A stretch of DNA of 64,000 nucleotides. It comes from Anaerolineae bacterium. Lineage in GTDB: Bacteria > Chloroflexota > Anaerolineae > JBHIEC01. This document shows, piece after piece, positions 1 to 64,000 of this stretch (positions within the stretch are counted from its first letter, which is position 1; every line of letters begins with the position of its first letter). Both the position numbers and the translations under genes were made by a program. Where the stretch lies: NCBI GenBank assembly GCA_046760425.1, contig JBHIEC010000001.1, positions 325-64,324 on the forward strand, written 5' to 3'. The notes under the pieces are model-generated. The model did not search any database. It was not told the origin of the DNA and worked only from the letters and a program-made list of their open reading frames with translations.

Positions 1-322
1 TGCGCACCGCCCGGCCCACGCCCCCGAAGGCGTGCTGGCAGGTCAGGATCCGGGCGCCCTGGGCCAGGATGGCCTGCCGGTTCTCCTCCGTCAATTCCTG
101 TTCGTTAGGCTCGCGGAAGCCGGTGGAGTGGGTGACGACAACTAGATTGTACCCCTGAAACAGCTCCGCCGCCCTGCGCCCCGTCTCCCCAGAGGTTGAA
201 GCCACCACAATCTGCCGGATGCCCAGCTCCTCGGCCCGCTGCCTGGCGAGCTGAAGGGTGCGCTCCGTGTTCCTCCTCCCCTCCTTCTCAAAGTAGACGG
301 TTTGCCCCACGATCTCTGGCAT
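1..322 (-). CDS. Partial CDS (5' end of gene inside window, 3' end beyond position 1); resembles a pyruvate kinase C-terminal-like alpha/beta domain protein
   Basis: ATG at complement 320-322. Reading frame continues to the window edge. Translation roughly MPEIVGQTVYFEKEG...ARILTCQHAFGG. No ORF-track entry because it is truncated. Confidence 0.4.
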   Translation of the reverse strand, partial: MPEIVGQTVYFEKEGRRNTERTLQLARQRAEELGIRQIVVASTSGETGRRAAELFQGYNLVVVTHSTGFREPNEQELTEENRQAILAQGARILTCQHAFGGVGRAVR

Positions 323-394
323 CTTCGTCCTCCTCTTAGCGGGTAATCTCCTTCCTGAGAGTTGGTGATGGAATGCAGGACTCCAGGCCATAGA

Positions 395-460
395 GCGCCG
401 CATAAATGACGGCGCCTGGCTAGGCCTGGGGAGCCAGGCGGCGTGCTTTCAGCCGCCGCC
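395..460. repeat. Copy A of a three-hairpin intergenic repeat family (copies also at 20744-20806 and 36276-36342)
   Basis: GCGCCGcataaatgaCGGCGC, then CCTGGCT..AGCCAGG, then GGCGGCgtgctttcaGCCGCC. The copies differ by compensatory stem changes (GCGCCG/CGGCGC here, GCACCG/CGGTGC in copy C). Confidence 0.6.
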
Positions 461-470
461 TTTGCTCCTC

Positions 471-1814
471 TCAGCGGTTAGTAACGTAAGGAATGGTCTG
501 AGGCCCCTCAGGCAGGACGCAGATGGTTGCTTCGGGGCCGTACTGGTCCATCAGTTGGGCCAGAGTCTCCTCGATGCTGTGGCAAGGGATGAGCAGGGCA
601 TCCCTGATCTCCTGATCGGAGAGATAGGACGTCTTGAGGTAGACGTCGGCCTTGAGCTGGATCTGGGCCTGGACCTGGGCCTCCCACTGGTCCTGCATCA
701 GGAAGCCGGGCGAGTGGATGATCTCCAGGAGCTCCCGGGGGCTGTCGGCCATGTGGAGGATGTTTTTGTATTGCCCGTGGTCGGGGATACCATCCCAGCA
801 CTCGGCGGCGGCGATGATGCTCCCGCCCTCCCTGACGATCTGGGCGGCGGCCGACATGCCTTTCACCGTCTGATAGAGGTTGAGGTCCAGGGGGTACCCG
901 GAGTTGGTGGTGATCACGATGTCGAAGGGGGCGGGCACGGGGGCCATGGCCGTGCTCCTCACGAACTCCACCCCCGCCCGATGGGCCTGCCAGACGTCGC
1001 CAGCGAAGACGCCTGTGATCTCCCTGTGTTTGTTGAGGGTCACGTTAAGCAGGAAGGTCGGCTCCGTCCTGGCCGCCACCTCGCGGATCTCCTCCCAGAT
1101 AGGATTGCCCTCCGTCACGCCCCAGGTAGCCCTGGGATGTCCGATCATCCTGGCATCGTGGTTGCCCAGGATGGCTCCTTCGTCGGCCAGGCCCGGGAGC
1201 ACCGCCTTGGGCCCGCCACTGAAGCCGGCGAAGAAGTGGGGCTCGATGAAGCCAGTCAGGATCTTAACTGAAGCCTCCATATACTCCCGGTTCAGGCTCA
1301 CCCGATGGCCGAAGCTGGTCTGACCCTTGAACGTGCTCACCCGTCCCGAGCCCTTCTCGAACCCGTGCGGCGCGACAGACGGGTGAGCACGTTCAACCAC
1401 AGGCACCAACCGGTCCTGGTCCCAGGCGTCGTGCTGCACCACCCGATAGCCCTCCAGGATGTCCGGCCCCAGCATCCCTGCCAGCTCCTCCTGGGTGTTG
1501 GGACGGTGAGTGCCCAGGGCGTTGATGAGCACGATGTTCTCCCGGGGGACGTGGTCCAGTTGGGCCAGGAGAACGGGCAGCACCCGGTGGTTGGGCATGG
1601 GGCGGGTGAGGTCGCTGAAGACCACGGCCACCGTGTCCTGGGGCCTGACCAGGTCGCGCAGGGGTGGCGTGCCCAGGGGGGCGCTCAGAGCCGCCTCGAT
1701 GGCCGCCGCTTCGTCGGGCAGACCCGCCGCGAACTTCGGCTCCAGCACGGTGACGTTCTTATCGGGCAGCTCAACCCATAACCCTTCTTTGCCATAAGCC
1801 AGCTTAACCCTCAT
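471..1814 (-). CDS. larA: Nickel-dependent lactate racemase LarA family protein (DUF2088)
   Basis: 447 aa ORF with LarA-family length and composition. Recognised by overall similarity only. Confidence 0.65.
   Translation of the reverse strand: MRVKLAYGKEGLWVELPDKNVTVLEPKFAAGLPDEAAAIEAALSAPLGTPPLRDLVRPQDTVAVVFSDLTRPMPNHRVLPVLLAQLDHVPRENIVLINALGTHRPNTQEELAGMLGPDILEGYRVVQHDAWDQDRLVPVVERAHPSVAPHGFEKGSGRVSTFKGQTSFGHRVSLNREYMEASVKILTGFIEPHFFAGFSGGPKAVLPGLADEGAILGNHDARMIGHPRATWGVTEGNPIWEEIREVAARTEPTFLLNVTLNKHREITGVFAGDVWQAHRAGVEFVRSTAMAPVPAPFDIVITTNSGYPLDLNLYQTVKGMSAAAQIVREGGSIIAAAECWDGIPDHGQYKNILHMADSPRELLEIIHSPGFLMQDQWEAQVQAQIQLKADVYLKTSYLSDQEIRDALLIPCHSIEETLAQLMDQYGPEATICVLPEGPQTIPYVTNR
1327..1395. 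repeat. Perfect 19-bp inverted repeat with a 31-bp spacer, lying in frame inside larA
   Basis: TTGAACGTGCTCACCCGTC ... GACGGGTGAGCACGTTCAA. Encodes roughly ERAHPSVAPHGFEKGSGRVST inside the LarA ORF. Confidence 0.7.
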
Positions 1815-2042
1815 CTCCCTTGTCTCCTCTCCAGCTTAAGGCCCTCCTCCCTGGCCACAGCCATTAACTCCTTGGCCACGTCTTGTCGCAGGGCGAAGAG
1901 CAGGTTCATGACCCCCACCAGTTGCTCGTAGCGCCACCAGTCGCAGGTGTGCCCCGCCCGTGGCCCCTCGGGCTCAGGAAGCTGACTTCATCGAATGGTT
2001 GGGCCTATACGAGATCAAGCTCAAGCGCGAGCATAAATATGA

Positions 2043-2498
2043 CTAATCCGGCACTATTTCCCAAAAACCTATCTGTCCCTGCAACCGCTGGATCTCCTCG
2101 TCCGGCAGGCGGACACAGATGCCTTGAGCCTCCGCAGCCACGGTACCATCTTCCAGCCGGATCTCCCCCCGCGCCTGCATGATGCGACCGCGCAGGCGGG
2201 TCGCCTCCCCCACCAGGGTCAAGGGCTGACCGATGGGCACGGGGTGGCGGAACTTCACCTCCATCTTGGCCGTCACCATCCACAGCTCGCGGCCGATGGC
2301 CACCCGCCCCATGATCTCATCCAGCAGCGCCGTGACCAGGCCGCCGTGCATCACCTCCGGGTAGCCCTGATGCTCCTCCCTGGGGGTGAAATGGGCTATA
2401 ACCTGCCCCTGCTCGTTCTCGTAGAAAAAGAGCTTGAGCCCGATGGGGTTCTCCATCCCACACACGAAGCACATGCGGGAGTTAGGTTGCTTACGCAT
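2043..2498 (-). CDS. PaaI-family (hotdog-fold) thioesterase
   Basis: Translation MRKQPNSRMCFVCGMENPIGLKLFF...HGGLVTALLDEIMG. A GGAGGTG ribosome-binding site sits 7 nt before the ATG at 2498. The ORF-track start at 2522 is an upstream alternative start. Confidence 0.7.
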   Translation of the reverse strand: MRKQPNSRMCFVCGMENPIGLKLFFYENEQGQVIAHFTPREEHQGYPEVMHGGLVTALLDEIMGRVAIGRELWMVTAKMEVKFRHPVPIGQPLTLVGEATRLRGRIMQARGEIRLEDGTVAAEAQGICVRLPDEEIQRLQGQIGFWEIVPD

Positions 2499-2796
2499 GG
2501 ATCGCCACCTCCAGAAGCCCACGCTGTAAGGCGTGGGAGAGTCACAGCATGGCCAGGAAAACAGCTACTTTTCCCTTTCCTGGGCTAGCTGTGAGAGTCC
2601 CCTTCGCAAGCGCTCGCAGCCCAATCACTATGACCCTGTGTTGGGTTCGAGCCCTGACAAGCGGTCACGCGCTCGCTGGTCTCATGGCCAGCTTTTTACC
2701 CAGACCCGCGTGATCGCTTGTCAGAGGACGCCACTTTGCAGTGAAAAGGGGCCTGCGGGTAAACTGTCCGGCAGCTAGCCCCTCGCCAGGGGCGAG

Positions 2797-3210
2797 TCAT
2801 TCCCCCAGCACCTTGATGATCATGCGCTTGCGGCGCTGGCCGTCGAACTCGGCATAGAAGATGCGCTGCCAGGGGCCCAGATCCAGGCGCCCGTTGGTAA
2901 TGGGCACGATCACCTGGTGATGGATAAGCAGCGATTTCAGGTGGGCATCGCCGTTGTCCTCGCCGGTGCGATGGTGGCGGTAGTCGGATCGGTAAGGGGC
3001 CAGCCCTTCCAGCCACTCCCAGACATCCTGATGGAGCCCCGGCTCGTTGTCGTTGACGAAGACGCCAGCCGTGATATGCATAGCCGAGACCAGGACGAGC
3101 CCCTCTCGCACGCCGCTCTCCTGCACCGCCTGCTCCACGTCGCGGGTGATGTGGATCAGTTCCCGTCGCTGTCGGGTGTTGAAGGTCAGGTATTTGGTGT
3201 GGGACTTCAT
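2797..3210 (-). CDS. YjbQ/UPF0047 family secondary thiamine-phosphate synthase-like protein
   Basis: 137 aa. [25 protein letters not shown] is typical of the YjbQ family. Confidence 0.7.
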
Positions 3211-3222
3211 CGTTTCCTCCGT

Positions 3223-4587
3223 TCATTTCCCCACGCAGAAATGGCTGAAGATGGCCTCCAAGAGATCCCCGCTCACGGTCTCGCCGGTGATCTCCCCCAG
3301 GGCGTTGACCGCCGCCGTCAGGTCAATGGCGATGAAATCGGCGGGCAGCCCTCGTCCGTGGGCCTCCTGGGCCGATGCGACGTGCTCCAGGGCCCGCTGC
3401 AGGAGGACCTTGTGGCGCGGGTTGCTGACCAGAGGTTCGTCCGAGGCCACCACCCGCCCGGAGAAGACCGCCTCCACCATGGCCTCCTCCAGCGTCTCTA
3501 ACCCCTCCCCCGTCAACGCCGAGATGCGCACCCGGGGCGCATCGGGCAGGAGATCGAGGGAGGTCAGGGCCTGGGGCAGATCGGTCTTGTTGATCACCAG
3601 GATGGCTGACCGCTGGCCCACCAGCCCCGCGATCTCCCGGTCGGCCTCGGTCAGAGGCTCGCTCCCATCCACGACCAGGAGGGCCAGGTCGGCCCGGCGC
3701 AGAGCCTCCCGGCTGCGTTCCACCCCCAGCCGCTCCACCAGATCCTCGGTGGCGGCGATGCCGGCCGTGTCCACCAGCACCAAAGGGACGCCCCGCAGGT
3801 TCATCGTCTCCTCCAGGGTGTCGCGGGTGGTGCCGGGGAGGGGGGTGACGATGGCCCGCTCGGTTCGCAGCAGTGCGTTGAGCAGTGTGGACTTGCCCAC
3901 GTTGGGCCGCCCCACGATGGCCGCCCGTATCCCCTGCCGATAGATGATCCCCTGATCGGCGTGGGCCAGCAACCCCTCGATCCGGGCCCGAGCCCGCCCC
4001 AGAGCGGGGGCGATGTCCTGCGGCGGGACTTCGTCCTCGGGGAAGTCAATGGTGGCCTCCAGATAGGCCAGCACGTCCACCAGTTGGGCGCGCACGGCCT
4101 GCACCTCCTGGGACAGACGACCGCCCAACTGGTCAACGGCCACCCGCAGGCCGGCCTCTGTTTTGGCCTGGACGATGTCCAGGACGGCCTCAGCCTGGGC
4201 CAGATCGAGGCGGCCGTTGAGGAAGGCGCGGACGGTGAACTCGCCTGGGCTGGCCAGGCGGGCGCCGTGGCGCAGGGTCAGCTCCAGGATGCGTCGCAGG
4301 GGCACGATGCCGCCGTGGGCGTTGATCTCCACCACGTCCTGGCGGGTGTAGGTGTAAGGAGCCCGCATATAGGACACCAGCACCTCGTCCACAGCCTCGC
4401 CACTGGCCGGGTCTACGATGTGGCCGTAGTAGAGGTGGCGGGAAGCCAGGACACCATCGCCCCTCACACCCCGAAAGAGCTGGCGCAAGATGGGCAGCGC
4501 CTCCCTCCCGCTGAGGCGCACGATGCCGATCCCCCCTTCGCCAAGGGGGGTAGAGATGGCAGCAATGGTATCGTCCAGGCTGTACAT
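3223..4587 (-). CDS. mnmE: tRNA modification GTPase MnmE (TrmE)
   Basis: 454 aa. G-domain motifs GRPNVGKST, DTAG and NKTD. Ends with the C-terminal CxGK motif (FCVGK). Confidence 0.9.
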   Translation of the reverse strand: MYSLDDTIAAISTPLGEGGIGIVRLSGREALPILRQLFRGVRGDGVLASRHLYYGHIVDPASGEAVDEVLVSYMRAPYTYTRQDVVEINAHGGIVPLRRILELTLRHGARLASPGEFTVRAFLNGRLDLAQAEAVLDIVQAKTEAGLRVAVDQLGGRLSQEVQAVRAQLVDVLAYLEATIDFPEDEVPPQDIAPALGRARARIEGLLAHADQGIIYRQGIRAAIVGRPNVGKSTLLNALLRTERAIVTPLPGTTRDTLEETMNLRGVPLVLVDTAGIAATEDLVERLGVERSREALRRADLALLVVDGSEPLTEADREIAGLVGQRSAILVINKTDLPQALTSLDLLPDAPRVRISALTGEGLETLEEAMVEAVFSGRVVASDEPLVSNPRHKVLLQRALEHVASAQEAHGRGLPADFIAIDLTAAVNALGEITGETVSGDLLEAIFSHFCVGK

Positions 4588-4868
4588 CCCCGCTCTCCTG
4601 GTTCTATGTTCGCTGTGGAGGGGCGTCCGCGCCCCGTCCTAGGTCTTTACACCGAAGCCGGGCCAGGGACGCCCCTTGATAGCACCACCAGGTTCCCCGC
4701 CTGAACGGGTACTTCTGATCTGCCCTAATTGTACCAGCAACGGCGGCCAAAGGCAACAGGAACCTTTGGCCCACCTTTTACGTCTACCATGGCAGAACTC
4801 AAGGAGGAAGTGCGGGCCAAGGCCATCGAGATCCAATAGGCCCGAGCGAAGCGAAAAGGTCATGGAGA

Positions 4869-5141
4869 TCAGGGTTTTCCGAGCCCCTCATCGTGCTCGC
4901 CGATGTTGCGCAGGAGGCAGATGTCATCTTCGATCTGAAAAGTCATGCGGCAGGAGCAGGTCACCCGGGCCTCCCAGATATCCCGCGTCCCCCTGATCCG
5001 CTTGACTCGCAGGCTGGGGTGACGCAGGTTTTGCAGCAGCAGCCGGAGGGCCTTCCTGGCCCCTTCCCGGTTCTCCGGGGTCAGCTTTCTATAGGCTCTC
5101 TTGAACCGTTCCGTGCGGGCAATCTTCACCTTGTCACGCAT
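4869..5141 (-). CDS. Type II toxin, RelE/ParE family
   Basis: 90 aa with RelE/ParE-like composition (...RIRGTRDIWEARVTCSCRMTFQIEDDICLLRNIGEHDE). Overlaps the upstream antitoxin by 8 bp. Confidence 0.65.
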   Translation of the reverse strand: MRDKVKIARTERFKRAYRKLTPENREGARKALRLLLQNLRHPSLRVKRIRGTRDIWEARVTCSCRMTFQIEDDICLLRNIGEHDEGLGKP

Positions 5142-5409
5142 CTAGGTCGGCGATCAACTCCTCGGCGCTCTCGAAGGCCCGCACCCGGCCGGCGCGGATG
5201 TCTTCGTCCGCCTCCCGCTCGGCGGCCTGCCATTCTTCGGTCCAGAAGTAGGCCTGGCTCTTGTCCACCAGTCGTTTGGGGGTCAGCACTACCTTGTCGT
5301 CCACCACGGTCACCTCAACGTAGTCGCCCTCCTGGATGTTGGCCGCTCGACGGACGGCGGCGGGGATCGTGATCTGGCCACTGCGGGTTACTTTGACCAA
5401 ACTTGCCAT
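5134..5409 (-). CDS. AbrB/MazE/SpoVT-family antitoxin
   Basis: 91 aa. N-terminal swapped-hairpin motif (VKVTRSGQITIPAAVRRAANIQEGDYVEVTV). Coupled to the RelE/ParE toxin immediately downstream. Confidence 0.7.
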   Translation of the reverse strand: MASLVKVTRSGQITIPAAVRRAANIQEGDYVEVTVVDDKVVLTPKRLVDKSQAYFWTEEWQAAEREADEDIRAGRVRAFESAEELIADLDA

Positions 5410-5423
5410 GGGTCTCCTCCGGG

Positions 5424-5458
5424 TTTAGTAATTTAGTAATTTGCGATATTATTATACC
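5424..5458. promoter_or_regulatory. Candidate operator/promoter of the AbrB-RelE toxin-antitoxin operon
   Basis: TTAGTAAT TTAGTAAT direct repeat. An AT-rich ATAATAAT (-10-like, minus strand) lies immediately upstream of the antitoxin start. Confidence 0.35.
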
Positions 5459-5639
5459 CCCCTGGCTTCATCTGTCAACTCGTCTTTCGAGGTCTATCCG
5501 CCACGATAGGCCTTTTTGGTGAGGGGGGCCTTGATCGATGTGCATTTTGGAGGTTTTTGGTGTATACTTGGTGGGGAGTAAGTAGAGGAGTGCTGGAGTC
5601 CCTGGGCTGGACGTTGGGAGTCCATGCAGAGCCGCAAGT

Positions 5640-5683
5640 GTTTGACGGTCAAACAGTAAGACCCAGCTGTTCGACAGTCGAAC
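5640..5683. promoter_or_regulatory. Two similar perfect 15-bp palindromes (candidate dimeric-regulator sites)
   Basis: GTTTGACgGTCAAAC at 5640-5654 and GTTCGACaGTCGAAC at 5669-5683. Confidence 0.3.
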
Positions 5684-5758
5684 CCTCTTGGACAAGGGCA
5701 GGGTCCCGAGCCACCCCGGCAGGTCAAGGTGTTCCTGCAAGGGACACGTTTGAAGGAG

Positions 5759-6085
5759 CTACTTGCTGCGGTACCGCTGTTGAAGCAGAGTCAGATCCTC
5801 GCGCAGCTCCTTCAGGCCGTACTGGGCCACCGTGCCTCGCTGGCGTAACTCGTCCAGGATGTCGTAGATAGAAACGCCTGCCATCTCGGCCGCTCGCTCT
5901 TTGGTGATTTTACCCTGTTCGTACAGGCGCAGGGCATGGGCCAGGCGCCAGCGATGAACGCCCTCGGTTAAGAGCTTTCGAGCCACCGAGGTTCGATCCA
6001 TCTGCTCTTCGGCAGCGATGCGCTCCAGCTCTTTTATAAGGCTCTCAGGGATTCGGATGTTTAGTTGACGGGTTGCTTCAGCCAT
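5759..6085 (-). CDS. UPF0175 family (ribbon-helix-helix-like) antitoxin
   Basis: 108 aa, LNIRIPESLIKELERIAAEE...GKITKERAAEMAGVSIYDILDEL. Overlaps the DUF3368 gene by 8 bp. Confidence 0.65.
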   Translation of the reverse strand: MAEATRQLNIRIPESLIKELERIAAEEQMDRTSVARKLLTEGVHRWRLAHALRLYEQGKITKERAAEMAGVSIYDILDELRQRGTVAQYGLKELREDLTLLQQRYRSK

Positions 6086-6635
6086 TTTTACCCTCCCGTT
6101 CGCGTTGGATGGCCTCAGCCGCCGCTTTCAGGGCGTTGAGGATGGCTAGGTCAGTGTTCATGGCGACGGCGATGCGGTCCAGGAGATCAATGCACTTTTC
6201 GTAGGGGATCTCGCCTTGGATGTAGCCCTCCAGGGGAAAAACCTGCAGGATGGTATAGGTGATGTTGTGGGCCCTAGCCAGGGCGCGCCCCTTACGCTCC
6301 TCGATGATCAGGCGGGTCCCCATCTCCCTGGCGTAGGCCAGGGCTTCACACTCTCCCATGCCCAAGGCCCCGCTGGTGTGAAGATCTCGGGCAAAGCGCC
6401 TCTGTTCTTGGGTTAAGGTCACAACCTGGACCAGCCCGGCCTGCATGGCCGCCTCGATCACCAGGGCATCGTCTTTCCCGCGTTGTTTTCCGGCTCTGAC
6501 CGCCTCCTGAAAGACGGCCGGAGGAATACCCAGCAGCCCATAGGCCTGGTGCAGGGTACCGATCTCCTGAAGCTTGGCGATGATGATCAGTGAAGAGGCA
6601 TCGAGGACGGCCCCTATGGCTCGGCTCCTTTCCAT
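6078..6635 (-). CDS. DUF3368 domain (PIN-like) protein, toxin partner of UPF0175
   Basis: Translation MERSRAIGAVLDASSLIIIAKL... is the typical DUF3368 N-terminus. The ORF-track start at 6665 is likely an N-terminal over-extension. Confidence 0.6.
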   Translation of the reverse strand: MERSRAIGAVLDASSLIIIAKLQEIGTLHQAYGLLGIPPAVFQEAVRAGKQRGKDDALVIEAAMQAGLVQVVTLTQEQRRFARDLHTSGALGMGECEALAYAREMGTRLIIEERKGRALARAHNITYTILQVFPLEGYIQGEIPYEKCIDLLDRIAVAMNTDLAILNALKAAAEAIQREREGKNG

Positions 6636-6907
6636 GTCGCTCTCGTTGATAGCATGAGATAGCAAATCCTAATACCATTATACCCGAAGGCGGGGAAATC
6701 GTCAAGGCCAATTTCGTGTGGTCTCCCTGTTGAGAGTTGGCGTGGTCTAATGCGTTGTGGGAGGCACTCCTCAGCCGAAGTCCTCACGGCCGAAACCTAC
6801 GGGAGGCTACCTGGGGGTGCAGAAGAGCAAATCCTGCCTCGGCCATCGCTGAACTGAAGGAGATGTCGCCGAGGTAGAGAATGTAAAAGAAAGGACGATA
6901 TCGAACC

Positions 6908-7429
6908 ATGGAAATATTGCTTGGAGCAACTCTGATCTTTCTGGCCCGGCTGGTTAACGTGGCCATGGCCACGGTGCGCACGTTGCTCAGCATGCGGGGA
7001 CAGAAGTATCTGTCAGCGGCCATCGGCTTCTTCGAGGCCCTGATCTTCCTGCTGGCCATCAGCCAGGTGCTGCAGAACATCGGCAACATCTGGAACCTGC
7101 TGGGCTACTGCGGCGGCTTCGCCGCTGGCACCCTGGTAGGGATGGACATCGAAGAGAGGCTGGCTCTGGGCTATGTCATCGTGCGCGTCGTGGCCCGGCA
7201 CAATGGCCATGAGATCACCCAGGCCCTGCGTCAGGCTGGCTACGGGGTGACCGAATCCATCGGGAGGGGGCTGACTGGCAGGGTGCGCATCATTGAGACG
7301 GTGGTCAAACGCAAGGACACCGCAGCGGTCACGGATCTGATCAGCTACGTTGATGAGGCGGCCTTCATCACCGTCGAGGATGCCAGCCGAGTCCAGCGGG
7401 GCTACATCCAGCCCAGGCAGCGGACGTAG
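6908..7429 (+). CDS. DUF2179/UPF0316-like membrane protein
   Basis: 173 aa. Hydrophobic N-terminal half followed by a soluble C-terminal domain. Weak family assignment. Confidence 0.45.
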
Positions 7430-7449
7430 GCGAATGAAAAAGGCGTTCA

Positions 7450-7480
7450 CCCTTGCGAAGGTTCCGAACCTTCGCAAGGG
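7450..7480. repeat. Palindromic repeat family CCTTGCGAAGGTT..AACCTTCGCAAGG, copy a
   Basis: CCCTTGCGAAGGTTCCGAACCTTCGCAAGGG is a perfect palindrome. Related copies lie at 36404-36435 and 48478-48554. Confidence 0.7.
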
Positions 7481-7550
7481 TTGCCCAAGCTTGTTTCGAA
7501 AGAGAATCCGTGCTATAATTTGGCTGCACAGTGACGAAAGGAGGGGAGGG

Positions 7551-7742
7551 ATGCCATTGAACCTGGGCCCATTCGAGTTGATCATCATCTTGGTGATCGT
7601 CATCATCGTCTTCGGCGTGGGCCGCCTGCCCGAGGTCGGAGGGGCCATCGGCAAGGGCCTGCGGGAGTTCCGCCGCGCCTCGGCCGGGCTGGACGAGGCC
7701 GAAGAGGGGAAGGCTGAGGAGGAGGGGAAGAAGGAGACCTAG
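7551..7742 (+). CDS. tatA: Twin-arginine translocase subunit TatA/E
   Basis: [58 protein letters not shown] ribosome-binding site. GCTATAAT -10-like box at about 7511-7518. Confidence 0.85.
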
Positions 7743-8665
7743 GGGTTCCGGCCGAAGCCGCTGCCCAGTTCCTGCAAGACCTGATGTAGATCCTGCGGCA
7801 ACTCAGCCGTAAGTTCGATGGGCTGGCCGCTGGAGGGTAGGCGGAAGCCCAGCTTCCAGGCGTGGAGGAATTGGCGCCCTAGGCCAAGGCGCTGCCTGCG
7901 GAAGCCGTAGACGGGGTCGCCGACCAGGGGATGGCCCAGAGAGGCGAAGTGGACGCGAACCTGATGGGTGCGCCCCGTCAAGGGATGGGCCTCGACCAGG
8001 GTGTACTCCCCCAGGTACTCCAACACGCGATACTCGGTCCTGGCCTCTCGACCGCCCCGGGCGGTTACGGCCATGCGCTTGCGCTGACGGGGGTGCCGCC
8101 CGATGGGCGCCTCGATCAGACCTCGCTTCGGTTCCAGCCGCCCCTCGACCAAAGCCAGGTAAACTTTCTTAACGTGCCGCCCTTTGAACTGCTGCTGCAG
8201 GCTCTGCTGGGCGGCATCGTTCTTGGCCACGATGATCAGGCCCGAGGTGTCCTTGTCCAGGCGATGGACGATACCCGGACGCAGGGTGCCGTTGATACCC
8301 CCCAGATCCGGGCAGTGAGCCAGGATGGCGTTGACCAGGGTGCCTCTGCGGTGGCCGTGGGAGGGATGGACCACCAGCCCCGACGGCTTGTTGACCACGA
8401 TCAGATCCTCGTCCTCGTAGACCACGTCCAGGGGGATGGCCTCGGGCTCCAGCTCCATCGCCTCCGGCGGCGGTACCTGCACCACGATCTCGTCGCCAGT
8501 CTCGACGCGGTAGCTGGCCTTGATCGCCCTGCCGTCTACCGTGACCCGCCCCTCCCTGATCAGCCTCTGGATCAAGGAGCGGGAGAGGTCGGGCACCACC
8601 TGGGCGACGTACTTGTCCACCCGTTCCCCGGGCTCAGTGGCGCGCAGTTGAATCACTCGTTCCAT
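7739..8665 (-). CDS. RluA/RluD-family 23S rRNA pseudouridine synthase
   Basis: S4 domain followed by the catalytic [10 protein letters not shown] motif. Start taken as MERVIQL. Confidence 0.8.
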
Positions 8666-8746
8666 AGACTTGCTCCACAAAAAACAACGCCCGAGGCTGA
8701 CCAGCCCTCGGCGCGTTCGACATACACCTCTCTCCCCCTGATCCTC

Positions 8747-9262
8747 TCAACTCCCTCCCATCTCCTCTTGAGCAGCAGGCTCCTCATCCCTCACCCCCTC
8801 TTTTTCTCGCAGCAGATAATAAGCCAGGACAGCCACACCGATCACGATGGCGCTGTCGGCCAGGTTGAACACGGGCCAGACCTTGAAATCAATGAAATCA
8901 ACCACATAACCGTAGTGCAGACGATCCAGGAGATTGCCCAGGGCCCCTCCTAACTGCAGGCCCAGGCTGGCCCTCACCAGCCACCGATCGGTGGGCAGGT
9001 AGCGATAGTAAGCCACGATGGCCACCACCACGACGACGGCGATGACGACGAAGAGAGTACCCTGATCGGGGAACAGGCCGAAGGCCGCCCCCGAGTTCAC
9101 CACGTGGGTGACGCTGAACAATCCTCTCAGCAAAGGGACAGGGTTCCAGGACTCGCCCACCTTTAGATAACGCAGGACCAGATACTTGCTGACCTGGTCA
9201 GCGGCGAAAACGGACAAAGCTATCCCCGCCAGGAGGACCCTATCCCATCTCTCTCTGGTCAA
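8747..9262 (-). CDS. lspA: Lipoprotein signal peptidase (signal peptidase II)
   Basis: 171 aa with four transmembrane segments. NSGAAFG and FNLAD motifs. Confidence 0.85.
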   Translation of the reverse strand: MTRERWDRVLLAGIALSVFAADQVSKYLVLRYLKVGESWNPVPLLRGLFSVTHVVNSGAAFGLFPDQGTLFVVIAVVVVVAIVAYYRYLPTDRWLVRASLGLQLGGALGNLLDRLHYGYVVDFIDFKVWPVFNLADSAIVIGVAVLAYYLLREKEGVRDEEPAAQEEMGGS

Positions 9263-9287
9263 GATCTAACCTCGTGGACCACAGGTC

Positions 9288-9626
9288 TTATCTTCTCTCG
9301 CGGTGCTGCTGACAGTCGAAGCACAGGGTGGCATAGGGCAAGGCGCGCAGGCGGGCCGGGTCGATCTGCTCCCCACACTGCTCGCAGATCCCGTAGGTGC
9401 CCTCTTCGAAGCGGCGCAGGGCCTCCTCCACCTGCTCCAGCATCCGCTCCAGGTTGCGGCGCAGGGCCAGGCTCTTGGTCTGCTCAAAGACCTCGGTGGC
9501 GTCATCAGCCATATGGTTACCGTAGCCCGCGTGCTCCTCACCCAGGATCCCTTGCTGGCGGATCTCCTTCATCAGCCGCTCGCGCTCGCCCTCCAGATAC
9601 ACCTTCGTGGACTCCATCGTCGCCAT
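9288..9626 (-). CDS. DksA/TraR family C4-type zinc-finger protein
   Basis: C-terminal CEQCGEQI...CFDCQ four-cysteine zinc finger after a coiled-coil region. Confidence 0.7.
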   Translation of the reverse strand: MATMESTKVYLEGERERLMKEIRQQGILGEEHAGYGNHMADDATEVFEQTKSLALRRNLERMLEQVEEALRRFEEGTYGICEQCGEQIDPARLRALPYATLCFDCQQHRERR

Positions 9627-9717
9627 CTCCGCTCAACCCCTTTCTAGATCGCTCACTGCACGGTCGGGGCTGTGAGCGCCCCTATTTTACCTGAAAATGA
9701 GCCCTAAGGCAAATCCA

Positions 9718-12700
9718 TCAGCCCTCCTTCCTGCGCACGCCCAGGGTGATCCCCTGTCCCTCGATCTCGAAGGACCGGATGTGGGCTTCGGGCGGTGGCT
9801 CTTTGGCCACCAGATCTGTGGTCAGGGTCTCGCCTCTGATGTACTCGCCGTACTCGGCCATGACCTGGGCCAAAGCTCCCTCGGCCTGGTAGTAGGTGGT
9901 GATATGATCCTCGATGCGGAAGCCGGCCTTCTTGCGCATGATCTGGATGCGCCGCACCAGATCCCGGGCCAACCCCTCCCGCCGGAGGTCCTCGGTGATG
10001 GCCGTGGCCACCCCCACCAGGTAGCCGCCCTCTTCGGCCACGGCGTAGCCTTCCTTTTCCATCATCTCCACCTGCAGCTCCTCGGGCAGCAGTTCGATGA
10101 CTTGGTCGTCAACGGTGACCTCGACCGTCTGGCCGGCCTGGATCTGCTTGGCCAACAGGCTGGCGTCCAGAGCGGTGACGGCCGACTGGATCTGGGGCAA
10201 CAGGGCTCCGAATTTGGGCCCCAGGAGGGCCGGGATCGGCCGCACGCGATGCTCCACTATCTCCCCTTCGTCCTCGATGAAGCGCAGGGCCTTGACGTTC
10301 AGTTCGTCCAGCAGTTGGTCGGCCAGGGGTTCCAGGCCAGCTTGCTCCTCCGCCGAGCGCACCTTGATGAGGGCCTGGGACAGGGGCTGCCGCAGCTTGA
10401 TACCGGCTTTGTTGCGGGCAGCGTGGCCCAGGCTGGCCAGCCGCATGGCTAACCGCATGTCGGCCATCAGATCCTCGTCAATAAGGGATTCATCGGCTAC
10501 GGGGAAGTGGGAAAGATGCACGCTTTCGGGAGCAGAACTATCCACCGACGAGACCAGGTTGCGGTACATCTCCTCGGCCACAAAGGGGGTGAAGGGCGCC
10601 AGGAGCTTGCTCAGGGTGACCAGGCACTCGTAGAGGGTGGCGTAGGCAGCGTTCTTATCTTCGTCCACTTCCCCCCGACTGAAGTCGGGAGCTGGGCGCC
10701 AGAAGCGACGTCGGCTACGACGCACGTACCAGTTGGACAGGTCCTCCACGAAGTCCTGGATGGGCCGGGCGGCGCCGGTGACGTCGTAGTTGGCCAGGCC
10801 CGTGTCCACACGTTGGATCAGGGTGTGAAGCTCGCTCAGGACCCAACGATCGAGGGAACTAAGGGAACTGAAGGAACTCAGGGAACTCCCTTCAGTTCCT
10901 TGTGGGGGTGTCCAGCCGTCAATGTTCGCATAGGTCACGAAGAAGGCGTAGGTGTTCCACAGGGTGAGCATGAACTTGCGCACCACCTCCCCCACCAGCT
11001 CGACAGAGAAGCGGCGGTCATTGCCTGGCGGCGTGGCGGTGTAGAGGTACCAGCGCAGGGCATCGGCGCCGTGGATGTTCAGCACCGACCAGGGGTCAAC
11101 CACATTGCCCCGCGACTTGGACATCTTCTCCCCTTCGGCGTCCAGGATCAGTCCCAGGCAGACGCAGTTCAGGTAGCAGGGCTCGTCGAAGAGGAGGGTG
11201 GAGATGGCGTGCAGGCTGTAGAACCAGCCCCGCGTCTGGTCCACGGCCTCGCAGATGAAGTCGGCGGGGAACTGCTCGCGGAAGAGCTCCTGGTTCTCGA
11301 AGGGATAGTGCCACTGGGCCACAGGCATGGCTCCGGAGTCGAACCAGCAATCAATGACCTCGGGCACGCGGCGCATGGTTCCGCCGCAGCCCTCGCAGGG
11401 CCACGTGACGCGGTCCACGTAGGGGCGGTGGAGGTCCAGCCGTCCTAAGTCCGAAGTCCTACGTCCTGACCCTTCATTGATTTTGGACTTTGGACTTTGG
11501 ACTTTGGACTTCAGTTCCTCGATGCTCCCGATGCACTCCTGGTGGCGGCAGTTTTCACACTCCCAGATGGGCAGGGGCGTGCCCCAGTAGCGCTCCCGGC
11601 CCAGGGCCCAGTCCACGTTGTTGGCCAGCCAGTTGCCGAAGCGTCCCTCCTTGATGTGCTCCGGGTACCAGTTGATCTTCTCGTTGTTAGCCACCAGCCG
11701 ATCCTTGAGCCGTGTGGTCTCGATGTACCAGGTGGTCTTGGCGTAGTAGAGGAGGGGCGTGTCGCAGCGCCAGCAGAAGGGGTAGACGTGACGGTAGGTC
11801 CCCACTTTGTACATCAACCCCCGCCCCTTCAGCTCCTCGATGATCAGGGGATCGGCGTCCTTGACGAACAAGCCCCGCCAGGGGGTGACGGCATCAATGA
11901 AGGCCCCCTTGGGGTCCACGGTCTGCAGGATGGGCAGGTCGTACTCCTTGCCCATCTCCAGGTCCTCGGCGCCAAAGGCGGGGGCCATGTGCACCACCCC
12001 CGTGCCCTCCTTGGTGGTCACGAAGTCGGCGGCCACGACGTAGTAGGCCCCCTTGTCCACGGGCAGGAAGGTGTAGAGGGGCTGGTAATGCGTGCCCACC
12101 AGCTCTTTGCCCTTGAGGGTCCTGACCACCCGGTACTCGCCCCGCAGCGCTTCCTCCATGAGGGCTCGGGCCAGGATCAACTGCTCTCCCTCCTGCTCCA
12201 CAACGACGTAAGCCACCTCGGGGTGGACGGCCAGGGCCACGTTGCCGGGCAGGGTCCAGGGAGTGGTGGTCCAGACGAGAAAGTAGGTCCCGGGCTCGTC
12301 TCGCAGGGGGAATTTGACATAGACCGATGGGTCGTCGGTCTCGCGCATCGCGCCCGGGTAGTGCTGCTCGTGGGAGGAGAGCGGTGTGCCGCAGCGGGGG
12401 CAGTAGGGCACCACCTTGTAGCTCTGGTAGATCAGGTCTCGGTCCCAAAGCTGTTTGAGGATCCACCACACGGATTCGATGTACTCGTTGGTGAGGGTGA
12501 CGTAGGGATGCTCCATGTCAATCCAGAAGGCGATGCGATCCGTCATCCGCTCCCACTCCTCGACATAGCGGAAGACGCTCTCCCTGCACTTCTGGTTAAA
12601 CTCGGCGATGCCATACTCTTCGATCTCCCGCTTGCTGGAGAGGTCCAACTCCTTTTCGATCTCCAGCTCCACGGGGAGGCCATGGGTGTCCCAACCCGCG

Positions 12701-12945
12701 CGGCGGTCTACCAGATAACCGCGCATGGTTTTGTAGCGCGGAAACAGGTCCTTTACGGCCCGGGCCCAAACATGATGCAGGCCTGGGAGCCCATTGGCAG
12801 TCGGTGGCCCCTCATAAAACACGTAGCGCGGCGCACCCTCGCGAATGGCCAGACTTTTAGCGAAGATCTGGTTCTCCTTCCAGAACTTCAAGATTTGTTC
12901 TTCCATTGCTGGAAAGTTGACCCTGCTATCAACGTCGTTGAACAT
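9718..12945 (-). CDS. ileS: Isoleucyl-tRNA synthetase
   Basis: 1075 aa. Class I KMSKS motif and zinc-binding cysteine clusters. GGAGGG ribosome-binding site before the ATG at 12945. Contains two in-frame repeat insertions (see repeat features). Confidence 0.95.
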   Translation of the reverse strand: MFNDVDSRVNFPAMEEQILKFWKENQIFAKSLAIREGAPRYVFYEGPPTANGLPGLHHVWARAVKDLFPRYKTMRGYLVDRRAGWDTHGLPVELEIEKELDLSSKREIEEYGIAEFNQKCRESVFRYVEEWERMTDRIAFWIDMEHPYVTLTNEYIESVWWILKQLWDRDLIYQSYKVVPYCPRCGTPLSSHEQHYPGAMRETDDPSVYVKFPLRDEPGTYFLVWTTTPWTLPGNVALAVHPEVAYVVVEQEGEQLILARALMEEALRGEYRVVRTLKGKELVGTHYQPLYTFLPVDKGAYYVVAADFVTTKEGTGVVHMAPAFGAEDLEMGKEYDLPILQTVDPKGAFIDAVTPWRGLFVKDADPLIIEELKGRGLMYKVGTYRHVYPFCWRCDTPLLYYAKTTWYIETTRLKDRLVANNEKINWYPEHIKEGRFGNWLANNVDWALGRERYWGTPLPIWECENCRHQECIGSIEELKSKVQSPKSKINEGSGRRTSDLGRLDLHRPYVDRVTWPCEGCGGTMRRVPEVIDCWFDSGAMPVAQWHYPFENQELFREQFPADFICEAVDQTRGWFYSLHAISTLLFDEPCYLNCVCLGLILDAEGEKMSKSRGNVVDPWSVLNIHGADALRWYLYTATPPGNDRRFSVELVGEVVRKFMLTLWNTYAFFVTYANIDGWTPPQGTEGSSLSSFSSLSSLDRWVLSELHTLIQRVDTGLANYDVTGAARPIQDFVEDLSNWYVRRSRRRFWRPAPDFSRGEVDEDKNAAYATLYECLVTLSKLLAPFTPFVAEEMYRNLVSSVDSSAPESVHLSHFPVADESLIDEDLMADMRLAMRLASLGHAARNKAGIKLRQPLSQALIKVRSAEEQAGLEPLADQLLDELNVKALRFIEDEGEIVEHRVRPIPALLGPKFGALLPQIQSAVTALDASLLAKQIQAGQTVEVTVDDQVIELLPEELQVEMMEKEGYAVAEEGGYLVGVATAITEDLRREGLARDLVRRIQIMRKKAGFRIEDHITTYYQAEGALAQVMAEYGEYIRGETLTTDLVAKEPPPEAHIRSFEIEGQGITLGVRRKEG
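10864..10899. repeat. In-frame hairpin insertion in ileS
   Basis: GGAACTGAAGG aactcagggaactc CCTTCAGTTCC. Encodes GTEGSSLSSFSSLSSL in the minus-strand frame. Confidence 0.6.
11443..11514. repeat. GTCCAAAGTCC-type terminal-inverted-repeat element inserted in frame in ileS, including a 7-bp tandem GGACTTT x4
   Basis: ...GGACTTCGGACTTAGGAC on one end and GTCCAAAGTCCAAAGTCCAAAGTCCAAAATC on the other. Encodes ELKSKVQSPKSKINEGSGRRTSDLG. Related copies are in hypE and hypF. Confidence 0.7.
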
Positions 12946-13212
12946 GGACGTTCCCTCCTAACGGCAGTGGATTATCGGCTACTGCTTTATCTATCTGAGA
13001 GCATTCGACAATAATGCCAGGCCTCGCAAGCGTGCTTCGGGCCTGTGGTACGAGCCCCCTCTCAGCTCCCGCGCAGGAGCACGCTTGCGACTGTCACACA
13101 ACGGATGTAAAACGGATAAGCGGATAGATCCTTGGTGGGCACATCCGTTTATCCGCTTGCATCCGATGTGTGACCGTCCCCTGTCAAATTACCGAAGCTA
13201 TCTATCTCCGTT

Positions 13213-13959
13213 TCATTCGGTTGAAACCGCCTTTAGCCAAATATCGAAACTCCGCTCCGCCTCCTCGGCCACCAAAGTGACGAAGGGCTTTTTCTCTTCC
13301 CCATTGGCTAGGGCAAGGGCCTCGTAGTATTGGGGCCTCCTCTCCATGCGAATTATCGCCGGAGGATATCCCTCACGCATCAATATCAAATTCATCAGTA
13401 ACCGCGCTGTGCGGCCGTTGCCATCAACGAAGGGATGGATATGCGCCAGACGGAAATGGGCCAGCGCTGCCCGCTCCACGGGATGCAAACCTGCCGCCTC
13501 GTTTGAGTTCAACCAGCCCACCAGTTCTCGCATCAGAGATGGGACGGCGATAGCCTCCGGTGGAACGTAGGTAGTCCCTGTTATGCGCACCTGGACGCTC
13601 CGATAGCACCCTGCATTTTCATCGTCAATAGTGCGCAGGATGAGGGCGTGGATCTGGCGGATATTGTGTTCGGTTATAGGCTCCTCCCTTTTAGCCAGGG
13701 CCTCAACGAAATCAATGGCGTGCTTGTGGTTGATGGCCTCCAGGTGTTCCCGCAGGGATTTCCCACCCACGGTCAGCCCGTCAAGGAGGACCAACCGGGT
13801 TTCGGCCAACGTCAGGGTGTTGCCCTCGATGGCGTTAGAGTGGTAGGTCCACTCCACGTCGAAATACTCCTTGAGCTTGGCGACGATGCCGGCCGGCAAG
13901 GGTCTCGCCGCGTCCAACTGCGCTTTCTTTTCATCAAGACGAGCGAGTATCTCTTCCAT
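13213..13959 (-). CDS. Fic/DOC family protein (AMPylation-type)
   Basis: Canonical Fic motif HPFVDGNGRTARLL. Confidence 0.85.
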   Translation of the reverse strand: MEEILARLDEKKAQLDAARPLPAGIVAKLKEYFDVEWTYHSNAIEGNTLTLAETRLVLLDGLTVGGKSLREHLEAINHKHAIDFVEALAKREEPITEHNIRQIHALILRTIDDENAGCYRSVQVRITGTTYVPPEAIAVPSLMRELVGWLNSNEAAGLHPVERAALAHFRLAHIHPFVDGNGRTARLLMNLILMREGYPPAIIRMERRPQYYEALALANGEEKKPFVTLVAEEAERSFDIWLKAVSTE

Positions 13960-14670
13960 CTACCCCTCCAGCGCGATCCACAGCCTCTTGTTGATCCGCC
14001 CCTTGCTCTTGTAGTCCACGATCTTGATGGGGCCCACCTCGCTGGTGTTGGCCACGTGGGTGCCGCCGTCGGCCTGGAGGTCCAGCCCCACGATCTCCAC
14101 GGTGCGCACCTCTTTGATGGACGGGGGCAGGAGATTGATCTTGGTGCGGATGAGATCGGGAATCTGAAAAGCCTCCTCCCGGGGCAGGATGGCGATCTTG
14201 ACGGGGCGGGCGGCGGCCACCTCGGCGTTGATCTTCTCCTCGATCTCGTCCACCAACTCCCGCCCCATCCGCTCGAACTCGAAGTCCATGCGAGCTCGGA
14301 GAGGTTCCATGTTGCCCCCGGTGACCTGGGCGCCGTAGTCCCGCCAGATGACGCCGCACAGGATGTGCAACGCCGTGTGGGTACGCATCAGGGCGTAGCG
14401 GCGCTCCCAGTCGAGGACTCCGCCCACCCGGGTCCCGACCGAAGGCGGCTCCCGATCTAGGATGTGAAGCACGTCCGCCCCTTTCTTGCGAACCTTCGTC
14501 ACCTGAAACCTCCGGTCATTGGCCACGAGATGGCCCAGGTCGTGGGGCTGCCCCCCGCCGCCAGGGTAGAAGGCCGTACGGTCCAGAACAACGGCGTTGC
14601 CCTCCACGGCCATGACTATGGCCTCAAACTGGCGCAGGTAGCTGTCGGTCAGGTACAGTAATTCGGTCAT
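13960..14670 (-). CDS. Alanyl-tRNA editing protein AlaX-M-like (Ser/Gly-tRNA(Ala) deacylase)
   Basis: HTALHILCGV zinc motif with a second HxxxH motif. ATG start at MTELLYL is preceded by GGAGCAAGG. Confidence 0.7.
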   Translation of the reverse strand: MTELLYLTDSYLRQFEAIVMAVEGNAVVLDRTAFYPGGGGQPHDLGHLVANDRRFQVTKVRKKGADVLHILDREPPSVGTRVGGVLDWERRYALMRTHTALHILCGVIWRDYGAQVTGGNMEPLRARMDFEFERMGRELVDEIEEKINAEVAAARPVKIAILPREEAFQIPDLIRTKINLLPPSIKEVRTVEIVGLDLQADGGTHVANTSEVGPIKIVDYKSKGRINKRLWIALEG

Positions 14671-15140
14671 CGGACCTTGCTCCACATGTAGTCTAGGTAA
14701 TCCTCAAAGCCCATGGCCCGCCAGAAGGCCTGGGAGGCAGGGTTACGATGGGCAACGTTCAGTTGGATGACGGACAGGCCCTGATCCTTAAACCACTCCC
14801 GTAACGCTTCATAGAGACGCCGTCCGATACCCTGTCGACGCCACTCCGGCGCGACGCAGATGTCCGACACGTGGCCGTAGGCCCGCAGGCGGAAGATGGG
14901 CGGATTGTCCGCCACCCGGCCGGCGATGTAGCCCACGATGTGCCCTTCCACCTCAGCCACCAGGACACAACAGGCTTCGCTCCTCAGCCAGTCAGGGATC
15001 ACCTGGCGCATGTAGTCCACCCCTCGGGGGCCGACCTCCAGGCGAGGGTCCAGAGCGGCGTGGAAACGCATCATCTCTTCCCAGAGAGGGAGTATGTCAT
15101 TGACGTCTTTCAGCCTGGCGCGGCGAACGATGATCTCCAA
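14667..15140 (-). CDS. GNAT family N-acetyltransferase
   Basis: Acetyl-CoA-binding motif RRQGIGRRL. A probable TTG start at 15140 is preceded by AAGAGGGGA. The ORF-track N-terminal extension to 15287 is likely spurious. Confidence 0.6.
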   Translation of the reverse strand: MEIIVRRARLKDVNDILPLWEEMMRFHAALDPRLEVGPRGVDYMRQVIPDWLRSEACCVLVAEVEGHIVGYIAGRVADNPPIFRLRAYGHVSDICVAPEWRRQGIGRRLYEALREWFKDQGLSVIQLNVAHRNPASQAFWRAMGFEDYLDYMWSKVR

Positions 15141-15160
15141 GAATTCCCCTCTTAGCGGAA

Positions 15161-15194
15161 AAGCCCCCGTCCTTAGGGACGGGGGCTTTTCGCC
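15161..15194. terminator. Bidirectional rho-independent terminator
   Basis: AAAAGCCCCCGTCC ttag GGACGGGGGCTTTT. Perfect GC-rich stem flanked by A/T runs on both strands. Confidence 0.7.
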
Positions 15195-15777
15195 ACCCCC
15201 GCGGTACCACCCTATTTGGCATACCGCCCACTCCGTGGGGTACGTGTTCATACCCCCGTCCGTGTAACGGTGGACGAAACCGGCCAAGTCTACTTGCTTC
15301 GCACATTCGTAATCCGTAAACTCGTCACGAATCTACGAATTACGATCTACGAATGTACGAGCTTTCGGTTGGCGGCTCCGGAAGGATTTTCAGCGAGATC
15401 ATCGCGCCCGGCTCGCAGCCATATGTCGGGCTCTCTGTAGCGACTACCCTCGCCTACTCGTTTCCATCATCGCCTTTGGCTCGAATGTGACACTATTATG
15501 ACACAAAACGGCGGATTTGTCAAGGGCAAAAGCAAAGCCAACAGGCCCTCGTGCCTGCTGGCTCCCTTTTTTTCTGAGGCACGCCCCGCTGGGCCGTGTG
15601 CCGGGATGGGTTTTGAACCTGCAAGCGCAGGTGGGTGCCTACCGCCGGTTTTGCCCCCTAGGGGGCAGCCCCTTTAGAGATTGGCCCCTAAATTCAGGTG
15701 TTGGCTCAAAACTCTGTCGCGCATCACGTGCACAGCAGGGCGCCTCGCCTATATCATACCACAAAATGCCAAAAAAA

Positions 15778-17547
15778 TCAAGCGCCGCCCAAATCCAATT
15801 TCAGGTGCAGTTCCGCCAGTTGCTCCTCCGACACGGGGGAGGGGGCCTGGGCCATGAGGTCCATGGCGCTCTGGCTCTTGGGGAAGGCGATCACCTCGCG
15901 GATGTTAGGCTCGCCGGCCAGCAGCATCACCAGGCGGTCAATGCCCGGCGCAATGCCGCCATGGGGCGGCGCCCCGTACTCGAAAGCGTCCAGCATATGC
16001 CCGAACTGAGCCCGGGCCTCCTCCTCCGAGATCCCTAGCAGCCGGAACATCTGCTCCTGAATCTCACGGCGGTGGATCCTGATGCTCCCCCCACCGATCT
16101 CCCAGCCGTTGGCCACGATATCGTAAGCCTTGGCCCGCACGCGGCCAGGGTCCGTCTCCAACAAGGGCAGGTCTTCGTCCCGGGGCGCGGTGAAGGGGTG
16201 GTGGACAGCGTCCCACCGTCCCTCCTCCTCGTTCCACTCCACCAGGGGCGGGTCCACGATCCAGGCGAAAGCCAAAAGGTCGTCATCAATCAGGCCCAGG
16301 CGCCGGGCCACTTCCACCCGCAGCCGCCCCAGAGCCTCGGCCACAACTTTGGATTCCCCGGCCACGATGAGGATCAGATCGCCCATCTCCGCCTCGGTGC
16401 GGGCCACGATACCCTGCAGCTCCCCGTCGGACAGGAACTTGGCCACGGGCGACCGTGGCCCCTCAGCCGTGAGGGCGATGGAAACCAACCCCCTGGCCCC
16501 GTGCTGCCCCACGAACTCCGTCAGTTCATCCAACTGGCGACGGCTGTAGCCAGCGCAGCCGGGGGCCCGCAGCCCCTTGACCTGGCCGTCTTCGGCCACG
16601 ACGGAGCGGAAGACCCTGAACTCGCTCTCTGCCACCAGATCCGAGAGGTCAACCAGAGGCAGGCCAAAGCGCAGGTCGGGTTTGTCGTTGCCATACTTGG
16701 CCATAGACTCCTGATAGGATAGCCGGGGGAAGGGCTTGAAGAGCAGCCGTTTATCAGAGATGGTCTCCACCAGGCTGGTGAACAACTCCTCGGTGATCTG
16801 CAGGACGTCCTCCAGCTCCACGAAGGACATCTCCATGTCCAGTTGAGTGAACTCCGGCTGGCGGTCGGCCCGCAGGTCCTCGTCGCGGAAGCAGCGGGCG
16901 ATCTGGTAGTACCTGTCGAAGCCGGCCACCATCAGGAGCTGCTTGAGCTGCTGGGGGGACTGGGGCAAGGCGTAGAACTTGCCGGGATGGACACGGCTGG
17001 GCACCAGGTAATCCCGCGCCCCCTCGGGGGTGCTCTTGATCAGGATGGGCGTCTCGATCTCCACAAAGCCCCGGGTGTCAAGGAAGTCGCGGATGAACTT
17101 GACCACCCTGTGGCGCAGGAGGATGTTCCTCTGCATGCGCTGGCGGCGCAGGTCCAGGTAGCGGTAGCGCAGCCGAAGGGTCTCATCCACAGCCGACTCC
17201 TGGCTGATGTAAAAGGGCGGCGTTTTGGCCTCGTTGAGCACCTTGGCTTGGTGAACGATGACCTCGACATCGCCAGTGGCTATAGCTGGATTCTCCTGAC
17301 CCGGCGGGCGCTTAGCCACCTCCCCGTGTACCTGCAGGACATATTCGCTGCCCACCCGGGCGGCCACGGCGTGGGCCTCGGGGGAAACCTCCGGATTGAA
17401 GACCACCTGGGTGATTCCCTCCCGATCCCGCAGGTCAATGAAAATCAAACCCCCGTGATCCCGCTGGCGATGCACCCAGCCGGCCAGGGTTACCTCCTGG
17501 CCCACGTGATTGATCCGCAATTCACCGCACGTATGAGTCCTGAGCAC
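15778..17547 (-). CDS. aspS: Aspartyl-tRNA synthetase
   Basis: Class II synthetase with an N-terminal OB-fold. GTG start at [11 protein letters not shown] is preceded by GGGGGAGG. Confidence 0.9.
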
Positions 17548-17655
17548 GATGAACCTCCCCCTTCGTTTAGAGGCAATTATACTATCAGGTCCCCGAAAAG
17601 ACAAACGCAACTCCCCCTTGCCTGCTTGCCCCTTCTGTGCTATACTTCTGCCCCG

Positions 17656-18270
17656 ATGGGCTCGAAAAACGATAAAGAGGTGGGGTCGGGCACGGCATGG
17701 CGAGAGGCCTTAGCCCAGGTGGCGGAGCGGCTGACGGGACTGGACTGGGCCCTGGCCGGCAGCGCCGCCTCGATCTTGCAGGGACTGGCGGTGGAGCCCC
17801 GGGATCTGGACCTCCTGACCGATGCCGAAACGGCCTATCGAATCGCTGCCCGCCTGGACGACGGCGTCACGCTACCTATGGCCTGGCGGGAGAACGAACA
17901 CTACGCTAGCCACTTTGGCCGCTTCGTCCTGGGAGGCACCAAAATTGAGGTCATGGGCGACCTGGAGCTAAGGGGGCGAGGCTGCACCCTTCACCTTCAT
18001 TCCACTTCCCTTATCTGGAAGCGGCTGCGGCCGACGACCTTCCTGGGCCATCGTCTGCGCCTCATCCCCCTGGAGGCCCAATTGGTGGCCAATCTCGTCC
18101 TGGGCAAGGAAGAGCGGGCGCGATGGATGGCCACCCATCTTGGAGAGCGGGGCTACGACGGGGATCTCCTGCGGGAGATCCTGACGGAGGGAGACCTGTC
18201 GTCAGCGATCGTCGAGGAGGTGCGAGGGCTCCTCGGCGGGGACACATCAAAGGCAAGGAGGATGTCATGA
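17656..18270 (+). CDS. Hypothetical protein (possible minimal nucleotidyltransferase fold)
   Basis: Only the last 204 aa of ORF 16843..18270 are credible; its upstream part is antisense to aspS. Start taken at MGSKNDKEV. Confidence 0.4.
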
Positions 18271-18515
18271 GTCACACAACCACGGCAGTTTCTCGGCGGC
18301 GCAAGGGGCAAGCAGCGATCCTTCTCGGCGTGGCAGTTCTGTTCTGCCTCCTGCTGGTGCTCACGGCCTGTGAAGGTGGCCCCACCCCTACGCCGACCCA
18401 ACCCCCTTACCCTCCCCCGGCTACCCCCACACCGACCACTGGGCCCTATCCCCCTCCCCTCCCCACGGAGACGCCCGAGCAGTCCTACCCCGGGCCGACA
18501 CCCACGGCATCGTGA
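18267..18515 (+). CDS. Small proline/threonine-rich lipoprotein
   Basis: Signal peptide with LVLTAC lipobox. AAGGAGG ribosome-binding site. ATGA start/stop overlap with the upstream gene. Confidence 0.55.
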   Translation: MSHTTTAVSRRRKGQAAILLGVAVLFCLLLVLTACEGGPTPTPTQPPYPPPATPTPTTGPYPPPLPTETPEQSYPGPTPTAS

Positions 18516-18906
18516 AGGGGCCGGCCCACATGAGGGTCTGCGTCAACGGGGTGCCCATGCGTTCACGGAATTTGGACCCAATTTTGACCGGATTTGGACC
18601 TTGGTGTGTTATAATGGCCAATGAAATCGGATAAGCCAACGGTGCCCTCCGATTCATTGGGTCCCTCTGGGATCGGTGAACGATAAGGTGTGGGGGGCAA
18701 CTCCCACGCCCGCCAGTGTGCAAAGGAGGCAGCCCAGCTTTGGGTTTGCTTCCTTTTTGGTAGGGCGAGGATGAGGTTATCATCGTCCCACGAGGGACGA
18801 AACTGCGCTTGCTGTAGGGAGGAGGTGATGTGCAGGGCCAAAGCTGTCCATGGTGCATAGAGAGGTTCGGGTGCAAGATCCCTATTTTACTGGAGGAGGT
18901 GCTTGA

Positions 18907-20652
18907 ATGAGCAAGATCCTGCGCGTCAATATGACGGATTTGACAGCCAAGTACGAGGACGTGCCGGAGAAGTACAAGAACATGGGCGGGCGCTGGCTGA
19001 CCTCCAGCATCGTCTGCGACGAGGTGCCACCCTTGGCCCATCCCCTGGGGCCTAACAACAAGGTGGTGCTGGCCCCCGGCATCGTCACCGGCACGGCGGC
19101 CCCCACCAGCGCCCGTGTTTCGGTGGGTGGCAAGTCCCCCCTCACCGGCACCATCAAGGAGACCAACGCTGGCAGCGGCTGGCCCCAGAGCGTGGCCCGC
19201 CTGGGCATCAAGGCCATTGTGGTGGAGGGGCAGCCCCAGGAGAAGGGCAAGTTCTGGCTGCTGAAGGTTGATAAGGATGGGGCGGAGCTTCTTCCCGCCG
19301 ATGAGTGGGTAGGCAAGGGGCTCTACGAGGTCTTCCCCCAGCTCTTCGACAAGTTTGGCAAGAAGGCGAACATCATGGGCATCGGCGTGGCTGGGGAGAT
19401 GCAGATGGCTATGGCTGGGGTGTGCTTCAATGACGAGAAGGGACGCTCAGCCCGCTATGCTGGCCGTGGCGGGATGGGGGCGGTGCTGGGGAGCAAGGGG
19501 CTGAAGTTCATCGTCGTTGACAGCACTGGCGCCCCGGCCGCTATCCCCATGGCTGACAAGCAGCTCTTCGAGCAGGGCCGCAAGAAGCTGACCGAGGCTC
19601 TGCGCACCCACGACATCACCAAACCCAAGGGAGCCCTCAACACCTATGGCACGGCGGTGCTCGTCAACATCATGAACGAGGCTGGGGGCTTCCCCACCCG
19701 TAACTTCTCCAGCGGGCGCTTCGAGGGAGCAGCCAAGATCTCCGGCGAGGCTATCTTCGAGGGGAACAAGGAGCGCCTGGGGAAGGAACTCTACAACCAC
19801 GCCTGCAGCCCCGGCTGCATCATCCAGTGCTCCAATGTCTGGCACAAGCCCGACGGCAGTGAGCACGTCTCCTGCCAGGAGTACGAGTCGGTCTGGGCCC
19901 TGGGTGCCAACTGCGGCATTGACGACCTGGACGTCACCGGCGAGCTGATCTGGCTGTGCAACGACTACGGCGTGGATACCATCGAGGCCGGCGGCACCAT
20001 CGCCGTGGCCATGGAGGCGGGGCTGGCCGAGTTTGGCGACGGGGACAAGGCCATCGAGCTTATGCACGAGATCGGCAAGGGCACCCCTCTGGGCCACGTG
20101 CTGGGCAATGGGGCGGCCGTCACCGGCAAGGTCTTCGGGGTCGTCCGCGTGCCTCACGTCAAGGGGCAGAACATGCCGGCCTACGAGCCGCGGGCGGTTA
20201 AGGGCATCGGCGTGACCTACGCCACCTCCACCATGGGTGCCGACCACACCTCTGGCTACACCATCGCTCCCGAGATCCTCAGCGTGGGTGGCAAGGCCGA
20301 TCCCTTCGCCGTGGAGAAGGGGGAGCTGTCCCGCAACTTCCAGGCAGCCACGGCCTTCATTGATTCCACGGGCCACTGTCTCTTCATCGCCTTCGCCATT
20401 CTGGACATTGCCGAGGGCTTCGAGGGGATGATCGAGGAGTGCAACGGTGTCCTGGGCACCGACTGGACTGGTGATGACGTGACCAACATTGGTCTGGAGA
20501 TTCTGAAGAAGGAGCGGCAGTTCAACGAGGCGGCTGGCTTCACCAAGGCCGATGATCGGGTGCCGGAGTTCATGACCTATGAGAAGCTGCCGCCCCACAA
20601 CACTGTCTGGGACGTGCCGGAGGAGGTGCTGGACAGCGTCTACGCTTTCTAG
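18907..20652 (+). CDS. Aldehyde:ferredoxin oxidoreductase family tungsten enzyme, paralog 1
   Basis: 581 aa. N-terminal MSKILRVNMTD...GGRWLTSSIV is typical of the AOR family. Confidence 0.85.
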   Translation: MSKILRVNMTDLTAKYEDVPEKYKNMGGRWLTSSIVCDEVPPLAHPLGPNNKVVLAPGIVTGTAAPTSARVSVGGKSPLTGTIKETNAGSGWPQSVARLGIKAIVVEGQPQEKGKFWLLKVDKDGAELLPADEWVGKGLYEVFPQLFDKFGKKANIMGIGVAGEMQMAMAGVCFNDEKGRSARYAGRGGMGAVLGSKGLKFIVVDSTGAPAAIPMADKQLFEQGRKKLTEALRTHDITKPKGALNTYGTAVLVNIMNEAGGFPTRNFSSGRFEGAAKISGEAIFEGNKERLGKELYNHACSPGCIIQCSNVWHKPDGSEHVSCQEYESVWALGANCGIDDLDVTGELIWLCNDYGVDTIEAGGTIAVAMEAGLAEFGDGDKAIELMHEIGKGTPLGHVLGNGAAVTGKVFGVVRVPHVKGQNMPAYEPRAVKGIGVTYATSTMGADHTSGYTIAPEILSVGGKADPFAVEKGELSRNFQAATAFIDSTGHCLFIAFAILDIAEGFEGMIEECNGVLGTDWTGDDVTNIGLEILKKERQFNEAAGFTKADDRVPEFMTYEKLPPHNTVWDVPEEVLDSVYAF

Positions 20653-20743
20653 GGCAGCGGTGTGACAAAGAGGGGCTCGGTCATGAGATAGCCGGGCCCT
20701 CTTTGTTTGGTAGTCTCCTTGTTGGGTGTTGATGGCCACAAAG

Positions 20744-20806
20744 GGCGGCGGATAAATCACGCCGCCTGGGTAGAACACGCCCAGGCACCGTCATTCATGC
20801 GGTGCC
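20744..20806. repeat. Copy B (reverse orientation) of the three-hairpin intergenic repeat family
   Basis: Reverse complement reads GGCACCGCATGAATGACGGTGCC TGGGcgtgttctaCCCAGG CGGCGTGATTTATCCGCCGCC. Confidence 0.6.
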
Positions 20807-21244
20807 ATCATTATCAACACCTCTTCACTGGGTCACCAACACGATAGGGGGAGACTACCCTTTGTTTGCGTCACCGCAAATGCGGCAACCCTCAGGCGGC
20901 CTCTTAACCTCGATGTTCTCTTGGAGCGGCTCCCCGAAGACACATGCGCACGCCCTTGCGGAAGATGTTCAGGCTGGCGAGCGCGGGTCCCACCCCGTCG
21001 TGCATTCCCGCGCGATGCGCCGCCGCTCCTCCTCCTGGGCTGCCGTCACCTGGGCCAGTTGTTGGCGCAGGATGGCCAACCGCTCTTCGTGCAGGCGGGC
21101 GTTCTCCAGGGCCGGGGTGGCGCTGTGGGCTGCGGTTTACTTCATGGGTAACCTGAGGACCTGCCAGGCTTGACCTCGCCCTCGTCAAGCGATATAATTC
21201 CAGCACGCCAGGCGGGCGCTCATTCTCAAGGCGAGGAGGGAGGC

Positions 21245-21502
21245 ATGATCGAAGTTCGGCTCTACGGGGTGCTCCGTCACTACGCGGAGAACAAGGAGGT
21301 GACCGGCGAGTCCATCGTCTATGTGCCCCTGGAAGGACAGGACACCGTCCAGGACGTGCTCAAGCGCATCGGCATCGAGCCCCAGGAGGTGAGCAACATC
21401 TTCATCAATGGTACCTACGCGTCCACGGCACTGAAGTCAAGGGTGCAGGATGGTGACCGGCTGGGTGTCTTCCCCAGGAACATGGGGTTGCTTTATATAT
21501 AG
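21245..21502 (+). CDS. MoaD/ThiS-like beta-grasp protein lacking a C-terminal Gly-Gly
   Basis: MIEVRLYG...DGDRLGVFPRNMGLLYI. Same fold signature as MoaD but the terminal GG is replaced by GLLYI. Confidence 0.6.
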   Translation: MIEVRLYGVLRHYAENKEVTGESIVYVPLEGQDTVQDVLKRIGIEPQEVSNIFINGTYASTALKSRVQDGDRLGVFPRNMGLLYI

Positions 21503-21560
21503 CGGAACTCCAGGGATGCTTGCCTTTTGGGGGAAAAGGGGGTCACGCCCGGGGGAGGGG

Positions 21561-21836
21561 ATGGTCGAAGTTCATCTTTATGGCAAACTGCGGCGCTTCG
21601 CTGCGGATCAGGATCCCACCGGCGACTCCGTCGTCTACGTGCCGGCGGAGGAGAGGGATACCATCCAGAATGTGTTGGAGCGCATCGGTGTGCCATTGGA
21701 AGAGGTGGGTGGTAATATCTTCCTCAATGGGGAATACTCAACGCTGGCGAGGGAGGTGAAGGCCGGAGATCGTCTGGGGGTATTCCCGGACGATATGCAA
21801 CTGCTCTATAAGTGGTATTTTCGCAAGATAGGGTAG
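21561..21836 (+). CDS. MoaD/ThiS-like beta-grasp protein lacking a C-terminal Gly-Gly (paralog of 21245..21502)
   Basis: MVEVHLYGKLRRF...AGDRLGVFPDDMQLLYKWYFRKIG. Confidence 0.6.
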   Translation: MVEVHLYGKLRRFAADQDPTGDSVVYVPAEERDTIQNVLERIGVPLEEVGGNIFLNGEYSTLAREVKAGDRLGVFPDDMQLLYKWYFRKIG

Positions 21837-21888
21837 GTGTATCCCCTCACCAGCGGGGCCGTCTGTTTTCCGGCACGAAGCCCGCGAC

Positions 21889-22170
21889 TCATCCTTGACC
21901 GCCGGCCACCGGAGGAAAGATAGAGAGCTCATCGCTCTCCTGCAGGACGGTGTCGAGGCCCTCCCTGAATTTGATGCTGCGCCCCTGGACGAAGACGTTC
22001 ACCGTCCGCCGCAGGTGGCCCTCGTCGTCCAGGATGTGTCCCTCCAGGCCGGGGTGGGCGGCGATGAGCCTGTGAAGCACATCCCGCACGGTGTCCCCCG
22101 CTTCACCCTCGACCTCCACCTCCTTCATCCCCACGATCTGCCTCAGGGTAGCGTAAACCCGCACCTTCAT
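21889..22170 (-). CDS. MoaD family protein ending GG-QG
   Basis: MKVRVYATLRQIVG...SDELSIFPPVAGGQG. Classic MoaD signature (IFPPVxGG) with two extra residues after Gly-Gly. Confidence 0.65.
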   Translation of the reverse strand: MKVRVYATLRQIVGMKEVEVEGEAGDTVRDVLHRLIAAHPGLEGHILDDEGHLRRTVNVFVQGRSIKFREGLDTVLQESDELSIFPPVAGGQG

Positions 22171-22353
22171 GGCTGGTTGAGACCCCCTTCCAACGGAAGT
22201 GTGGCTTCGGCCTGAGCTCAGCCAAACGGCTTTGAGCCAGGCCAATTATACCATCACCCAGCCCAAAAGGCAACAGGGAGTGGCACCAAACTTCATCTTT
22301 CCCCCCATGTGCTATAATCCCACCGCTATGAGCAAAGGGAATGAAGGACACCA

Positions 22354-23535
22354 ATGCGCCTCACCCCTAAGACGGAACTAGACCAGCGTATTGCCAGGCT
22401 CCAGGCCCTGCTGGCTCAGGAGGGTCTCGACGGGGCCCTGCTCCTTCAGCGGGCCGACCTCTTCTACTTCAGCGGCACCATCCAGCAATCCCACCTCTTC
22501 GTGCCCAGCGACGGTACCCCCCTCCTGATGACCCGCAAGAGCTTCAGCCGGGCGCGCCGGGAATCGGCCCTGGAGGCTGTGGTGCCCCTGAGGAGCCTGC
22601 GGGACCTGCCTGGCCTCCTGGCCGGGCATGGCCACGCCGCCCGCCTGGGCATGGAGCTGGACGTGCTGCCGGCCAACCTCTATTTCCGTTACCAGCAACT
22701 TTTCCCCCAGACGGAGTTGGTGGATGTCTCGCCCCTGGTGCGGCAGGTGCGGATGATCAAGTCCCCTTATGAGATCGGCGTCATGCGTGAGGCGGCCCGG
22801 ATCGCGGACACGCTCACCCGCCACGCAGCGCATGTCATCCGGGAGGGGATGACTGAAGTGGAGCTGGCGGGGGAACTGGAGGCCGTGGCGCGGCGGGAGG
22901 GCCATCAAGGGGAGATCTGGATGCGGAATTGGAACCAGGCCGTGTTCTACGGCCACGTGCTGGCGGGCAGGAGCGGGGCGGTGGTCAGCTACCTCGACGC
23001 GCCGCTGGCGGGGATGGGCCTCAGCCCGGCCATGCCCCACGGCCCCAGCCGGCGGCGCATCCAGCGGGGCGAGCCTATCATCGTGGACTACGTAGCTGCC
23101 TGCGACGGCTACCTGGTGGATCAGATGCGGGTCTTTGCCCTGGGGTCTCTATCCGCCAGGTGGGTGGCGGCCTACGAGGCCATGCTGGCCGTCCAGGAGG
23201 CGGTCAGGGAGGCAGCGCGCCCTGGCGCCCTGTGCGCCGACCTCTACGACCTGGCCGTGGCCGAAGCCGCCCAAGGGGGCTACACCGAATCCTTCATGGG
23301 CCACGGCGAGGGGCAGGTGGCCTTCGTGGGCCATGGGGTGGGGATCGAAATTGACGAGCTGCCGGTGCTGGCCAGAGGGGTGGAGATGCCACTGCAGGTG
23401 GGGATGGTTTTCGCCCTGGAGCCCAAGGTGGCCTTCCCGGGCGAGGGGGCCATCGGGATTGAGAACACGTGGCTGGTGACGGAGGCGGGGTTAGAACCGC
23501 TGACGTTCTCCGATGAGAGAATCACCATCCTGTGA
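22354..23535 (+). CDS. M24-family metallopeptidase (Xaa-Pro aminopeptidase/creatinase-like)
   Basis: 393 aa. N-terminal creatinase-like domain followed by a pita-bread catalytic domain (HGVGIEIDE, ALEPKV). Confidence 0.8.
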   Translation: MRLTPKTELDQRIARLQALLAQEGLDGALLLQRADLFYFSGTIQQSHLFVPSDGTPLLMTRKSFSRARRESALEAVVPLRSLRDLPGLLAGHGHAARLGMELDVLPANLYFRYQQLFPQTELVDVSPLVRQVRMIKSPYEIGVMREAARIADTLTRHAAHVIREGMTEVELAGELEAVARREGHQGEIWMRNWNQAVFYGHVLAGRSGAVVSYLDAPLAGMGLSPAMPHGPSRRRIQRGEPIIVDYVAACDGYLVDQMRVFALGSLSARWVAAYEAMLAVQEAVREAARPGALCADLYDLAVAEAAQGGYTESFMGHGEGQVAFVGHGVGIEIDELPVLARGVEMPLQVGMVFALEPKVAFPGEGAIGIENTWLVTEAGLEPLTFSDERITIL

Positions 23536-23870
23536 GGTCTTGCTCTATCTGTATCAGGCCGTTGTCCCCCTGCATAGGCTGGCAGGAAGACCACTTCGTC
23601 CCCCTCCCTGAGCCCCGTCTCCAGGCCCTGCAAAGAGGCCAGTGGATGCCCGTTAACTAGGACGACGATATGGCGCTTGACCTGTCCCGTCTCGGCATCA
23701 AAGAGGGCCTCACGGAAGCCTTGGCCGTATTTGTCCGCCAGCCGATTGAGCAGGGAGCCAACCCTCTCCCTTTCTTCGATCTCCTCCTCCAGGGCAAGGC
23801 TGCCCGACCCTCTTCGCAAGCCAGTCCGCTGGGCCAGGGGAGAATAGATTCTTAGCGATACCTTGGCCAT
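23280..23870 (-). CDS. MoaD-like protein with a long extension after Gly-Gly; the MoaD core is 23565..23870
   Basis: MAKVSLRIYS...GDEVVFLPAYAGG, then QRPDTD... with no stop until 23280. The extension is antisense to the last ~255 bp of the M24 peptidase gene. Confidence 0.45.
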   Translation of the reverse strand: MAKVSLRIYSPLAQRTGLRRGSGSLALEEEIEERERVGSLLNRLADKYGQGFREALFDAETGQVKRHIVVLVNGHPLASLQGLETGLREGDEVVFLPAYAGGQRPDTDRARPHRMVILSSENVSGSNPASVTSHVFSIPMAPSPGKATLGSRAKTIPTCSGISTPLASTGSSSISIPTPWPTKATCPSPWPMKDSV

Positions 23871-23932
23871 AGTAGCTCTCGCCCTCTGGCTTTGCCCGGG
23901 GCGCCACAGCCTGTAGCGCCCCGGGCAACTTT

Positions 23933-25792
23933 CTACGGCCACAGTTCCTGGGCTACGTAGCTCAATCCCAGCTTCTCCAGGGTCTCCGGCAAGGGTTTGC
24001 TCGTCTCCTCGTCCCAGCCCATGTGCTTGTAGTAGTCGCGCACCATCTGGTCATACGAGGGGGCGATGCTCACCCCCTTGGCCGGCCCATCCACCGGCGC
24101 CTGCGCCAGGCGGGGCGAGATGATGTCCTGCTCCGGGGAGAGGCCGTGCCGGACGTTGAAGGCCCGCTGCAGGTTGACGATCCTCCTCCCGACCTCCAGC
24201 GCTTCCTCAGGGGTAAAATCCCAGCCGGTAGCCGCGCTCAGGGTGTCAGTGATGATCTGCAACCTGGCTCCTAGAAGGAACATGCACACCCCCAGCGTAT
24301 CGTTGAACTGGGATTTTGGCGCCCCCTTGCTCAGGCCCTTGGGAACACCCTCCACCGAGAAGGGGGGCAGAGGCTCAGGATAGCCGATGTCCGGGTCGGG
24401 CATCAGGTCTGGCACCAGTCCCTCGAAGGAACCCATATCGGAGACGGATTGGGCGAACAAGATACCCCACATCCCCCGGGGATCATGGGTATGGGGGCCG
24501 ATGCCCTTCTTGGTGTAGACGGCGAAGTTAGGGGCCTCTCCGCCGATCTTCTCGGCGGCCCGCATCACTCCCTCAGCCAGCACGTCGCCGAACCCTTCCC
24601 GGTGGGCGATCTTGTGCAAGAGAGCCTTCACCGCCTCAGGGTCTCCCCAGACAAGCTCCAGCCCATCAAGGTCCTCCTTGGTGATCAGGCCCTTCTCGTA
24701 GCACTCCATGGCCAGGCTGACCACCCAACCGCCCTCCTTGACGTCCATCCCCAGGCGGTCGTTGACGTTGGTGAGCATCACAGCTGCGCCAGGGTCGGTG
24801 ATGCCTACCAGGGAGCTCCAGGCCGCCATGTCCTCGTATTCCGGCTCCTCGCCTTCGAAGCCCTTGTAAGGGCCCTCGGTGACCGTCACTATGTGGCAAT
24901 GGGCCATGGGACAAGCGTAGCAGGGTCGGGGCCTCAGCTTAAAGGTCTGGCGAATGTAGTCGCCGGTGAACTTAGGGTGCTCGGGGAAGAGATTGGTGGT
25001 CAGGTTCCTGACCGGAAGCCAGCCCATCTCCGCTGCGGCGGAGAAATAGCCGAGCGTGCCAAGGGAGTAGACGACGCTGCCCAGGGGCGACTGCTTAGCA
25101 CTCTCGAACCACTCCTTGGCCAGCTCCTTCACCTTCTCTTCATCCTTGATCGGCACCTCCATTTTCCCATGCACGGCGATGGCCTTGAGCTTTTTGGAGC
25201 CCATCACCGCCCCCGGCCCATTGGTGGAAGCGATGTGTCCCTTGTCGCCGCAGATGCCGGCGAACTTGACCAGGTTCTCGCCCGAGGGCCCGATGCAGGC
25301 CACGCTCAGCTTGGGTTCCCCCAGCTCCTCTTTGAGCAGATCCTCAGTCTCGTAGGTATCCTTGCCCACCAGGTGGCTGGCGTCACATAGCTCCGCTGTG
25401 CCGTCGTGGACCCAAAGGTAGACCCACTTGGGCGAAGCGCCCTGGACAACGATGGCATCGTAACCGGCAAAGCGGAGCCGGGCGCCGAAGAAGCCGTTGG
25501 CATGGGTGGCCGTGAGGAGATTGGTCAGGGGTCCCCGCGTCACCACAGCGTAGGTACCGGAGCCCGGTGCCCGGGTGCCACCCAGAGGGCCGCTGGCGAA
25601 GATCAGGCGGTTCTCGGGATCAAAAGGCTCAACACCGGGGGGCACCTCGTCGTAGAGGATCTTGACCCCCAACCCCGTGCCGCCCACAAACTTCCTCAGG
25701 TACTCCGGGTCGAACTGCTCCTCGCTGATTTCCCCCTTGGTCAGGTCCACCCTGAGGATTCTGCCCGTATACTCATCTGCTCTAGCGACCAT
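23933..25792 (-). CDS. Aldehyde:ferredoxin oxidoreductase family tungsten enzyme, paralog 2
   Basis: 619 aa, MVARADEYTGRILRVDLTKGEI.... Confidence 0.85.
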   Translation of the reverse strand: MVARADEYTGRILRVDLTKGEISEEQFDPEYLRKFVGGTGLGVKILYDEVPPGVEPFDPENRLIFASGPLGGTRAPGSGTYAVVTRGPLTNLLTATHANGFFGARLRFAGYDAIVVQGASPKWVYLWVHDGTAELCDASHLVGKDTYETEDLLKEELGEPKLSVACIGPSGENLVKFAGICGDKGHIASTNGPGAVMGSKKLKAIAVHGKMEVPIKDEEKVKELAKEWFESAKQSPLGSVVYSLGTLGYFSAAAEMGWLPVRNLTTNLFPEHPKFTGDYIRQTFKLRPRPCYACPMAHCHIVTVTEGPYKGFEGEEPEYEDMAAWSSLVGITDPGAAVMLTNVNDRLGMDVKEGGWVVSLAMECYEKGLITKEDLDGLELVWGDPEAVKALLHKIAHREGFGDVLAEGVMRAAEKIGGEAPNFAVYTKKGIGPHTHDPRGMWGILFAQSVSDMGSFEGLVPDLMPDPDIGYPEPLPPFSVEGVPKGLSKGAPKSQFNDTLGVCMFLLGARLQIITDTLSAATGWDFTPEEALEVGRRIVNLQRAFNVRHGLSPEQDIISPRLAQAPVDGPAKGVSIAPSYDQMVRDYYKHMGWDEETSKPLPETLEKLGLSYVAQELWP

Positions 25793-25955
25793 TGTTGGTT
25801 ACCTCCTCAGTTCTAAGCTTACTTCCCAAGGTTTCCGTTGTGCTTTTTCAGGCTTGTCCTTCCATCACCTCCCTTCGCGGCCACGGCCCAAGTCTCGTTG
25901 AGCTGCCGGGCTCAAGCACAATAGGAGGGCAGTAGAGCGAGGTCGTCCCCCTCGC

Positions 25956-26369
25956 TCAAGGCAGTTTCCAGCCCCTTTGATGAAGGGGACGCCCGTTGAC
26001 CAGCACCACTACGCCGGGCCAGAACAACCGCCTCTGCGGCTCGAAGATCACCTCCCCGAAACGGCTGCCTCTTCCTGTCTGGGTGCCCCCTGCTGTGGCC
26101 GGGAGAAAGGCGACCTCGTCTCCATCCTGGAGGGGGGCCTTCAGGCCACCGACCAGGCCGGCCTCACGCCCGGCAATGAGCACCCGCACGAAGGGTTTTA
26201 CCTCCCCCTCCTCGGTCAGCAGGTGATCTTTGAAGTCTGGAGCATGGCTGTCAGCCAGCCGTTGCAGCAGGTCGGCCAGGTGGGCCCCCTCGGCCAGTTG
26301 GACCGTTTCCTCTTTAATCCCGGCCAAGCCCCTCAGGTGTCCGAAGAAGCGAGTCTTGACCGTGATCAT
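25956..26369 (-). CDS. MoaD-like protein with a 42-aa extension after Gly-Gly
   Basis: MITVKTRFFGHL...GDEVAFLPATAGG, then TQTGRGSRFGEVIFEPQRRLFWPGVVVLVNGRPLHQRGWKLP. The extension tail resembles the start of another ThiS/MoaD strand (VLVNGRPL). Confidence 0.55.
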   Translation of the reverse strand: MITVKTRFFGHLRGLAGIKEETVQLAEGAHLADLLQRLADSHAPDFKDHLLTEEGEVKPFVRVLIAGREAGLVGGLKAPLQDGDEVAFLPATAGGTQTGRGSRFGEVIFEPQRRLFWPGVVVLVNGRPLHQRGWKLP

Positions 26370-26384
26370 GTCTCCTGACCTTTC

Positions 26385-28256
26385 CTATCCCAGGGCGAAG
26401 CCCAGACCCAGCTCCTCCAGCTTCTCCCGCGTCGGGATGCCCTTCTCGTCCCAGCCCCGGGCCTGGTAGTATTGGGGCAGGAGCTCATCCTCCTCGTACA
26501 CCTGACCCGCCGAAGCGCCATCGGGCAGGGGCTCCTCCACGAAGCGCCGGGGCATCCGATCGGACTCGCCAGTGATCCCCTCCCGCACGTTGAACATACG
26601 CTCCAGGTTGTATATCCGTTCGCCCACCTTCCACATGTAGTTCAGGTCGGCGAACTCCTCGATCCCCGTGGCGGCGGCCAGCAGTTCGGCCTGGATCTCG
26701 GCCATGTTCGGGGCCATGAGGGCTGGGAAGGAGCACAAGAACCCGGTTTCCATCATGGCGGTGAAGTCCTGGTTGGCTTTGGCCAGTTCACCCTTCCCCT
26801 GAGTGGAGAAACGATCCACCCCTTCGGGCATGGGCACGGGGATGGGCATGCCGAGAACCTCTTGGGGCGCGTAGCCGTAGTTGTGGCTGCCACCGATGGT
26901 AGCGGTGCCCAGGTTCAGGCCGTGGGCCTTGGCGCCGCGAGGGTCATAGGCGGGGAGCTCCAGCCCTTTGACATGCATGGCATAGCGCTCTGCTCCTTTG
27001 CCCATCCGCTCCGCCGCCCGCTTCACCCCTTCCGCCAAGAGATCGCCGATCCCCTGGCGGAAAGCGATCAGCCGGATCAGCTCCAGGGCGGCCCCGTAGT
27101 TGCCCCAGGTGAGCTCTAACCCACCGGTATCCTCCATGGTCAGGAGTCCCTTCTCATAGAGCTCGAAGGCGAACCCGATGGCGGCGCCGGTGGAGATGGA
27201 GTCCACCCCCAGTTCGTCGCACAGGCGATCGTACTCCATGGTGTAGTCCCGATCGGCGTAATCAATGTTGCCCGTGGCCGCCCAGATGGTCTCGTACTCG
27301 GGGCCCTTGGTGCGCCAGACACCGCCGAATTTGCCCGGGCCGGAGCGGATGAAGCTGCCGCAGTGGATGGTGCAGGCATAGCACGCCGTCTTGCCCAGGC
27401 GGACCTTGGAGTACTCCTCCCCCTCGATCCTCTCCCAGTTGGTGAGCACGCCCCTCTGGAAGTTTCGGGTGGGGAACATACCCAGGAGGTTAGTGAACTC
27501 GGCGATCTGGGTGCCGGTCCAGGAGAAAGAGGGCACCATAGGCGAGGCCTCATAGGCTTCTACCTGGCGCTTGACCGCCGCCTTAAACCGTTCCGGATGG
27601 GCGATGGTCACTTTGCCTTTCCCCCTGATGGCGATGGCCTTCAGGTTCTTCGCACCCATCACCGCCCCGGCACCGCCCCGGCCGGCCACACCACCGCGTT
27701 CGGTGCCGATCTTGTCGGCCACGACGGCCGCGTAGCGCACCAGGTTTTCGCCGGCGGGGCCGATAGCGATGCCGCGAACCTTCTCGTCCCGGAGGCTCTC
27801 TTTGATGAGCAGATGGGTCAGTTCGGTGGTGTGGCCCCACAGCTTCTCGGCGTCCCCGAACTCTACACCATCTTCGGTGATGGAGATGTACACCGGCTTC
27901 TCAGACTTGCCCTCTACGATGATCATGTCATAGCCAGCGAACCTCATCTCCGAGCCGAAGAAGCCACCGCCCACGGTGCGGGTGTAGCTGTCGGTCAGGG
28001 GGGATTTAGTGATGATCATCCAGCGGGAGTAGGACTGCGCCCCCGTGGCGCTGAGAGGGCCGATGGTGATAATGAGTTTGTTGTCCGGGCCCAGGGGGTC
28101 CGTTCCCGGCTTGACCTCTTGGAACAGATACCGAGCAGCCAACCCCCGAGCCCCGACGAAGTCATGAACCCAGTCTTCCCGCAGTTCCTCCCTTTGGAAC
28201 GTCTGATCCGTTAGGTTCACCCGCAGGAGCCTGTTGGCGTAACCACCTGTTAACAT
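26385..28256 (-). CDS. Aldehyde:ferredoxin oxidoreductase family tungsten enzyme, paralog 3
   Basis: Start at MLTGGYANRLLRVNLTD, preceded by GAGGAGGAG. The ORF-track start at 28286 is ten codons upstream. Confidence 0.8.
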   Translation of the reverse strand: MLTGGYANRLLRVNLTDQTFQREELREDWVHDFVGARGLAARYLFQEVKPGTDPLGPDNKLIITIGPLSATGAQSYSRWMIITKSPLTDSYTRTVGGGFFGSEMRFAGYDMIIVEGKSEKPVYISITEDGVEFGDAEKLWGHTTELTHLLIKESLRDEKVRGIAIGPAGENLVRYAAVVADKIGTERGGVAGRGGAGAVMGAKNLKAIAIRGKGKVTIAHPERFKAAVKRQVEAYEASPMVPSFSWTGTQIAEFTNLLGMFPTRNFQRGVLTNWERIEGEEYSKVRLGKTACYACTIHCGSFIRSGPGKFGGVWRTKGPEYETIWAATGNIDYADRDYTMEYDRLCDELGVDSISTGAAIGFAFELYEKGLLTMEDTGGLELTWGNYGAALELIRLIAFRQGIGDLLAEGVKRAAERMGKGAERYAMHVKGLELPAYDPRGAKAHGLNLGTATIGGSHNYGYAPQEVLGMPIPVPMPEGVDRFSTQGKGELAKANQDFTAMMETGFLCSFPALMAPNMAEIQAELLAAATGIEEFADLNYMWKVGERIYNLERMFNVREGITGESDRMPRRFVEEPLPDGASAGQVYEEDELLPQYYQARGWDEKGIPTREKLEELGLGFALG

Positions 28257-28452
28257 TACACTCTCCTCCTCGTGTATCCATGGCACGCCCTTCGTGCCTT
28301 TTGGTGATTCAAGGACTCTGTTGTTTTTTCTACATCACCTCCTCAAACCCTGTGAGATGAGAAAGCTTTAAGGGGAGCTGGGCACCCCCCGCCACAGTGA
28401 CGATACTATAGGAGACACTTTTATATAGTCTAGCATGCTTTTATCATCCTGT

Positions 28453-28491
28453 CAAAACGATTTTATACGATTTTACACGATTTAGGCGATT
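28453..28491. promoter_or_regulatory. Tandem ACGATTTTA-like repeats in the AOR3/regulator divergent intergenic region (candidate operator)
   Basis: CAAAACGATTTTATACGATTTTACACGATTTAGGCGATT. Confidence 0.4.
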
Positions 28492-28552
28492 GTCTCTTGA
28501 CAAAGTCTTCTTCTTGGGATAAAATTAGGTATCTCAACCAGGAGGAGAGGCG

Positions 28553-30115
28553 ATGGCCGCTAAGAAAAGATTGTTGAGCATGAAGGAAGCTTGTCACTAT
28601 CTCGGGGTGAGCCGAACGACGCTGCTCAATATAGAAGGAGAGGGACTTATCAGTCCCGCCCGAACGCCCGGTGGGCACCGACGTTATTCCATCGAAGAGC
28701 TGGAGCGCGTTCTTAGTCTCAGTCGAGACATCTTCGGGCGAAGACCCAGTCCTCGTGGGCCCGGGGTCAAGTTCAGCCTGCCCCATTTCATCGAGGAGTT
28801 GGCTACCAGCCCTGCCTCGACGGAGCAGATCATGGCCGAAGCCATCAAGCAACTCGTCTGGCTCTTCCAGGGGGATATGGGGGCCATCTTTACTCTGGAC
28901 GACGAAGGGAGCCTACGCCTCCAGGCTTCTTACAGGTTGCCTGATGAACTCATCGAGACGCTGTCTCGTGATTCCAACGAGGGGGTCTCTGCCAGAGTTC
29001 TGGCGACAAAGCAACCTCTGGTCTACAGCGAGGCCGAAAGCGAGATCCCCTTGCCGCCGGGTCAGGCCCAAGGGGTCTGTGTGCCCCTCATCTATCGCGA
29101 TACCGCCATGGGAGTCCTCCATATCATCTCCATGAACCGTTATCAGTTCTTCCCCAGCGAGATCAATGTCCTGTCGGCCATCGCCATCTACCTGGCCAGC
29201 CTCATCGTCAGTTCCCAGTACCTCAGGCAATATCAGCAGCGGCTCGATGAGTTGGCTTTCCTCAATCGCATGTGCGCCGCCATGCAGACCAAGGTTGATC
29301 TCGACCAGGTGCTTGGTACGTTCCTGGAGGAAACCATTGCTATGATGAAAGCAGATACGGGGACCGTTTTGCTTCGTGACCCGGCCAAAGGCGATCTCTA
29401 CGTCAGGGTGACGCGGGGCTTTCCAGAGGAGATGTACCACTTTCGACTGAAGGTGGGGGAGGGGATAGCAGGTTGGGTGGTGGAGCACGGAGAAGTCTGC
29501 ATTAGTCCCGACCTGGCCCATGAGCCACGCCTCTCCCATCGTGGCCGGGACCTGATCAAGGGGATCACCTCCACCATCTGCGTGCCCCTGAAGACCGAGG
29601 AGACTACCATCGGGGCTTTTCATATCAGCACCCGCTCGCCACGCACCTTCAGCCAGGAAGAGGTGCACTTTCTTTCCATCGTTGCCAGCCAGGCAGCGGC
29701 CATTATTCAACGTGCTCAGCTTTACGAGGAGATGGCGGAGCTGGCAAGGAAGGAGCGCCTCCTGCGCAGCTACTTGGAGGATGTGATCGAAAACGCCCCC
29801 ATAGGCATGAAGTTGTTGGACAAGAACCTGACCGTGTTGGCGTGGAATGCGGCTATGGAGAGAATGATCGGTATCAAGCGAGAGGAGATCATAGGCAAGA
29901 ACGAACTAGAAATCATCCCTACTTTGCGGCAAGAGGGGGCGGGGGAGATATTCGCCAGCGTCCTCAGCAGAGGAGAGCCTCATGAGATCAAGGGGTTCCG
30001 TCACATGACGCCAACTGGAGAGGAACGCATTTACAACGTCAAATTCCTGCCCCTCAAGAATAATGAAGAGATCAGCGGGGCAGTGCTTTTCGTTCAGGAC
30101 GTGACCGAGGTCTAG
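28553..30115 (+). CDS. MerR-type HTH / GAF / GAF / PAS transcriptional regulator
   Basis: N-terminal MKEACHYLGVSRTTLLNIEGEGLISP...RRYS (MerR-family helix-turn-helix), two GAF-like blocks and a C-terminal PAS-like block. Confidence 0.7.
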   Translation: MAAKKRLLSMKEACHYLGVSRTTLLNIEGEGLISPARTPGGHRRYSIEELERVLSLSRDIFGRRPSPRGPGVKFSLPHFIEELATSPASTEQIMAEAIKQLVWLFQGDMGAIFTLDDEGSLRLQASYRLPDELIETLSRDSNEGVSARVLATKQPLVYSEAESEIPLPPGQAQGVCVPLIYRDTAMGVLHIISMNRYQFFPSEINVLSAIAIYLASLIVSSQYLRQYQQRLDELAFLNRMCAAMQTKVDLDQVLGTFLEETIAMMKADTGTVLLRDPAKGDLYVRVTRGFPEEMYHFRLKVGEGIAGWVVEHGEVCISPDLAHEPRLSHRGRDLIKGITSTICVPLKTEETTIGAFHISTRSPRTFSQEEVHFLSIVASQAAAIIQRAQLYEEMAELARKERLLRSYLEDVIENAPIGMKLLDKNLTVLAWNAAMERMIGIKREEIIGKNELEIIPTLRQEGAGEIFASVLSRGEPHEIKGFRHMTPTGEERIYNVKFLPLKNNEEISGAVLFVQDVTEV

Positions 30116-30159
30116 AATCAGGATCAAGTAGCCTCCCTGCTTCAAAGAAGAGCGCACAA

Positions 30160-30186
30160 AAGGGCGAGACATATTTTCTCGCCCTT
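30160..30186. terminator. Rho-independent terminator downstream of secA; also follows the regulator gene
   Basis: AAGGGCGAGA catattt TCTCGCCCTT, with TTTTGTG following on the minus strand. Confidence 0.6.
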
Positions 30187-30313
30187 ATACTGCCCTTTCT
30201 TACAGGGCAACCCTATCACAGAGATCTCACCATCCCTCTCAATAACCTTATGAAGACGAATCGCTTCCATAAATCTTTCACCCCCATTTTTGTTAAGGCT
30301 GAAATGTCACCTA

Positions 30314-33300
30314 TCACCGCCGGCGCTTTCGGCCCCGCTTGCGCTTCTTTTTCTTCTTGCTCTTCTTCTCACCCCTGGAGGCGGTAGCCGGCGCGGAGGC
30401 CGTCGCCTGCACCGGAGCTCCCTGAGCCGCACCCCGACGCCCGTGGCAATACTTGTACTTCTTACCGCTGCCACAGGGGCAGGGATCGTTGCGTCCGATC
30501 TTCTGACCCACCTTCACCGGCCGACGTGGCTGCTCCGCCCCGGTGGAGATGGCCCCCCTGCTGGTACGCATCTCCCTCATGGGTCGGGGTTGGGGCTCCC
30601 GCATCACGTCGACGTGATAGATGGTGTGGACGATATCGTGCTCGATGTTGGCTGTGAGGCGCTGGAACATGTCGAAGGCCTCACGCTTGTAGGTGACCAG
30701 CGGGTCCTGCTGCCCATAGGCCCGCAGGCCGATGCCCTCCCGCAGATCGTCCAGGGCCGTCAGGTGGCGGATCCACAGGGTGTCCACCACCCGCAGCATG
30801 ACCAGCCGCTCCAACTGGCGCATGGTCTCGGCCCCCAGACGCTGCTCCTTCTCCTCGTACAGCCTCTCGGCCAGATCCAGCAACTGCTCCGCGATCTCCT
30901 GGGGCCGCAGGCCCTCCCACCGAGTCGTAGTCAGGGTAGGCGGCAGGGGCATAATGGCCCGCGCAGCGGCGTACAGCCCGGCCAGGTCCCACTCGTCCCT
31001 GTAATCGCCCCCCGTGTAGAGGGCCACCAGCTCCCGCAGTTCATCCTGCACCATGCGCATGATGATAGGCTTGAGGGACTCCTGGCTCAGGATCTTGCGC
31101 CGCTGGTCGTAGATGACGTTCCGCTGCTGGTTGATTACGTCGTCGTACTCCAGGAGATGCTTGCGGATGTCGAAGTTGTAGCCCTCCACTTTGACCTGGG
31201 CGCTCTCGATGGACTTGGTGACCAGGTCGTGCTCGATGGGGATGTCCTCATCTACGCCGGCCCATTCCATGAAACCCTTGACCCGCTCCCCACCGAAGCG
31301 GCGCATGAGATCGTCTTCCAGAGAGACGTAGAAGCGGGAGGAGCCCGGGTCGCCCAGTCGCCCCGAGCGGCCCCGTAACTGGTTATCAATGCGCCGCGCC
31401 TCGTGGCGCTCCGTGCCCAGGACGTGCAAGCCACCCAGCTTCAACACCCTATCGTGGTCCCGGCGGCAGAGGGCGGTCATCTCAGCCAGCACCTGGGCCC
31501 AGCGCTCAGGGTACTTGCGGGTAGGGTCTTGGCCCTCCCGCAGCATCTTCACCGCATCGTCCCATTCAGCGGAGTGGATCTGAGTCAGGTCCACGCCCTC
31601 CTTGCGGAGCTGCTCACGGGCCAACCCCTCCGGATCACCACCCAGCTTGATGTCCACGCCTCGGCCCGCCATGTTGGTGGCGATGGTCACGGCCCCGGGG
31701 CGGCCCGCCTGGGCGATGATGAGGGCTTCCTTCTCGTGATGCTTGGCGTTAAGGACCTGGTGGGGGATGCCGCGCCTGCGCAGGAGCTCTGAGAGCATCT
31801 CCGATCTCTCAACAAAGACGGTGCCTACCAGGACCGGGCGTCCCTGCTTGTGGAGTTCCTCGATCTCCCGCACCACGGCCCGGAACTTGGCCGCCTCATT
31901 CTTGTAGACGACGTCGGGCAGGTCCAGCCGCTTGTAGTACCGCACCAGCGGATTGTCAGGCTTCTCATAGGTGGTGATCTCTATGTTGTCCCGACCATCC
32001 AGGACGCCGGCGAAGGTGACTGGGGCGATCTCGTCCAGACGTCGGTGGCAGGTAACCAGGTCGCCGTAGGTGGCCCGGTATTCCACGTTGGTAGGCAGGA
32101 CGACCACGTCCAGGCCGTAGATTTTGTGAAACTCCTCAGCCTCAGTGGCGGCGGTGCCCGTCATGCCGGCCAGCTTCTCATACATGCGGAAGTAGTTCTG
32201 GAAGGTGATGGTGGCCAGGGTCAGGCTCTCCCGCTGAATGGGCACCCCCTCCTTGGCCTCGATGGCCTGGTGCAGCCCCTCGGAGTAGCGACGCCCGTAC
32301 ATCAGGCGGCCCGTAAACTCGTCAACGATGATCACCTGACGATCCTTGACGATGTAGTCGCGATCCCGCTTGTAGAGGACGTGGGCCCGCAGGGCCTGCT
32401 CCAGGTAGGGGGTCAGGTGGTAATTCTGAGGCGAGTAGAGGTTATCGAGGCCCAGCCAGCGTTCCATCTTGCTGATCCCCTCCTCGGTGAGGGTGACGAT
32501 GCGTGCCTTCTCGTCTACCACATAGTCCTCCTCAGCCCGCAGGCGGGGGACCAGGCGGGCGAAGGTGTGGTAGGCCTCGGCGGATTCCTCGGCGGGGCCG
32601 GAGATGATGAGGGGCGTACGGGCCTCGTCAATGAGGATGTTGTCCACCTCGTCCACGATGGCGTAGTGGAGCTCCCGCTGGACGCACTGGGAGAGGTCGA
32701 GGACCATGTTGTCCCGCAGGTAGTCGAAGCCGAACTCATTGTTGGTGCCATAGGTGATGTCGGCCCGATAGGCATCCTGCCGGGGGATGGGCCGCAGATG
32801 CCGGTAGCGATCATCGCTGGCCTGGTAGGTCGGGTCGAAGAGGAAGGCCGGCTGAACGACGCCCTCATCCGTCTGAGACTGGATGACGCCCACGGTGAGT
32901 CCCAGGGCGTGGTAGATAGGGCCCATCCACTGGGTATCGCGCTTGGCCAGGTAGTCGTTGACGGTGACCAGGTGGACCCCCTTGCCCTCCAGGGCGTTGA
33001 GGTACAGGGGCAGGGTGGCGACCAGGGTCTTGCCCTCGCCCGTCTTCATCTCCACCACCTTGCCTTGGTGGAGCATGATGCCACCCACGAGCTGCACATC
33101 GAAGTGGCGCAGCCCGATGGTACGCTTGCTCGCCTCCCGCACGGCGGCGAAGGCCTCGGGCAGGAGGCTGTCCAGAGGCTCGCCAGCGTAGTAACGCCCT
33201 TTGAACTCCGCAGTCTTATCCCGCAGCTCCTCATCGGAGAGTCGCTCGAACTCGGGCTCCAGGGCATTGATCTCCTCCACGATGGGCTGGAGCCGCTCGA

Positions 33301-33352
33301 TCTCCTTGGCGTTGGGATCACCTACAATCTTGGTCAGGATGTTTTTGAACAT
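30314..33352 (-). CDS. secA: Preprotein translocase ATPase SecA with a polybasic C-terminal tail
   Basis: 1012 aa. DEAD-like motor domains. C-terminal zinc motif [14 protein letters not shown] followed by ...[17 protein letters not shown]. Confidence 0.95.
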
Positions 33353-33376
33353 TCAGGTAGCCCTCTTTCAGGCATT

Positions 33377-33652
33377 CTAAATCAGCCCCATCCTTCTGGC
33401 TGTCTTGTAGACCTCATCATCGTTTCTGGAACCTACAAGTAGAACCGTTACCACCCGTGCTGAGTCATCAACGGTGTAAAGAATGCGGTACTCCCCGCTG
33501 TCCACCCGCAGCCCCACACCGATTTTTTTGGAGTCGGGGGGGCGAGGGTCTATAGAAAGGCTGAAGATTTTCCTGGCGATCTGCTTGAAATCCTTTGGCC
33601 AGTAGGGCCCCAGTTCCTTCAGCACACGTTTCTCGATTCGTAGGTCGTACAC
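33377..33652 (-). CDS. Type II toxin, RelE/ParE family
   Basis: 91 aa, ...GEYRILYTVDDSARVVTVLLVGSRND. Confidence 0.6.
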   Translation of the reverse strand: MYDLRIEKRVLKELGPYWPKDFKQIARKIFSLSIDPRPPDSKKIGVGLRVDSGEYRILYTVDDSARVVTVLLVGSRNDDEVYKTARRMGLI

Positions 33653-33673
33653 CTATCATCCCTCCGCCGCCCC

Positions 33674-33976
33674 TCATTCGGCGGAAGCGATCTCCTCCAG
33701 GGTAACGGGGACGCCGCTGGCCTCGCTGTAGTGCGCAAGCATCTCGTCGAAGGTAACAAATTCCGTAGCCGTAGCCAGGGCACGCTCAATGAGCATTCTG
33801 TCCACGGCATCGGCAGCATCAACAAGAAGCTGAAATGCCTCATAGCTCAGCAGGACACCCCGAGGCCGCCCCCTCTGAGTGATGATAAGAGGCTGCTTCT
33901 GCGCATTTGCAAGGGCCTCCTTCACCCTGGTGCGAAGATCGCTCACCGTAAGGATCGGCAAGCTCCTCTGGACCAT
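33674..33976 (-). CDS. Phd/YefM family antitoxin
   Basis: MVQRSLPILTVSDLRTRVKEALANAQKQPLIITQRGRPRGVLLSYEAFQ. The ORF-track start at 34099 is an N-terminal over-extension. Confidence 0.6.
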   Translation of the reverse strand: MVQRSLPILTVSDLRTRVKEALANAQKQPLIITQRGRPRGVLLSYEAFQLLVDAADAVDRMLIERALATATEFVTFDEMLAHYSEASGVPVTLEEIASAE

Positions 33977-34091
33977 CTCCCTTCTCCTTTCTTTGCTTCT
34001 GAAAGTACATCCAGATGTACTTCCCGTTGATATTATACTACAACTTAGCGCGGCTGTCAAATGGGGCTTTCTCCGATCAGCCTCTGCGGCA

Positions 34092-35054
34092 CTACTCATT
34101 GAACATCTCGCCCACGGAAACCCCCTGGTGGATGCGGCGGATCACCTCCCCCAGCAGCGGGCCCACGGAGAGGACGGTCATGTGGGGCAGCATCTTCTCC
34201 GGGGGGATGGGGATGGTGTTGGTGACCACGATCTCCTTCAGCCCGGCGGCCCGCAGACGCTCCACGGCCGGGTCAGAAAAGACGGGATGGGTGGCACAGA
34301 CGTAGATATCCCCAGCGCCCTGGTCCTTGAGGAAGTGGGCCGCTTCCATCACTGTGCCGGCCGTGTCAATCTCGTCGTCGAAGATGATGGCGTTCCTCCC
34401 CCGCACCTCCCCGATCAGGTTCAGGGCCCTGGTCTTGCTACCATCCAGAACCCGGCGTTTCTCGACGATGGCCAGCGGGACGCCCAGCTCCTGGGCGAAG
34501 TTCCTGGCCTTCTTGGAGGCCCCCACATCGGGGGCGATGACCACGGCATCCTCCACGCCCTTCTGGATGAAGTAGTCGCTCAGCATGTGAAAGGCGGTGA
34601 TGTCATCCACGGGGATGGTGAAGAAACCCTGGATCTGGCCGGCGTGCAAATCTATGGTCAGGAAGCGGTCCGCCCCGGCCACGGTGATCAGGTCGGCGAC
34701 GAGCCGGGCCGTGATGGGCACCCGGGGCTGGTCCTTCTTGTCCGTGCGGCCATAGGCGTAGTAGGGCACCACGGCCGTGATGCGTCCCGCCGAATCCCGC
34801 CGCAGGCAATCAATGAAGATCAGCAGCTCCATGATGTTGGTGTTCACCGGGCAACAGGTGGGTTGGATCAGGAAGACATCCTGGGAGCGGACGCTACCGT
34901 GCAGTCGCACAAAGATGTTCTCGTTGGGGAACTGGAAGACATCGGCGCCGCGCAGGGGGACGCCCAGGTAGCGGCAGATCTCCTCGGCCAGGGCCTGGTT
35001 GGCCCTCCCGCTGAACACAGCTAACTCCCCGTACATGCTCCTCATCTCAGTCAT
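34092..35054 (-). CDS. prs: Ribose-phosphate pyrophosphokinase
   Basis: PRPP synthetase motifs (DLHAGQIQGFF, VIAPDVGASKKA). ATG at MTEMRSMYGE is preceded by GAGGGGGAGAGAG. Confidence 0.85.
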   Translation of the reverse strand: MTEMRSMYGELAVFSGRANQALAEEICRYLGVPLRGADVFQFPNENIFVRLHGSVRSQDVFLIQPTCCPVNTNIMELLIFIDCLRRDSAGRITAVVPYYAYGRTDKKDQPRVPITARLVADLITVAGADRFLTIDLHAGQIQGFFTIPVDDITAFHMLSDYFIQKGVEDAVVIAPDVGASKKARNFAQELGVPLAIVEKRRVLDGSKTRALNLIGEVRGRNAIIFDDEIDTAGTVMEAAHFLKDQGAGDIYVCATHPVFSDPAVERLRAAGLKEIVVTNTIPIPPEKMLPHMTVLSVGPLLGEVIRRIHQGVSVGEMFNE

Positions 35055-35065
35055 CTCTCTCCCCC

Positions 35066-35608
35066 TCAATCTCTTGGCTCCTTGACTCGGCTGTTGAACT
35101 CCTGGCGCAGGAGGCCCATGATCAGGTGATCATGATAGCGCCCACCCTGGAACACGGCCTCCCGTTCCGTCCCTTCGAGTATAAAGCCGCACTTCTCGTA
35201 GCAGCGGATGGCCCGCTGGTTGAAGGCCAGGACGTGGAGATAGACGCGGTGGAGGTTCATCTCATTGAAAGCGAAATCCAGCAGGGTCAGGATGGCGTCG
35301 GTGCCATAGCCCTGATCCCAGTAGTCCTTCTCGCCGATGAAGATGCCCAACTCGGCGTGGCTGTTCTTCCAGTCTATCCTGTGCAGGCCGATGTTGCCGA
35401 TGTGCACCCCCTCCCGGGTCTCAATGGCGAAAACCCGGCCGCTCTCGTCCTCCAGTTGCCGCTCGAACCACCGCTCCTCCTCGGCTTTGGAGAGGGGCAT
35501 GTACCGGGCCAGGTAGCGGACTAGCTCCTGATCGTTGAGCCACCGCACGAAGCGGGGGATGTCCTCCCGCTCGATGGCTCGCAGTCTCACCTTTTTCCCC
35601 TGGATCAT
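35066..35608 (-). CDS. GNAT family N-acetyltransferase (RimJ/RimL-like)
   Basis: 180 aa with GNAT-fold motifs (GYGTDAILTLLDFAF). Confidence 0.7.
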   Translation of the reverse strand: MIQGKKVRLRAIEREDIPRFVRWLNDQELVRYLARYMPLSKAEEERWFERQLEDESGRVFAIETREGVHIGNIGLHRIDWKNSHAELGIFIGEKDYWDQGYGTDAILTLLDFAFNEMNLHRVYLHVLAFNQRAIRCYEKCGFILEGTEREAVFQGGRYHDHLIMGLLRQEFNSRVKEPRD

Positions 35609-36249
35609 GGATTCGGCTCCTCCTCGACCTCAGAGTCAAAGCCTTTCTCCTTCAGGTGACAGGTGTCGTTGAGGGCCCTGATGCGGGTTCGATGGCCGTC
35701 CAGTTCGACGATGCTCAGGGAAGCGTTGTCGAACCAGAAGGGCAGGCGCTCACCCAGGTCCAGCCCCAACAGCCCGGCCAGGAAGACGCCGATGGCCCCG
35801 CCGTGGGTGATGACGGCCACCGTCCCATCAGGATGGCCCTTCACGATGTCCGCCATAGCCGCCCTCACCCGCTGAGCGAAGACGGCCCTCCCCTCCTCGC
35901 CGGGTAATGGGATCCAGCGGGTGGTTTCCTGCCAACCCCGATAGATGGCTGGATACCGCTCCTTCACCTCCTCGATGGTCAGGCCCTCCAGCTCGCCGAG
36001 GCCATACTCCCTGAGCCGTTCGTCCACCGTGAGGGGCAGGTTCAGGGTGTGGGCAATGATGCGGGCTGTCTCCAGGGCTCGCTTCAGGGAACTGGTGTAG
36101 AGGGCCGCGATGGGGAGATGAGCCAGGTGCTTGGCCAGCTTCTCCGATTGCCTTCGGCCCCGCTCAGTCAGCGGCGAGTCGGTCCAGCCCTGGATACGCC
36201 CCGCGTCGTTCCACGTGGACTCGCCGTGCCGGATCAGAATGAGCTGCAT
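35605..36249 (-). CDS. Histidine phosphatase (phosphoglycerate mutase) family protein
   Basis: Catalytic RHGES motif in MQLILIRHGESTWN. Confidence 0.75.
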   Translation of the reverse strand: MQLILIRHGESTWNDAGRIQGWTDSPLTERGRRQSEKLAKHLAHLPIAALYTSSLKRALETARIIAHTLNLPLTVDERLREYGLGELEGLTIEEVKERYPAIYRGWQETTRWIPLPGEEGRAVFAQRVRAAMADIVKGHPDGTVAVITHGGAIGVFLAGLLGLDLGERLPFWFDNASLSIVELDGHRTRIRALNDTCHLKEKGFDSEVEEEPNP

Positions 36250-36275
36250 CTCTTCTCTTTGCGTAAGACATATAC

Positions 36276-36342
36276 GGCACCGCATAAATGACGGTGCCTG
36301 GGTCGTTTTTCACCCCCAGGCGGCGTGATTTCATCCGCCGCC
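36276..36342. repeat. Copy C of the three-hairpin intergenic repeat family
   Basis: GGCACCGCATAAATGACGGTGCC TGGGtcgtttttcaccCCCAGG CGGCGTGATTTCATCCGCCGCC. Confidence 0.6.
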
Positions 36343-36400
36343 GACCGCCACTGTAAAAGACGAAGACCTCAACACGAGGTCTCTCGCCATCGAAAGTCCG

Positions 36401-37381
36401 TTAGCCTTGCGAAGGTTCTCGAGCCTTCGCAAGGCTTTCGGGACCCCCACGGGCCTCCTTGCCCAGCAGGGCCTGGGCCGCAGAGTAGGGGTCCATCTGG
36501 CGCTCCACCACGCGCTCCACCAGGGCCTCGATCTCCGTCTGATCAATGCCGGCCAGGAGCCGTCCCATTAACTCGTGGCGCAGGATGTCCATGAGCTCCC
36601 CTCGGGCCCGCTCCCGCTCCCGCTGATGTCGTTGGCCGCTCGTCTCCAGATGGGTGGCATGCTCCTCGATGGCCTCGATCAAGGGCTCCACACCTTCTCC
36701 ACGCAGGGCGATGGTTTTCAGAACAGGTGGTCGCCAGTTCCTCGGCCGGGGGTCCAGATCGAGCATCATCCGCAGGACGGTCACGGCACGATCAGCCCCC
36801 TCCAGGTCGGCCTTGTTGACGGCGAAGATATCGGCGATTTCCAGGATGCCGGCTTTGATAGCCTGGATCTCGTCGCCCAGGCCGGGGGCGGTGACGACGA
36901 TGGTGGTGTGGGCCGCCTCGGCGATCTCCACCTCTGACTGGCCGGCCCCCACCGTCTCCACGAAGATCACCTGGTAGCCTGCCGCGTCCAGCACCTTGAC
37001 GGCGTCGCTGGTGGCCCGGGCCAAGCCTCCCAGGCTGCCCCGCGTGGCCATACTCCTGATGAAGACGCCGGGATCGCCGCTGAGGTCCTGCATGCGTACG
37101 CGGTCGCCCAGGATGGCCCCACCGGAGAAGGGGCTGGTGGGGTCAACGGCCACGATGCCCACCGTCTTCCCCCGTTGACGATAGGCCTTGGTCAGCTCGT
37201 TGACCAGGGTGCTCTTGCCCGTGCCCGAAGCGCCGGTGACGCCCACGATGTGGGCCCGGCCGGTGTGGGGGTAGAGGGCGGCCAGAGCCTGCCGGGCTAC
37301 AGAGCCCTCGTTCTCGGCGAGGGTGATCAGCCGGGCAATGGCCCGACGGTTGCCGGAGAGTACTTGCTCAACTAGGGTCAT
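36401..37381 (-). CDS. meaB: Methylmalonyl-CoA mutase-associated GTPase MeaB/ArgK
   Basis: P-loop GVTGASGTGKST. The palindromic repeat at 36404-36435 supplies its C-terminal residues and stop codon. Confidence 0.8.
   Translation of the reverse strand: MTLVEQVLSGNRRAIARLITLAENEGSVARQALAALYPHTGRAHIVGVTGASGTGKSTLVNELTKAYRQRGKTVGIVAVDPTSPFSGGAILGDRVRMQDLSGDPGVFIRSMATRGSLGGLARATSDAVKVLDAAGYQVIFVETVGAGQSEVEIAEAAHTTIVVTAPGLGDEIQAIKAGILEIADIFAVNKADLEGADRAVTVLRMMLDLDPRPRNWRPPVLKTIALRGEGVEPLIEAIEEHATHLETSGQRHQRERERARGELMDILRHELMGRLLAGIDQTEIEALVERVVERQMDPYSAAQALLGKEARGGPESLAKAREPSQG
36404..36435. repeat. Palindromic repeat family copy b, forming the 3' end of the meaB coding sequence
   Basis: GCCTTGCGAAGGTTCTCGAGCCTTCGCAAGGC. 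Confidence 0.65.
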
Positions 37382-37442
37382 GGTCAGAGTACACAAGTAG
37401 ACAAGTATAAGAGTGCACCAGGAGCATCCCCTGTCTACTTGT

Positions 37443-37868
<426 letters not shown>

Positions 37869-38187
37869 AGCTCCTCTCCTGATTAGGTTACGCCTATATT
37901 ATACAACAAATCGGCGGGATTGGAAAGGGGTTCTAGGCAACAAAAAAGCCCATCCTCTCGCTGAAAGGATAGGGCTGCGGTCTGCTATCCCAGAATCTGA
38001 AAAGTTGTTGTTTGAGGGCCCTTCGCCTCAAGTCATTTTCAGCTAAACTATTCACCCGGCTCGGCCTGGATCCCTTCGGCGGGGCTCAGGACAAGTGTCA
38101 AACCTGTGGTGAGCGTAGCCGAACCATCCGGGCCAAAACGGCGAGATCAGCCCGAATTCGCCTGTTCAGCCGTTGGATCGTTCGACT

Positions 38188-38302
38188 GAGCCTTCGGGCT
38201 GAGGCCCCTTCGTCAGGGCTTCCGCTGAGGCGTCAGCCGAAGCGCTCAGGGCAAGCTCTCAAGGCTTCGCCGTCGAGGCTCAGCCGAACGGCCGAAGGCT
38301 CA
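38188..38302. repeat. Intergenic copy of a ~100-bp palindromic element also embedded in frame in hypF (59692-59779)
   Basis: GAGCCTTCGGGCTGAGGCCCCTTCGTCAGG...GGCAAGCTCTCAAGGCTTCGCCGTCGAGGCTCAGCCGAACGGCCGAAGGCTCA. Its ends form an inverted repeat. Confidence 0.7.
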
Positions 38303-38355
38303 CGACGAAGTCTGGCGATCCGACGGGAGCAGGTGAATAGCCAGCTATCTTCGGT

Positions 38356-39612
38356 CTAGCGGTGGCATATCAGACACGTCTCGCCCCTCCTGCCCCGGTG
38401 GCTGGCCGGATAGGGGCTCAGGCTACCCTGGGCATGGCACAGAAGACAATCGCTCCGCCCCTCCATGGGGTGCTGGATCCGGGGCGCGACGCCCACGGCG
38501 GGGACGATCTCCGCCGTCGGAGTGACCGTTGGCTGCGGGGGAGCTATGGCGGTGGTGCTGGGGCCACCCTGCCAGGATCGCATGAGGGCTAGGAGATCGT
38601 TGATGTCGTCGGTGCTCAACAGGGCGTGGAAGGAGGGCATGGCCTCCCCGCCGTCGCGGATGTAGCGGCCCATGGTCTCATCATCCAGGTTGCCCAGCGT
38701 CTCCACCGAGCGCAGGGCCCGCCCGCCGATCTCTATCTCCCCCTCCAGGCCATGGCAGCCGCTGCATAAGCGGGCGAAGAGCTCCCGCCCCTCGGCAGCG
38801 TCCCCCAGGGCGGCATTGAGCCGTTCCGCGGCCGACGTGCCGGCCACCAACGGTGCTCCCGCCTCCCAGGAGCGGATCAGAGCCACCAGCTCGTCAATCT
38901 GGCCGTCGGTCAGCAGGCCCAACTCGCCCCAAGACAGCATGGGGGAAGCACCCCGCCCGCTGATGATGGCCTGTCGGATGGCTGCATCGTCGTAGCTGGC
39001 CAGGAAGGCCCTGGAGTTGAGGGCTGGCCCCAGCCCACCCTCCCCCTTCTGGCCGTGGCAGCGGGAGCAGATATTGGCGAAGATCTCCTGGCCGCTCAGT
39101 TGAGCGCTGGTCAGGGTCCCATGGCAGGCCAGGCAAACCTCGCTGCTGCGGCCGGCGTGGTCGTCGGGATAGCGGGGTGCCTGGCCGACGCCCAGCTTGT
39201 GGCACATCAGGCAATCCTCGCGACCCTTCAGCTCATGGGGCACCTGGGGAGGCGGTAGGGCCACGCCGACGACGATGGGCCGCGCACCGGCCACGTGGCA
39301 GCGCCGACAGTCCTCATTGGTGCGGCCAGCGTGATCGTGGGGCAGGATAGGCGCCCCCACGGTGCCCTCCAGGTGACACATGAGGCAGTTGTCCCGCCCC
39401 TCCAGATCGTGGGGGATCAGGGGGGGCGGCGCCACAGGGGTAACCGGCGCTGGCCGGGCGATGGCGGCAACGGTCACCGTAGGCTGCTGGAGGAGCGACG
39501 CCTGAAGGGGAGGGGGAGGAGGAGTTGGGGGGCCGGCTCCCTGGCAGCCAGCCAGCAGGGCCGTGGCCGCCAGCAGGAGGAAGCAGAGCAGCAGGACTTT
39601 CGCCCGTTTCAT
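38356..39612 (-). CDS. Multiheme c-type cytochrome lipoprotein (8 CxxCH)
   Basis: LLAGC lipobox. Repeated IPHxLEGRxxCLMCH...HAGRxxxxCxxCH paired-CxxCH modules plus two class-I-like CxxCH segments. Confidence 0.8.
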   Translation of the reverse strand: MKRAKVLLLCFLLLAATALLAGCQGAGPPTPPPPPLQASLLQQPTVTVAAIARPAPVTPVAPPPLIPHDLEGRDNCLMCHLEGTVGAPILPHDHAGRTNEDCRRCHVAGARPIVVGVALPPPQVPHELKGREDCLMCHKLGVGQAPRYPDDHAGRSSEVCLACHGTLTSAQLSGQEIFANICSRCHGQKGEGGLGPALNSRAFLASYDDAAIRQAIISGRGASPMLSWGELGLLTDGQIDELVALIRSWEAGAPLVAGTSAAERLNAALGDAAEGRELFARLCSGCHGLEGEIEIGGRALRSVETLGNLDDETMGRYIRDGGEAMPSFHALLSTDDINDLLALMRSWQGGPSTTAIAPPQPTVTPTAEIVPAVGVAPRIQHPMEGRSDCLLCHAQGSLSPYPASHRGRRGETCLICHR

Positions 39613-39622
39613 AGGATCGCTC

Positions 39623-40969
39623 TTACCTCCCTTCAGCCCGCCGACCGCGTCTGCGGGTCCAGAACACCGCTCCCAGGCCCAGCAGGCCCAACACCACCGC
39701 GCTGCTGGCTACGAGAGCCGGGCGCCGTGGATTGGCCCCACTGGCCTCCTCAGTCTCGGCAGGCACCCGGGCCGGGACGGGCGTCTCGGCCGGAGCCCTG
39801 GCCAGAGCCGTGGGCGCTGGTGTCTCCACCTGGGTCGCCGCCTGCACGGCGGAGGCGCTCAGTGGCAGCCCCAGCACGGCGGCGGCCCACTCGGCCGGCT
39901 TGTCCGTGTGGCAGATGTAGCAGGCGGTGGGCATCACTTCCTGGCCACCGTACTGCATGGTCTTGCGCGGATCGGGGGGCCAGAAGGTGTGGCTGCGGAT
40001 CTGAAAGTCGGTGACAACCAACTGGGAGATGGCGGGCATGTGACAGTCGGTGCAGAACACAGGCACATCCTTCATAAAGGGGATGTGGGCCCCCTGATCC
40101 CGCTTGCTCTCGTGGCAGATGATGCAGCGGTGGTTGCCCACCATGCGGGTCTGGTGGTCCGTCTCCCCTTTGCTGTGGGAGACGTGGCAGAAGATGCAGT
40201 TGACGCTCCGGGCGTGCTCGCCCTTCTGCCAATCCAGGTACTGCATGTGGTGCTTCTTGGCGCTGCCGTCGGGCCAGAAGTCGCCCGGATCAGTGGTGAA
40301 GATGAAGGCCTCGGCCAGGCGGGTGGGGCCGCCGGGCCGGAAGCCGACGGGGAAGGGGTACGTGCCTGACGGGTCGTGGCCCCGGCTGTGGCACTGACCG
40401 CACACCTCAGCCTGGCTCTCGAAGTCCAGGCGGGCCGGGTTGACGATCATAGTGCGGTTGCCCGTCGAGGCCACGTGATCACCGCCCGGCCCGTGACAGG
40501 CCTCACACCACACCCCCATCTCCGACCACTCCCCTGTCCAGGGGTCGTAGCCAGTGGTGTGGCAGCCCGCGCACAGCCTCCTGTAGGGCCGCGCCCGCCA
40601 GTCAGCCGGGTGATAGGGCATCCACTCGCCGGCCACCACATTCCACTCGGCCGGCAGGACGTACAGCTCCCCCTCGATCTCCGTCAGGTAGCGCTGCTTG
40701 TACTGGCCGCCGATGACGTAGCGCACCTCATGGCGGCTAAAAGTTAGGTCTGGATCCCGGGACGTGAAATCACCCAGAATCGCCTCGTCGCTGGCCTCCC
40801 GCAGCATCCGGGGATGCCAGGTCTCCTGGAAGGCAGCGTACTTGGAGGCGTGACATTGGCCGCAGGTTCTGGAGCCCACGTAGTTTGGCCCCTGAGCCCG
40901 GGCCACGGAGGATAGCAGGACGAGAAAGAGAGCAGCTATCAAACCGAGGAGGGCGGTACTACGCCGCAT
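39623..40969 (-). CDS. Multiheme c-type cytochrome (8 CxxCH) with C-terminal membrane anchor
   Basis: Signal peptide. CGQCH, CAGCH, CEACH, CGQCH, CIFCH, CIICH, CTDCH and CYICH motifs. C-terminal transmembrane helix. Confidence 0.8.
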   Translation of the reverse strand: MRRSTALLGLIAALFLVLLSSVARAQGPNYVGSRTCGQCHASKYAAFQETWHPRMLREASDEAILGDFTSRDPDLTFSRHEVRYVIGGQYKQRYLTEIEGELYVLPAEWNVVAGEWMPYHPADWRARPYRRLCAGCHTTGYDPWTGEWSEMGVWCEACHGPGGDHVASTGNRTMIVNPARLDFESQAEVCGQCHSRGHDPSGTYPFPVGFRPGGPTRLAEAFIFTTDPGDFWPDGSAKKHHMQYLDWQKGEHARSVNCIFCHVSHSKGETDHQTRMVGNHRCIICHESKRDQGAHIPFMKDVPVFCTDCHMPAISQLVVTDFQIRSHTFWPPDPRKTMQYGGQEVMPTACYICHTDKPAEWAAAVLGLPLSASAVQAATQVETPAPTALARAPAETPVPARVPAETEEASGANPRRPALVASSAVVLGLLGLGAVFWTRRRGRRAEGR

Positions 40970-40992
40970 AATCTTCTCCTAGCTCTTCCATG

Positions 40993-41652
40993 TTACGCCC
41001 CCTCCTTCAGGTAATATACCTTGGGCTCCGTTCCCAGCTCTTCCAGCAGACGGAAGGCGCGGGGGCTTCGTGCCAGCTTGGAAACCACGCTATCAGGATC
41101 GTCAAGGTCGCCGAAATAGCGGGCGTTAGCAGGGCAGGCCTGGTTGCACGCGGGCACCGGCAGGCGGTGGATGCAGAAGGTGCACTTCTCGACCACCCCC
41201 TTGGGCCGTGGCGTTGGCCCCTCCAGTCGGCCCGGCCCCTCCACCCGCTCCGGATTTATGTAGGCCTCGAGCCCTTCCGGCCACTGGGGGGCGTACCAGT
41301 TAAAGTAGCGGGCGCCGTAGGGGCAGGCCACGGTGCAGTAGCGGCAGCCGATGCAGCGGGCGTAGTTCTGCCGCACGATCCCTTCTTCGTCTTTCCAGGT
41401 GGCCCCTACGGGGCAGACCCGCACGCAGGGCGGGTTGTCGCAATGCATACAGGGCCGGGGGATGAAGCGGGCCTTGACGTGGGGGTACTCCCCCTCCACC
41501 TCGCTCAGAACCTCGTTCCAGAAGATGGCCCGTCCCATCTCGGCCTGTTCCGGCCCCACGAAGGTCACGTTGTTCTCGGCCTGGCAGGCCGCCGTGCAGG
41601 CCTGACAGGCCACGCAGCGGTCGAGATCAATGACCATACCCCAGCGCGGCAT
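40993..41652 (-). CDS. 4Fe-4S ferredoxin-type subunit of a molybdopterin oxidoreductase (PsrB/NrfC/DmsB-like)
   Basis: Four cysteine clusters (CVACQACTAAC, CMHCDNPPCVRVC, CIGCRYCTVAC, CTFC...C). Start at MPRWGMVIDLDRC. Confidence 0.8.
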   Translation of the reverse strand: MPRWGMVIDLDRCVACQACTAACQAENNVTFVGPEQAEMGRAIFWNEVLSEVEGEYPHVKARFIPRPCMHCDNPPCVRVCPVGATWKDEEGIVRQNYARCIGCRYCTVACPYGARYFNWYAPQWPEGLEAYINPERVEGPGRLEGPTPRPKGVVEKCTFCIHRLPVPACNQACPANARYFGDLDDPDSVVSKLARSPRAFRLLEELGTEPKVYYLKEGA

Positions 41653-41663
41653 ATGAGTCCTCC

Positions 41664-44084
41664 TCAGTACCCCTTGTACACCTTCACCCGCGTCGAGAAC
41701 CAGGCCGCCGTGCCCCCTAGCCGATTGTAAGCGTTGATGATCAGCCAGTTGGGGTTGACGCCTCTCCCCTGGGCCCAGCGGCCGTAGGCCCGGTGACCGA
41801 ACTCGAAGGGCATGTTCACCGTGTCCGGCCTGGCGCCCGGATAAAGCTTGACCCGCACTTTGAACCGCTCCCCCAGAGGCGACTCCACCCACACCCAATC
41901 TCCATCGTGGATGCCCAACACCTCGGCCGCCTGGGGGTTGATCTCCAGCCAGCTATCCCACTTCATGTTGACATGCAGGCCGAACTTCTCCGCTAACCAG
42001 GGGCTGTTGGCCCCCCGCCCCTCAGCATGGGCCATGACCTTGAAGGTGTTGAGGTGGAAGGGGTATTCCGCCTCGTCACCGATGTACAGGGGGGGCTCGT
42101 AGTGGGGCAGATACAGCTCGTCGCCCCGGGCCCCCACCTCCAGATCGGCCAGCATGGCCTCCAGTTCCTCGGCTGCCGAGGTGCCCTTATGAGCCGCCTC
42201 CTGCTGGGCCAGGCCCTCCAGGGTCCGCTGCAGATGCTGGGAGTAGAACTCGAAGCGGCCCGAAGGCGTATTGAAGACCCGACCCCACTGCCCGAAGAGA
42301 TAGGGCGGATCGTGCCACACACCCTTGGTGCTGAACTCGTCCCAGAAGTGGGTGAAGGTCGTGGCGCGGATGCTGCCCCGCTCCGCCTGCCACAATCCGC
42401 CTATCCGATAGTGGAGCACCTCCTGGAAGGTGGTCCAGGGGAAAGACTCGGCCATCCCCCCACCCACCCGCCGGGCGATGCGAAGCAGCACGTCGCCCGT
42501 GTTCATGGTGTTGTGGAGCGGCTCCACAGCCGGTTGTCGCAGGCTGACCACGGGGTAGCCCAGGCTGGGATCAACCACGTCGTCCTGCCAGCGCTCCAGG
42601 TAGGTGTGGTCGGGCAGAATGAGATCAGCATGGACACTGCTGTCATCCAGGAAAGGCGAGAAACTGACCACGAAAGGCACTTTCTGGATGGCCTCGTAGA
42701 AGCGGCTCACCTGGGGGGTGGAGAAGAGGGGATTGGTATAGTAAAGGAGGAGGGCCTTGACCGGATAGGGATCTTCGGCCAGGATACTGTCTGGCACCTG
42801 CTGGTAGACGTTCCTGGCCAGGGGATAGCGCCTGGTGCCAGCGTGATCCACGCGGGGCATGGCCAGCCCCTGTTCAGCGACGGCATCGGTGATCACTTCT
42901 GGCCAGGGCATGAAAGGCGGCTCCCGTTGGGTCATCACCCCGCCAGGCACCTCGAAGCTGCCCACCAGGGCGTTCAGGGCCTGGATAGCCATCCAGTTGA
43001 AGAGGCCGTTGGACTGCATGCTGATGCCCCGGCCGCCAGCGGCGATACAGGGCCGCGTGGTGGCGAACTCCTGGGCGATGCGCACGATGGTCTCGGCCGG
43101 CACGCCGGTGATGGCCTCTACCTGGCGCGGCGAGTAGTCCCGCAGCACCAGTGTCCGAAAGCCCATGTGGCTCACGCCGGCCTCATCGGTCCAATCATCG
43201 AAGCCGTGGGTGTACTTGCCCACGAAGTCCTGGTCCCATAGCTCCTCAGCAACGATGACGTGAGCTATACCCAGGGCCAGGGCGCCGTCGGTGCCAGGCT
43301 TGATAGGGATCCACTCGTCGGCCTTAGCGGCGGTGATGGACAGCCGGGGCTCGATCTGGATGAATTTGGCCCGTTTGTTGGGTCGGTCGCGGCGCATGTA
43401 GCCGAAGGCCCGCAACTGGCGGACCGTGGGCCGCGAGGCTTCCAGGAAGGCTCGACCGAAGCTCAGGACGTACATCGTGTTGTCCCAGTCGTAAGCTGAC
43501 TCGGCATGGTGGCCCTGGACGAGGTAATTGGCGATGCGCGTGCCCTCCACGCTCATGCTGCCATGGTTCACGAGGTTGGGCGTGCCATAGGCGCGGCAAA
43601 AGCGCTCGATGAGGCCCTCCATCTGGCCCTGCACCCGACCGGTCAGGAAGACCAGGCTGTGGGGCTGGCCCGCATCGCGGAGGGCCCGTAGTTCATGGGC
43701 CACGGTTTGGATGGCCTCCTCCCAGGTGATGGGCTCCCACTGCCCTGAACCTCGCTGGCCCACCTGGCGCATGGGCCCCTTTATGCGGTCAGGGTCGTAG
43801 AGGACCTGGAGTCCGGCGTTGGCCTTGGGGCAGACCTTGCCCTTGTTGATGGGATGCAGGGGGTTCCCTTCGACCTTTATCGCCCGGCCGTCAACCACGC
43901 GCACCAGGATGCCACACCCGCCGGGGCACTGCAGGCAGACGGTGGGCACCCAACGCTCGTCGTGCTGGGATGGAGCTGCTCCATCCGTCTGGGGCTGGAA
44001 GATAGGGCTCCTTAGCTTGGCCACCGCCACCGTGGCCGTCCCTGCGCCAGCGGCCTTGAGGAAGGTTCGTCGGGTGATTTTCAT
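41664..44084 (-). CDS. Molybdopterin-dependent oxidoreductase catalytic subunit (DMSO-reductase family, PsrA/PhsA/TtrA-like) with Tat signal
   Basis: Twin-arginine signal TRRTFLKAAGAG. N-terminal 4Fe-4S motif CLQCPGGCG...C. 806 aa. Confidence 0.85.
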   Translation of the reverse strand: MKITRRTFLKAAGAGTATVAVAKLRSPIFQPQTDGAAPSQHDERWVPTVCLQCPGGCGILVRVVDGRAIKVEGNPLHPINKGKVCPKANAGLQVLYDPDRIKGPMRQVGQRGSGQWEPITWEEAIQTVAHELRALRDAGQPHSLVFLTGRVQGQMEGLIERFCRAYGTPNLVNHGSMSVEGTRIANYLVQGHHAESAYDWDNTMYVLSFGRAFLEASRPTVRQLRAFGYMRRDRPNKRAKFIQIEPRLSITAAKADEWIPIKPGTDGALALGIAHVIVAEELWDQDFVGKYTHGFDDWTDEAGVSHMGFRTLVLRDYSPRQVEAITGVPAETIVRIAQEFATTRPCIAAGGRGISMQSNGLFNWMAIQALNALVGSFEVPGGVMTQREPPFMPWPEVITDAVAEQGLAMPRVDHAGTRRYPLARNVYQQVPDSILAEDPYPVKALLLYYTNPLFSTPQVSRFYEAIQKVPFVVSFSPFLDDSSVHADLILPDHTYLERWQDDVVDPSLGYPVVSLRQPAVEPLHNTMNTGDVLLRIARRVGGGMAESFPWTTFQEVLHYRIGGLWQAERGSIRATTFTHFWDEFSTKGVWHDPPYLFGQWGRVFNTPSGRFEFYSQHLQRTLEGLAQQEAAHKGTSAAEELEAMLADLEVGARGDELYLPHYEPPLYIGDEAEYPFHLNTFKVMAHAEGRGANSPWLAEKFGLHVNMKWDSWLEINPQAAEVLGIHDGDWVWVESPLGERFKVRVKLYPGARPDTVNMPFEFGHRAYGRWAQGRGVNPNWLIINAYNRLGGTAAWFSTRVKVYKGY

Positions 44085-45370
44085 CTACTCTGCCTCCTGA
44101 CCATCAGCAGGCCGGCGGCTGAGACCAGCCCCAGGGCGACGACCCCCATGGTCATGCCCTGCAACCAGGCCCGTTGCCACGATCTCCGGGCCGACGCCGC
44201 CTGATCCAGAGCGCTCTCGATGTCGGCACAGAGGGCTCTGACCAGATCGGTCTTGGACTTGATCAGTTCGGGCTGTACGGTGTGCTGCACGATCCTGGCC
44301 TCCATCAAGCGTGTCCTCGCCTGCTGGAGTTTCACCTCCTCGGCCGCCGTGGCTAGCCCCGTGCTCTGGGCCTGCCCGATGGCTGCCTCGGCCCTGGCCA
44401 GGCCCTGGGCGGCATCCGTGAGGTCCTGGTAGATGGCGTCCACCTGCTCGCGGATCAGTGTGCCGGCCCCGTGGCAACTGCCGCAGTGTCGGGGCGCGTT
44501 GCCCAGGTACATCTCTGTACTGGCCGGCGGCACGTTATAGCGGCCATGGCAGGACACGCAGCGGGGGACCTCGGGCTTCGTCACCCCGAAGCCGAGGCCG
44601 TGCCCCCCGGTCAGGTAGGCTTCGCGCACTGCGGGATGGCAATCCGCCCCGCAGATGTCAACCACCTCGGTGTAGCCGGGCAGGGAGGCCCCGTGGTTGC
44701 CGTGGCAGGTGGCACAGGTGGGAGCCCGCAGATTGTGTTCCTGCACCAGGGCGATGCCGTGCGCGCTTTCCTTAAACAGGGCGTACTGGTTGGTAGGGAT
44801 GCCGTAGGGTGCCATCAGGTCGGCGTTGGCGTGACACCGGGCGCAGGTGCCTGGCAGATTCACCGGGTAGACCGTGGAGCCCGGATCGTTGGCCTCGCGG
44901 ATGTTGTGGCCGCCGTGGCAATCGTAGCAGGTGGCCACGTTCTCATCCCCCTGGGCCAGCCGTTGGCCGTGCACGCTCTCCTGGCGGTATTGGCGCAGTT
45001 GATCTGTGGGCAGGTTGTATATCCGCATCTTCTCCGCATCGGCGTGGCACGAGCCGCACAGTTCGGGGATATCGGCCCTGCGGGGCACCCCTATAAAGCC
45101 CGCCTGGGGCGACATGGCGGCTGCCATCTCCTGAGCTGTGGGATCGCCGCCGTGGCAATCGGCGCAGCCCACCCCGCGCACAGCGTGAATACTGCCCGCC
45201 CACTCCTCAGCGACAACCTGGTTGCGGCCGCTGAGCGAGGCGTGGCAATAGAAACAGGCGTTCTCGCCCTGGCCAGGAGGGTGAGCCAGGGGTTGAGCTC
45301 CGGCCATGAAAGGTATCATGAAGCTCACGGCCAGAGACAGTATTGCTATCCCTGTTCGCCGCCGAAGCAT
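44081..45370 (-). CDS. Multiheme c-type cytochrome (about 9 CxxCH)
   Basis: ATG at MLRRRTG is preceded by GGAGGAGGTG. Homologous to the C-terminal half of the 51441..53516 cytochrome. Confidence 0.8.
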   Translation of the reverse strand: MLRRRTGIAILSLAVSFMIPFMAGAQPLAHPPGQGENACFYCHASLSGRNQVVAEEWAGSIHAVRGVGCADCHGGDPTAQEMAAAMSPQAGFIGVPRRADIPELCGSCHADAEKMRIYNLPTDQLRQYRQESVHGQRLAQGDENVATCYDCHGGHNIREANDPGSTVYPVNLPGTCARCHANADLMAPYGIPTNQYALFKESAHGIALVQEHNLRAPTCATCHGNHGASLPGYTEVVDICGADCHPAVREAYLTGGHGLGFGVTKPEVPRCVSCHGRYNVPPASTEMYLGNAPRHCGSCHGAGTLIREQVDAIYQDLTDAAQGLARAEAAIGQAQSTGLATAAEEVKLQQARTRLMEARIVQHTVQPELIKSKTDLVRALCADIESALDQAASARRSWQRAWLQGMTMGVVALGLVSAAGLLMVRRQSR

Positions 45371-45404
45371 CGGAATCACCTCCTCCACAACCCCAAAGGC
45401 AGGG

Positions 45405-45600
45405 GCTAAGCCATTCGGATCGCCTCAAGTATCAGAAACCAGGTTTTTTTGTGCCCAAAAGCAGAGAAATTAGGGCTGTTTCAGTCACGTTCCCTGGCCA
45501 GAATCCCACCTTTTCAGAGTGGGAAAAAAACCTGGTTTCTTTGCGAACATGTTCAATCTAATATTGTCAAGATAGTTACGTCGTTCGGATCGCCTCAACC
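45405..45600. repeat. About 160-bp element with a ~20-bp internal inverted repeat, flanked by a 15-bp direct repeat at the 3' end of the response-regulator gene
   Basis: TTCGGATCGCCTCAA at 45408-45422 and again at 45586-45600. Internal AGAAACCAGGTTTTTTTG ... GAAAAAAACCTGGTTTCT. Confidence 0.55.
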
Positions 45601-45917
45601 AGATCTTCCGGGCGGGTAACCGTTCTCTGCTGTCTGGAATAAATGACCAACTCATTGCTCCCCACTTTCAGGCCGATCATCCTCAGCCCCAGGCTCTCCT
45701 GGAATATGCGAGACACACCAGGTATGAGAGGCTCATCTTCGTCGTTCTCATCCACGACGAGGATGTCGGGCTGTAGGACCTTGATTCGCTCCAGGGCCCT
45801 CTGGGCATCGGTATCTATGCCCACCACCTCTATCCCTTCCTCTCCCTGGAGGAGGCTCTCCACCGCCTGGGCGAAGAGGGGGTGTCGGAGAAGGATGAAG
45901 ACCCGGTGATTTTTCAT
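45576..45917 (-). CDS. Stand-alone response-regulator receiver domain protein
   Basis: 113 aa, CheY-like (DILVVDEND). Confidence 0.6.
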   Translation of the reverse strand: MKNHRVFILLRHPLFAQAVESLLQGEEGIEVVGIDTDAQRALERIKVLQPDILVVDENDEDEPLIPGVSRIFQESLGLRMIGLKVGSNELVIYSRQQRTVTRPEDLVEAIRTT

Positions 45918-46163
45918 CTCGCACCACTCACGGGAAAGATACTGGCGACCAAATCCGTTCTGAGAATGCGTCTGGTTCAGTAATGCAGCTCACTCATCGA
46001 GCACCACATTTCCAGACGAGACTCGCCAACGGGGAAATGGGCGGGTTAGGAACAATGCCGCTCCCCCGTCGCGAGTCGCCTTGATGACTTGGCCGTCAAT
46101 CACCACGTTCGAGGCGCCATAGGTACAGTGGCCAGGCGAAGGCTATGCGACAGCACGTCAGAC

Positions 46164-46739
46164 TCAACCGAGCAGTCGCCGGCAGTCCGGGCAGTAACGT
46201 GTGATCACGCTGAGGGTGGGAGCGTACTCATCTCCCAACATGGCTCTTATCCGCCTCAGCATAGCTTCAGGCGCGATGGGGGCACCACAGGCCTCACATC
46301 GCCGATTCCGGTCCCGGTAGAGCGACACCCTTCCCTGCGGCAGGCGCTGAAGGTCTGTGGTCCGCTGCAGGTGCAGCACCCCGTTTTCTGCCTCGGGACA
46401 CCTGGGGAGGCATTGGCCGCAGGCCGTGCACAGGGCAGCATCAAAGGTGAGGGAGATGCCGCCCTCACCCCTTCCCCTCCATCCCCCCTTCCCCTCTCCC
46501 AATTCTGGGAAAAGGGAAGGGGTGAGGGCCAGCGCGCCGGTGGGACAGGCGGCCGCACACATTCCACAACCCGTGCAGCCGTCGGTCACTTCGATCACCC
46601 CGAAGGGGGAGTGGGGATGGGCCAAGGAAAACTCCGCTGCTGCCCCGTAGGCTTCCGCCAGGTGCAGCAACACTTCGACAGCAGCCTTTGGAGCAGAGGT
46701 GCTGGGGTGCGCTGCATTATGATCTGGCAGATTCACCAA
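46164..46739 (-). CDS. 4Fe-4S dicluster ferredoxin-domain protein
   Basis: CTGCGMCAAACP and CTACGQCLPRCP clusters, separated by an in-frame palindromic insertion. Confidence 0.7.
   Translation of the reverse strand: MVNLPDHNAAHPSTSAPKAAVEVLLHLAEAYGAAAEFSLAHPHSPFGVIEVTDGCTGCGMCAAACPTGALALTPSLFPELGEGKGGWRGRGEGGISLTFDAALCTACGQCLPRCPEAENGVLHLQRTTDLQRLPQGRVSLYRDRNRRCEACGAPIAPEAMLRRIRAMLGDEYAPTLSVITRYCPDCRRLLG
46462..46528. repeat. In-frame palindromic insertion in the ferredoxin gene
   Basis: CCCTCACCCCTTCCC ... GGGAAGGGGTGAGGG. Encodes GEGKGGWRGRGEGGISLT between the two iron-sulfur cluster motifs. Confidence 0.6.
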
Positions 46740-46869
46740 TCTCTGTCCCGGGGTGCCCTGATAATCCAGGCCACGAGGCTACCCAGGAACAGCACCCACA
46801 CGGTGATCGCGGAGAGCATAAAGCTTCCGCCCATGCCCGGCACGGTCAGAATTCGGGTCCAGCTCTCCA

Positions 46870-48456
46870 TTAACTCCCTCCCTCACTCGCCCCAGAAGAC
46901 GCCACCGTCTCCGGGAGGTAACTTCGCAAGCGCTCCACCGTGGCCGGGATGGCCTCCGGGGCTTCCTGCACCTCCCAGATGGAGATGATGGGGAAGAGCT
47001 TGACGAAAAGGGCGTAAATCAAGACAAAACCCGCCAAAGCTGCCGCCGTGATGGACCACTCCACCCAGGTGGGACGGTAAATGCCGATGGAATACAGCAG
47101 CATCGGCCGGGTCTCGGTGGGGACGACGATGGTGAAGCGCTCCAGCCACATCCCCAGGTCCACCAGCAGCGAAGCCACCACGGTGCCGGCGATGATGTTG
47201 CGGCGCAGAGCGGGCAGGACCGAGGCGGCGAAGAGGGCCAGCAAGATACCCAGCAGCCACAGGAGCCGCTGCGAAACCGTGGGGGTCAGCGCCAGCCCGA
47301 CCTGAGCAGTGACAGGGGCCGCCTGGCTGAACATCACTATGGCCACGGCCAGGGCAGCCACCCCCGTAGCCAGGGCATACCTGGGCCGGAATGCCGGCAG
47401 TCGCATGCGCCTGGGCGCCGGCAGGTGAGGCAGAAGCAGCACCACAAAGGCCGCCGCCATCGCCGCCACCATCCCCCAGAAGACAATCTGGTATTCCCCC
47501 CTCAGCTTGGTGTTGAAAACGGCCATCTCGTGGGGTACCCCGCCGTAGCCAGTGGTCAGGTACTCGGCGAAGGTGAAGTAAAACCACAGGGCGTTGAAGG
47601 TGATGAGCAGCAGTCCCAGGTAGCGGAAGTGAAGCGGCTTGAGGTAGCCCTCCAGGTGGAAGGCTTTGCGGATGACCGCCATGGCGATGAGGATGGTGGC
47701 AATGCCCGAGTAGATAGCGCCGATGACAAAGTAGGGGCCAAAGATGGTGCTATGCCACATCGGCTGCAGCGTCATACCGAATATCCAGGAAACCACGGTG
47801 TGCACCGAGATGGCGAGGGGGATGATGAGGATGGCCATGATGGTGATGGCTTTCTCCAGGCGGCGCCGTTGTTCGGAGCCGCCGTGCCAGCCCAGGGCCA
47901 GGGTTCGGTAGAGCCACTGCCGCCAGGCTGGAGTCGTTGCGGGCAACTGATCCCGCAGGATAGCCAGATCAGGGATCAGCGGCAGGTAAAGGTACGTGAT
48001 GCTCCCCGTAATGTACATCCCCACTGAGGTGATGTCCCACAGCAGAGGCGACTGGAAGCGGCCGCGTAGGATCAGATTGAGAAGACGGTCTGGCCGGCCC
48101 ATATCGGCGAAGATTTGCGTGAGCGCCAGGGCCAGAGCAAAGACGGTGATGGCCTCGGCCGCGCGGGTGATGGGCCGCCGCCATTCCGCCCCGGCTACTC
48201 GCAGGATGGCGCTGATCAGCGTCCCGGCATGACTGATGCCGATGAAGAAGACAAAGTTGCTAATATACAGGCCCCAATAGATGGGCCGGTTCATCCCTGT
48301 CACGCCCAACCCCTCACGGAGCTGGTGCACCCAGGCGTACAGGCCCCAGGCCACCACTGCCGATAGGGCAGTCACCACCAGCCAGTAACCCAGCCTGGTG
48401 CGCAGGATGGGTGCCAGGAGCAGCGGGTCAACCGCTCTTGTCTCACGTTTGTTCAT
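46870..48456 (-). CDS. NrfD/PsrC-family polytopic membrane subunit (quinone-interacting)
   Basis: About 528 aa, multiple transmembrane helices. Start at MNKRETRA is preceded by GGAGGAGG. Confidence 0.75.
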   Translation of the reverse strand: MNKRETRAVDPLLLAPILRTRLGYWLVVTALSAVVAWGLYAWVHQLREGLGVTGMNRPIYWGLYISNFVFFIGISHAGTLISAILRVAGAEWRRPITRAAEAITVFALALALTQIFADMGRPDRLLNLILRGRFQSPLLWDITSVGMYITGSITYLYLPLIPDLAILRDQLPATTPAWRQWLYRTLALGWHGGSEQRRRLEKAITIMAILIIPLAISVHTVVSWIFGMTLQPMWHSTIFGPYFVIGAIYSGIATILIAMAVIRKAFHLEGYLKPLHFRYLGLLLITFNALWFYFTFAEYLTTGYGGVPHEMAVFNTKLRGEYQIVFWGMVAAMAAAFVVLLLPHLPAPRRMRLPAFRPRYALATGVAALAVAIVMFSQAAPVTAQVGLALTPTVSQRLLWLLGILLALFAASVLPALRRNIIAGTVVASLLVDLGMWLERFTIVVPTETRPMLLYSIGIYRPTWVEWSITAAALAGFVLIYALFVKLFPIISIWEVQEAPEAIPATVERLRSYLPETVASSGASEGGS

Positions 48457-48477
48457 GATCCAACCTCCTCCAAGTAA

Positions 48478-48554
48478 AGCCTTGCGAAGGTTGGCCACAG
48501 CCCCAGGTGCCTGGTTGCGGTCTGCCAAGTCCGAGGAGGAAACCTTCGCAAGGC
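48478..48554. repeat. Palindromic repeat family copy c (long-loop version)
   Basis: AGCCTTGCGAAGGTT ggccacagccccaggtgcctggttgcggtctgccaagtccgaggaggaa AACCTTCGCAAGGCT. Confidence 0.65.
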
Positions 48555-48751
48555 TTCAGCTTGGAAACCGCATAAGTACTTTTAATTATAAACCCCTCTT
48601 TCCCCTACGTCTATGCCCCAATCTGGTCCTTTTGGCGCAAAAAAAGAGCTATCTTTGCGATAGCTCAAAAGGGCTATAAGGGCGGGCTTGAGTCACCCGA
48701 GGGGGCCACATCCTCCCAGAGATAAACCTCCCATATTTCGACCACCCCCCA

Positions 48752-49423
48752 CTAAGTCTCTCGAGAAGGGGCGTGCACCAATCCCTTGCGGACGGCGTAG
48801 ACGGCTGCCTGGACGCGGTTCTCCAGGTGCAGCTTGGCCAGGATGTTGCGCAGATGGTTCTTGACCGTGTTCTCGGTGATGTACAGAGCCTCAGCGATCT
48901 CGGCGTTGGACAACCCCTCAGTTACCAGTTGCAGGACTTCCCGCTCACGATCGGTCAGGGCACTGCCCGGCTCGCCCCCCCGGGGTTGCAGGCGGGTCTG
49001 GCGGGAGAACTCCCGCAGGATCTTGCTGGCCATAAGGCGCGAGATGGGCGCCTCGCCCCGGGAGACGCCCCGCAGCATCTCGAACAGCTCTTCCGGCTCC
49101 AGCTTCTTCAGAAGGTAGCCCTGCGCCCCAGCCTTGATGGCCTCAAAGAGGTCCCGGTCGTCATCGGAGACGGTGAGCATGACGATCTTGACGTAGGGCA
49201 TCTCCTCCATGATCAGCCGCGTGGCCTCCCGCCCATCGCAGACGGGCATCGTGATGTCCATGAGGATCAGATCCGGCATCAGCTCCCGCGCCCGCTCCAG
49301 GGCCTCCAGCCCATCCCCGGCCTCGCCCACCACCTCGAAATCCTCCTGGGCAGCCAGCAGGCTGGCCAATCCCTTGCGGAACAGGATGTGGTCGTCCACC
49401 AGCAACACCCGCATGGCCTCCAT
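48752..49423 (-). CDS. NarL/FixJ-family response regulator (receiver plus LuxR-type HTH)
   Basis: MRVLLVDDH...DILMD receiver domain. C-terminal LTDREREVLQLVTEGLSNAEIA helix-turn-helix. Confidence 0.85.
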   Translation of the reverse strand: MEAMRVLLVDDHILFRKGLASLLAAQEDFEVVGEAGDGLEALERARELMPDLILMDITMPVCDGREATRLIMEEMPYVKIVMLTVSDDDRDLFEAIKAGAQGYLLKKLEPEELFEMLRGVSRGEAPISRLMASKILREFSRQTRLQPRGGEPGSALTDREREVLQLVTEGLSNAEIAEALYITENTVKNHLRNILAKLHLENRVQAAVYAVRKGLVHAPSRET

Positions 49424-49425
49424 GT

Positions 49426-51438
49426 CTACCCCTCTTCCCCCTCCTGGCCCCGGGGGACACGGACGATGACCCTGGTCCCCTTGCCAGGCTGGCTCTCAAT
49501 GGACAGGGCCCCGCCCAGGCTCTCCGCCCGCTCCCTCATGATGGCCAGGCCGAAGTGCCGCCCACCCTTGCGGGCTACGGTGTCGGCATCGAAGCCCCGA
49601 CCGTCGTCCTGGATGACGATCTCCGTCTGGTTCCCATCCAGCTTGAAGGCGACCAGGGCTCGCTGGGCCTGGGCATGCTTCCGTACGTTGGCCAGGGCCT
49701 CCTGCACGATGCGGATGAGCTGGATCTCGTCGGCCGGGGCGAAGTGGGGCTCCACATCGCCATCACGCACCACCAGCTCCGTCTGCAACCCGTGGCGCAG
49801 GCCGAACTCGTGGACGTACTCCCGCAGGGTAGGGATCAGCCCCCGCTCCCGGGAGACGGTGGTCCGCAGGTTGGTGATGGCTTCACGCACGTCGTCGTAG
49901 GACTCGCTGATAACCTCCTCGATCTGCTCCAGGTCCTCCTGAGCCTGGGCCAGCCGGCCGGCGGCCAGGTGCCCTTGGGCCACCTTGAGCTTGAGGTTGA
50001 GATAACCCAGGGCCTGGGCCAGCCCATCGTGCATCTCCCGCCCGATCCGATCCCGCTCCTCCAGCACAGCCAGGTTCTGCACCTCCTGAGATAGCTCCTG
50101 AACCCGCCGCTCCATCCCCTCATACAATTGGGCGTTCTCGATGGCTATGCCCAACTGGTTCCCGATGGCCGTCAGCAGCTCCACGTCATAGGGGCCGAAG
50201 TGGCGGGGCGGTCGGTCGTGGACAGTCAACACCCCCAGGGCGCGATCCTTGGCCCGCAGGGGCACACAGGCCACGGAATGATAGCCCTGGCGCTGACAGG
50301 CCAGGCGGGTGGCGCGGGGGTCGTTGTAGACATCCTGCACCACAATGGTCTCCGCCAGATGGCTGGCCTGGCCGCACAGGCACTGGCCCACCCCGATGGT
50401 GGTCTCCTCCTGGACAAAGTCGGTCGGGGAACCCACGTAGGCGCGCAGCTTCAACCTCTCCCCCCCATCCTCCAGCAGATAGATTTCCCCCGCCTCCATG
50501 TCCATCACCTCCAGCACCTCGGCCAACCCGCGGTCCAGGATCTGGGCCAGGTCCAGGGAGCGGATGGTGGTAGCCGTGATGCGATGCAGGGCGGAGAGCC
50601 GCTCCGTCTGGCGCTGGAGTGCCACGGTGCGTTCCTGGACCTGGCGCTCCAGCCTGGCCTTCTCCTCCAACCCCTGGGCCATGCGGTTGAAGGACTCGGC
50701 CAGCTCGCCAATCTCGTCCCGGCCGCCGACCCTCACCCGGGGTGTGAAGTCGCCCTGACTGAAGCGTTTAATGGGTACCATAAACTCTTCCAGCTTCTTG
50801 AGCACCAGCCGGTTCATGGCGAAGTTGACACCCAGGGCCGCCAGGAGGATGCCGACCAAGGAAAGCAGGATGTTCTGGCGCACATCGGCCGCCAGTTGGG
50901 CATCAATCTCGGCCATGGACAGGTCCGTGATCAGGACACCGTTGATCCTGGTGGCGGGATCGTGGCAGGCGTGGCACTCCTCCGCGTTGGCGATGGGGTT
51001 GACGTTGCGGAAAACCCGCTCGCCGCGTTGGGTGGTGAAGACCACGCTGCGGCTGCGGTCCTGGGGCTCCTCCTGATGACAGATCTGGCAGGTGGGGTCC
51101 TGCCGATCGAGCCTCGTCCCCACTTCCTCTTCCTGCGAGGAGATGCGGATCTCACCCCTCTTGTCGAGCAGAACGAGGTTCTTGACCCCCCTCTGGGTGG
51201 CGATGTCGTCCATGATCTGTCGCGTCTCCGACAGGTCACCGGACAGCATGGCGTAGCGCAGGCTACCCTCGATCACCTCTCCCAGGTTGGTGCTGCTGCG
51301 CTTCATACTGTCCATCAGGAGGTTGCGTTGGCGCACATACTGGAAATAGGTGAAGAACACCATGCTCAGCAGCAGGGGGATGACCACTCCGGCTGTGATC
51401 TTGAAACGCAAGCTGTCGTAGACCCGTTGGGGTCTCAT
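49426..51438 (-). CDS. Sensor histidine kinase with two CxxCH heme-c motifs in the periplasmic domain (HAMP-GAF-HisKA_3-HATPase)
   Basis: TM1, then CQICH and CHACH, then TM2. HAMP domain, GAF domain, H-box MHDGLAQ and ATPase domain. ATGA overlap with the upstream cytochrome gene. Confidence 0.8.
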   Translation of the reverse strand: MRPQRVYDSLRFKITAGVVIPLLLSMVFFTYFQYVRQRNLLMDSMKRSSTNLGEVIEGSLRYAMLSGDLSETRQIMDDIATQRGVKNLVLLDKRGEIRISSQEEEVGTRLDRQDPTCQICHQEEPQDRSRSVVFTTQRGERVFRNVNPIANAEECHACHDPATRINGVLITDLSMAEIDAQLAADVRQNILLSLVGILLAALGVNFAMNRLVLKKLEEFMVPIKRFSQGDFTPRVRVGGRDEIGELAESFNRMAQGLEEKARLERQVQERTVALQRQTERLSALHRITATTIRSLDLAQILDRGLAEVLEVMDMEAGEIYLLEDGGERLKLRAYVGSPTDFVQEETTIGVGQCLCGQASHLAETIVVQDVYNDPRATRLACQRQGYHSVACVPLRAKDRALGVLTVHDRPPRHFGPYDVELLTAIGNQLGIAIENAQLYEGMERRVQELSQEVQNLAVLEERDRIGREMHDGLAQALGYLNLKLKVAQGHLAAGRLAQAQEDLEQIEEVISESYDDVREAITNLRTTVSRERGLIPTLREYVHEFGLRHGLQTELVVRDGDVEPHFAPADEIQLIRIVQEALANVRKHAQAQRALVAFKLDGNQTEIVIQDDGRGFDADTVARKGGRHFGLAIMRERAESLGGALSIESQPGKGTRVIVRVPRGQEGEEG

Positions 51439-51440
51439 GG

Positions 51441-53516
51441 TTAGAATTTCCTGACCCGTTTAAAATAGTCTTCATCCAGTTGCCGCTTGGCATAGTAGAG
51501 CAGGCCACTGATCAGGGCGATGCTGGCCACGGCCACCACCATAGCCTGGCGGCGGAAGACGGTCTCGGCGATGGCCTTCTCGGCCCTGTCCCGCACCTCG
51601 GTGGCGATACTCCTGGCCTCCTCCGTTTTGTTCTCCGCTGTGGCCAACTGGACCGTGTGCTGGGCCGCCCGGGCTATGGTCAGGCTGGTTTTGGCTTCCC
51701 GCAGCCTCTCCTCCTCCACGGTCACGATCAGGCCCCTGGCCGCCGCCCGAGCCACCATGGCCTCCGCCTCCTCCACGGCGCCGGCCGCTCCGGCCAGGGC
51801 CTGATACATGTCAGCCACTATCCCTCCGATAGGAGTGTCGGGGGCGTGGCAGCTACCGCAGTGCCGTGGCTGATCCCCCAGGAACATCTCCTCGCTGGGC
51901 ACCATGACGTCATGGTGGCCATGACAGGTCACGCACTCGGGCATGCCGGGCGCTTTGGCCCCATGCCTGCCCTGCAAGTAGTAGTCCTGAGTGGCCGTGT
52001 GGCATCCCCCACAGACGCTGGCCACCTCTTCAAAGCCAGGAGGCGCGGCGCCGTGAGTCCCATGGCAGGTGGCACAACTGGGCGCCCGCAGGTCCTGCTT
52101 CTTGAGCAGCGCGATACCGTGGACACTTTCTTTATACAATTCGTACTGGTTGGTGGGGATACCATAGGGGCGCATGAACCCCTTGTCCGAGTGGCAAGAG
52201 GCACACAGGCCGGGCACGTTAGTGGGATAGACGCTGGTGGAGGGATCGTTGACCTCCCTGGTGCCGTGGCCATCGTGGCAATCGAAACAGGTGGCCACCC
52301 TCTGGTCTCCCTGGGTCAGGAGCTGGCCGTGCTGGCTTTCCAGGTACTTGGCATACTGGTCAATGGGCAAATCGTACTGGCGCATCAACTCCACCCGGGC
52401 GTGGCAGGAGCCACACAGGCTCGGGATATCGGCCTTAGCGGGCACACCGATGTAGCCGGCCTGAGGCGACATGGCCGCCCCGGCGTCGCTGGCCGCGGGG
52501 TCGCCGCCGTGGCAATCGGGACAGCGGATGCCCCGGCTGGCGTGGATGCTGCCCTGCCAGGCCGTGGTGATCTTCTCGTGTTTGCCTCCCAGGGCCTTGT
52601 GGCAATCCAGGCAAGTGTTCTGCCCGGGGGTGAAGGGGTACTGGATGGGCGTAGGCAAGGGTCGAGGGGGGGTCGTAGGCGTAGGTGTGGGCGTCGGCTG
52701 GGCCATGGCCGCTGGCTGGTGACAGCCCTGGCACGTATCGTTGGTGCGGTCAGCGTGGTCGGCCGGGAACTGCGGGGCACCTCCCACGCCGGTCTCGTGG
52801 CACATACGGCAGTTGTCACGCCCCTCCAGGGAATGGGGGATGGTGGGCGGGCCGGCCTGGGCAGCGGTGGGTTGTGCCGTGGCGATCGGCTGGTGACAGA
52901 ATTGGCATCCCTCGTTGGAGCGGCCGGCGTGATCGGCCGGGAACTGTGGTGCGCCGCCTACGCCGGTCTCATGGCAGCTCAGGCAGAGCTCCCGCCCCGC
53001 CACGGGGTGAGGGATCTGGGGCGGGGCTGCCGGCGAGGTGGGGGTGATAGTAGCCGTCGGTTCCACGGGGGTTGTGGGAGCGGCAACCACGGCCGGCTGG
53101 TGACAGTTCTGGCAGATGTCGTTGGTGCGGCCAGCATGATCTTTGGGCACCTGCGGGGCGCCGCCCACGCCGGCCTCGTGGCAGGCCAGACAGGCATCGC
53201 GCCCCTCCAGGGAGTGGGGAATAGGGGGAGGCACCAGCGGGGGGGTGGTGGCCTCTGGTTCGGGAGTCGCCACGGCCTCGGCGCTCACCCATTTGTGGCA
53301 CAACTGACACACCCGGTCCGTGCGGCCGGCGTGGGTGTCAGGCACCGGGGGCGCGCCGCCCACCCCCGTCTCGTGGCAGGTCAGGCACGCCTGACGCCCC
53401 TCCAGGGGATGGGGGATGGGGGGTTGGGCCAGGGCCAGACCCGGCAAGACGATGAGGACGACGGTCAGCCCCAGGGCCAGGATAGCTATCTCAAATACCA
53501 CAAGCGCTCGCATCAT
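51441..53516 (-). CDS. Large multiheme c-type cytochrome (about 17 CxxCH) with N- and C-terminal membrane anchors
   Basis: Four tandem paired-CxxCH modules (IPHxLEGRxxCLxCH...HAGRxxxxCQxCH), then a nine-motif domain homologous to 44081..45370. Confidence 0.85.
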   Translation of the reverse strand: MMRALVVFEIAILALGLTVVLIVLPGLALAQPPIPHPLEGRQACLTCHETGVGGAPPVPDTHAGRTDRVCQLCHKWVSAEAVATPEPEATTPPLVPPPIPHSLEGRDACLACHEAGVGGAPQVPKDHAGRTNDICQNCHQPAVVAAPTTPVEPTATITPTSPAAPPQIPHPVAGRELCLSCHETGVGGAPQFPADHAGRSNEGCQFCHQPIATAQPTAAQAGPPTIPHSLEGRDNCRMCHETGVGGAPQFPADHADRTNDTCQGCHQPAAMAQPTPTPTPTTPPRPLPTPIQYPFTPGQNTCLDCHKALGGKHEKITTAWQGSIHASRGIRCPDCHGGDPAASDAGAAMSPQAGYIGVPAKADIPSLCGSCHARVELMRQYDLPIDQYAKYLESQHGQLLTQGDQRVATCFDCHDGHGTREVNDPSTSVYPTNVPGLCASCHSDKGFMRPYGIPTNQYELYKESVHGIALLKKQDLRAPSCATCHGTHGAAPPGFEEVASVCGGCHTATQDYYLQGRHGAKAPGMPECVTCHGHHDVMVPSEEMFLGDQPRHCGSCHAPDTPIGGIVADMYQALAGAAGAVEEAEAMVARAAARGLIVTVEEERLREAKTSLTIARAAQHTVQLATAENKTEEARSIATEVRDRAEKAIAETVFRRQAMVVAVASIALISGLLYYAKRQLDEDYFKRVRKF

Positions 53517-53543
53517 AACGACCTCCCTGCAGGGCCGAAAAAA

Positions 53544-53987
53544 TCAGCTATAATACCCCCAGATGGTCAGGATCGTCATGGCCACCACGACGACCAGGCC
53601 GATGGCTATAGCCAGAGGTCTCTTGCGAGGATGAACCTCGGGGTTACGGTCCAGGAAAGGCAAGAGCAACAATATGATGATGCCCACGATGGGCGTCAGG
53701 ATGCCGATGCTGCGCGGCACCAGCTTCAGCAGTTGGTATATGGCCAGGAAGTACCACTCAGGCTTGATGTGGGGAGGCGTGCGGAGGGGATCGGCCTTCT
53801 CCTCCAGGCCAGCCGGGAAGAGGGAGGCCAGGATGATCAGCACGGCCAGCATGATGTACCACATGATGAGTTCGCCGAACAGATAGTTGAGAAAGGGGAT
53901 GGTCTCCGGCTTCTGAGGCTGCGGCGTGAGCAGTTCAGCCCTGGGTGCTTCCGAACGTTCATCGTGCTTCTCAGGTTCAGACAGCAT
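53544..53987 (-). CDS. Cytochrome b6-f subunit IV-like protein (cytochrome b C-terminal domain)
   Basis: PEWYFL motif and three transmembrane helices. Confidence 0.75.
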   Translation of the reverse strand: MLSEPEKHDERSEAPRAELLTPQPQKPETIPFLNYLFGELIMWYIMLAVLIILASLFPAGLEEKADPLRTPPHIKPEWYFLAIYQLLKLVPRSIGILTPIVGIIILLLLPFLDRNPEVHPRKRPLAIAIGLVVVVAMTILTIWGYYS

Positions 53988-53993
53988 GGCTTC

Positions 53994-54695
53994 TCACTCT
54001 CCCTTCTTGATGTGGGTGGCACCGGGCCGCGAGGGGTCAAAGAGCCCCTGCTGGTGGATCATGAACAGATGCGCCAGCAGGAGGACGGTCAGGGTGACGG
54101 GCAGGACCAGGACGTGGATGCCGAAGAAGCGGGTCAGCGTCAGGGCGGTGATATCGGTGCCGGCCCGCAGGAAGCGCAACAGGATGGAACCCACCAGGGG
54201 CACGGCCCCGGCGATCTCGCTGCCCACGGTGGATGCCCAGTAGGCCCGTTGATCCCAGGGCAGGAGGTAGCCGGTGAAGCCGAAGGCCAGGGTCACCGCC
54301 AGGAGCAGGACACCTACCACCCAGGTCATCTCGCGGGGGGGCTTGTAGGCTCCCTGGAAGTAGACCCGCAGCAGGTGCAGGACACAGAAGACGATCATCA
54401 GGTTGGCCGACCAGGAATGGAGGCTGCGAATCAGCCAGCCGAAGTTGACCTGGTTCTGGATGAGCAGGATGCTCTCATAGGCCGCCTCAGGGGTGGGTCG
54501 GTAATAGAGGGCCAGCAGGATGCCGGTGACGCCCTGCACGAAGAAGAAGAAGAGAGTGATCCCGCCCAGGAAGAAGGTCCTGGCCCGGAGGGGCATGGGC
54601 TCGTTGAGCAGATCATTCAGAGGTTTCCGTATGGCCAGGCGCTGGTCGAGCCAGTCCATGACGCGATCACCAAGGGCAGTGAGGTCTAGCATCAA
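53994..54695 (-). CDS. Cytochrome b6-like (cytochrome b N-terminal domain)
   Basis: Four transmembrane helices. Heme-ligating histidines are spaced as in cytochrome b6 (LHSWSANLMIVFCVLHLLRVYF). Confidence 0.8.
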   Translation of the reverse strand: MMLDLTALGDRVMDWLDQRLAIRKPLNDLLNEPMPLRARTFFLGGITLFFFFVQGVTGILLALYYRPTPEAAYESILLIQNQVNFGWLIRSLHSWSANLMIVFCVLHLLRVYFQGAYKPPREMTWVVGVLLLAVTLAFGFTGYLLPWDQRAYWASTVGSEIAGAVPLVGSILLRFLRAGTDITALTLTRFFGIHVLVLPVTLTVLLLAHLFMIHQQGLFDPSRPGATHIKKGE

Positions 54696-55162
54696 GCACC
54701 TCCCACGTAGATGTTCTCCCCCTCGACGAAGACCTCCATCGGAGGCAGGGGGGCTGGCGGCGGGCCGGAGATAACGGCGCCGTTGATAGGGTTAAAGCGG
54801 CCGTCATGGCATGGGCACAGGATGAATTGTCGGGCCTGATCCCATTCCACGATGCAGCCTAGATGGGTGCAGATGGCGGAGAAGGCCCTGATGCCTTGGG
54901 CAGTATTGACCACCACCACCGGCTTGTTCTCCACGGGCACCACCTTGCCCTGGCCCACGGGCAGGTCCTTCGTGGTCCCAACCAGGACCCGTCCCCCACC
55001 GGCCCCAGCCCCCCGCGCCGGGGGCCACAGGTAGCCGATGATGGGCACCAGCACCCCAACCAGGGTGCCCAGGAAAGACAAACCCAGGGCCCAGGTGAGA
55101 AATGTGCGCCGGCTGATGCCTCTGCGTTGGGAACCGCCTGTCAGTTCGTTGCTTGCTGACAC
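54692..55162 (-). CDS. Rieske 2Fe-2S protein with Tat signal
   Basis: RRTFL twin-arginine signal. CTHLGC ... CPCHDGRF motifs. Confidence 0.85.
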   Translation of the reverse strand: MSASNELTGGSQRRGISRRTFLTWALGLSFLGTLVGVLVPIIGYLWPPARGAGAGGGRVLVGTTKDLPVGQGKVVPVENKPVVVVNTAQGIRAFSAICTHLGCIVEWDQARQFILCPCHDGRFNPINGAVISGPPPAPLPPMEVFVEGENIYVGGA

Positions 55163-55411
55163 CTTCTCCTCCTCACAGTGAACATCTCATGCAGGTTTCA
55201 ATCTTACCACACCAGGGTCAAGATGTCAAAAAGCGCTACCAAGACGGCGTTCACGTCGAGGAGAGCGCCCTTTAGAGAGCTTCGAGCTTCAGAACATCCC
55301 CCACGGCACATCGAGGGGCTCTGGCCATCCGCCCTTAGAGCCGAAAACCGTGGCGCAGGCTTTCGAGCCTGCGTGGGCAGCCGCCCCACAATGGGGTTTC
55401 CGGATAGGTTC

Positions 55412-56491
55412 TTAGCAGATCCTGGGCAGCATCTCCCCGGTCAGCATGTCCACCAGGCGCGTCCCACCGATCTCCGTCTGCATCAGGACCCTGCCCGCTG
55501 GCTCCGCCACCACCTGACCAATGGCCACCGCCCCCTGGCCATGGCGGGTCTTGCGCATGGCCGCCAGCACCGCCTCGGCATCCTCGGGGGCTACCATGGC
55601 CACCAGCTTGCCCTCGTTGGCCACGTAGAGGGGATCGTAGCCCAGCATCTCGCAGGCGGCGTGGACGGCGGGCCGCACGGGGATCTTCCCCTCCTCGATG
55701 CGGATGCCCACCTGGGACTGACGGGCGATCTCGTTCAGGGTGGTGGCCAGGCCGCCACGGGTGGGATCGCGCAGGACGTGGATATTGTGGCTGGCCTCCA
55801 GCATGGCCGCCACCAGGCCGTTGAGGGGGGCGATGTCGCTCTCTAGCTCCGTCTCAAAGCCCAACCCTTCCCGCTCGCTGAGGACGGCGATGCCATGGTC
55901 GCCGATGGGGCCGGAGAGGAGCACCACGTCGCCCACCTGGGCCCTGGTGCCGGAGATGTCCACCCCCGGCGGGACGAGGCCCACGCCGGCGGTGCTGATA
56001 AACAGCCCATCGGCTCCGCCCTGCTCCACCACCTTGGTGTCACCAGCCACGATCTGGATTCCCACCTCGGCTGCCGCGGCCCGCATGGACTCCACCACCC
56101 GCCGCAGGATGCCCACCGTCAACCCCTCCTCGATGACGAAGGCTGCCGAGAGGTAGAGGGGGGTGGCGCCGCTCATGGCCAGGTCATTCACCGTGCCGCA
56201 CACGGCCAGCCGTCCGATGTCGCCGCCGGGGAAGAAGAGCGGCTTGACCACGTGGGAGTCGGTGGTGAAAGCCAGGCGAAAGTCCGAGGTCAGGGGTCCA
56301 AAGTTCAAAGTCGAGGGGCCCCGGACTTCAGACTTCGGACTTTGGACTTTGGACATTTCCAGCACCGCCGAGTCGTCCAGGCGAGCCAGGGCGGGGTTAA
56401 CAAAGGGGGGCAGGAAAAGCTTCTCCACCAGCTCATGGCTCATCCTGCCGCCGCTGCCGTGGGCCAGGAGGATCTTGTCCCTATCCCTCAT
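55412..56491 (-). CDS. hypE: Hydrogenase maturation protein HypE, with an in-frame repeat insertion
   Basis: MRDRDKILLAHGSGG...TTDSHVV...LAVCGTVNDLAMSGATPL. The N-terminal region contains an inserted SKVQSPKSEVRGPSTLNFGPLTSDFRL segment. Confidence 0.85.
   Translation of the reverse strand: MRDRDKILLAHGSGGRMSHELVEKLFLPPFVNPALARLDDSAVLEMSKVQSPKSEVRGPSTLNFGPLTSDFRLAFTTDSHVVKPLFFPGGDIGRLAVCGTVNDLAMSGATPLYLSAAFVIEEGLTVGILRRVVESMRAAAAEVGIQIVAGDTKVVEQGGADGLFISTAGVGLVPPGVDISGTRAQVGDVVLLSGPIGDHGIAVLSEREGLGFETELESDIAPLNGLVAAMLEASHNIHVLRDPTRGGLATTLNEIARQSQVGIRIEEGKIPVRPAVHAACEMLGYDPLYVANEGKLVAMVAPEDAEAVLAAMRKTRHGQGAVAIGQVVAEPAGRVLMQTEIGGTRLVDMLTGEMLPRIC
56276..56359. repeat. GTCCAAAGTCC-type palindromic element inserted in frame in hypE
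   Basis: AGTCCGAGGTCAGGGGTCCAAAGTTCAAAGTCGAGGGGCCCCGGACTTCAGACTTCGGACTTTGGACTTTGGAC. Confidence 0.7.
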
Positions 56492-57575
56492 ACACCCCTC
56501 CGTAGTGATAGTAGGCTGCGCAGGCCCCCTCGGCCGAAACCATGCAGGGCCCCATGGGCCGCTCCGGAACGCAGCCTTTGCCGAAGAGAGGGCAATCGAG
56601 GGGCTCAGCCACTCCCCGCAGCACTTCCCCACAACGACAGCCCTTAGGCTCCCGCGTCGGCCCGGGGTCAATGTCGAAAGCCTGCTCGGCGTCGAAGCGG
56701 GCATACTTGGGCCGCAGCTTCAACCCACTCTGGGGAACCACCCCTAACCCCCGCCACGGTGCCTCGCAGATTTCGAAGACGCGGTACATCTGCTCCATGG
56801 CCCACTGGTTGCCTTCGGGCCGCACGCTGCGGCGGTAAGCGATCCCCACCTCGGCCCGCCCCTCCTCCAACTGATCCACCAGCATGGCCACGCCCTGCAG
56901 GATGTCCAGGGGCTGGAAGCCAGCGATGACGCAGGGTATGCCGTAGTCCTGGGGCAGGAACTCCCAGGCTCGGGCGCCGATGACAGTGGTCACGTGGCCT
57001 GGGCCGATGATGCCATTCAGCCGCACCTCACCCGCGTCCAGGATAGCCTTGGTGGCCGGCGGGGTCAGTTTGTGCATAGACAGAAGGTAGTAGTTCTCGA
57101 TCCCCTCCTGCTCCGCCTGCAGGATGGAGGCGGCGATGCCCGGGGCGGTGGTCTCAAAGCCCACCCCCAGGAAGACGACCGCTTTATCCGGATTGTCCCG
57201 GGCGAGGTGTAAGGCGTCCAGAGGGGAGTAGACCATGCGCACGTCGGCCCCCTCCGCTTTGACCTTCTGGAGGCTGCTGCGGCTGGCAGGCACCTTGAAC
57301 ATGTCGCCGAAGGTGGCGATGATCACCCCCGGCTCCCGGGCCAAGGCGATGGCCTTGTCCAGATCGGCGTTGTCCGTGACGCACACGGGGCAGCCAGGGC
57401 CAGACAGCATCTCCACCGTGGGGGGCATCACCTGGCGGATGCCGTAGCGCAGGATGGCCACGGTGTGGCCGCCGCAGAACTCCATGAGGCGGATGGGGCG
57501 GGTGGAGCGACGATGGATGTGCTCGATGAGGCCCTTGGCCAGCGCACCGTTGCGGTACTCGTCTACGTACTTCAT
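56481..57575 (-). CDS. hypD: Hydrogenase maturation protein HypD
   Basis: CGGHT motif, GPGCPVC, C-terminal CxxC...C. Confidence 0.9.
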   Translation of the reverse strand: MKYVDEYRNGALAKGLIEHIHRRSTRPIRLMEFCGGHTVAILRYGIRQVMPPTVEMLSGPGCPVCVTDNADLDKAIALAREPGVIIATFGDMFKVPASRSSLQKVKAEGADVRMVYSPLDALHLARDNPDKAVVFLGVGFETTAPGIAASILQAEQEGIENYYLLSMHKLTPPATKAILDAGEVRLNGIIGPGHVTTVIGARAWEFLPQDYGIPCVIAGFQPLDILQGVAMLVDQLEEGRAEVGIAYRRSVRPEGNQWAMEQMYRVFEICEAPWRGLGVVPQSGLKLRPKYARFDAEQAFDIDPGPTREPKGCRCGEVLRGVAEPLDCPLFGKGCVPERPMGPCMVSAEGACAAYYHYGGVYEG

Positions 57576-57826
57576 GGGGCTCCCACGGCCTCCAGCAAGA
57601 CCTCCTGAGGCAGAGCCTCCGCCAGTTCCTGGAACAGGCGCAGAGTCTCCTGGGCCTCGGCCTCGTCAATGACGCCGATGGCGTAGCCGGTGTGCACCTG
57701 GACGTAATCGCCGACCTGGGCCTCCGGCGTCAGCCACAGGCTGATGCGGCGGCTGATGCCGCCCATGTCCACCTCAGCCTCCAGGCCCTCGATGGATACC
57801 ACCCGAGCGGGTATGGCTAAGCACAT
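57572..57826 (-). CDS. hypC: Hydrogenase maturation protein HypC
   Basis: N-terminal MCLAIP. Confidence 0.85.
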   Translation of the reverse strand: MCLAIPARVVSIEGLEAEVDMGGISRRISLWLTPEAQVGDYVQVHTGYAIGVIDEAEAQETLRLFQELAEALPQEVLLEAVGAP

Positions 57827-57906
57827 TGATTGTTGCCTCCTGGCGACCCTTCTTCGCTCGTGACCAGCTTCAGAAACATGGCTGGCGGGATAATCTTAAC
57901 CCTCCT

Positions 57907-60477
57907 TTAGCCTCGGGCACAGCTGAAATGCCCGATCACCGCCTGCCCCAAAGCAATGCCTCCGTCGTTGGGCGGGACGAGGTGGTGGATGTAGACCTTA
58001 AAGCCCGCTCTCCGTAGCAGCTCCAAGGTCCTGGCCAGAAGGTAGACGTTCTGGAACACGCCACCGCTCAGGGCCACGCGGTTCAGGCCCTCCCGCTCCC
58101 GGATCAGACCGCACACCTCTGACACCATGTGAGCCACGGCGTTGTGAAACCTGGCGGCGATGATCGGCCGTTGGACGTTAGCTCGTAGATCAGCCACGAC
58201 GCCACGGATGACTGGAGCAGGATCCACAATCCATGGCCCATCCTGCATCCCTTCGGCAGCCCTTCGACGGAGCTCAGGGCCCCGCCTGTACCCCCATTCG
58301 TAGGCTTCCTCGACCCCCTCAGCGGCGATCATCTCCAGCTCAATGGCTGCCTGGGCCTCGTAGTTGACCATCTGGCGCAGGCCGATGAGGGCCGAGACGG
58401 CGTCGAAGAGGCGGCCCATGCTCGAGGTCAGGGGGGAATTGAGCCCGGCCTCCATCTGGTGCCAGGCCACCTTCTGCTCCAGCGGATCAAGCCCCTCCAT
58501 GGTGGGGAGATCGAGGTCCAAAGAGCCGTAGGCGTGACGGAGGTGGCTCCAGGCCATGCGGTAGGGCCGCCTGATAGCCGCCTCGCCGCCGGGCAGGGGC
58601 ACGTAGGCCAGGTGAGCAGCACGCCGGAAGTCGGTGTAGTCACAGACCAGGAACTCGCCGCCCCAGATACGACCATCTGCCCCGTAGCCAGTGCCATCGA
58701 AGGCCACGCCGATGACCGGCTCCTCCAACCCCTGCTCGGCCATGCAGGCAGCGATGTGGGCGTGGTGGTGCTGGACCGCGATTTGCGATTTGCGATTTGC
58801 GATTTGCGATTTGGCATACTTGGTGGCCAGGTACTCTGGGTGCATGTCATAGGCGATGATTTCCGGCTCGACGCGAAACAACCGTTTGAAATGCTCGATC
58901 ATGGCCTCGTAGGATACAAGGGTCTCGAAGTTCTCCATATTGCCGATGTGCTGGCTCAGGAAGGCGTAGTTCTCCTTGGTCAGGCAAAAGGTGTTCTTCA
59001 GTTCCGCCCCGCAGGCCAGGATCTGGCGCACCTGGAAGGGGAGGCGCACGGGATAGGGGGCGTAGCCCCGCGAGCGGCGGATGGGCAGCTCCTGTCCCTG
59101 GAAAACGCGCACCACCGAGTCGTCGCAGCGAGCGTGGATGTCCCGATCGTGGAGCAGGAAGTAGTCGGCCAGGCAGGCCAGTCGCTCCAGGGCTTCCCGG
59201 TTGTCGGTGGCGATGGGCTCCTCGGAATAGTTGCCGCTGGTCATCACCAGGGCAAGGAGAGACGAGTCCCTCTCGTCACTCATCACTCGTTCCTCGTTAC
59301 TCAACAGCAAGTAATGGAGCGGCGTGTAGGGCAGCATGACCCCCAGATACTTGTTGCCCGGCGCTACCCACTCCGAGATGGGCGAGTCAGGCCGCTCCCG
59401 GAGCAAGACGATGGGGCGCTCCCGCGACTCCAGCAGCCGGCCTTCCTCCTCGTTGACGTAGCAGTACCTCTTCACCGTCTCCAGGTCGTAGGACATGATG
59501 GCGAAAGGTTTGTCCACCCGCCCCTTGCGCTCTCGCAGCCGTCGCACCGCCTCGTCGTTGGTGGCGTCGCAGGCCAGATGGAAACCTCCGAGACCCTTCA
59601 CGGCCACGATAGCCCCCTGGGTCAGGAGCTGCCGCGCCCTCTCGATAGGATCGTCCGCATAGTCCAAAGTCCCAAGTCCAGAGACTTCGGCGAGCCTTCG
59701 GGCTGAGGCCCCTTCGTCAGGCTCGGGGCAAGCTCTCAAGGCTTCGCCGTCGAGGCTCAGCCGAACGGCCGAAGGCTCAGTCGAGCCGCTCACCGTCGAA
59801 GCCTCGGTCGAGCCGTCCGAAGCCAACAGATTTTGACTTTGGACCTTGGACTTTGGGCTTTGAGCCAACCACACCTTCGGGCCGCACTCTGGACAGGCAT
59901 TCGGTTGGGCGTGAAAACGACGGTCGAGAGGATCATCGTACTCAGCCTGGCAGACAGGGCACATGACGAAGGGGCGCATGGTGGTCTTGGGACGATCGTA
60001 GGGGATGTCCTGGATGATAGTGAAGCGGGGGCCGCAGTTGGTGCAGTTGGTGAAGGGGTAACGGTAGCGCCGATCCCGGGGGTCGAACAGTTCCCGCAGG
60101 CAGTCAGGGCAGGTGCAGATGTCAGGCGAGATGGGCTGGAACCTCCCCTCCTGGGCCACGCTGTGGCGGATCTCGAAGTGGTCGTAGCCGTTGGGGGGGT
60201 GATCGGATGACGTGACCTTCTCGATGCGAGCCAGGGGCGGGGCCTCGGCCTGCAGATCGAACAGGAACCGATCCAGGACCTCGCGCCGGCCCTCGACCTC
60301 AATATCCACGCCCGCTGAGGTGTTGCACACCCAGCCCGTCAGCCCGTATCTGTCGGCCAGTTGGTAGACGAAGGGGCGGAAACCCACCCCCTGCACCACG
60401 CCGGTGACGTGGACCTTTCTCAGGATAAGGTCAGCTCTCTCCGCCAAAGGTGTACCCTCGTCTGCTCCAGCAGCCAT
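57907..60477 (-). CDS. hypF: Carbamoyltransferase HypF, with two in-frame repeat insertions
   Basis: Acylphosphatase domain, two CxxC-x18-CxxC zinc fingers, YrdC-like and Kae1-like domains. About 70 inserted residues lie between the second zinc finger and the YrdC domain; SQIANRKSQIA is inserted further on. Confidence 0.9.
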   Translation of the reverse strand: MAAGADEGTPLAERADLILRKVHVTGVVQGVGFRPFVYQLADRYGLTGWVCNTSAGVDIEVEGRREVLDRFLFDLQAEAPPLARIEKVTSSDHPPNGYDHFEIRHSVAQEGRFQPISPDICTCPDCLRELFDPRDRRYRYPFTNCTNCGPRFTIIQDIPYDRPKTTMRPFVMCPVCQAEYDDPLDRRFHAQPNACPECGPKVWLAQSPKSKVQSQNLLASDGSTEASTVSGSTEPSAVRLSLDGEALRACPEPDEGASARRLAEVSGLGTLDYADDPIERARQLLTQGAIVAVKGLGGFHLACDATNDEAVRRLRERKGRVDKPFAIMSYDLETVKRYCYVNEEEGRLLESRERPIVLLRERPDSPISEWVAPGNKYLGVMLPYTPLHYLLLSNEERVMSDERDSSLLALVMTSGNYSEEPIATDNREALERLACLADYFLLHDRDIHARCDDSVVRVFQGQELPIRRSRGYAPYPVRLPFQVRQILACGAELKNTFCLTKENYAFLSQHIGNMENFETLVSYEAMIEHFKRLFRVEPEIIAYDMHPEYLATKYAKSQIANRKSQIAVQHHHAHIAACMAEQGLEEPVIGVAFDGTGYGADGRIWGGEFLVCDYTDFRRAAHLAYVPLPGGEAAIRRPYRMAWSHLRHAYGSLDLDLPTMEGLDPLEQKVAWHQMEAGLNSPLTSSMGRLFDAVSALIGLRQMVNYEAQAAIELEMIAAEGVEEAYEWGYRRGPELRRRAAEGMQDGPWIVDPAPVIRGVVADLRANVQRPIIAARFHNAVAHMVSEVCGLIREREGLNRVALSGGVFQNVYLLARTLELLRRAGFKVYIHHLVPPNDGGIALGQAVIGHFSCARG
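58778..58812. repeat. 7-bp tandem repeat GCGATTT x5, in frame in hypF
   Basis: Five perfect units. Encodes KSQIANRKSQIA on the minus strand. Confidence 0.75.
59661..59866. repeat. Composite in-frame insertion in hypF: GTCCAAAGTCC-type inverted ends enclosing a copy of the 38188-38302 palindromic element
   Basis: AGTCCAAAGTCCCAAGTCCAGAGACTTCGG...GAGCCTTCGGGCTGAGG...GGCCGAAGGCTCA...GATTTTGACTTTGGACCTTGGACTTTGGGCTTTGAGCC. Confidence 0.7.
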
Positions 60478-60482
60478 GGGGC

Positions 60483-60824
60483 CTACTCCACCTCAATGCT
60501 GTCAACGTAGAACTCTTTGCCTGCCACCACCTCGAAGCTGAGCTGGCCGCAGTCAGGGCAGTGCCAGTCCAGGTCCTGGGGGGTGAAAATGCGCCCACAG
60601 TGATGGCAACGCATCTGGGTGGGGATGCGCTGAAAGGAGAGGGTAGCTCCCTGGGCGATAGTGCCTTCGCTCAAGACATCGAAATAGAACTGTACCGAGT
60701 CATCAATGATGCCGGTCATATCGCCGATGACCAGATTGATCTGGGTGACCCGTCTGGCCTTGGCCTTTTCAGCGTGCTCCAGGACTGTGGCCAATACCCC
60801 CTGGGTGACAGCAAACTCATGCAT
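60483..60824 (-). CDS. hypA: Hydrogenase nickel-insertion protein HypA
   Basis: MHEFA N-terminus. CHHCG...CPDCG zinc site. Confidence 0.85.
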   Translation of the reverse strand: MHEFAVTQGVLATVLEHAEKAKARRVTQINLVIGDMTGIIDDSVQFYFDVLSEGTIAQGATLSFQRIPTQMRCHHCGRIFTPQDLDWHCPDCGQLSFEVVAGKEFYVDSIEVE

Positions 60825-60889
60825 AACACTGTCTCGCTGGGACGTGCAGAATTATAATCCCTACTTCGCGAAAAAGCAAGCCGCCTTTT

Positions 60890-61411
60890 TCAGGCTATCT
60901 CTTTCAGGATCAGCTCCACAACCTTTGGAACCAGGGCTGCGAGCTCAGGGGTGAGCTCCAGGCCCCAGCTCACCTCTTTGGGCTCTACGCCGTAGATGAT
61001 GATCTCTCGGGGCCGGCAGCCCAACTGCTCGGCCATCCCCAGCACATCGAGCAGGTCAATCTGATGCACCGAGGTGATGAACTTGCTCTCGGGCGTGATA
61101 TCCTCGGGGGTGAAGCGATAGACGGCCCCTGGCTCGCTGCCGCCCCTGACGGCGTCAATGACGATGAGGCGGTCGTAGTCCGCGATGTAGTTGAGCAGGT
61201 CCAGGGCAGCCGTCCCCCCGTCCAGCAGGTCCACGTGCGGCGGCAAAGACAGCCCTTCCATGGCCTGCACCAGGTGCACGCCGAAGCCTTCGTCCTGGAG
61301 CAGGATATTGCCCACGCCCAGGATCAACGTACGAGGGGCAGAGGATCGTCCCTCTGCCCCTCTCCTGTTTCCCTTGGCCATGCTTCCTCGCCCAGTGGAT
61401 ACCAGGGACAT
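60890..61411 (-). CDS. Hydrogenase maturation endopeptidase (HyaD/HybD/HupD family)
   Basis: LILGVGNILLQDEGFGVH...IDA. Start is ambiguous between 61411 and 61381. Confidence 0.8.
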   Translation of the reverse strand: MSLVSTGRGSMAKGNRRGAEGRSSAPRTLILGVGNILLQDEGFGVHLVQAMEGLSLPPHVDLLDGGTAALDLLNYIADYDRLIVIDAVRGGSEPGAVYRFTPEDITPESKFITSVHQIDLLDVLGMAEQLGCRPREIIIYGVEPKEVSWGLELTPELAALVPKVVELILKEIA

Positions 61412-61437
61412 CCTTGCCTCCCCAGCCTGATGGCTCC

Positions 61438-62040
61438 CTAGGCCTCTTCGGCGGGGGCCTCGTAGCCGGTGATCATGGCCTTGAGGAGCCTGAGGCCCTC
61501 GGAGAAGACGAGATAGAGGTGGAGCATCAGGAAGTAGATGAAGATCCAGTTGACCAGGTAGTGATAGGCGCGCACGTAGGTCAACCCGCCGGCCAGGTTC
61601 ACCACTGCTGCGAAGAGATCGGGCCAGTACAGGGCGAAGCCTAGAACCCCCTGCACCACGGAGATGACGAACATGCCCAGGTAGGTGAACTTCTGGAGAG
61701 GGTTGTACTTAATGACCTGCGGCTTCTCATCCGTTAGGAAGAGATAGTACCTCAGCCAGGGTCCTATGGTCCTGAAGCTCTCGGCCGTTGGGAACTCATC
61801 TCGCCATTCTCCCGACACCAGCCAATGGTAGGTGTGGAAGGCGCCCACAGCGCAAAAGAGGTACATAAAGATGAAGTGGAGGAAGCGGGCCGTGTTCAGG
61901 CTGCCGAAGAGGTTCCAGCTCGGGCTATGAATCTGGAACCCCGTCAGGATCAGGATAGTGACGTTCAACAGGTGGATCCAATGGCCCGCCCGCTCCAGGA
62001 GGGGGTGCTTCAGGTATCCTTCCAGCTTTGCCTCTGCCAC
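61438..62040 (-). CDS. [NiFe] hydrogenase b-type cytochrome membrane subunit (HyaC/HupC-like)
   Basis: 200 aa, four transmembrane helices with conserved histidines (HWIHLLN, HTYHW, HYLVNW). Confidence 0.75.
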   Translation of the reverse strand: MAEAKLEGYLKHPLLERAGHWIHLLNVTILILTGFQIHSPSWNLFGSLNTARFLHFIFMYLFCAVGAFHTYHWLVSGEWRDEFPTAESFRTIGPWLRYYLFLTDEKPQVIKYNPLQKFTYLGMFVISVVQGVLGFALYWPDLFAAVVNLAGGLTYVRAYHYLVNWIFIYFLMLHLYLVFSEGLRLLKAMITGYEAPAEEA

Positions 62041-62052
62041 GTTCCACCTCCC

Positions 62053-63606
62053 CTACACAACCCTGAACTCGCCCAGGCTGCGTCCCTTGGGCGTGACCAG
62101 GTGGACGGCGCAGGCGATGCAGGGGTCAAAAGCGCGGACGATGCGCACGATCTCAAAGGGGTTCTCCACATCCTTGACCGGCGCGCCTGTCAGAGCCTGC
62201 TCCACTGGCCCCGGCTGATCCCTGTCGTCGCGCGGCGAGTTGTTCCAGGTGCCTGGCACCACGCACTGGTAGTTCTTGATCTTGCCCCCCTCGATGTTGA
62301 TGTAGTGCAACAGGGCTCCTCGCGGCGCCTCCCACAGGCCCAGACCCTCGCTCTTGTCGGGCACCGTGTGATCCACATAGACGGGCTCACCCGGCTTGAG
62401 CTGCAGGAGCCAGTCAACCATGGCGTCGGCTACAAACTTGGTCTCCAGGGCCCGCGCCGCGTGGCGACCCAGGGTGGAGAAGAGGACCGTAGGCGGGGCA
62501 TCGAAATAGGCCAGGGTGTCGTTCACCAGCTTCTGAACCGTCGGCTCGCCGGCCGTGTAGGAGACCAGCATGCGGGCCAGGGGCCCCACCTCGTGGACCT
62601 CCCCGTTGTAGCGCGGCGCCTTCATCCAGGAATAGGCCCCCGCCTTGTGAGGATCAGGGTCTGTCTCGCCCTGGCGGGGATTCAGGCCGGAGCCGGACTT
62701 GTACCAACTGTACTTGACGTCCTCGGTGATTTTAGCGGAGTCGAGGGCCTTGTGAGTCAGGGTTTCGTCCGTCGTGCCCTGCTTGTGCAGCCTGGCCCGC
62801 TGCTCCAGGGGCAGCTTGGTGTCCAGGTCGAACAGCCCATAGGACAGATACTTCTTGCAGCCCACGCCGATTTCGAAGTAGTCGGAATAGACACCGGCCA
62901 CAGCCAGGACATCAGGGATGTAGACGTTGTCAATGAAATCCCGCTGCCGGTTGAGCATCCACAGGAAGTTAGCGATCTTGTCCACAGTGGGCACTTCGGT
63001 GACGCCGCCGGGTACGACGGCCATGTTATGAGGCATGTGGCCACCGAAGATGGCCAGCATCTCCTGAGCCTCGCGACGCATGTCCAGAGCTTTAATGTAA
63101 TGGGACACGGCGGCCCGATCAACCTCAGGCGGCAGGCGGTAGTCGCCTTCGAAACGCGGCACGAAGGGCTGCAGCGCCCCACGCTCGATGAATTTGGCCA
63201 CCGAGCGTAGGCCAGGATCAGGGCCGTCGTAGCCGGCTACATGGGTCACATCCACGTAGTCCAGGGCCGCCAGGTGGTAGAAATGGAGGATGTGGGACTG
63301 GATGTAGTTGGCCCCCTGGATCAGGTTGCGGATGATGCGGCCGTTATCGGGAACCTTCTCCGAGACCCCCAGGGCCTCGTCCAAAGCGAGCGCTGAACTC
63401 AGCGCGTGACACGTCGGTCAGACACCTCATATGCGTTGTGTGAGGCGCTGGGCATCCCGGGGGTCACGGCCCCGCAGGAGGATCTCGAAACCACGGAAGA
63501 GCATCCCCGCCGCCCTAGCCTCCTTGACCTCCCCATTCTCCACCACGCACTCGATCTTCAGGTGGCCCTCGATGCGGGTCATGGGATCTATGGTGATCTT
63601 TGCCAT
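62053..63606 (-). CDS. [NiFe] hydrogenase large subunit with two in-frame TGA codons at the N-terminal Ni-ligating cysteines (candidate Sec-Sec hydrogenase)
   Basis: ATG at complement 63604-63606, preceded by AAGGAGG. Translation MAKITIDPMTRIEGHLKIECVVENGEVKEARAAGMLFRGFEILLRGRDPRDAQRLTQRI-TGA-GV-TGA-PTCHALSSALALDEALGV... continues in frame into ORF 62053..63384. The two TGA codons are at 63427-63429 and 63418-63420 (complement). C-terminal motif DPCIACAVH is followed by a 15-aa extension for the maturation protease. Confidence 0.75.
63390..63405 (-). promoter_or_regulatory. Candidate bacterial SECIS hairpin 12 nt downstream of the second in-frame UGA
   Basis: mRNA GCGCUG AGUU CAGCGC: 6-7-bp GC-rich stem with a G/U-containing apical loop, positioned at the spacing expected for SelB-dependent recoding. 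Confidence 0.45.
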
Positions 63607-63663
63607 TGTCCTTGACCTCCTTGGTGTAGCTTATCGCCCTCTGCCAGACAGGGGACGAGCTAT

Positions 63664-64000
63664 CTACTCCTCAGCACCTTTGCCCAGCCGGCCTCGGGCT
63701 GCAGAACCCACCAGGTGCGCCCCAATGCCCACGGCCGTGGCCGCCGCCAGGCCGATGCCGATCCTATCGGCGTTGGTCCTGACCCCGGGCAGGGTGACGC
63801 CCGAAACCCTAGCACGCAAAGGCGAGACACCGTCCACGAAGATGGGCTCGGTGCAGCCGATGCAGCCGTGGCCACAGCCTACGCACCAACTGACCTTGTT
63901 GTTCCAGCGCCGGGCGGGACAATCGGCGTAGGTCACGGGCCCCTTACAGCCCAGCTCGTAGAGACACCCGGGCTCGCCAAACTGCTTGGCGAAACGGCCC
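63664..64000 (-). CDS. [NiFe] hydrogenase small subunit, C-terminal part (gene continues beyond the window end)
   Basis: GRFAKQFGEPGCLYELGCKGPVTYADCPARRWNNKVSWCVGCGHGCIGCTEP (distal cluster motif), then a hydrophobic C-terminal anchor typical of membrane-bound group 1 enzymes. Confidence 0.8.
   Translation of the reverse strand, partial: GRFAKQFGEPGCLYELGCKGPVTYADCPARRWNNKVSWCVGCGHGCIGCTEPIFVDGVSPLRARVSGVTLPGVRTNADRIGIGLAAATAVGIGAHLVGSAARGRLGKGAEE

Follow-up and report, generated by a model that had tools for sequence, protein, structure and literature searches.

Correia/NEMIS elements of Neisseria and ERIC/IRU elements of enterobacteria are bacterial MITEs that form structured RNA inside transcripts. 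Roles as RNA-decay barriers or in intercistronic processing have been reported for REP, ERIC and Correia elements. The BOX elements of Streptococcus pneumoniae are modular repeats with variably present modules and with stem-loops close to gene starts. Target duplications of 8-9 bp in length are typical of staggered-cut transposition, and HUH (IS200/IS605) transposition makes no target duplications. In the phylum Chloroflexota, the GTAG-23 REPs of Thermomicrobium are the one case of a small mobile repeat that we found (PMC3733652), and apart from these our literature search returned no such repeat described for Anaerolineae or Chloroflexota.

Here we analyse a repeat of three consecutive hairpins that occurs three times in a stretch of 64 kb from an Anaerolineae bacterium (the window, i.e. 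the whole stretch of DNA that was analysed) and that apparently constitutes an undescribed MITE/REPIN-like family. We consider it likely that the copies are members of a family of small, mobile, non-coding repeats in Anaerolineae and related Chloroflexota, whose complete units would be moved in trans by a transposase and whose core would be kept as an RNA structure.

Three copies in the window and the state of their insertion sites

The original prediction had placed three copies of the element in the window, and all three were recovered at 394-416/435-460 (+), 20784-20806 (-) and 36276-36342 (+), referred to below as copies A, B and C. A degenerate pattern describing hairpin 1 matched exactly these three places, with no match expected from dinucleotide-preserving shuffles, and a pattern for hairpin 3 gave the same result. 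A covariance model built from related copies (R1) and run unfiltered over the entire window returned only copies A, B and C, at 79-82 bits, the next best match scoring 14 bits. In each copy the three-hairpin module measures 64-70 nt. Folded as RNA, every copy forms three consecutive hairpins on either strand (z = -2.6 to -4.9), and three hairpins are obtained with single-stranded DNA as well. The compensatory change anticipated for hairpin 1 is real, copy A reading GGCGCCG/CGGCGC versus GGCACCG/CGGTGCC in copies B and C. A second compensated variant distinguishes hairpin 2 of copy A (TGGCT/AGCCA versus TGGG/CCCA). The predicted extent of 66 nt proved too short for the repeat in copies A and B, whose conserved arms reach 342-468 and 20709-20859, respectively (Table 1).

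Table 1. Positions of the parts of copies A, B and C in the window. Related loci outside the window carry L numbers.
Feature	Positions	Strand	Sequence and basis
Copy A, right target-site duplication	334..341	-	CGCTAAGA in gene orientation; direct repeat with CGCTGAGA
Copy A, right arm	342..393	-	TIR GGAGATTACC at 342-351; inner motif CACCAAC at 361-367
Copy A, three-hairpin core (3-2-1 in gene orientation)	394..463	-	R1 78.9 bits; folds; originally predicted as 395-460
Copy A, left target-site duplication	469..476	-	CGCTGAGA; alignment to the empty site of L094/L095 and comparison with the full-length L057 copy
Copy B, left target-site duplication	20701..20708	+	CTTTGTTT(G); in the T-tract of the AOR gene terminator
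Copy B, left arm	20709..20740	+	TIR GGTAGTCTCC at 20709-20718; inner inverted repeat GTTGGGTGTTGATGG; pairs with the right arm
Copy B, three-hairpin core	20741..20806	+	R1 81 bits; folds; originally predicted as 20744-20806
Copy B, right arm	20807..20859	+	CCATCATTATCAACACC; CACCAAC at 20834-20840; TIR GGAGACTACC at 20850-20859
Copy B, right target-site duplication	20860..20867	+	CTTTGTTT(G); relatives hold a single copy
Copy C, core only	36276..36345	-	R1 82.2 bits; orthologous site filled in L090/L091, doubled in L093, empty in L092

Copy B is a complete unit of 151 bp with 10-bp TIRs (GGTAGTCTCC/GGAGACTACC) and a target-site duplication of 8-9 bp. Folding of the segment 20700-20870 (-74.7 kcal/mol, z = -5.2) pairs the two arms in a long stem that encloses the three hairpins. 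The gene upstream encodes an aldehyde:ferredoxin oxidoreductase (AOR), and two relatives display the site without the insertion. In L085, the closest relative (AOR 89% identical), the site is empty and holds a single target, CCCTCTTTGTTTC meeting CCTACCACAAATGCGG at the junction. In L087 (AOR 86% identical, syntenic) the corresponding junction is that of TCTTTTTGTC with CGTCACTACAAACGCGG, the T-tract of the terminator being joined straight to the sequence that follows the right-hand direct repeat in the window.

The other neighbour of copy B is a ThiF/MoeB-like remnant (window ~20861-21240, -) of which only 24 aa are left (..IEVKRPPEGCRICGDANK), a decaying pseudogene convergent with the AOR gene. 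Longer ThiF-like pieces have been kept in the relatives (L085:5707-6255, L087:11790-11960). Since its right neighbour is this decayed, convergent remnant, only the upstream gene is co-oriented with copy B. Farther on, a strong sigma-70-like promoter, TTGACC-17-TATAAT (21170-21198), stands ahead of MoaD/Ub-Mut7C-like genes.

Copy A follows a LarA-like gene and precedes a gene for a PK_C-domain protein. On its two sides the insert of 127 bp has CGCTGAGA and CGCTAAGA. The left duplication includes the stop codon (TGA, 471-473) of the LarA-like gene, and the right one is followed by the RBS and ATG (322-320) of the PK_C-domain gene. Of the two arms, the right one survives intact with its TIR. A deletion has removed the left one, so that only GAGCAAAG separates the core from the left duplication. 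In L094/L095, whose LarA is 85% identical, the empty site reads AACCGCCAGGAGGACGAAGATG, and the LarA stop codon and the next RBS are adjacent. Copy A, too, is an insertion, with a duplicated target, an empty site in a relative and a lost left arm. The arm motif CACCAAC-N-GGAGAYYACC occurs in the window in copies A and B only, with no occurrence expected, and is also common to the related copies L057 and L041.

Copy C has the MeaB terminator (36383-36363) on one side and the RBS and ATG (36249) of a histidine-phosphatase gene on the other. Neither arms nor a TIR nor a clear duplication are recognisable at copy C, where only a doubtful pair, GTCTTTTAC and GTCTTAC, was seen. Its orthologous sites differ in content. 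L092 (His_Phos 82% identical) shares the terminator upstream and lacks the core, L090/L091 (80% identical) carry a core at the same place as copy C, and L093 (76% identical) contains at least two tandem cores with a period of 83 nt, the contig ending inside the array (L093:1-150). Both tandem cores of L093 share the same hairpin-1 mutation (C5 to G), and their duplication is thus recent.

These observations can be set against the general definition of MITEs (PMC11602168). The units are non-coding and 127-151 bp long (MITE range, 50-800 bp), and they are flanked by target duplications within the range of 2-10 bp at copy B (CTTTGTTT(G)), at L057 (TGAAATCA) and at copy A (CGCTGAGA/CGCTAAGA). Empty sites are available for all three window copies (L085 and L087 for B, L094/L095 for A, L092 for C). 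Hairpins 3 and 1 form the inverted doublet of short imperfect palindromes that characterises REPINs.

Conservation, orientation and probable transcription of the core

In gene orientation the core begins with hairpin 3, with the consensus GGCGGCG(G)-AUGRAAUCR-CGCCGCC. It is followed by a short hairpin 2 (UGGG..CCCA) with a variable loop and by hairpin 1, GGCNCCG-UCAUUYAUG-CGGN'GCC. Hairpin 3 is a diverged version of hairpin 1 in inverted orientation, both representing one hairpin unit of ~23 nt, and the core is therefore pseudo-symmetric and resembles a REPIN doublet. The reverse strand of the window copies still scores 41-56 bits with R1 (41-60 bits over all copies).

Covariation was assessed in an alignment of 22 distinct cores from Chloroflexota MAGs and metagenomes, in which the three-hairpin structure comprises 23 pairs. 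Standard pairs occupy 93.7% of the cells, versus 39-47% with the 3' partners displaced by 1-3 columns. Seven of the 23 pairs have changed on both sides, a count that a single one of 500 shuffles attained. At the variable N-N' position of hairpin 1, C-G is found in nine cores, A-U in six, G-C in five and U-G in one. Hairpin 3 exchanges G-C with A-U and A-U with C-G, and the fourth pair of hairpin 2 occurs as G-C, C-G and A-U. The results were alike for a smaller set of 19 cores. Selection for base pairing in the core is supported by these patterns. The two 9-nt loops of hairpins 3 and 1 are strongly conserved in sequence, and this strict conservation suggests a sequence-specific partner, possibly a protein or an RNase.

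A measure of the constraint comes from site C. Between the window and L090, the three genes around this site show 80-89% protein identity and 73-83% identity at four-fold sites. The two sequences do not differ at any of the 24 nt of hairpin 3 or the 22 nt of hairpin 1, loops included; the hairpin-2 loop and the other intergenic DNA are unalignable. With a neutral divergence of ~25%, the chance of 46 unchanged positions is ~2e-6 (0.75^46). Together, these values indicate that the hairpin core at site C is under purifying selection. Overwriting by other copies through gene conversion is unlikely here, because the orthologues share site-specific features, the hairpin-3 loop ATGAAATCA and A-T at the variable pair, both of which are absent from window copies A and B. 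Copy C is armless and presumably cannot transpose, and we infer that its conservation reflects a host-level constraint and not the needs of transposition.

Further copies of the element and covariation among them, on which the original prediction hinged, were thus both found. The selection on secondary structure that it had proposed is supported by the covariation in 22 distinct copies and by perfectly conserved hairpins at an orthologous site despite ~25% four-fold divergence.

The prediction had also described the copies as opposite in orientation to their flanking genes. This is an artefact of the strand chosen for reading: read as hairpin 3, 2 and 1, each of the three runs the same way as the genes next to it. 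Copies A and C lie on the minus strand and copy B on the plus strand, each with the local gene direction. The downstream gene is co-oriented with the element at 24 of 31 independent sites according to heuristic ORF calls, and at most of the remaining sites it is the upstream gene that shares the orientation of the element. The bias tracks transcription and not replication, because the window copies on opposite strands each follow their local genes. This orientation bias suggests that the element acts in the transcript. Several copies, to judge from their position, are certainly transcribed in sense, given that copy A splits a tightly linked gene pair and that in L090 the MeaB stop codon lies in the hairpin-3 loop.

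Some of the evidence would also fit a function at the level of DNA, of the kind proposed for REP/BIME, in which cruciforms or single-stranded hairpins bind a host protein (a nucleoid-associated protein, gyrase or a recombinase). The hairpins are equally stable in DNA and RNA, the element is pseudo-symmetric, and the conserved 9-nt loops could belong to such a binding site. Moreover, wobble pairs gave no significant strand signal in the 22 cores, with 14 cells of the G.U type against 8 of the A.C type in gene orientation, so that G.U is not in excess over A.C. A near-symmetric site should work either way round, yet 24 of 31 sites are co-directional, and no candidate protein is known. We therefore regard a DNA-level role as improbable.

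The neighbours of the element share no common theme. The genes flanking copies A, B and C are mutually unrelated, and housekeeping genes of many kinds are found at other loci. Among 133 ORFs flanking copies, no recurrent protein or transposase family emerged, only ordinary housekeeping genes, and no transposase with matching ends came to light. In the loci of the relatives (L085:13608-15686; L087:1500-2152; L090:12399-12998 and 19691-20618), small gene pairs of the toxin-antitoxin and HEPN/nucleotidyltransferase types abound (PIN, RHH, PhdYeFM, ParE, PemK, HEPN), and L087 has a BglI/MwoI-like restriction-modification pair in addition. All of these pairs are unlinked to the repeat.

No sigma-70-type promoter or intrinsic terminator was called inside the window copies. 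A CTGACA-16-TATTTT match in the right arm of Ardenticatenales copies was spotted by eye. The comparison with Rfam proposed along with the original prediction yielded no family match for any copy. At gathering thresholds, the Rfam 15 scan of the window reported only a T-box and a 6S RNA, both elsewhere than the copies. Permissive scans of the three copies gave chance-level matches and one sub-threshold SgrS match (28.4 bits, gathering threshold 37), which falls on the antisense strand of copy B and arises from hairpin 3 plus a CUUUGUG that resembles a terminator. The T-box leader (15172-15479, -; 94.7 bits) adjoins the 6S RNA gene (15579-15744, -; 69.3 bits), and a tRNA-Arg(CCG) gene is located at 24394-24477 (-). 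All three are ordinary features, useful in marking the chromosome as Chloroflexota or Firmicutes-like.

In sense direction, the distance from the end of the element to an RBS downstream is 10-30 nt in many copies, and the hairpins are stable and covarying, as would suit a cis-regulatory RNA (riboswitch or leader) of the downstream gene or a free-standing small RNA gene. Several findings make such an RNA very improbable. The downstream genes are unrelated (a PK_C-domain protein gene, the ThiF remnant with MoaD-like genes, a histidine phosphatase gene), and relatives possess the same genes at empty sites without the element. The copies have neither a promoter nor a terminator of their own and match no Rfam family, and their TIRs and target-site duplications show that they arrived by transposition. 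A riboswitch or leader was rejected on the grounds of the unrelated downstream genes and of the element missing from orthologous loci. A discrete ~70-nt small-RNA gene was rejected for want of a promoter, terminator and Rfam match, and also because copy A lies within an operon, filling the space from a stop codon to the next RBS. Among the three identities that had been offered originally (a small RNA, a REP-like element or protein-binding structured DNA), the REP-like element thus came closest, and the discrete small-RNA gene found no support.

Three further identities were tried and discarded. A small peptide was considered on account of a 38-aa ORF that spans the element in Ardenticatenales; in other copies the frame is interrupted by stop codons and by indels in the loops. 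Integron attC sites, whose RYYYAAC/GTTRRRY core sites bound arrayed gene cassettes, do not fit, as the copies lie 16-20 kb apart between housekeeping genes, GTTGGGT is present only in copy B, and a direct target duplication is not expected of them. An intrinsic terminator was dismissed because no U-tract follows in sense; in antisense, hairpin 3 is followed only by CUUUG, and a good T-tract exists only in L072.

Family distribution, arm types and the possible mode of transposition

The family was surveyed by a scan of one genome per species, by a differently anchored metagenome scan and by an R1 search for diverged copies. The full module was found in MAGs labelled Ardenticatenales (two), Anaerolineales, Caldilineae and Anaerolineae and on metagenome contigs, with one copy on a short contig binned as Bacteroidota (L057). 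The remaining matches of the genome scan were chance matches inside genes. Seven more real copies came from the metagenome scan, and R1 added further diverged ones. No matches to the repeat were obtained in plasmid, phage and viral collections. The Ardenticatenales MAG binchicken_co172_209 carries copies on ~20 contigs, where units of ~150 bp stand in tandem arrays of up to five (L038:1249-1979 with five, L064:6975-7190, L068:1-198). Because many contigs end inside a copy (L005, L021, L044, L068), the repeat fragments the assembly. The available 37 kb of L085 and L087, the closest relatives, held no copy, and the distribution of the family is therefore patchy.

In its complete form, represented by copy B and L057, the core sits midway in a palindromic unit of ~150 bp that ends in 10-bp TIRs (GGTRGTCTCC) and is flanked by a duplication of 8-9 bp. 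L057 shows the same architecture as copy B, with TIRs and the direct repeat TGAAATCA. The TIRs, for which at least ~10 bp would be expected of a MITE, match at 10 of 10 positions in copy B and at 9 of 10 in L057; copy A retains one arm and copy C none. TIR-type arms occur in the window and in L057, L060, L076, L041 and L080. In the Ardenticatenales arm type, 13-bp direct repeats (ATTTTCATAACAG) take the place of the inverted repeats, and the Anaerolineales have another arm type. The core is thus constant across orders and the outer arms are lineage-specific, similarity beginning and ending exactly at the hairpins.

Several side observations concern the arms and the contexts of individual copies. 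The terminal motif of the Ardenticatenales units (ATTTTCAWAACAGGAGG-N7-ATG) is also found by itself ahead of genes that have no core nearby (L051:~2490, L043:~4783), and the same Ardenticatenales MAG has solo arms of either arm type (L043:~5590, L008:~793-830). These solo arms and motifs may be preferred targets, excision footprints or remnants. The GC-rich copies (0.64) of L057 (2,989 nt, GC 0.50) and L080 (GC 0.49) reside in contigs whose GC content lies clearly below that of the Anaerolineae loci, a mismatch that points either to mis-binned contigs or to horizontal spread. In L076:3702-3791 (-), an extra 20-nt hairpin, GCCTGCC-CTGG-GCGGCAGGC, is nested in the hairpin-3 loop, an insertion within an insertion.

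The sharp limits of the core raise the question of what the mobile unit is. The bare core could itself be mobile, as a REPIN-like REP doublet moved as single-stranded DNA by a RAYT/IS200-type (HUH, Y1) transposase, with the 150-bp TIR form being a secondary carrier or a palindromic context. In line with this, hairpins 3 and 1 are inverted copies of a ~23-nt unit (hence the reverse-strand scores of 41-60 bits), similarity between lineages is bounded exactly by the hairpins while the flanks are unrelated, copy C is a core without clear TIR or duplication at a site that is empty in L092, and tandem cores exist in L093 and L038. REP dimers within longer palindromes have been reported in other bacteria (PMC3733652). 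Against it, the repeat has neither the GTAG nor the CGTC tag of the two REP superfamilies (PMC3733652). In our alignments no conserved GTAG or CGTC stands beside the hairpins, and CGTC follows hairpin 1 only in the Ardenticatenales variant. A tblastn search with IS608 TnpA, an IS200-like transposase and the E. coli RAYT did not detect a Y1 transposase, either in the window or among 98 loci (~360 kb around copies), a weak negative as the queries were approximate. Three insertions (B, L057 and A) have duplications of 8-9 bp, and the orthologous conservation with site-specific features points to host-level selection and not to the turnover of a REPIN population. On balance, transposition of the bare core seems unlikely to us.

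The preferred reading, a MITE-like unit that carries the core, would work as follows. A DDE-type cut-and-paste transposase would move complete units in trans, making cuts staggered by 8-9 bp. After insertion the arms would decay (copy A has lost one, copy C both) and the core would be retained. Transcribed in sense as part of the mRNA, the core hairpins would do something useful, or would at least be tolerated, between cistrons. The most plausible role would be that of an RNA-decay barrier, or of a processing or insulating structure between the upstream stop codon and the next RBS. As to the enzyme, both the 8-9 bp duplication and the first bases of the units (GGTAGT, GGTAAT, GGTGGT) fit IS1 ends (GGTRATG...). 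In-register alignment of the arms with the ends of IS1A from E. coli K-12 was no better than that of shuffled arms.

One feature runs counter to a classical MITE, in which conservation would be expected at the ends: in this family it is the core that stays constant, and the arms vary by lineage. It is conceivable, and we offer this as a tentative reading, that the core is a host-selected intercistronic RNA module which is recognised by a dedicated protein or RNase, spread by transposition and kept after the arms have decayed. If this were true, the core would be a mobile, ready-made post-transcriptional control element.

Comparison with known repeat families

The family offers a clean example of filled and empty sites, target duplications and decaying arms. 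Unusual is that the inner hairpin core is more conserved than the transposon ends and is under selection at a copy that is old and immobile. Should the core work in RNA, transposition would distribute a ready-made structural element between genes. In practical terms, the family breaks metagenome assemblies, with contigs ending inside copies, and its members can be mistaken for small-RNA genes.

The repeat shares with Correia/NEMIS and ERIC/IRU elements a length of 100-160 bp, a non-coding and palindromic sequence and, in its complete copies, TIRs and a target duplication. As with these elements, there are many intergenic copies, often co-transcribed with their neighbours, insertion is polymorphic and orientation matters. 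It differs from them in having no sequence similarity, a duplication of 8-9 bp instead of TA and a host phylum, Chloroflexota, of its own. Moreover, the conserved part is the inner three-hairpin core and not the terminal repeats, the arms are variable between lineages and lost in old copies, and no partner transposase is known.

With REP/REPIN/BIME sequences (PMC3733652, PMC3116915) the repeat has in common GC-rich imperfect palindromes of ~23 nt, arranged as an inverted doublet with a short spacer. Like them, it is sometimes found in tandem and lies between genes of one transcription unit, and some REP dimers likewise reside in longer palindromes (PMC3733652, PMC3116915). Unlike REPs and REPINs, it is devoid of a GTAG/CGTC tag, no RAYT was found, and complete copies have TIRs and target duplications. 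Unlike a REPIN, the doublet folds as three hairpins and not as one long hairpin, because its two halves are only ~70% mutually complementary.

The sequence is unrelated to that of BOX elements, which have no such target duplication or TIR. Like BOX, whose mobilisation is equally unexplained, the repeat is modular, here in the order arm-core-arm, with modules that are variably present and with stable stem-loops near gene starts.

Follow-up and report, generated by a model that had tools for sequence, protein, structure and literature searches.

The window, by which we mean the whole stretch of 64,000 nucleotides of Anaerolineae DNA that was analysed, has about 63% G+C and its gene neighbourhood is that of ordinary housekeeping and respiratory functions (mnmE, aspS, secA, prs, three aldehyde:ferredoxin oxidoreductases, multihaem cytochromes, a molybdopterin oxidoreductase, hyp genes and a NiFe hydrogenase). 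Four of its genes, larA, ileS, meaB and a ferredoxin-like open reading frame (ORF), carry hairpins in their coding sequence. The encoded proteins are LarA (MFQ6057251.1), IleRS (MFQ6057264.1), MeaB (MFQ6057286.1) and the ferredoxin-like protein (MFQ6057294.1), and the last three are 100% identical to proteins of a single NCBI contig labelled "MAG: Anaerolineae bacterium". When 40 ORFs of the window were scanned against Pfam, none had a transposase domain. The features referred to below are as follows.

471-1814, minus strand: larA, the host gene, for a nickel-dependent lactate racemase of 447 aa, with an intact ORF and homologs carrying PF09861/PF21113.
1326-1397, minus strand: insertion in larA, 72 nt = 24 codons, residues 140-163 (VERAHPSVAPHGFEKGSGRVSTFK), from the ortholog alignment.
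2654-2724, 13024-13090 and 45434-45540: other intergenic hairpins of similar architecture.
7449-7481, intergenic, no strand assigned: second copy of the CCTTGCGAAGG palindrome, with 16-bp arms and a 1-nt spacer, 20 nt past the stop of the gene at 6908-7429.
10864-10899, minus strand: ileS site A, an 11-bp inverted repeat in an (AGTTCCYTN)n tandem repeat that codes for (Ser-Ser-Leu/Phe)n.
36347-36449, minus strand: about 103 nt inserted at the meaB 3' end, from orthologs 86-89% identical and a DNA alignment with L015, the contig of a relative.
46461-46529, minus strand: perfect 16-bp inverted repeat with a 37-nt polypurine/polypyrimidine spacer in a Fer4 dicluster ORF (46164-46739), the ferredoxin-like ORF.
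48477-48556, intergenic, no strand assigned: third copy of the CCTTGCGAAGG palindrome, with arms 48 nt apart as a REPIN-like doublet, upstream of an NrfD-like gene.

All four inverted repeats that the original prediction had described in these genes are present in the sequence, and the inverted-repeat load of the window is far above chance. When perfect inverted repeats with arms of at least 12 nt and a spacer of at most 100 nt were counted, 13 were found compared to 0.83 in dinucleotide-preserving shuffles of the window, and with arms of at least 16 nt the counts were 5 and 0.03, respectively. The arm sequences among the window hairpins are TTGAACGTGCTCACCCGTC in larA and GCCCTCACCCCTTCCC in the ferredoxin-like ORF, as well as AGCCTTGCGAAGGTT and AGAAACCAGGTTTTT. 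The four hairpins in genes all lie on the coding (minus) strand of intact ORFs, and they are unrelated to each other in sequence, as had been claimed. No description of such elements in Anaerolineae was found in the literature searched.

In larA, TTGAACGTGCTCACCCGTC at 1327-1345 pairs perfectly with 1378-1396, which gives a 19-bp inverted repeat with a 32-nt spacer; the repeat had been placed at 1327-1395, and its arm length was right but its end is at 1396. Almost all of the closest LarA homologs have 422 aa, about 25 residues fewer than the 447-aa LarA of the window, and residues 140-163 of the latter stood opposite a gap in all 16 of the 16 aligned orthologs. The insert-free ortholog P0001 is 85% identical by BLASTP and 90% identical in the alignment. 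At the DNA level the nearest relative, L001, has a clean 72-nt gap and reads ...CCCGT|GGGCGAG..., compared to ...CCTGT GG (70-nt hairpin) GG GTCAG... at the filled site in the window. The insertion consists of the 70-nt hairpin and a possible 2-nt GG duplication, which the comparison of empty and filled sites permits and which is too short to tell from chance. Both the arms and the spacer are missing from the empty site of this closest ortholog. In each orientation just one of the three frames through the 70-nt unit is open, and the unit occupies that frame. When LarA was aligned to solved LarA structures the alignment split at the insert, passing from query 128 to 161 against chain 131 to 140, and in the AlphaFold model, whose overall confidence is moderate (mean pLDDT 68.7), residues 143-162 are predicted as coil with a pLDDT below 50. 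Even with the insert, LarA keeps the residues that do not vary among the aligned orthologs. Judged from these alignments, the larA insertion is real and young.

No second copy of the larA hairpin was found in the 64-kb window even when up to 3 mismatches were allowed. The 19-mer arm gave three single-arm matches, all unpartnered, in 596 Gb of species-representative genome contigs, among which the source genome is not included, and in JGI metagenomes, likewise without the source genome, it was found in five contigs, one of them with two direct copies and none with a partner arm; in viral contigs there was no match. All of these matches were in unrelated organisms, namely actinobacterial, Acidisphaera and probably eukaryotic contigs, and by our own arithmetic about four chance matches are expected for a 19-mer. 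They were rejected as family members because they have no partner arms and are as numerous as chance predicts. Membership of the larA hairpin in a family is unsupported in collections outside its own genome. The C-terminal extension of P0001 (...GEHGAHPPDRP) was also considered as the same element and was rejected since its DNA is dissimilar. As a side observation, the 90% protein cluster that contains LarA also holds unrelated helix-turn-helix fragments of 37-43 aa, which we treated as a clustering artefact.

In the ferredoxin-like ORF one arm, GCCCTCACCCCTTCCC, occupies 46461-46476 and its partner 46514-46529, and the repeat lies between the CTGCGMCAAACP and CTACGQCLPRCP motifs. The predicted location between the two cluster motifs was correct, and the arms, which had been given as 46462-46528, reach from 46461 to 46529. 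A 16-residue gap stood opposite TPSLFPELGEGKGGWR in all 14 of the 14 aligned homologs, which places an insertion of about 16 codons at roughly 46476-46523 between the two Fe-S cluster motifs; its boundaries are approximate because the homologs are at most 57% identical. The repeat, at 69 nt, is longer than the 48-nt gap and therefore the outer bases of its arms overlap host codons. In line with an insertion, the Pfam profile Fer4_7 was matched by residues 55-116 of this ORF (62 residues) over profile positions 2-50 (49 positions). No second copy of this hairpin was found in the 64-kb window or in viral contigs.

Because the source is a metagenome-assembled genome, it has to be considered whether these hairpins are artefacts of assembly or sequencing, and exact-protein look-ups of LarA and IleRS found no other contig, so that there is no other contig with the larA hairpin from that search. 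Logan contig L016 (1.6 kb, run SRR29324586), however, is an independent assembly that is identical across the ferredoxin hairpin, which makes an assembly artefact unlikely at least at this site. Moreover, the ORFs are all intact with internal inserts of 72, 48 and 18 nt in larA, the ferredoxin-like ORF and ileS, respectively, the hairpins are shorter than typical reads, and related hairpin arrays are found in other, independently assembled Anaerolineae genomes (see below for ileS). We regard an artefact as extremely improbable.

The situation at meaB is different in kind. Here AGCCTTGCGAAGG at 36403-36415 pairs with 36424-36436 and encodes ...ESLAKAREPSQG and the TAA stop of the ORF at 36401-37396. 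It had been predicted that a palindrome at 36404-36435 provides the last residues and the stop codon of meaB; this was borne out, with the arms actually spanning 36403-36436. The meaB orthologs with 86-89% identity stop 11-15 residues sooner, in ...GKEGR, ...REGVRGS or ...KEVRYGGG. In L015, whose MeaB is 89% identical, the insert of about 103 nt is missing, and past the insert the ancestral end and the intergenic sequence resume in the window: the ancestral meaB end GGCGGCGGATGA persists at 36332-36343 and the old stop is still there downstream. The insert has two parts, a REP-like palindrome (36398-36441) and after it a terminator-like hairpin with a T-run (36363-36383), the latter identified by a terminator scan and a fold, and it encodes a new tail ...GGPESLAKAREPSQG and a stop codon.

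The 64 kb contain the CCTTGCGAAGG palindrome three times, twice between genes and once at the meaB end. Its arms occur six times exactly and, with one site with 1 mismatch, give seven matches compared to 1.8 expected, and no copy was found in 42 kb from the closest relatives. The CCTTGCGAAGG palindrome thus belongs to a genuine dispersed REP/REPIN-like family. The meaB case, which had been predicted as an in-frame insertion, is better described from the alignment as a REP-like element on the gene end, a 3'-terminal insertion that supplies its own new stop codon, and not as an in-frame internal insertion.

The terminator-like hairpin could now end the meaB transcript, and this raises the question whether the hairpins were selected for a function, either as mRNA structures that affect processing, stability or pausing in translation or because the added peptide loops are beneficial. 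The perfectly complementary arms and the very stable predicted folds could be read in the same way: when the four elements were folded as RNA their z-scores were -4.3 to -5.2 against shuffled controls, and the larA hairpin alone had -45.3 kcal/mol and a z-score of -5.2. Perfect arms, however, are equally expected from a very recent insertion, and orthologs that are 85-90% identical do without the inserts. No Rfam family matched any of the hairpins, the only matches being sub-threshold to generic miRNA-like hairpins, and the larA insert is predicted to be disordered coil. Selection for a function is in our view very unlikely, and the added peptides are probably passive, disordered loops that bring no function with them.

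In ileS, GGAACTGAAGG at 10864-10874 pairs with CCTTCAGTTCC at 10889-10899, but most of the tract in which they lie is not new. The closest IleRS orthologs, P0122 (84%) and P0123 (81%), already have SSLSSLSSL or SSLSSFSSL, and in the codon alignment with L012 and L014 the ortholog tract is encoded by three AGTTCCCTN units without an inverted copy. The window has four units and GGA ACT GAA GG, which amounts to 18 extra nt, and only these 18 nt are specific to the window: a 9-nt inverted copy (plus-strand CCTTCAGTT, 10889-10897) and one 9-nt unit. Reverse-complemented, the new GGAACTGAAGG is identical to CCTTCAGTTCC, which was there before and lies 14 nt downstream, and a local inverted match as long as this 11-mer has P ~0.008 at random window positions. 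In two other Anaerolineae, L017 and L018, whose IleRS is 70-71% identical by BLASTP and 72% when aligned, different short-unit hairpin arrays are found in the same loop, and both also have arrays at a second ileS loop, which in the window holds GTCCAAA heptamers. The ileS addition is best read, on the basis of these sequence relationships, as the outcome of slippage, by which a unit was gained, and of a templated inverted duplication, both in a hypervariable linker, and not as a foreign element; the idea that an element had colonised ileS is not upheld, since the site resembles local repeat instability.

Alignment with orthologs, which had been proposed as the check on the original prediction, thus gave lineage-specific additions at larA, the ferredoxin-like ORF and meaB, but at ileS it mostly did not, the tract being shared and 18 nt new. 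Sharing of the residues by orthologs, which had been named as speaking against a mobile or repeat origin, was seen in part at ileS, where the closest orthologs have the SSLSSxSSL tract. The claim of at least four palindrome families can be kept for the meaB palindrome, with three copies in the window, and for the GTCCAAAGTCC heptamers, but the hairpins of larA, the ferredoxin-like ORF and ileS each occur just once there.

The observations on ileS lead to the question whether every one of the hairpins, those in larA and the ferredoxin-like ORF too, was made locally de novo by slippage, template switching or hairpin-primed repair without any transposition. On this account each hairpin has a unique sequence because it was made de novo. 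The arm at ileS site A, being an inverted copy of adjacent host sequence, fits this well, as do the two IleRS loops with different hairpin arrays in three Anaerolineae genomes, which point to a recurrent local process, and the larA and ferredoxin hairpins are singletons wherever they were searched for, in the window and in collections that do not include the source genome. At larA, however, neither the arms nor the spacer have a counterpart in the empty site of the closest ortholog, and the matches between insert and flank at larA and the ferredoxin-like ORF are no better than random. A local template for the larA insert through a shared 9-mer, GCTCACCCG (1296-1304), was rejected with P = 0.18 compared to random positions, and one for the ferredoxin insert through a shared 8-mer, GGTGAGGG (46446-46453), was rejected with P = 0.21 in the same comparison. 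A 70-nt unit without a local template would also be hard to make by template switching alone. Local origin of all four is therefore, in our judgement, unlikely.

A hairpin elsewhere in the window bears on the mobile origin of the larA and ferredoxin inserts. The 15-nt arm AGAAACCAGGTTTTT of the intergenic hairpin at 45434-45540 has an exact match in another Anaerolineae genus, and the hairpin with this arm in that genome has an unrelated spacer and unrelated neighbour genes. Since the AGAAACCAGGTTTTT arm is common to two genera, hairpin elements with conserved arms and variable spacers do circulate in this class, and this makes a mobile origin of the larA and ferredoxin hairpins plausible.

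The best explanation is that the window comes from an uncultured Anaerolineae genome with many small hairpin-forming sequences, and that the four additions to otherwise conserved genes are young, lineage-specific and of at least two different origins. They fall into three classes, which are a dispersed REP/REPIN-like family (meaB), singleton MITE/REPIN-like hairpins (larA and the ferredoxin-like ORF) and local tracts (ileS). We propose, with a probability of about 60%, that mobile hairpin elements together with local repeat instability, filtered by selection, explain the four sites. According to this proposal small non-autonomous palindromic elements (REP/REPIN- or MITE-like) would insert into genes. 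At meaB a copy of the dispersed palindrome was inserted together with the terminator-like hairpin, overwriting the last codons and giving a new stop, as the alignment shows. The hairpins in larA and the ferredoxin-like ORF have the architecture of mobile elements, with perfect arms of 16-19 bp and a spacer of 32-37 nt, and from this we infer a mobile origin, no second copy having been found. At ileS a 9-nt tandem repeat would have gained one unit and a 9-nt inverted copy of the neighbouring sequence would have been added, most likely via replication slippage and template switching as suggested by the sequence relationships. The coding insertions that persist would be those that preserve the frame, are free of stops and lie in tolerant surface loops or at the C-terminus. 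The reason why all of the insertions look in frame would then be that selection keeps only the frame-preserving, stop-free and tolerated ones. Being in frame is not a property demonstrated for the elements, nor does it speak for a special way of inserting, since purifying selection would leave such cases anyway.

A broader process can also be imagined, in which sequence-unique perfect hairpins are made repeatedly, throughout the Anaerolineae, in surface loops of conserved proteins. It could consist of palindrome genesis driven by template switching or of an unrecognised hairpin-specific mobilisation with many low-copy arm variants, and its products would be short-unit arrays or 70-nt stem-loops, with the two IleRS loops hit independently, and by different sequences, in at least three genomes. 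We consider such a class-wide process quite unlikely. If it were true, these genomes would make it possible to follow in nature how new disordered segments of proteins originate from hairpins, be they selfish or mutational. Should the IleRS loops prove to be recurrent targets genome-wide, this would provide a tractable case of hairpin DNA that creates new peptides and of selection that filters them.

What follows from the proposed combination of mobile elements and local instability is that look-alike coding palindromes arise by different routes, namely REP-like elements, singleton hairpins and local repeat instability. There is also a practical side to it, as the inserts lengthen LarA, IleRS, MeaB and HypE/F, can disturb alignments and may be mistaken for inserted domains.

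Short repeats in coding sequence that resemble the ileS tracts are reportedly known from cyanobacteria, where short tandemly repeated heptamers (STRR-type) and small dispersed repeats are said to have been described by Mazel et al. in 1990 and Elhai et al. in 2008. The ileS tracts are STRR-like in that they are arrays of 7-9-nt units, with inverted arrays that form hairpins, in coding sequence, and in that the units vary between genomes. Site A conforms to this pattern with (AGTTCCYTN)4 and an inverted 11-mer, the relatives having 3 units and no inverted copy. Unlike the cyanobacterial repeats, these are in another phylum, have other unit sequences and recur at the same two IleRS loops in three genomes.

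The CCTTGCGAAGG palindrome resembles REP and REPIN sequences (PMC3116915, PMC3337134), which are palindromes of 20-40 nt found at many sites mostly outside genes, in being short, GC-rich, dispersed and mostly intergenic or at gene ends, and one of its copies is split in a REPIN-like manner. REPs that overlap the ends of ORFs or lie inside ORFs have been described by Di Nocera et al. (PMC3733652). Unlike those REPs (PMC3733652), the CCTTGCGAAGG palindrome has no GTAG or CGTC tag at its ends where the flanks of the copies were read, and unlike REPINs it is accompanied by no RAYT (IS200/IS605-type tyrosine transposase) in the 40 window ORFs, with three copies documented in the window. MITEs are known to form in-frame fusions, for example Coxiella QMITE1, ERIC and Anabaena MITEs (PMC5896051, PMC10969869). 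The larA hairpin (19-bp arms and 32 nt) and the ferredoxin hairpin (16-bp arms and 37 nt) are MITE-like in that terminal inverted repeats flank a short non-coding core, in the possible GG target duplication at larA, which is too short to serve as evidence, and in their in-frame survival within ORFs. MITEs, however, are typically 100-400 bp, multi-copy and have an identifiable parent insertion sequence, and none of these was seen for the larA and ferredoxin hairpins. Membership of the window hairpins in RPE, REP/REPIN or MITE families is not established.

The closest parallel to in-frame inserts of this kind is offered by the Rickettsia palindromic elements (RPEs; Ogata et al. 2000, as reviewed in PMC10969869), which are in frame, about 100-150 bp long and belong to multi-copy families, the encoded peptide being conserved within each family (PMC10969869). 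Like the larA and ferredoxin inserts, RPEs are palindromic, lie in frame in unrelated housekeeping genes and are missing from orthologs, and both RPEs and the window inserts are translated within the host protein, whose surface regions presumably tolerate them. At about 70 nt the larA and ferredoxin hairpins differ from RPEs in length, and no second copy of them was detected in the window or in the collections searched, which do not include the source genome. The host of the RPEs is an intracellular alphaproteobacterium, whereas the window belongs to a free-living Chloroflexota lineage. Thus the phenomenon itself is already known from Rickettsia and other bacteria and it is the lineage that is new: housekeeping genes with palindromes inserted in frame, for which Rickettsia is the best-known case, occur in free-living Chloroflexota too.

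In-frame hairpin arrays were found in the ileS genes of L017 (GCA_030611885.1) and L018, which are DNA of two other Anaerolineae genomes:

L017:11453-11525 and 12056-12135, in-frame hairpin arrays in ileS
L018:11440-11480 and 12015-12110, in-frame hairpin arrays in ileS

These arrays occupy the same two IleRS loops as the insertions in the window, and their units are of differing 7-8-nt sequences (CAAATCC/ATTGGTC, GTAGATTC, CAAAGCT, and GGTTGGA). It looks as if the same surface loops of IleRS have been occupied recurrently and independently in the window, L017, and L018. In the window, the GTCCAAA heptamers of one of these loops recur in two other genes:

59662-59858, GTCCAAA heptamer hairpin in HypF
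56296-56354, GTCCAAA heptamer hairpin in the HypE-like protein
11442-11509, GTCCAAA heptamer hairpin in ileS

The spacers of the three hairpins differ strongly. The hairpin in HypF surrounds about 150 nt packed with nested GC-rich palindromes such as GGCTTCGGACGGCTCGACCGAGGCTTCG, which suggests nested insertions. The same heptamer (TTGGACTTTGGAC) is present at L017:7815, where it adjoins the AGAAACCAGG hairpin.

The operon that contains ileS encodes a GNAT acetyltransferase, an AlaX-like protein, a Fic protein, and IleRS, and it is preceded by two RNA features, the 6S RNA gene lying directly 5' of the T-box leader, whose terminator is the inverted repeat at 15158-15191:

15172-15479, minus strand, T-box leader
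15579-15744, minus strand, 6S RNA gene

P0041, a LarA ortholog from a different member of the Anaerolineae, has its own 8-residue insertion, AACPELGR, in another loop (columns 237-244 of the ortholog alignment A1), which shows small lineage-specific LarA insertions not to be confined to the window genome. An ORF of the window was also noted:

25956-26369, minus strand, ThiS/MoaD-like ORF of 137 aa

Proteins of the ThiS family usually end in Gly-Gly. Here the ThiS domain stops near residue 95, and about 40 further residues extend the C-terminus. The cause could be one more alteration at a 3' end, or an erroneous extension of the ORF.

Hairpins were also found between genes:

2654-2724, intergenic hairpin, 18-nt arms, 35-nt spacer
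13024-13160 region, 5' of ileS, intergenic hairpin, 13-nt arms, 41-nt spacer, then a second inverted repeat (about 13100-13160)
45434-45540, intergenic hairpin, perfect 17-nt arms (AGAAACCAGGTTTTTTT), 73-nt spacer
45415-45429 and 45584-45598, 15-nt direct repeat (TTCGGATCGCCTCAA)
L017:7834-7933, counterpart of the 45434-45540 hairpin, 70-nt spacer

The first two resemble the other window hairpins in architecture, and second copies of them were not found within the window. The copies of TTCGGATCGCCTCAA enclose the 45434-45540 hairpin and about 45 nt of AT-rich DNA, and for an insert of about 170 nt this repeat could represent either a long target duplication or the footprint of a recombination event. 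Between this hairpin and its L017 counterpart a 15-nt arm is identical, the spacers differ, and the neighbours are unrelated; each arm is in itself a small palindrome, AGAAAC-CAG-GTTTYT. The two hairpins may represent a cross-genus family similar to REPINs or MITEs, or else a paired protein-binding site.

Follow-up and report, generated by a model that had tools for sequence, protein, structure and literature searches.

Three conserved genes in the stretch of DNA analysed here (the window: 64 kb from a metagenome-assembled genome, MAG, of an Anaerolineae bacterium) each carry one short insertion that is read in frame and contains no stop codon. What are these insertions, and how did they come to lie inside ileS, hypE and hypF? 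An earlier note, made from the letters alone, had taken them for copies of a single element with inverted-repeat ends, of the kind known as Rickettsia palindromic elements (RPEs), and had pointed to four segments (11443-11514, 56276-56359, 59661-59866 and 38188-38302), all of which were found where it had placed them. The genes and their inserts are the following.

9718..12945, minus strand: ileS, isoleucyl-tRNA synthetase, 1075 aa (open reading frame; E = 0 to T. thermophilus IleS 1ile)
11443..11514, minus strand: copy 1, a 72-nt in-frame heptamer-array hairpin inside ileS
55412..56491, minus strand: hypE, 359 aa counted from Met72 of the 55412-56704 ORF (structures 2z1t and 3vti, E about 1e-98 to 1e-93)
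56279..56356, minus strand: copy 2, a 78-nt in-frame heptamer-array hairpin inside hypE
57907..60477, minus strand: hypF, carbamoyltransferase HypF, 856 aa (HypF 3vth, E = 1.4e-226)
59661..59866, minus strand: copy 3, a composite insert of 206 nt in hypF, in the linker that joins its zinc-finger domain to its YrdC-like domain

The ileS product is 100% identical to P0001 ('MAG: isoleucine--tRNA ligase [Anaerolineae bacterium]'), the hypE product (55412-56491) matches P0241, a protein of 359 aa in the NCBI annotation, from end to end with 100% identity, and for hypF the record P0121 is annotated as 'carbamoyltransferase HypF [Anaerolineae bacterium]'. Each insert is built from a tandem array of the 7-nt unit GTCCAAA followed by the mirror-image array TTTGGAC; since the array is accompanied by its own reverse complement, the DNA or RNA would be able to fold as a hairpin. 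The parts of the three copies, and the arrays reported at these sites by Tandem Repeats Finder, are given below.

11511-11483: copy 1, 5' arm, coding strand, (GTCCAAA)x4
11482-11468: copy 1, loop, ATCAATGAAGGGTCA
11467-11443: copy 1, degenerate 3' arm, GGACGTA GGACTTC GGACTTA GGAC
Copy 2, 5' arm, coding strand: GTCCAAA GTCCAAA GTCCGAA GTCTGAA GTCC, followed by the loop GGGGCCCC
Copy 2, 3' arm, coding strand: TCGACTT TGAACTT TGGACCC CTGACCT CGGACTT
59831-59862: copy 3, coding-strand 5' arm, unit GTCCAAA, degenerate
59661-59680: copy 3, 3' arm, GGACTTG GGACTTT GGAC
11482-11511, ileS (Tandem Repeats Finder): TTTGGAC, 4.3 copies, 100%
11442-11467, ileS (Tandem Repeats Finder): heptamer array, 3.7 copies
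56322-56354, hypE (Tandem Repeats Finder): heptamer array, 4.7 copies
59661-59680, hypF (Tandem Repeats Finder): heptamer array, 2.9 copies
59831-59862, hypF (Tandem Repeats Finder): heptamer array, 4.6 copies

The inverted ends described earlier are thus present, but as tandem 7-nt arrays and not as single inverted repeats. With up to one mismatch allowed, GGACTTTGGAC has 14 matches in the window against 1.08 expected, a number reached in none of 100 shuffles, and 13 of the 14 lie inside the ileS, hypE and hypF sites; at each site the exact 11-mer occurs on one arm only, the opposite arm having at least one mismatch. Every GTCCAAA array in the window lies inside a gene and is inverted. The fold z-scores, calculated for single-stranded DNA, were -3.8 for ileS and -3.5 for hypF but only -1.1 for hypE, and -3.3 for the 38188-38302 copy. 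The loops are unrelated: ATCAATGAAGGGTCA in ileS, a sequence centred on GGGGCCCC in hypE and a nested repeat in hypF. It follows that there is no conserved element body of the RPE or classical MITE kind, and the idea of one element type is not supported: what the three copies share is only the 7-nt unit in its tandem and mirrored arrangement.

The hypF insert is the most complex of the three. All three inserts are read in frame, as had been proposed, but the 206 nt of 59661-59866 are not a multiple of 3, so the edges of copy 3 are fuzzy. The loop of copy 3 contains a nested palindromic repeat and a related 52-nt stretch (59779-59830). The copy 3 segment comprises 85 residues, which is 60 aa more than in the two closest homologues of the search (25 residues) and compares with 19-26 residues in 'empty' HypF homologues; relative to 3vth, HypF has about 64 extra residues between query residues 202 and 275. 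The nested repeat and two further heptamer arrays of hypF are located as follows.

59692..59778, plus strand: nested palindromic repeat in the copy 3 loop, read as part of HypF, 98%
38188..38302, plus strand: stand-alone intergenic palindromic repeat of 115 nt, second copy of the nested repeat
58778..58813, minus strand: direct heptamer array GCGATTT, 5.1 copies (coding strand AAATCGC), in frame in hypF, peptide KSQIANRKSQIA
59272..59302, minus strand: heptamer array CTCGTTA, 4.4 copies (coding strand GTAACGA-like), in frame in hypF, peptide SNEERVMSDERDSS

The earlier observation that the hypF copy encloses a second palindromic repeat with a stand-alone counterpart at 38188-38302 was confirmed. 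The repeat has the ends GAGCCTTCGG(G)CTGAGGC ... GCCTCAGCCGAACGGCCGAAGGCTC, and the two copies are identical across the left 30 nt and 98% identical across the right 59 nt, with a 27-nt internal deletion. The stand-alone copy, the sole further one found, lies 54 nt past the stop codon of a cytochrome c gene (38356-39612, minus strand) and has fold z-scores of -3.3 and -2.8 on the plus and minus strands, respectively. The GCGATTT array adds 3 residues relative to 3vth at a variable site, where HypF proteins of other Chloroflexota have QIANRKLQIA-type peptides. The CTCGTTA array, which has a short inverted partner (GACGAG...CTCGTC), marks a third HypF hot spot, with 11 extra residues (gaps of 8 and 3) relative to 3vth.

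These features could be taken for a classical RPE- or MITE-like element with the terminal inverted repeats GTCCAAAGTCC/GGACTTTGGAC and a transposase elsewhere in the genome. Such an element would account for the inverted ends, the hairpin potential, the in-frame survival in three housekeeping genes and the fixed polarity of the arms, and the second palindromic repeat, with its two near-identical copies, is small-MITE-like and landed in the copy 3 loop. We nevertheless consider this explanation improbable. The interior is not conserved, the loops of the three copies and of a further GTCCAAA cassette in another genome (L207) being wholly different; arm length varies from 1.4 to 11 units across cassettes; and these units also often form arrays in direct orientation only. 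Among the approximately 50 ORFs of the window, none gave a transposase, RAYT or reverse transcriptase domain, nor was there a Y1_Tnp-like ORF. When the junctions were compared by eye with L001 (the closest IleS relative, in which the site is empty) and with L125, L126 and L207, neither a consistent direct repeat nor a target-site duplication was visible, as far as the fuzzy array ends allow. Finally, the inserts are not open in more reading frames than background sequence.

At the protein level, the peptide SKVQSPKS, which the earlier note had read in all three inserts, is exact in IleS and HypE, while HypF has QSPKSKVQS, a circular permutation with the same 7-aa period. Copy 1 encodes KSKVQSPKSKINEGSGRRTSDLGR (IleS residues 479-502) and copy 2 encodes SKVQSPKSEVRGPSTLNFGPLTSDF (residues 47-71 of the 359-aa HypE). 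The inserts are hydrophilic, as had been claimed, with GRAVY values of -1.59 (IleS), -0.63 (HypE) and -0.42 (HypF), below those of the whole proteins (-0.31, +0.21 and -0.29, respectively). The two arms differ in this respect: VQSPKSK has a GRAVY of -1.47 and FGLWTLD of +0.70, and it is the VQSPKSK arm that is perfect and the FGLWTLD arm that is degenerate. The codon that changes W to R is AGG in ileS of the window and CGG in hypF of L207, which indicates independent substitutions.

The placement in loops or linkers proposed earlier agrees with gaps in alignments to PDB homologues and with AlphaFold2 models. IleS is 13 aa longer than 1ile at copy 1, and residues 485-498 have pLDDT <50 in the model. 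Copy 2 lies between residues 117 and 144 of the long hypE ORF, where 2z1t has 3 residues and 64 of 120 HypE homologues have a short 32-residue segment; HypE residues 49-68 are modelled with pLDDT <50 as a coil flanked by two strands. The IleS and HypE inserts are thus predicted to be a disordered loop or linker, and the HypF insert is placed between domains. IleS contains a second hot spot of this kind:

10853..10888, minus strand: nonamer array, coding strand AGTTCCCTN x4, with the inverted copy GGAACTGAAGGGAGTTCC before the array

It encodes SSLSSFSSLSS, with pLDDT <50 at residues 684-688; the site is hypervariable across orthologues and 6 aa (18 nt, two nonamers) longer than in L001. One could regard such segments as normal parts of the proteins that selection maintains, for instance as flexible linkers or interaction motifs, in which the DNA symmetry is incidental; they are hydrophilic, they lie in loops, and the QIANRK array of HypF is common to many orthologues. 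This is very unlikely to be the case for the three inserts, because they are missing from both the closest and the distant orthologues, relatives have entirely different peptides at the same position, neither the 7-nt periodicity nor the reverse-complement symmetry has a protein-level basis, and AlphaFold2 models the inserts as disordered.

Comparison with orthologues, which the earlier note had named as the check on its idea, shows that the IleS, HypE and HypF segments are lineage-specific and did not originate as ancestral protein sequence. The segments are absent from the PDB homologues of HypE, HypF and IleS. Distant IleS relatives (47-64% identity) have a linker of 10-14 aa at the copy 1 site, for example SEKAGRDLSELDLHRP, and so does the closest relative (L001/P0002), with the short linker EERTGRSLRD. 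Copy 1 is missing from L001; the indels correspond to SKVQSPKSKIN and LGR, together 42 nt or 6 heptamers, and in the 8 genes shared by the window and L001, internal indels of at least 3 aa consist of repeat units in ileS only. In a global alignment, EGSGRRTSD of the window IleS faces ERTGRSLRD of L001 with 4 of 9 residues identical, so the loop and right arm of the ileS insert could stem from the ancestral linker.

Other relatives have filled the same positions differently. At the IleS site, L002-L004 carry GTCNCAA, GGTTTCA and ATTGGTC hairpins at the same codon boundaries; at the HypE site, L125 and L126 (77-82% identical) carry a GCAGATG/CATCAGC hairpin instead; and HypF has at least four variable sites among homologues, one of which, in L207, is again occupied by GTCCAAA with a loop unlike those of the window copies. 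The insertion sites are therefore hot spots, used in relatives by other heptamer cassettes at the same codon boundaries. In IleS, array copy number differs among P0028, P0029 and P0030 in 7-aa steps in both arms. The hairpin z-scores of the cassettes range from -5.8 to -0.7, a spread to be expected of a structure that is present at birth and later decays. In L002-L004, different sites of one contig have unlike units, and the 3' site of lspA keeps GATTAGA across genomes, so the units look partly site-specific, which fits local evolution. The mosaic of cassette types in IleS depends on a neighbour-joining tree whose internal branches are short, a weakness for the explanation favoured below. In this tree, empty lineages branch among filled ones: P0002 falls together with the window and P0003, and P0021 has P0010-14 as its sister group. 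Several independent births at one codon position are thus needed. These comparisons also bear on an assembly or binning artefact of the MAG, such as chimeric joins or collapsed repeats. Assemblers can be misled by short repeats, but the full-length frames of all three genes are intact, comparable cassettes recur at these positions in many assemblies made independently of one another (JGI, ENA and NCBI), and the cassettes (72-206 nt) were judged no longer than typical read or insert lengths, so we give an artefact hardly any credence.

The unit is not confined to this window. A GTCCAAA array of 2.5 copies was found in at least 120 stretches (Acidobacteriota, Verrucomicrobiota, Chloroflexota, Planctomycetota, Bacteroidota and others), several of which share a genome, against about 17 expected (an estimate from 1.2e12 positions / 4^18), and in 38 viral-contig stretches, which makes doubtful the rarity outside Rickettsiales and a few cyanobacteria that had been supposed. 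In L029, another Anaerolineae MAG, a membrane-protein gene contains a GTCCAAA array and four further heptamer arrays. One of the four, ATGGCAA (peptide ANGKWQM), is similar to the HypE-site unit of L125/L126. Direct arrays that have no inverted partner are common in L029. Several loops of other Anaerolineae proteins are likewise filled by heptamer arrays, direct or inverted. Among inverted pairs, 35 of 40 have the order 5'-(GTCCAAA)n-loop-(TTTGGAC)n-3', as do all three window copies, and this 35:5 polarity argues for a defined birth structure. The density of period-7 arrays per 100 kb was 10.9 in the window and 20.9 in close relatives, compared with 1.2 in distant IleS-bearing contigs, approximately 10-17 times higher in this lineage. 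Arrays of at least 3 copies numbered 7 at period 7, none at period 8 and 1 at period 9 in the window, and 22, 0 and 2, respectively, at close Anaerolineae loci. The cassettes are members of a wider class, comprising direct as well as inverted heptamer arrays, which has expanded greatly in this Anaerolineae lineage. RTCNNAA-type units made up 13-21% of non-ascertained arrays versus 2.7% expected; this excess could reflect a mutational or sequence bias and not dispersal, a point that counts against the explanation that we favour.

That explanation, to which we assign a probability of about one half, is that the three segments are heptamer-array cassettes, either selfish or neutral, that were seeded in trans, changed in length by slippage and were filtered by selection on the encoded peptide. 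A short palindromic or repeat seed, taken from a limited and widely shared heptamer repertoire, would enter a gene; seeding would act in trans within a genome. As candidate routes, a small hairpin DNA may insert, or an array may be mirrored during fold-back or template-switch repair. The array would grow and shrink via replication slippage, and inside genes the survivors would be the events that keep the frame and introduce no stop codon. Three units add up to 21 nt, or 7 codons, so that an array encodes one and the same 7-aa period (VQSPKSK) in any entry frame; and if only surface loops and linkers tolerate insertion, hot spots should follow. Selection on the peptide would erode the hydrophobic-coding arm (TTTGGAC, read as FGLWTLD), with the consequence that the hairpin decays with age, and at a given hot spot the cassettes would be replaced over time in different lineages. 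Most likely the inserts contribute nothing to protein function and are simply disordered loops. It counts against this explanation that no insertion event with clean junctions was caught among the compared relatives and no target-site duplication was visible, that the window has no transposase, RAYT or reverse transcriptase, that units look partly site-specific, and that the loop and right arm of the ileS copy could come from the ancestral linker.

A purely local origin, in which nothing moves, has to be weighed against it. Here, at sites where the protein tolerates insertions, slippage would amplify a 7-nt motif that the host sequence happens to contain, template switching within one strand (quasi-palindrome correction or fold-back priming) would copy it into the opposite arm, and the unit would recur because a polymerase or mutational process, together with codon constraints, favours a few stop-free units that encode hydrophilic peptides. 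In many bacteria, heptanucleotide repeats outnumber all other classes of long simple sequence repeats (SSRs), and slippage has been put forward to explain them (Mrazek et al. 2007, as summarised in PMC4679880). Several of our observations point the same way: the site-specific units (lspA GATTAGA in L002-L004, the QIANRK site of HypF common to many orthologues), the 4/9 match of the ileS loop and right arm to the ancestral linker, the frequent direct arrays lacking an inverted partner in L029, the window's lack of a mobility gene and of a visible target-site duplication, and the RTCNNAA excess, which is expected if units mutate into one another. A local origin is nevertheless hard to reconcile with one unit at three unrelated sites in 64 kb when about 1170 canonical heptamers are possible, or with GTCCAAA recurring at the L207 HypF hot spot, in at least 120 stretches of other phyla and in phages. 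Symmetric fold-back does not predict the 35:5 polarity, the closest relatives have wholly different units at identical HypE boundaries, and empty IleS lineages among filled ones require several births at one codon position. We therefore regard it as a real but doubtful possibility.

A bolder version of seeding in trans, which we offer tentatively and think rather unlikely, is that the cassettes represent an undescribed ultra-small selfish hairpin of fixed polarity, made of inverted 7-nt arrays, which a dedicated trans-acting activity would seed again and again at a small number of permissive codon positions in essential genes. Its hosts would be Anaerolineae and possibly Pyrinomonadaceae, Verrucomicrobiota and some phages, with units exchanged horizontally across phyla, including cyanobacteria. 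If this were true, hot spots such as the IleS zinc-knuckle loop would be natural traps that record insertion, replacement and excision. Whatever their origin, an aminoacyl-tRNA synthetase and hydrogenase maturation proteins contain 7-nt arrays in frame, although units that are not multiples of three are expected to be excluded from genes. The literature still asks why heptanucleotide repeats abound in some bacteria and how one unit comes to be shared by unrelated phyla (PMC4679880, PMC4692102). With sites that are filled, empty or replaced, these universally conserved genes make a tractable comparative system for distinguishing seeding in trans from local growth, for estimating the turnover rate and for searching for an enzyme. 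The cassettes also inflate and scramble marker-gene alignments, for example of IleS in Chloroflexota, and structure and phylogeny pipelines should mask these disordered loops.

Among known systems, REPs and REPINs are likewise short palindromic repeats, sometimes inverted pairs forming a larger hairpin, dispersed and non-autonomous, but they are extragenic, have a 20-40-nt consensus and are accompanied by a RAYT gene in the genome (PMC3116915), whereas the cassettes are intragenic and heptamer-built, in a window that has no RAYT-like gene. The inverted heptamer arrays resemble the terminal inverted repeats of MITEs, though they are length-variable and internally repetitive, and neither a conserved core nor a matching autonomous IS was found within the 64-kb window. 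The small dispersed repeats (SDRs) of Nostocaceae (Elhai et al.) are reportedly shorter than 100 nt and associated with hairpins, and a comparison of orthologous loci is reported to have indicated mobility, by no known mechanism. SDRs are near-identical units of 21-27 nt, reported only in Nostocaceae (PMC5861425), in contrast to the 7-nt unit here, and no conserved 21-27-nt core was found among the window copies. Cyanobacterial heptamers include the Calothrix STRR (as cited in PMC4692102), GGGGA(T/C)T (PMC4692102) and, in Nostoc PCC 7120, GAC(C/T)AAT and TTCAAAA (bioRxiv 10.1101/2022.06.06.494920). The IleS arm ATTGGTC of L004 is the reverse complement of GACCAAT, and the array TGGGGAT of L208 is a rotation of GGGGATT; the described cyanobacterial arrays lie upstream of genes and are discussed as regulatory, and inverted in-frame cassettes in essential genes were not among the descriptions that we found.

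RPEs and heptanucleotide long SSRs come closest. RPEs (Ogata et al. 2000, 2002, as reviewed in PMC10969869) measure about 100-150 bp and have a consensus and an encoded peptide conserved per family. The likeness lies in hairpin-capable repeated DNA, apparently selfish, that is in frame in unrelated housekeeping genes and read as an extra peptide at fold-compatible positions. The hairpins are evident here in ileS and hypF (-3.8 and -3.5) and weak in hypE (-1.1), and fold-compatible in-frame insertion is supported by the intact frames, the PDB gaps and the HypE and IleS models. The host is a member of the Chloroflexota and not of the Rickettsiales, the three copies (72, 78 and 206 nt) have no whole-element consensus, and the inserts share the 7-nt unit only, with arms of 1.4-11 units, unrelated loops and hot spots reused by other units. 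The heptanucleotide long SSRs of bacteria (Mrazek et al. 2007, as summarised in PMC4679880 and PMC4692102) include the TAACTGA repeats of Beggiatoaceae, Cyanobacteria and Bacteroidetes. Shared with these are tandem 7-nt units in at least 3 copies and the dominance of period 7 (PMC4679880, PMC4692102), seen also in the further hypF arrays that Tandem Repeats Finder reported at 58778-58813 and 59272-59302, as well as one unit in distant lineages with no known transfer mechanism and arrays that vary between close relatives. The described long SSRs are overwhelmingly intergenic and direct: the BOGUAY genome has 169 direct sets and 1 inverted, only 25 touch ORFs, and within coding sequence one expects repeat units whose length is a multiple of 3 nt (PMC4679880). 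The arrays described here, on the other hand, are in frame in conserved genes, often inverted and at fixed hot spots. What stands of the RPE comparison is hairpin-capable DNA read in frame in conserved genes; the inserts are closer to heptanucleotide long SSRs than to RPEs, and the RPE analogy still applies to their survival inside genes.

Three segments built on the same repeat unit are located within protein-coding genes of the window, at the positions that an earlier note on this DNA had given for them:

11443-11514, minus strand, 72-nt cassette in ileS
56279-56356, minus strand, 78-nt cassette in hypE (56276-56359 in the earlier note)
59661-59866, minus strand, cassette in hypF

All three are read in frame, as had been claimed, and without a stop codon, and the observation itself is confirmed. 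Searching the window for GGACTTTGGAC with at most one mismatch returned 14 matches against 1.08 expected, a number that no shuffle attained, and 13 of them fall inside the three cassette sites. The earlier note had described inverted-repeat ends; the inverted symmetry is present, but the arms are tandem 7-nt arrays (TRF) rather than single repeats, with the coding-strand layout (GTCCAAA)n, loop, (TTTGGAC)n. Since three heptamers make 21 nt, such an array encodes the 7-aa period VQSPKSK in whichever frame it is entered, which accounts for the peptide shared by the three copies. What is common is thus the period and not one fixed peptide, as HypF reads the circular permutation QSPKSKVQS for the same reason. 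The loops are unrelated, so the 7-nt unit is the only sequence that the three copies share. A classical Rickettsia palindromic element (RPE) or MITE therefore fails as an explanation, because the conserved core is missing; of the RPE phenomenon invoked earlier, survival in frame inside genes holds, whereas membership of the family does not, as a conserved consensus is lacking. In single-strand DNA folding, the copies in ileS and hypF score significantly better than shuffled sequences (z = -3.8 and -3.5, respectively), and the one in hypE does not (z = -1.1). The extra openness in six frames that would be an RPE-like adaptation was not found either: the inserts do not exceed random windows of this GC-rich sequence in that respect. 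Mitochondrial 'byp' elements are hairpin inserts that are skipped by programmed translational bypassing. We dropped bypassing for the present inserts, since every cassette is in frame and stop-free, which bypassing does not need.

The loops or linkers predicted as insertion sites were found in the host proteins, where all three inserts coincide with gaps relative to PDB homologues. HypE has ~23 additional residues in the interval that corresponds to 47-51 of structure 2z1t, HypF has ~64 where the zinc-finger domain of structure 3vth joins the YrdC-like one, and IleS has 13 in comparison to the T. thermophilus enzyme (1ile), placed between two Cys-x2-Cys motifs, CENC and CEGC in the window protein. 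AlphaFold2, run with homologue alignments, predicted the inserts of HypE (49-68) and IleS (485-498) as coil with pLDDT <50, and a second IleS repeat site (residues 684-688) also has pLDDT <50. The inserts exceed their host proteins in hydrophilicity, in agreement with the hydrophilic peptide proposed before. The GRAVY value is -1.47 for the GTCCAAA arm (VQSPKSK) and +0.70 for the mirror arm (FGLWTLD). In the window ileS copy and in two fetched loci (L207, L208) the first arm is perfect and the second degenerate, the second-arm changes being from L, W and F to R, S, G or P. The W-to-R change uses AGG in the window ileS but CGG in hypF of L207, and hence occurred twice independently. Read from its sequence, the right-arm units of L002, the locus of an IleS relative, alternate A and G in a way that keeps TGA out of frame, and across the cassettes the z value of the hairpin varies between -5.8 and -0.7. 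Together, the arm asymmetry, the substitutions, the stop avoidance and the range of hairpin quality indicate that the inserts are probably translated and that the hairpin would be the state at birth, subject to decay, rather than a structure that is kept up. A selected function of the inserts in the proteins is unlikely.

The genomic setting is ordinary in gene content, with a G+C content of ~63%. The string aspS-GNAT-alaX-Fic-ileS-dksA-lspA-rluD keeps its synteny in relatives, and the window also codes for three aldehyde:ferredoxin oxidoreductases, secA, meaB, multihaem cytochromes with one molybdopterin oxidoreductase, and a NiFe hydrogenase accompanied by hypF-C-D-E and by a maturation protease. 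Its IleS, HypF and HypE are each 100% identical to NCBI-annotated proteins of the MAG 'Anaerolineae bacterium', encoded on a contig of 68,510 nt. An assembly artefact is an improbable source of the segments. Rfam found no family at any of the repeat elements; its only matches in the window are two RNAs between aspS and the GNAT-alaX-Fic-ileS string:

15172-15479, minus strand, T-box leader
15579-15744, minus strand, 6S RNA

Because the mechanically called GNAT ORF extends at its 5' end into the T-box, GNAT translation probably begins further downstream. Two multihaem cytochrome genes contain CXXCH haem-binding motifs within diverged internal repeats (38435-39432 and 52719-53432; 138-174 nt, 60-73% identity), which are ordinary domain repetition.

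The segments had been proposed to be lineage-specific insertions, and the peptides, when looked for in distant orthologues, were not found. The 80 metagenomic IleS loci, all distant (47-64% identity) and used as the state without a cassette and as a period-7 control, have a linker of 10-14 aa of the type SEKAGRDLSELDLHRP. The closest IleS relative (P0002, locus L001; 84% identity by BLASTP, 86% by global alignment) has EERTGRSLRD, the equivalent of this ancestral linker. In the eight genes that the window shares with L001, internal indels of at least 3 aa occur only in ileS: SKVQSPKSKIN plus LGR (42 nt, six heptamers) and TEGSSL (18 nt, two nonamers). Within the clade of at least 64% identity, the IleS insert position holds many different cassettes, which at the DNA level are hairpins made from other heptamers:

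L002, IleS cassette, GTCNCAA x11 against CCTGRGA x7
L003, IleS cassette, GGTTTCA against CAACCTG, fold z = -5.8
L004, IleS cassette, CCAAATC against ATTGGTC

A neighbour-joining tree of IleS (hot spots masked) unites the window with P0002 and with P0003, which has a 13-aa remnant; a group with the short linker (P0010-14) is the sister of a cassette-bearing sequence, and cassette types are scattered, a pattern that we take as suggestive only, because internal branches are short. That the ancestral linker persists among cassette-bearing lineages requires either that cassettes were gained several times independently at one codon position or that they were excised precisely.

HypE and HypF behave similarly. 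The HypE segment is short in 64 of 120 homologues, and the nearest relatives (77-82% identity) have a GCAGATG/CATCAGC hairpin of near-equal length with identical boundaries. The HypF linker is filled by many cassette types; the version of another genome (P0136, locus L207) is VQSPKSKVSFTVDVGRRTLD, encoded by (GTCCAAA)x3-loop-GTCGGAC GTCGGAC TTTGGAC. HypF has at least three more variable sites, at each of which the length of Chloroflexota HypF varies by up to tens of residues, and window arrays occupy two of them. IleS has a second hot spot, where relatives carry long peptides of heptamer type, for example RFVTRKFVDSDVDESTNPE and MSNEGMSNEVMRDEF:

58778-58813, HypF array GCGATTT x5.1, in frame
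59272-59302, HypF array CTCGTTA x4.4, in frame
residues ~744-756, HypF fourth variable site, RRRAAEGMQDGPW
10853-10888, second IleS hot spot, nonamer array, peptide SSLSSFSSLSS, inverted copy upstream

At the 3' end of lspA, GATTAGA/GATTGGA arrays occur at an orthologous position in three relatives (L002 8205-8230, L003 14182-14220, L004 14171-14215); the unit is therefore site-conserved there, unlike at the IleS hot spot.

The density of period-7 arrays with three or more copies is 10.9 per 100 kb for the window, 20.9 for close Anaerolineae loci and 1.2 for distant IleS contigs, where shorter periods dominate, matching the chance prediction. Direct heptamer arrays exist as well as inverted ones. 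In another Anaerolineae MAG (L029, DAOSNS010000001.1, minus-strand nt 3998-4876), an 839-aa membrane-protein ORF contains five in-frame direct arrays (GTCRRAA, ATCAAAA, GTCCAAA, ATGGCAA, AAATCYR), apparently in loops separating hydrophobic segments; ATGGCAA (peptide ANGKWQM) resembles the HypE cassette of the closest HypE relatives (L125/L126). Among species-representative genomes, at least 120 stretches contain the exact 18-mer GTCCAAAGTCCAAAGTCC, against an estimated ~17 expected by chance. The matches listed, among which the window's own MAG is absent, come mostly from Pyrinomonadaceae and other Acidobacteriota, followed by Verrucomicrobiota, Chloroflexota, Planctomycetota and Bacteroidota, and include several stretches from one genome (e.g. 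four from DATMDU01). An inverted partner array lies within 300 nt (10-nt seed) in 34 of the 120 matches listed, and 51 of the 120 fall in long open frames. The 18-mer is also present in 38 viral-contig stretches, and some viral contigs hold 4-7 GTCCAAA arrays (L214, L244). Units of the form RTCNNAA are over-represented, making up 13-21% of non-ascertained arrays against 2.7% expected. We rejected as a fourth copy the TTTGGACC-containing 11-nt repeats at 18569-18600: they have period 11 and no inverted partner, are intergenic and adjoin a TATAAT box. These direct repeats (AATTTGGACCC x2.9), directly upstream of the box and of an aldehyde:ferredoxin oxidoreductase gene, may be an operator or promoter element.

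Inverted pairs of the GTCCAAA unit separated by at most 120 nt are arranged as 5'-(GTCCAAA)n-loop-(TTTGGAC)n-3' in 35 cases and in the opposite order in five, and all three window copies have the majority order. The order is the same on either strand and gives the same two peptides, so neither strand choice nor coding explains the polarity, which points to a directional birth process or a founder structure. The main rival, which we consider rather doubtful, is a purely local origin by slippage and template switching, with the units convergent. It is favoured by the site-specific units of lspA and of the HypF QIANRK site, by the partial similarity of the window ileS loop and right arm to the ancestral linker, and by the failure to find either a mobility gene (no transposase, RAYT or reverse transcriptase in a Pfam scan of ~50 window ORFs) or a consistent target-site duplication (five junction pairs, by eye). 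The reading that we prefer, with a probability of about one half, is that of selfish or neutral cassettes. Heptamer units would come from a restricted set that is shared horizontally and would be seeded in trans, and slippage would then resize the arrays; the arms of the IleS cassettes of P0028-P0030 differ in 7-aa steps. Reading frame, stop avoidance and loop tolerance would act as filters, and the cassettes would turn over at hot spots. We infer the seeding step from the presence of GTCCAAA in three unrelated places of a 64-kb stretch, the recurrence of identical units in unrelated genes and genomes, the arm polarity of the inverted pairs and the repeated gain of cassettes at one codon position.

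The palindromic element claimed inside the hypF copy and its intergenic counterpart are both present. This second palindromic repeat (~115 nt, ends GAGCCTTCGG(G)CTGAGGC / GCCTCAGCCGAACGGCCGAAGGCTC) is unrelated to the heptamer arrays:

38188-38302, intergenic copy, 54 nt downstream of a cytochrome c gene
59692-59778, copy in the hypF cassette loop, within the HypF reading frame

The two agree exactly over the left 30 nt and at 98% over the right 59 nt, with 27 nt deleted from the interior of the hypF copy. No further copy was found in the 246 fetched loci (at most four substitutions over the 30-nt left and 39-nt right parts) or in the viral contigs (one exact 23-nt segment), and the repeat looks like a genome-specific MITE-like element targeting hairpin loops. 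A REP-like palindrome built on CCTTGCGAAGG / CCTTCGCAAGG, with a core resembling the ends of the nested repeat (GAGCCTTCG), occurs at 7449-7481, 36398-36441 and 48477-48556; two copies are tight hairpins and in one 48 nt separate the arms. A perfect 17-nt inverted repeat (AGAAACCAGGTTTTTTT ... AAAAAAACCTGGTTTCT; 45434-45450 / 45524-45540, 73 nt between the arms) is intergenic and adjoins multihaem cytochrome genes.

Within the searchable literature, we found no report of heptamer repeats in Chloroflexi/Chloroflexota or Anaerolineae. The closest conceptual precedent is the very small, reportedly mobile repeats of Nostocaceae (Elhai et al. 2008). The interpretation of the earlier note is partly supported: the likeness to Rickettsia palindromic elements is in the mode of DNA survival inside genes (PMC10969869), but those elements are defined by a conserved consensus, which the window cassettes do not have. 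The repeats themselves are heptanucleotide long SSRs (Mrazek et al. 2007, as summarised in PMC4679880), a class that also includes the Calothrix/Nostoc heptamers and the TAACTGA repeats. In the accounts available to us, long-SSR heptamers are described as almost wholly intergenic and direct, whereas the window cassettes are intragenic and inverted; one Beggiatoaceae genome has a single inverted set out of 170, and non-triplet repeat units are not expected in coding regions (PMC4679880). Some Anaerolineae units are identical to cyanobacterial ones: ATTGGTC is the reverse complement of GACCAAT from Nostoc, and TGGGGAT equals GGGGATT after rotation (PMC4692102). The cassettes are thus a variation on already known kinds, combining RPE-like survival with heptanucleotide long SSRs.
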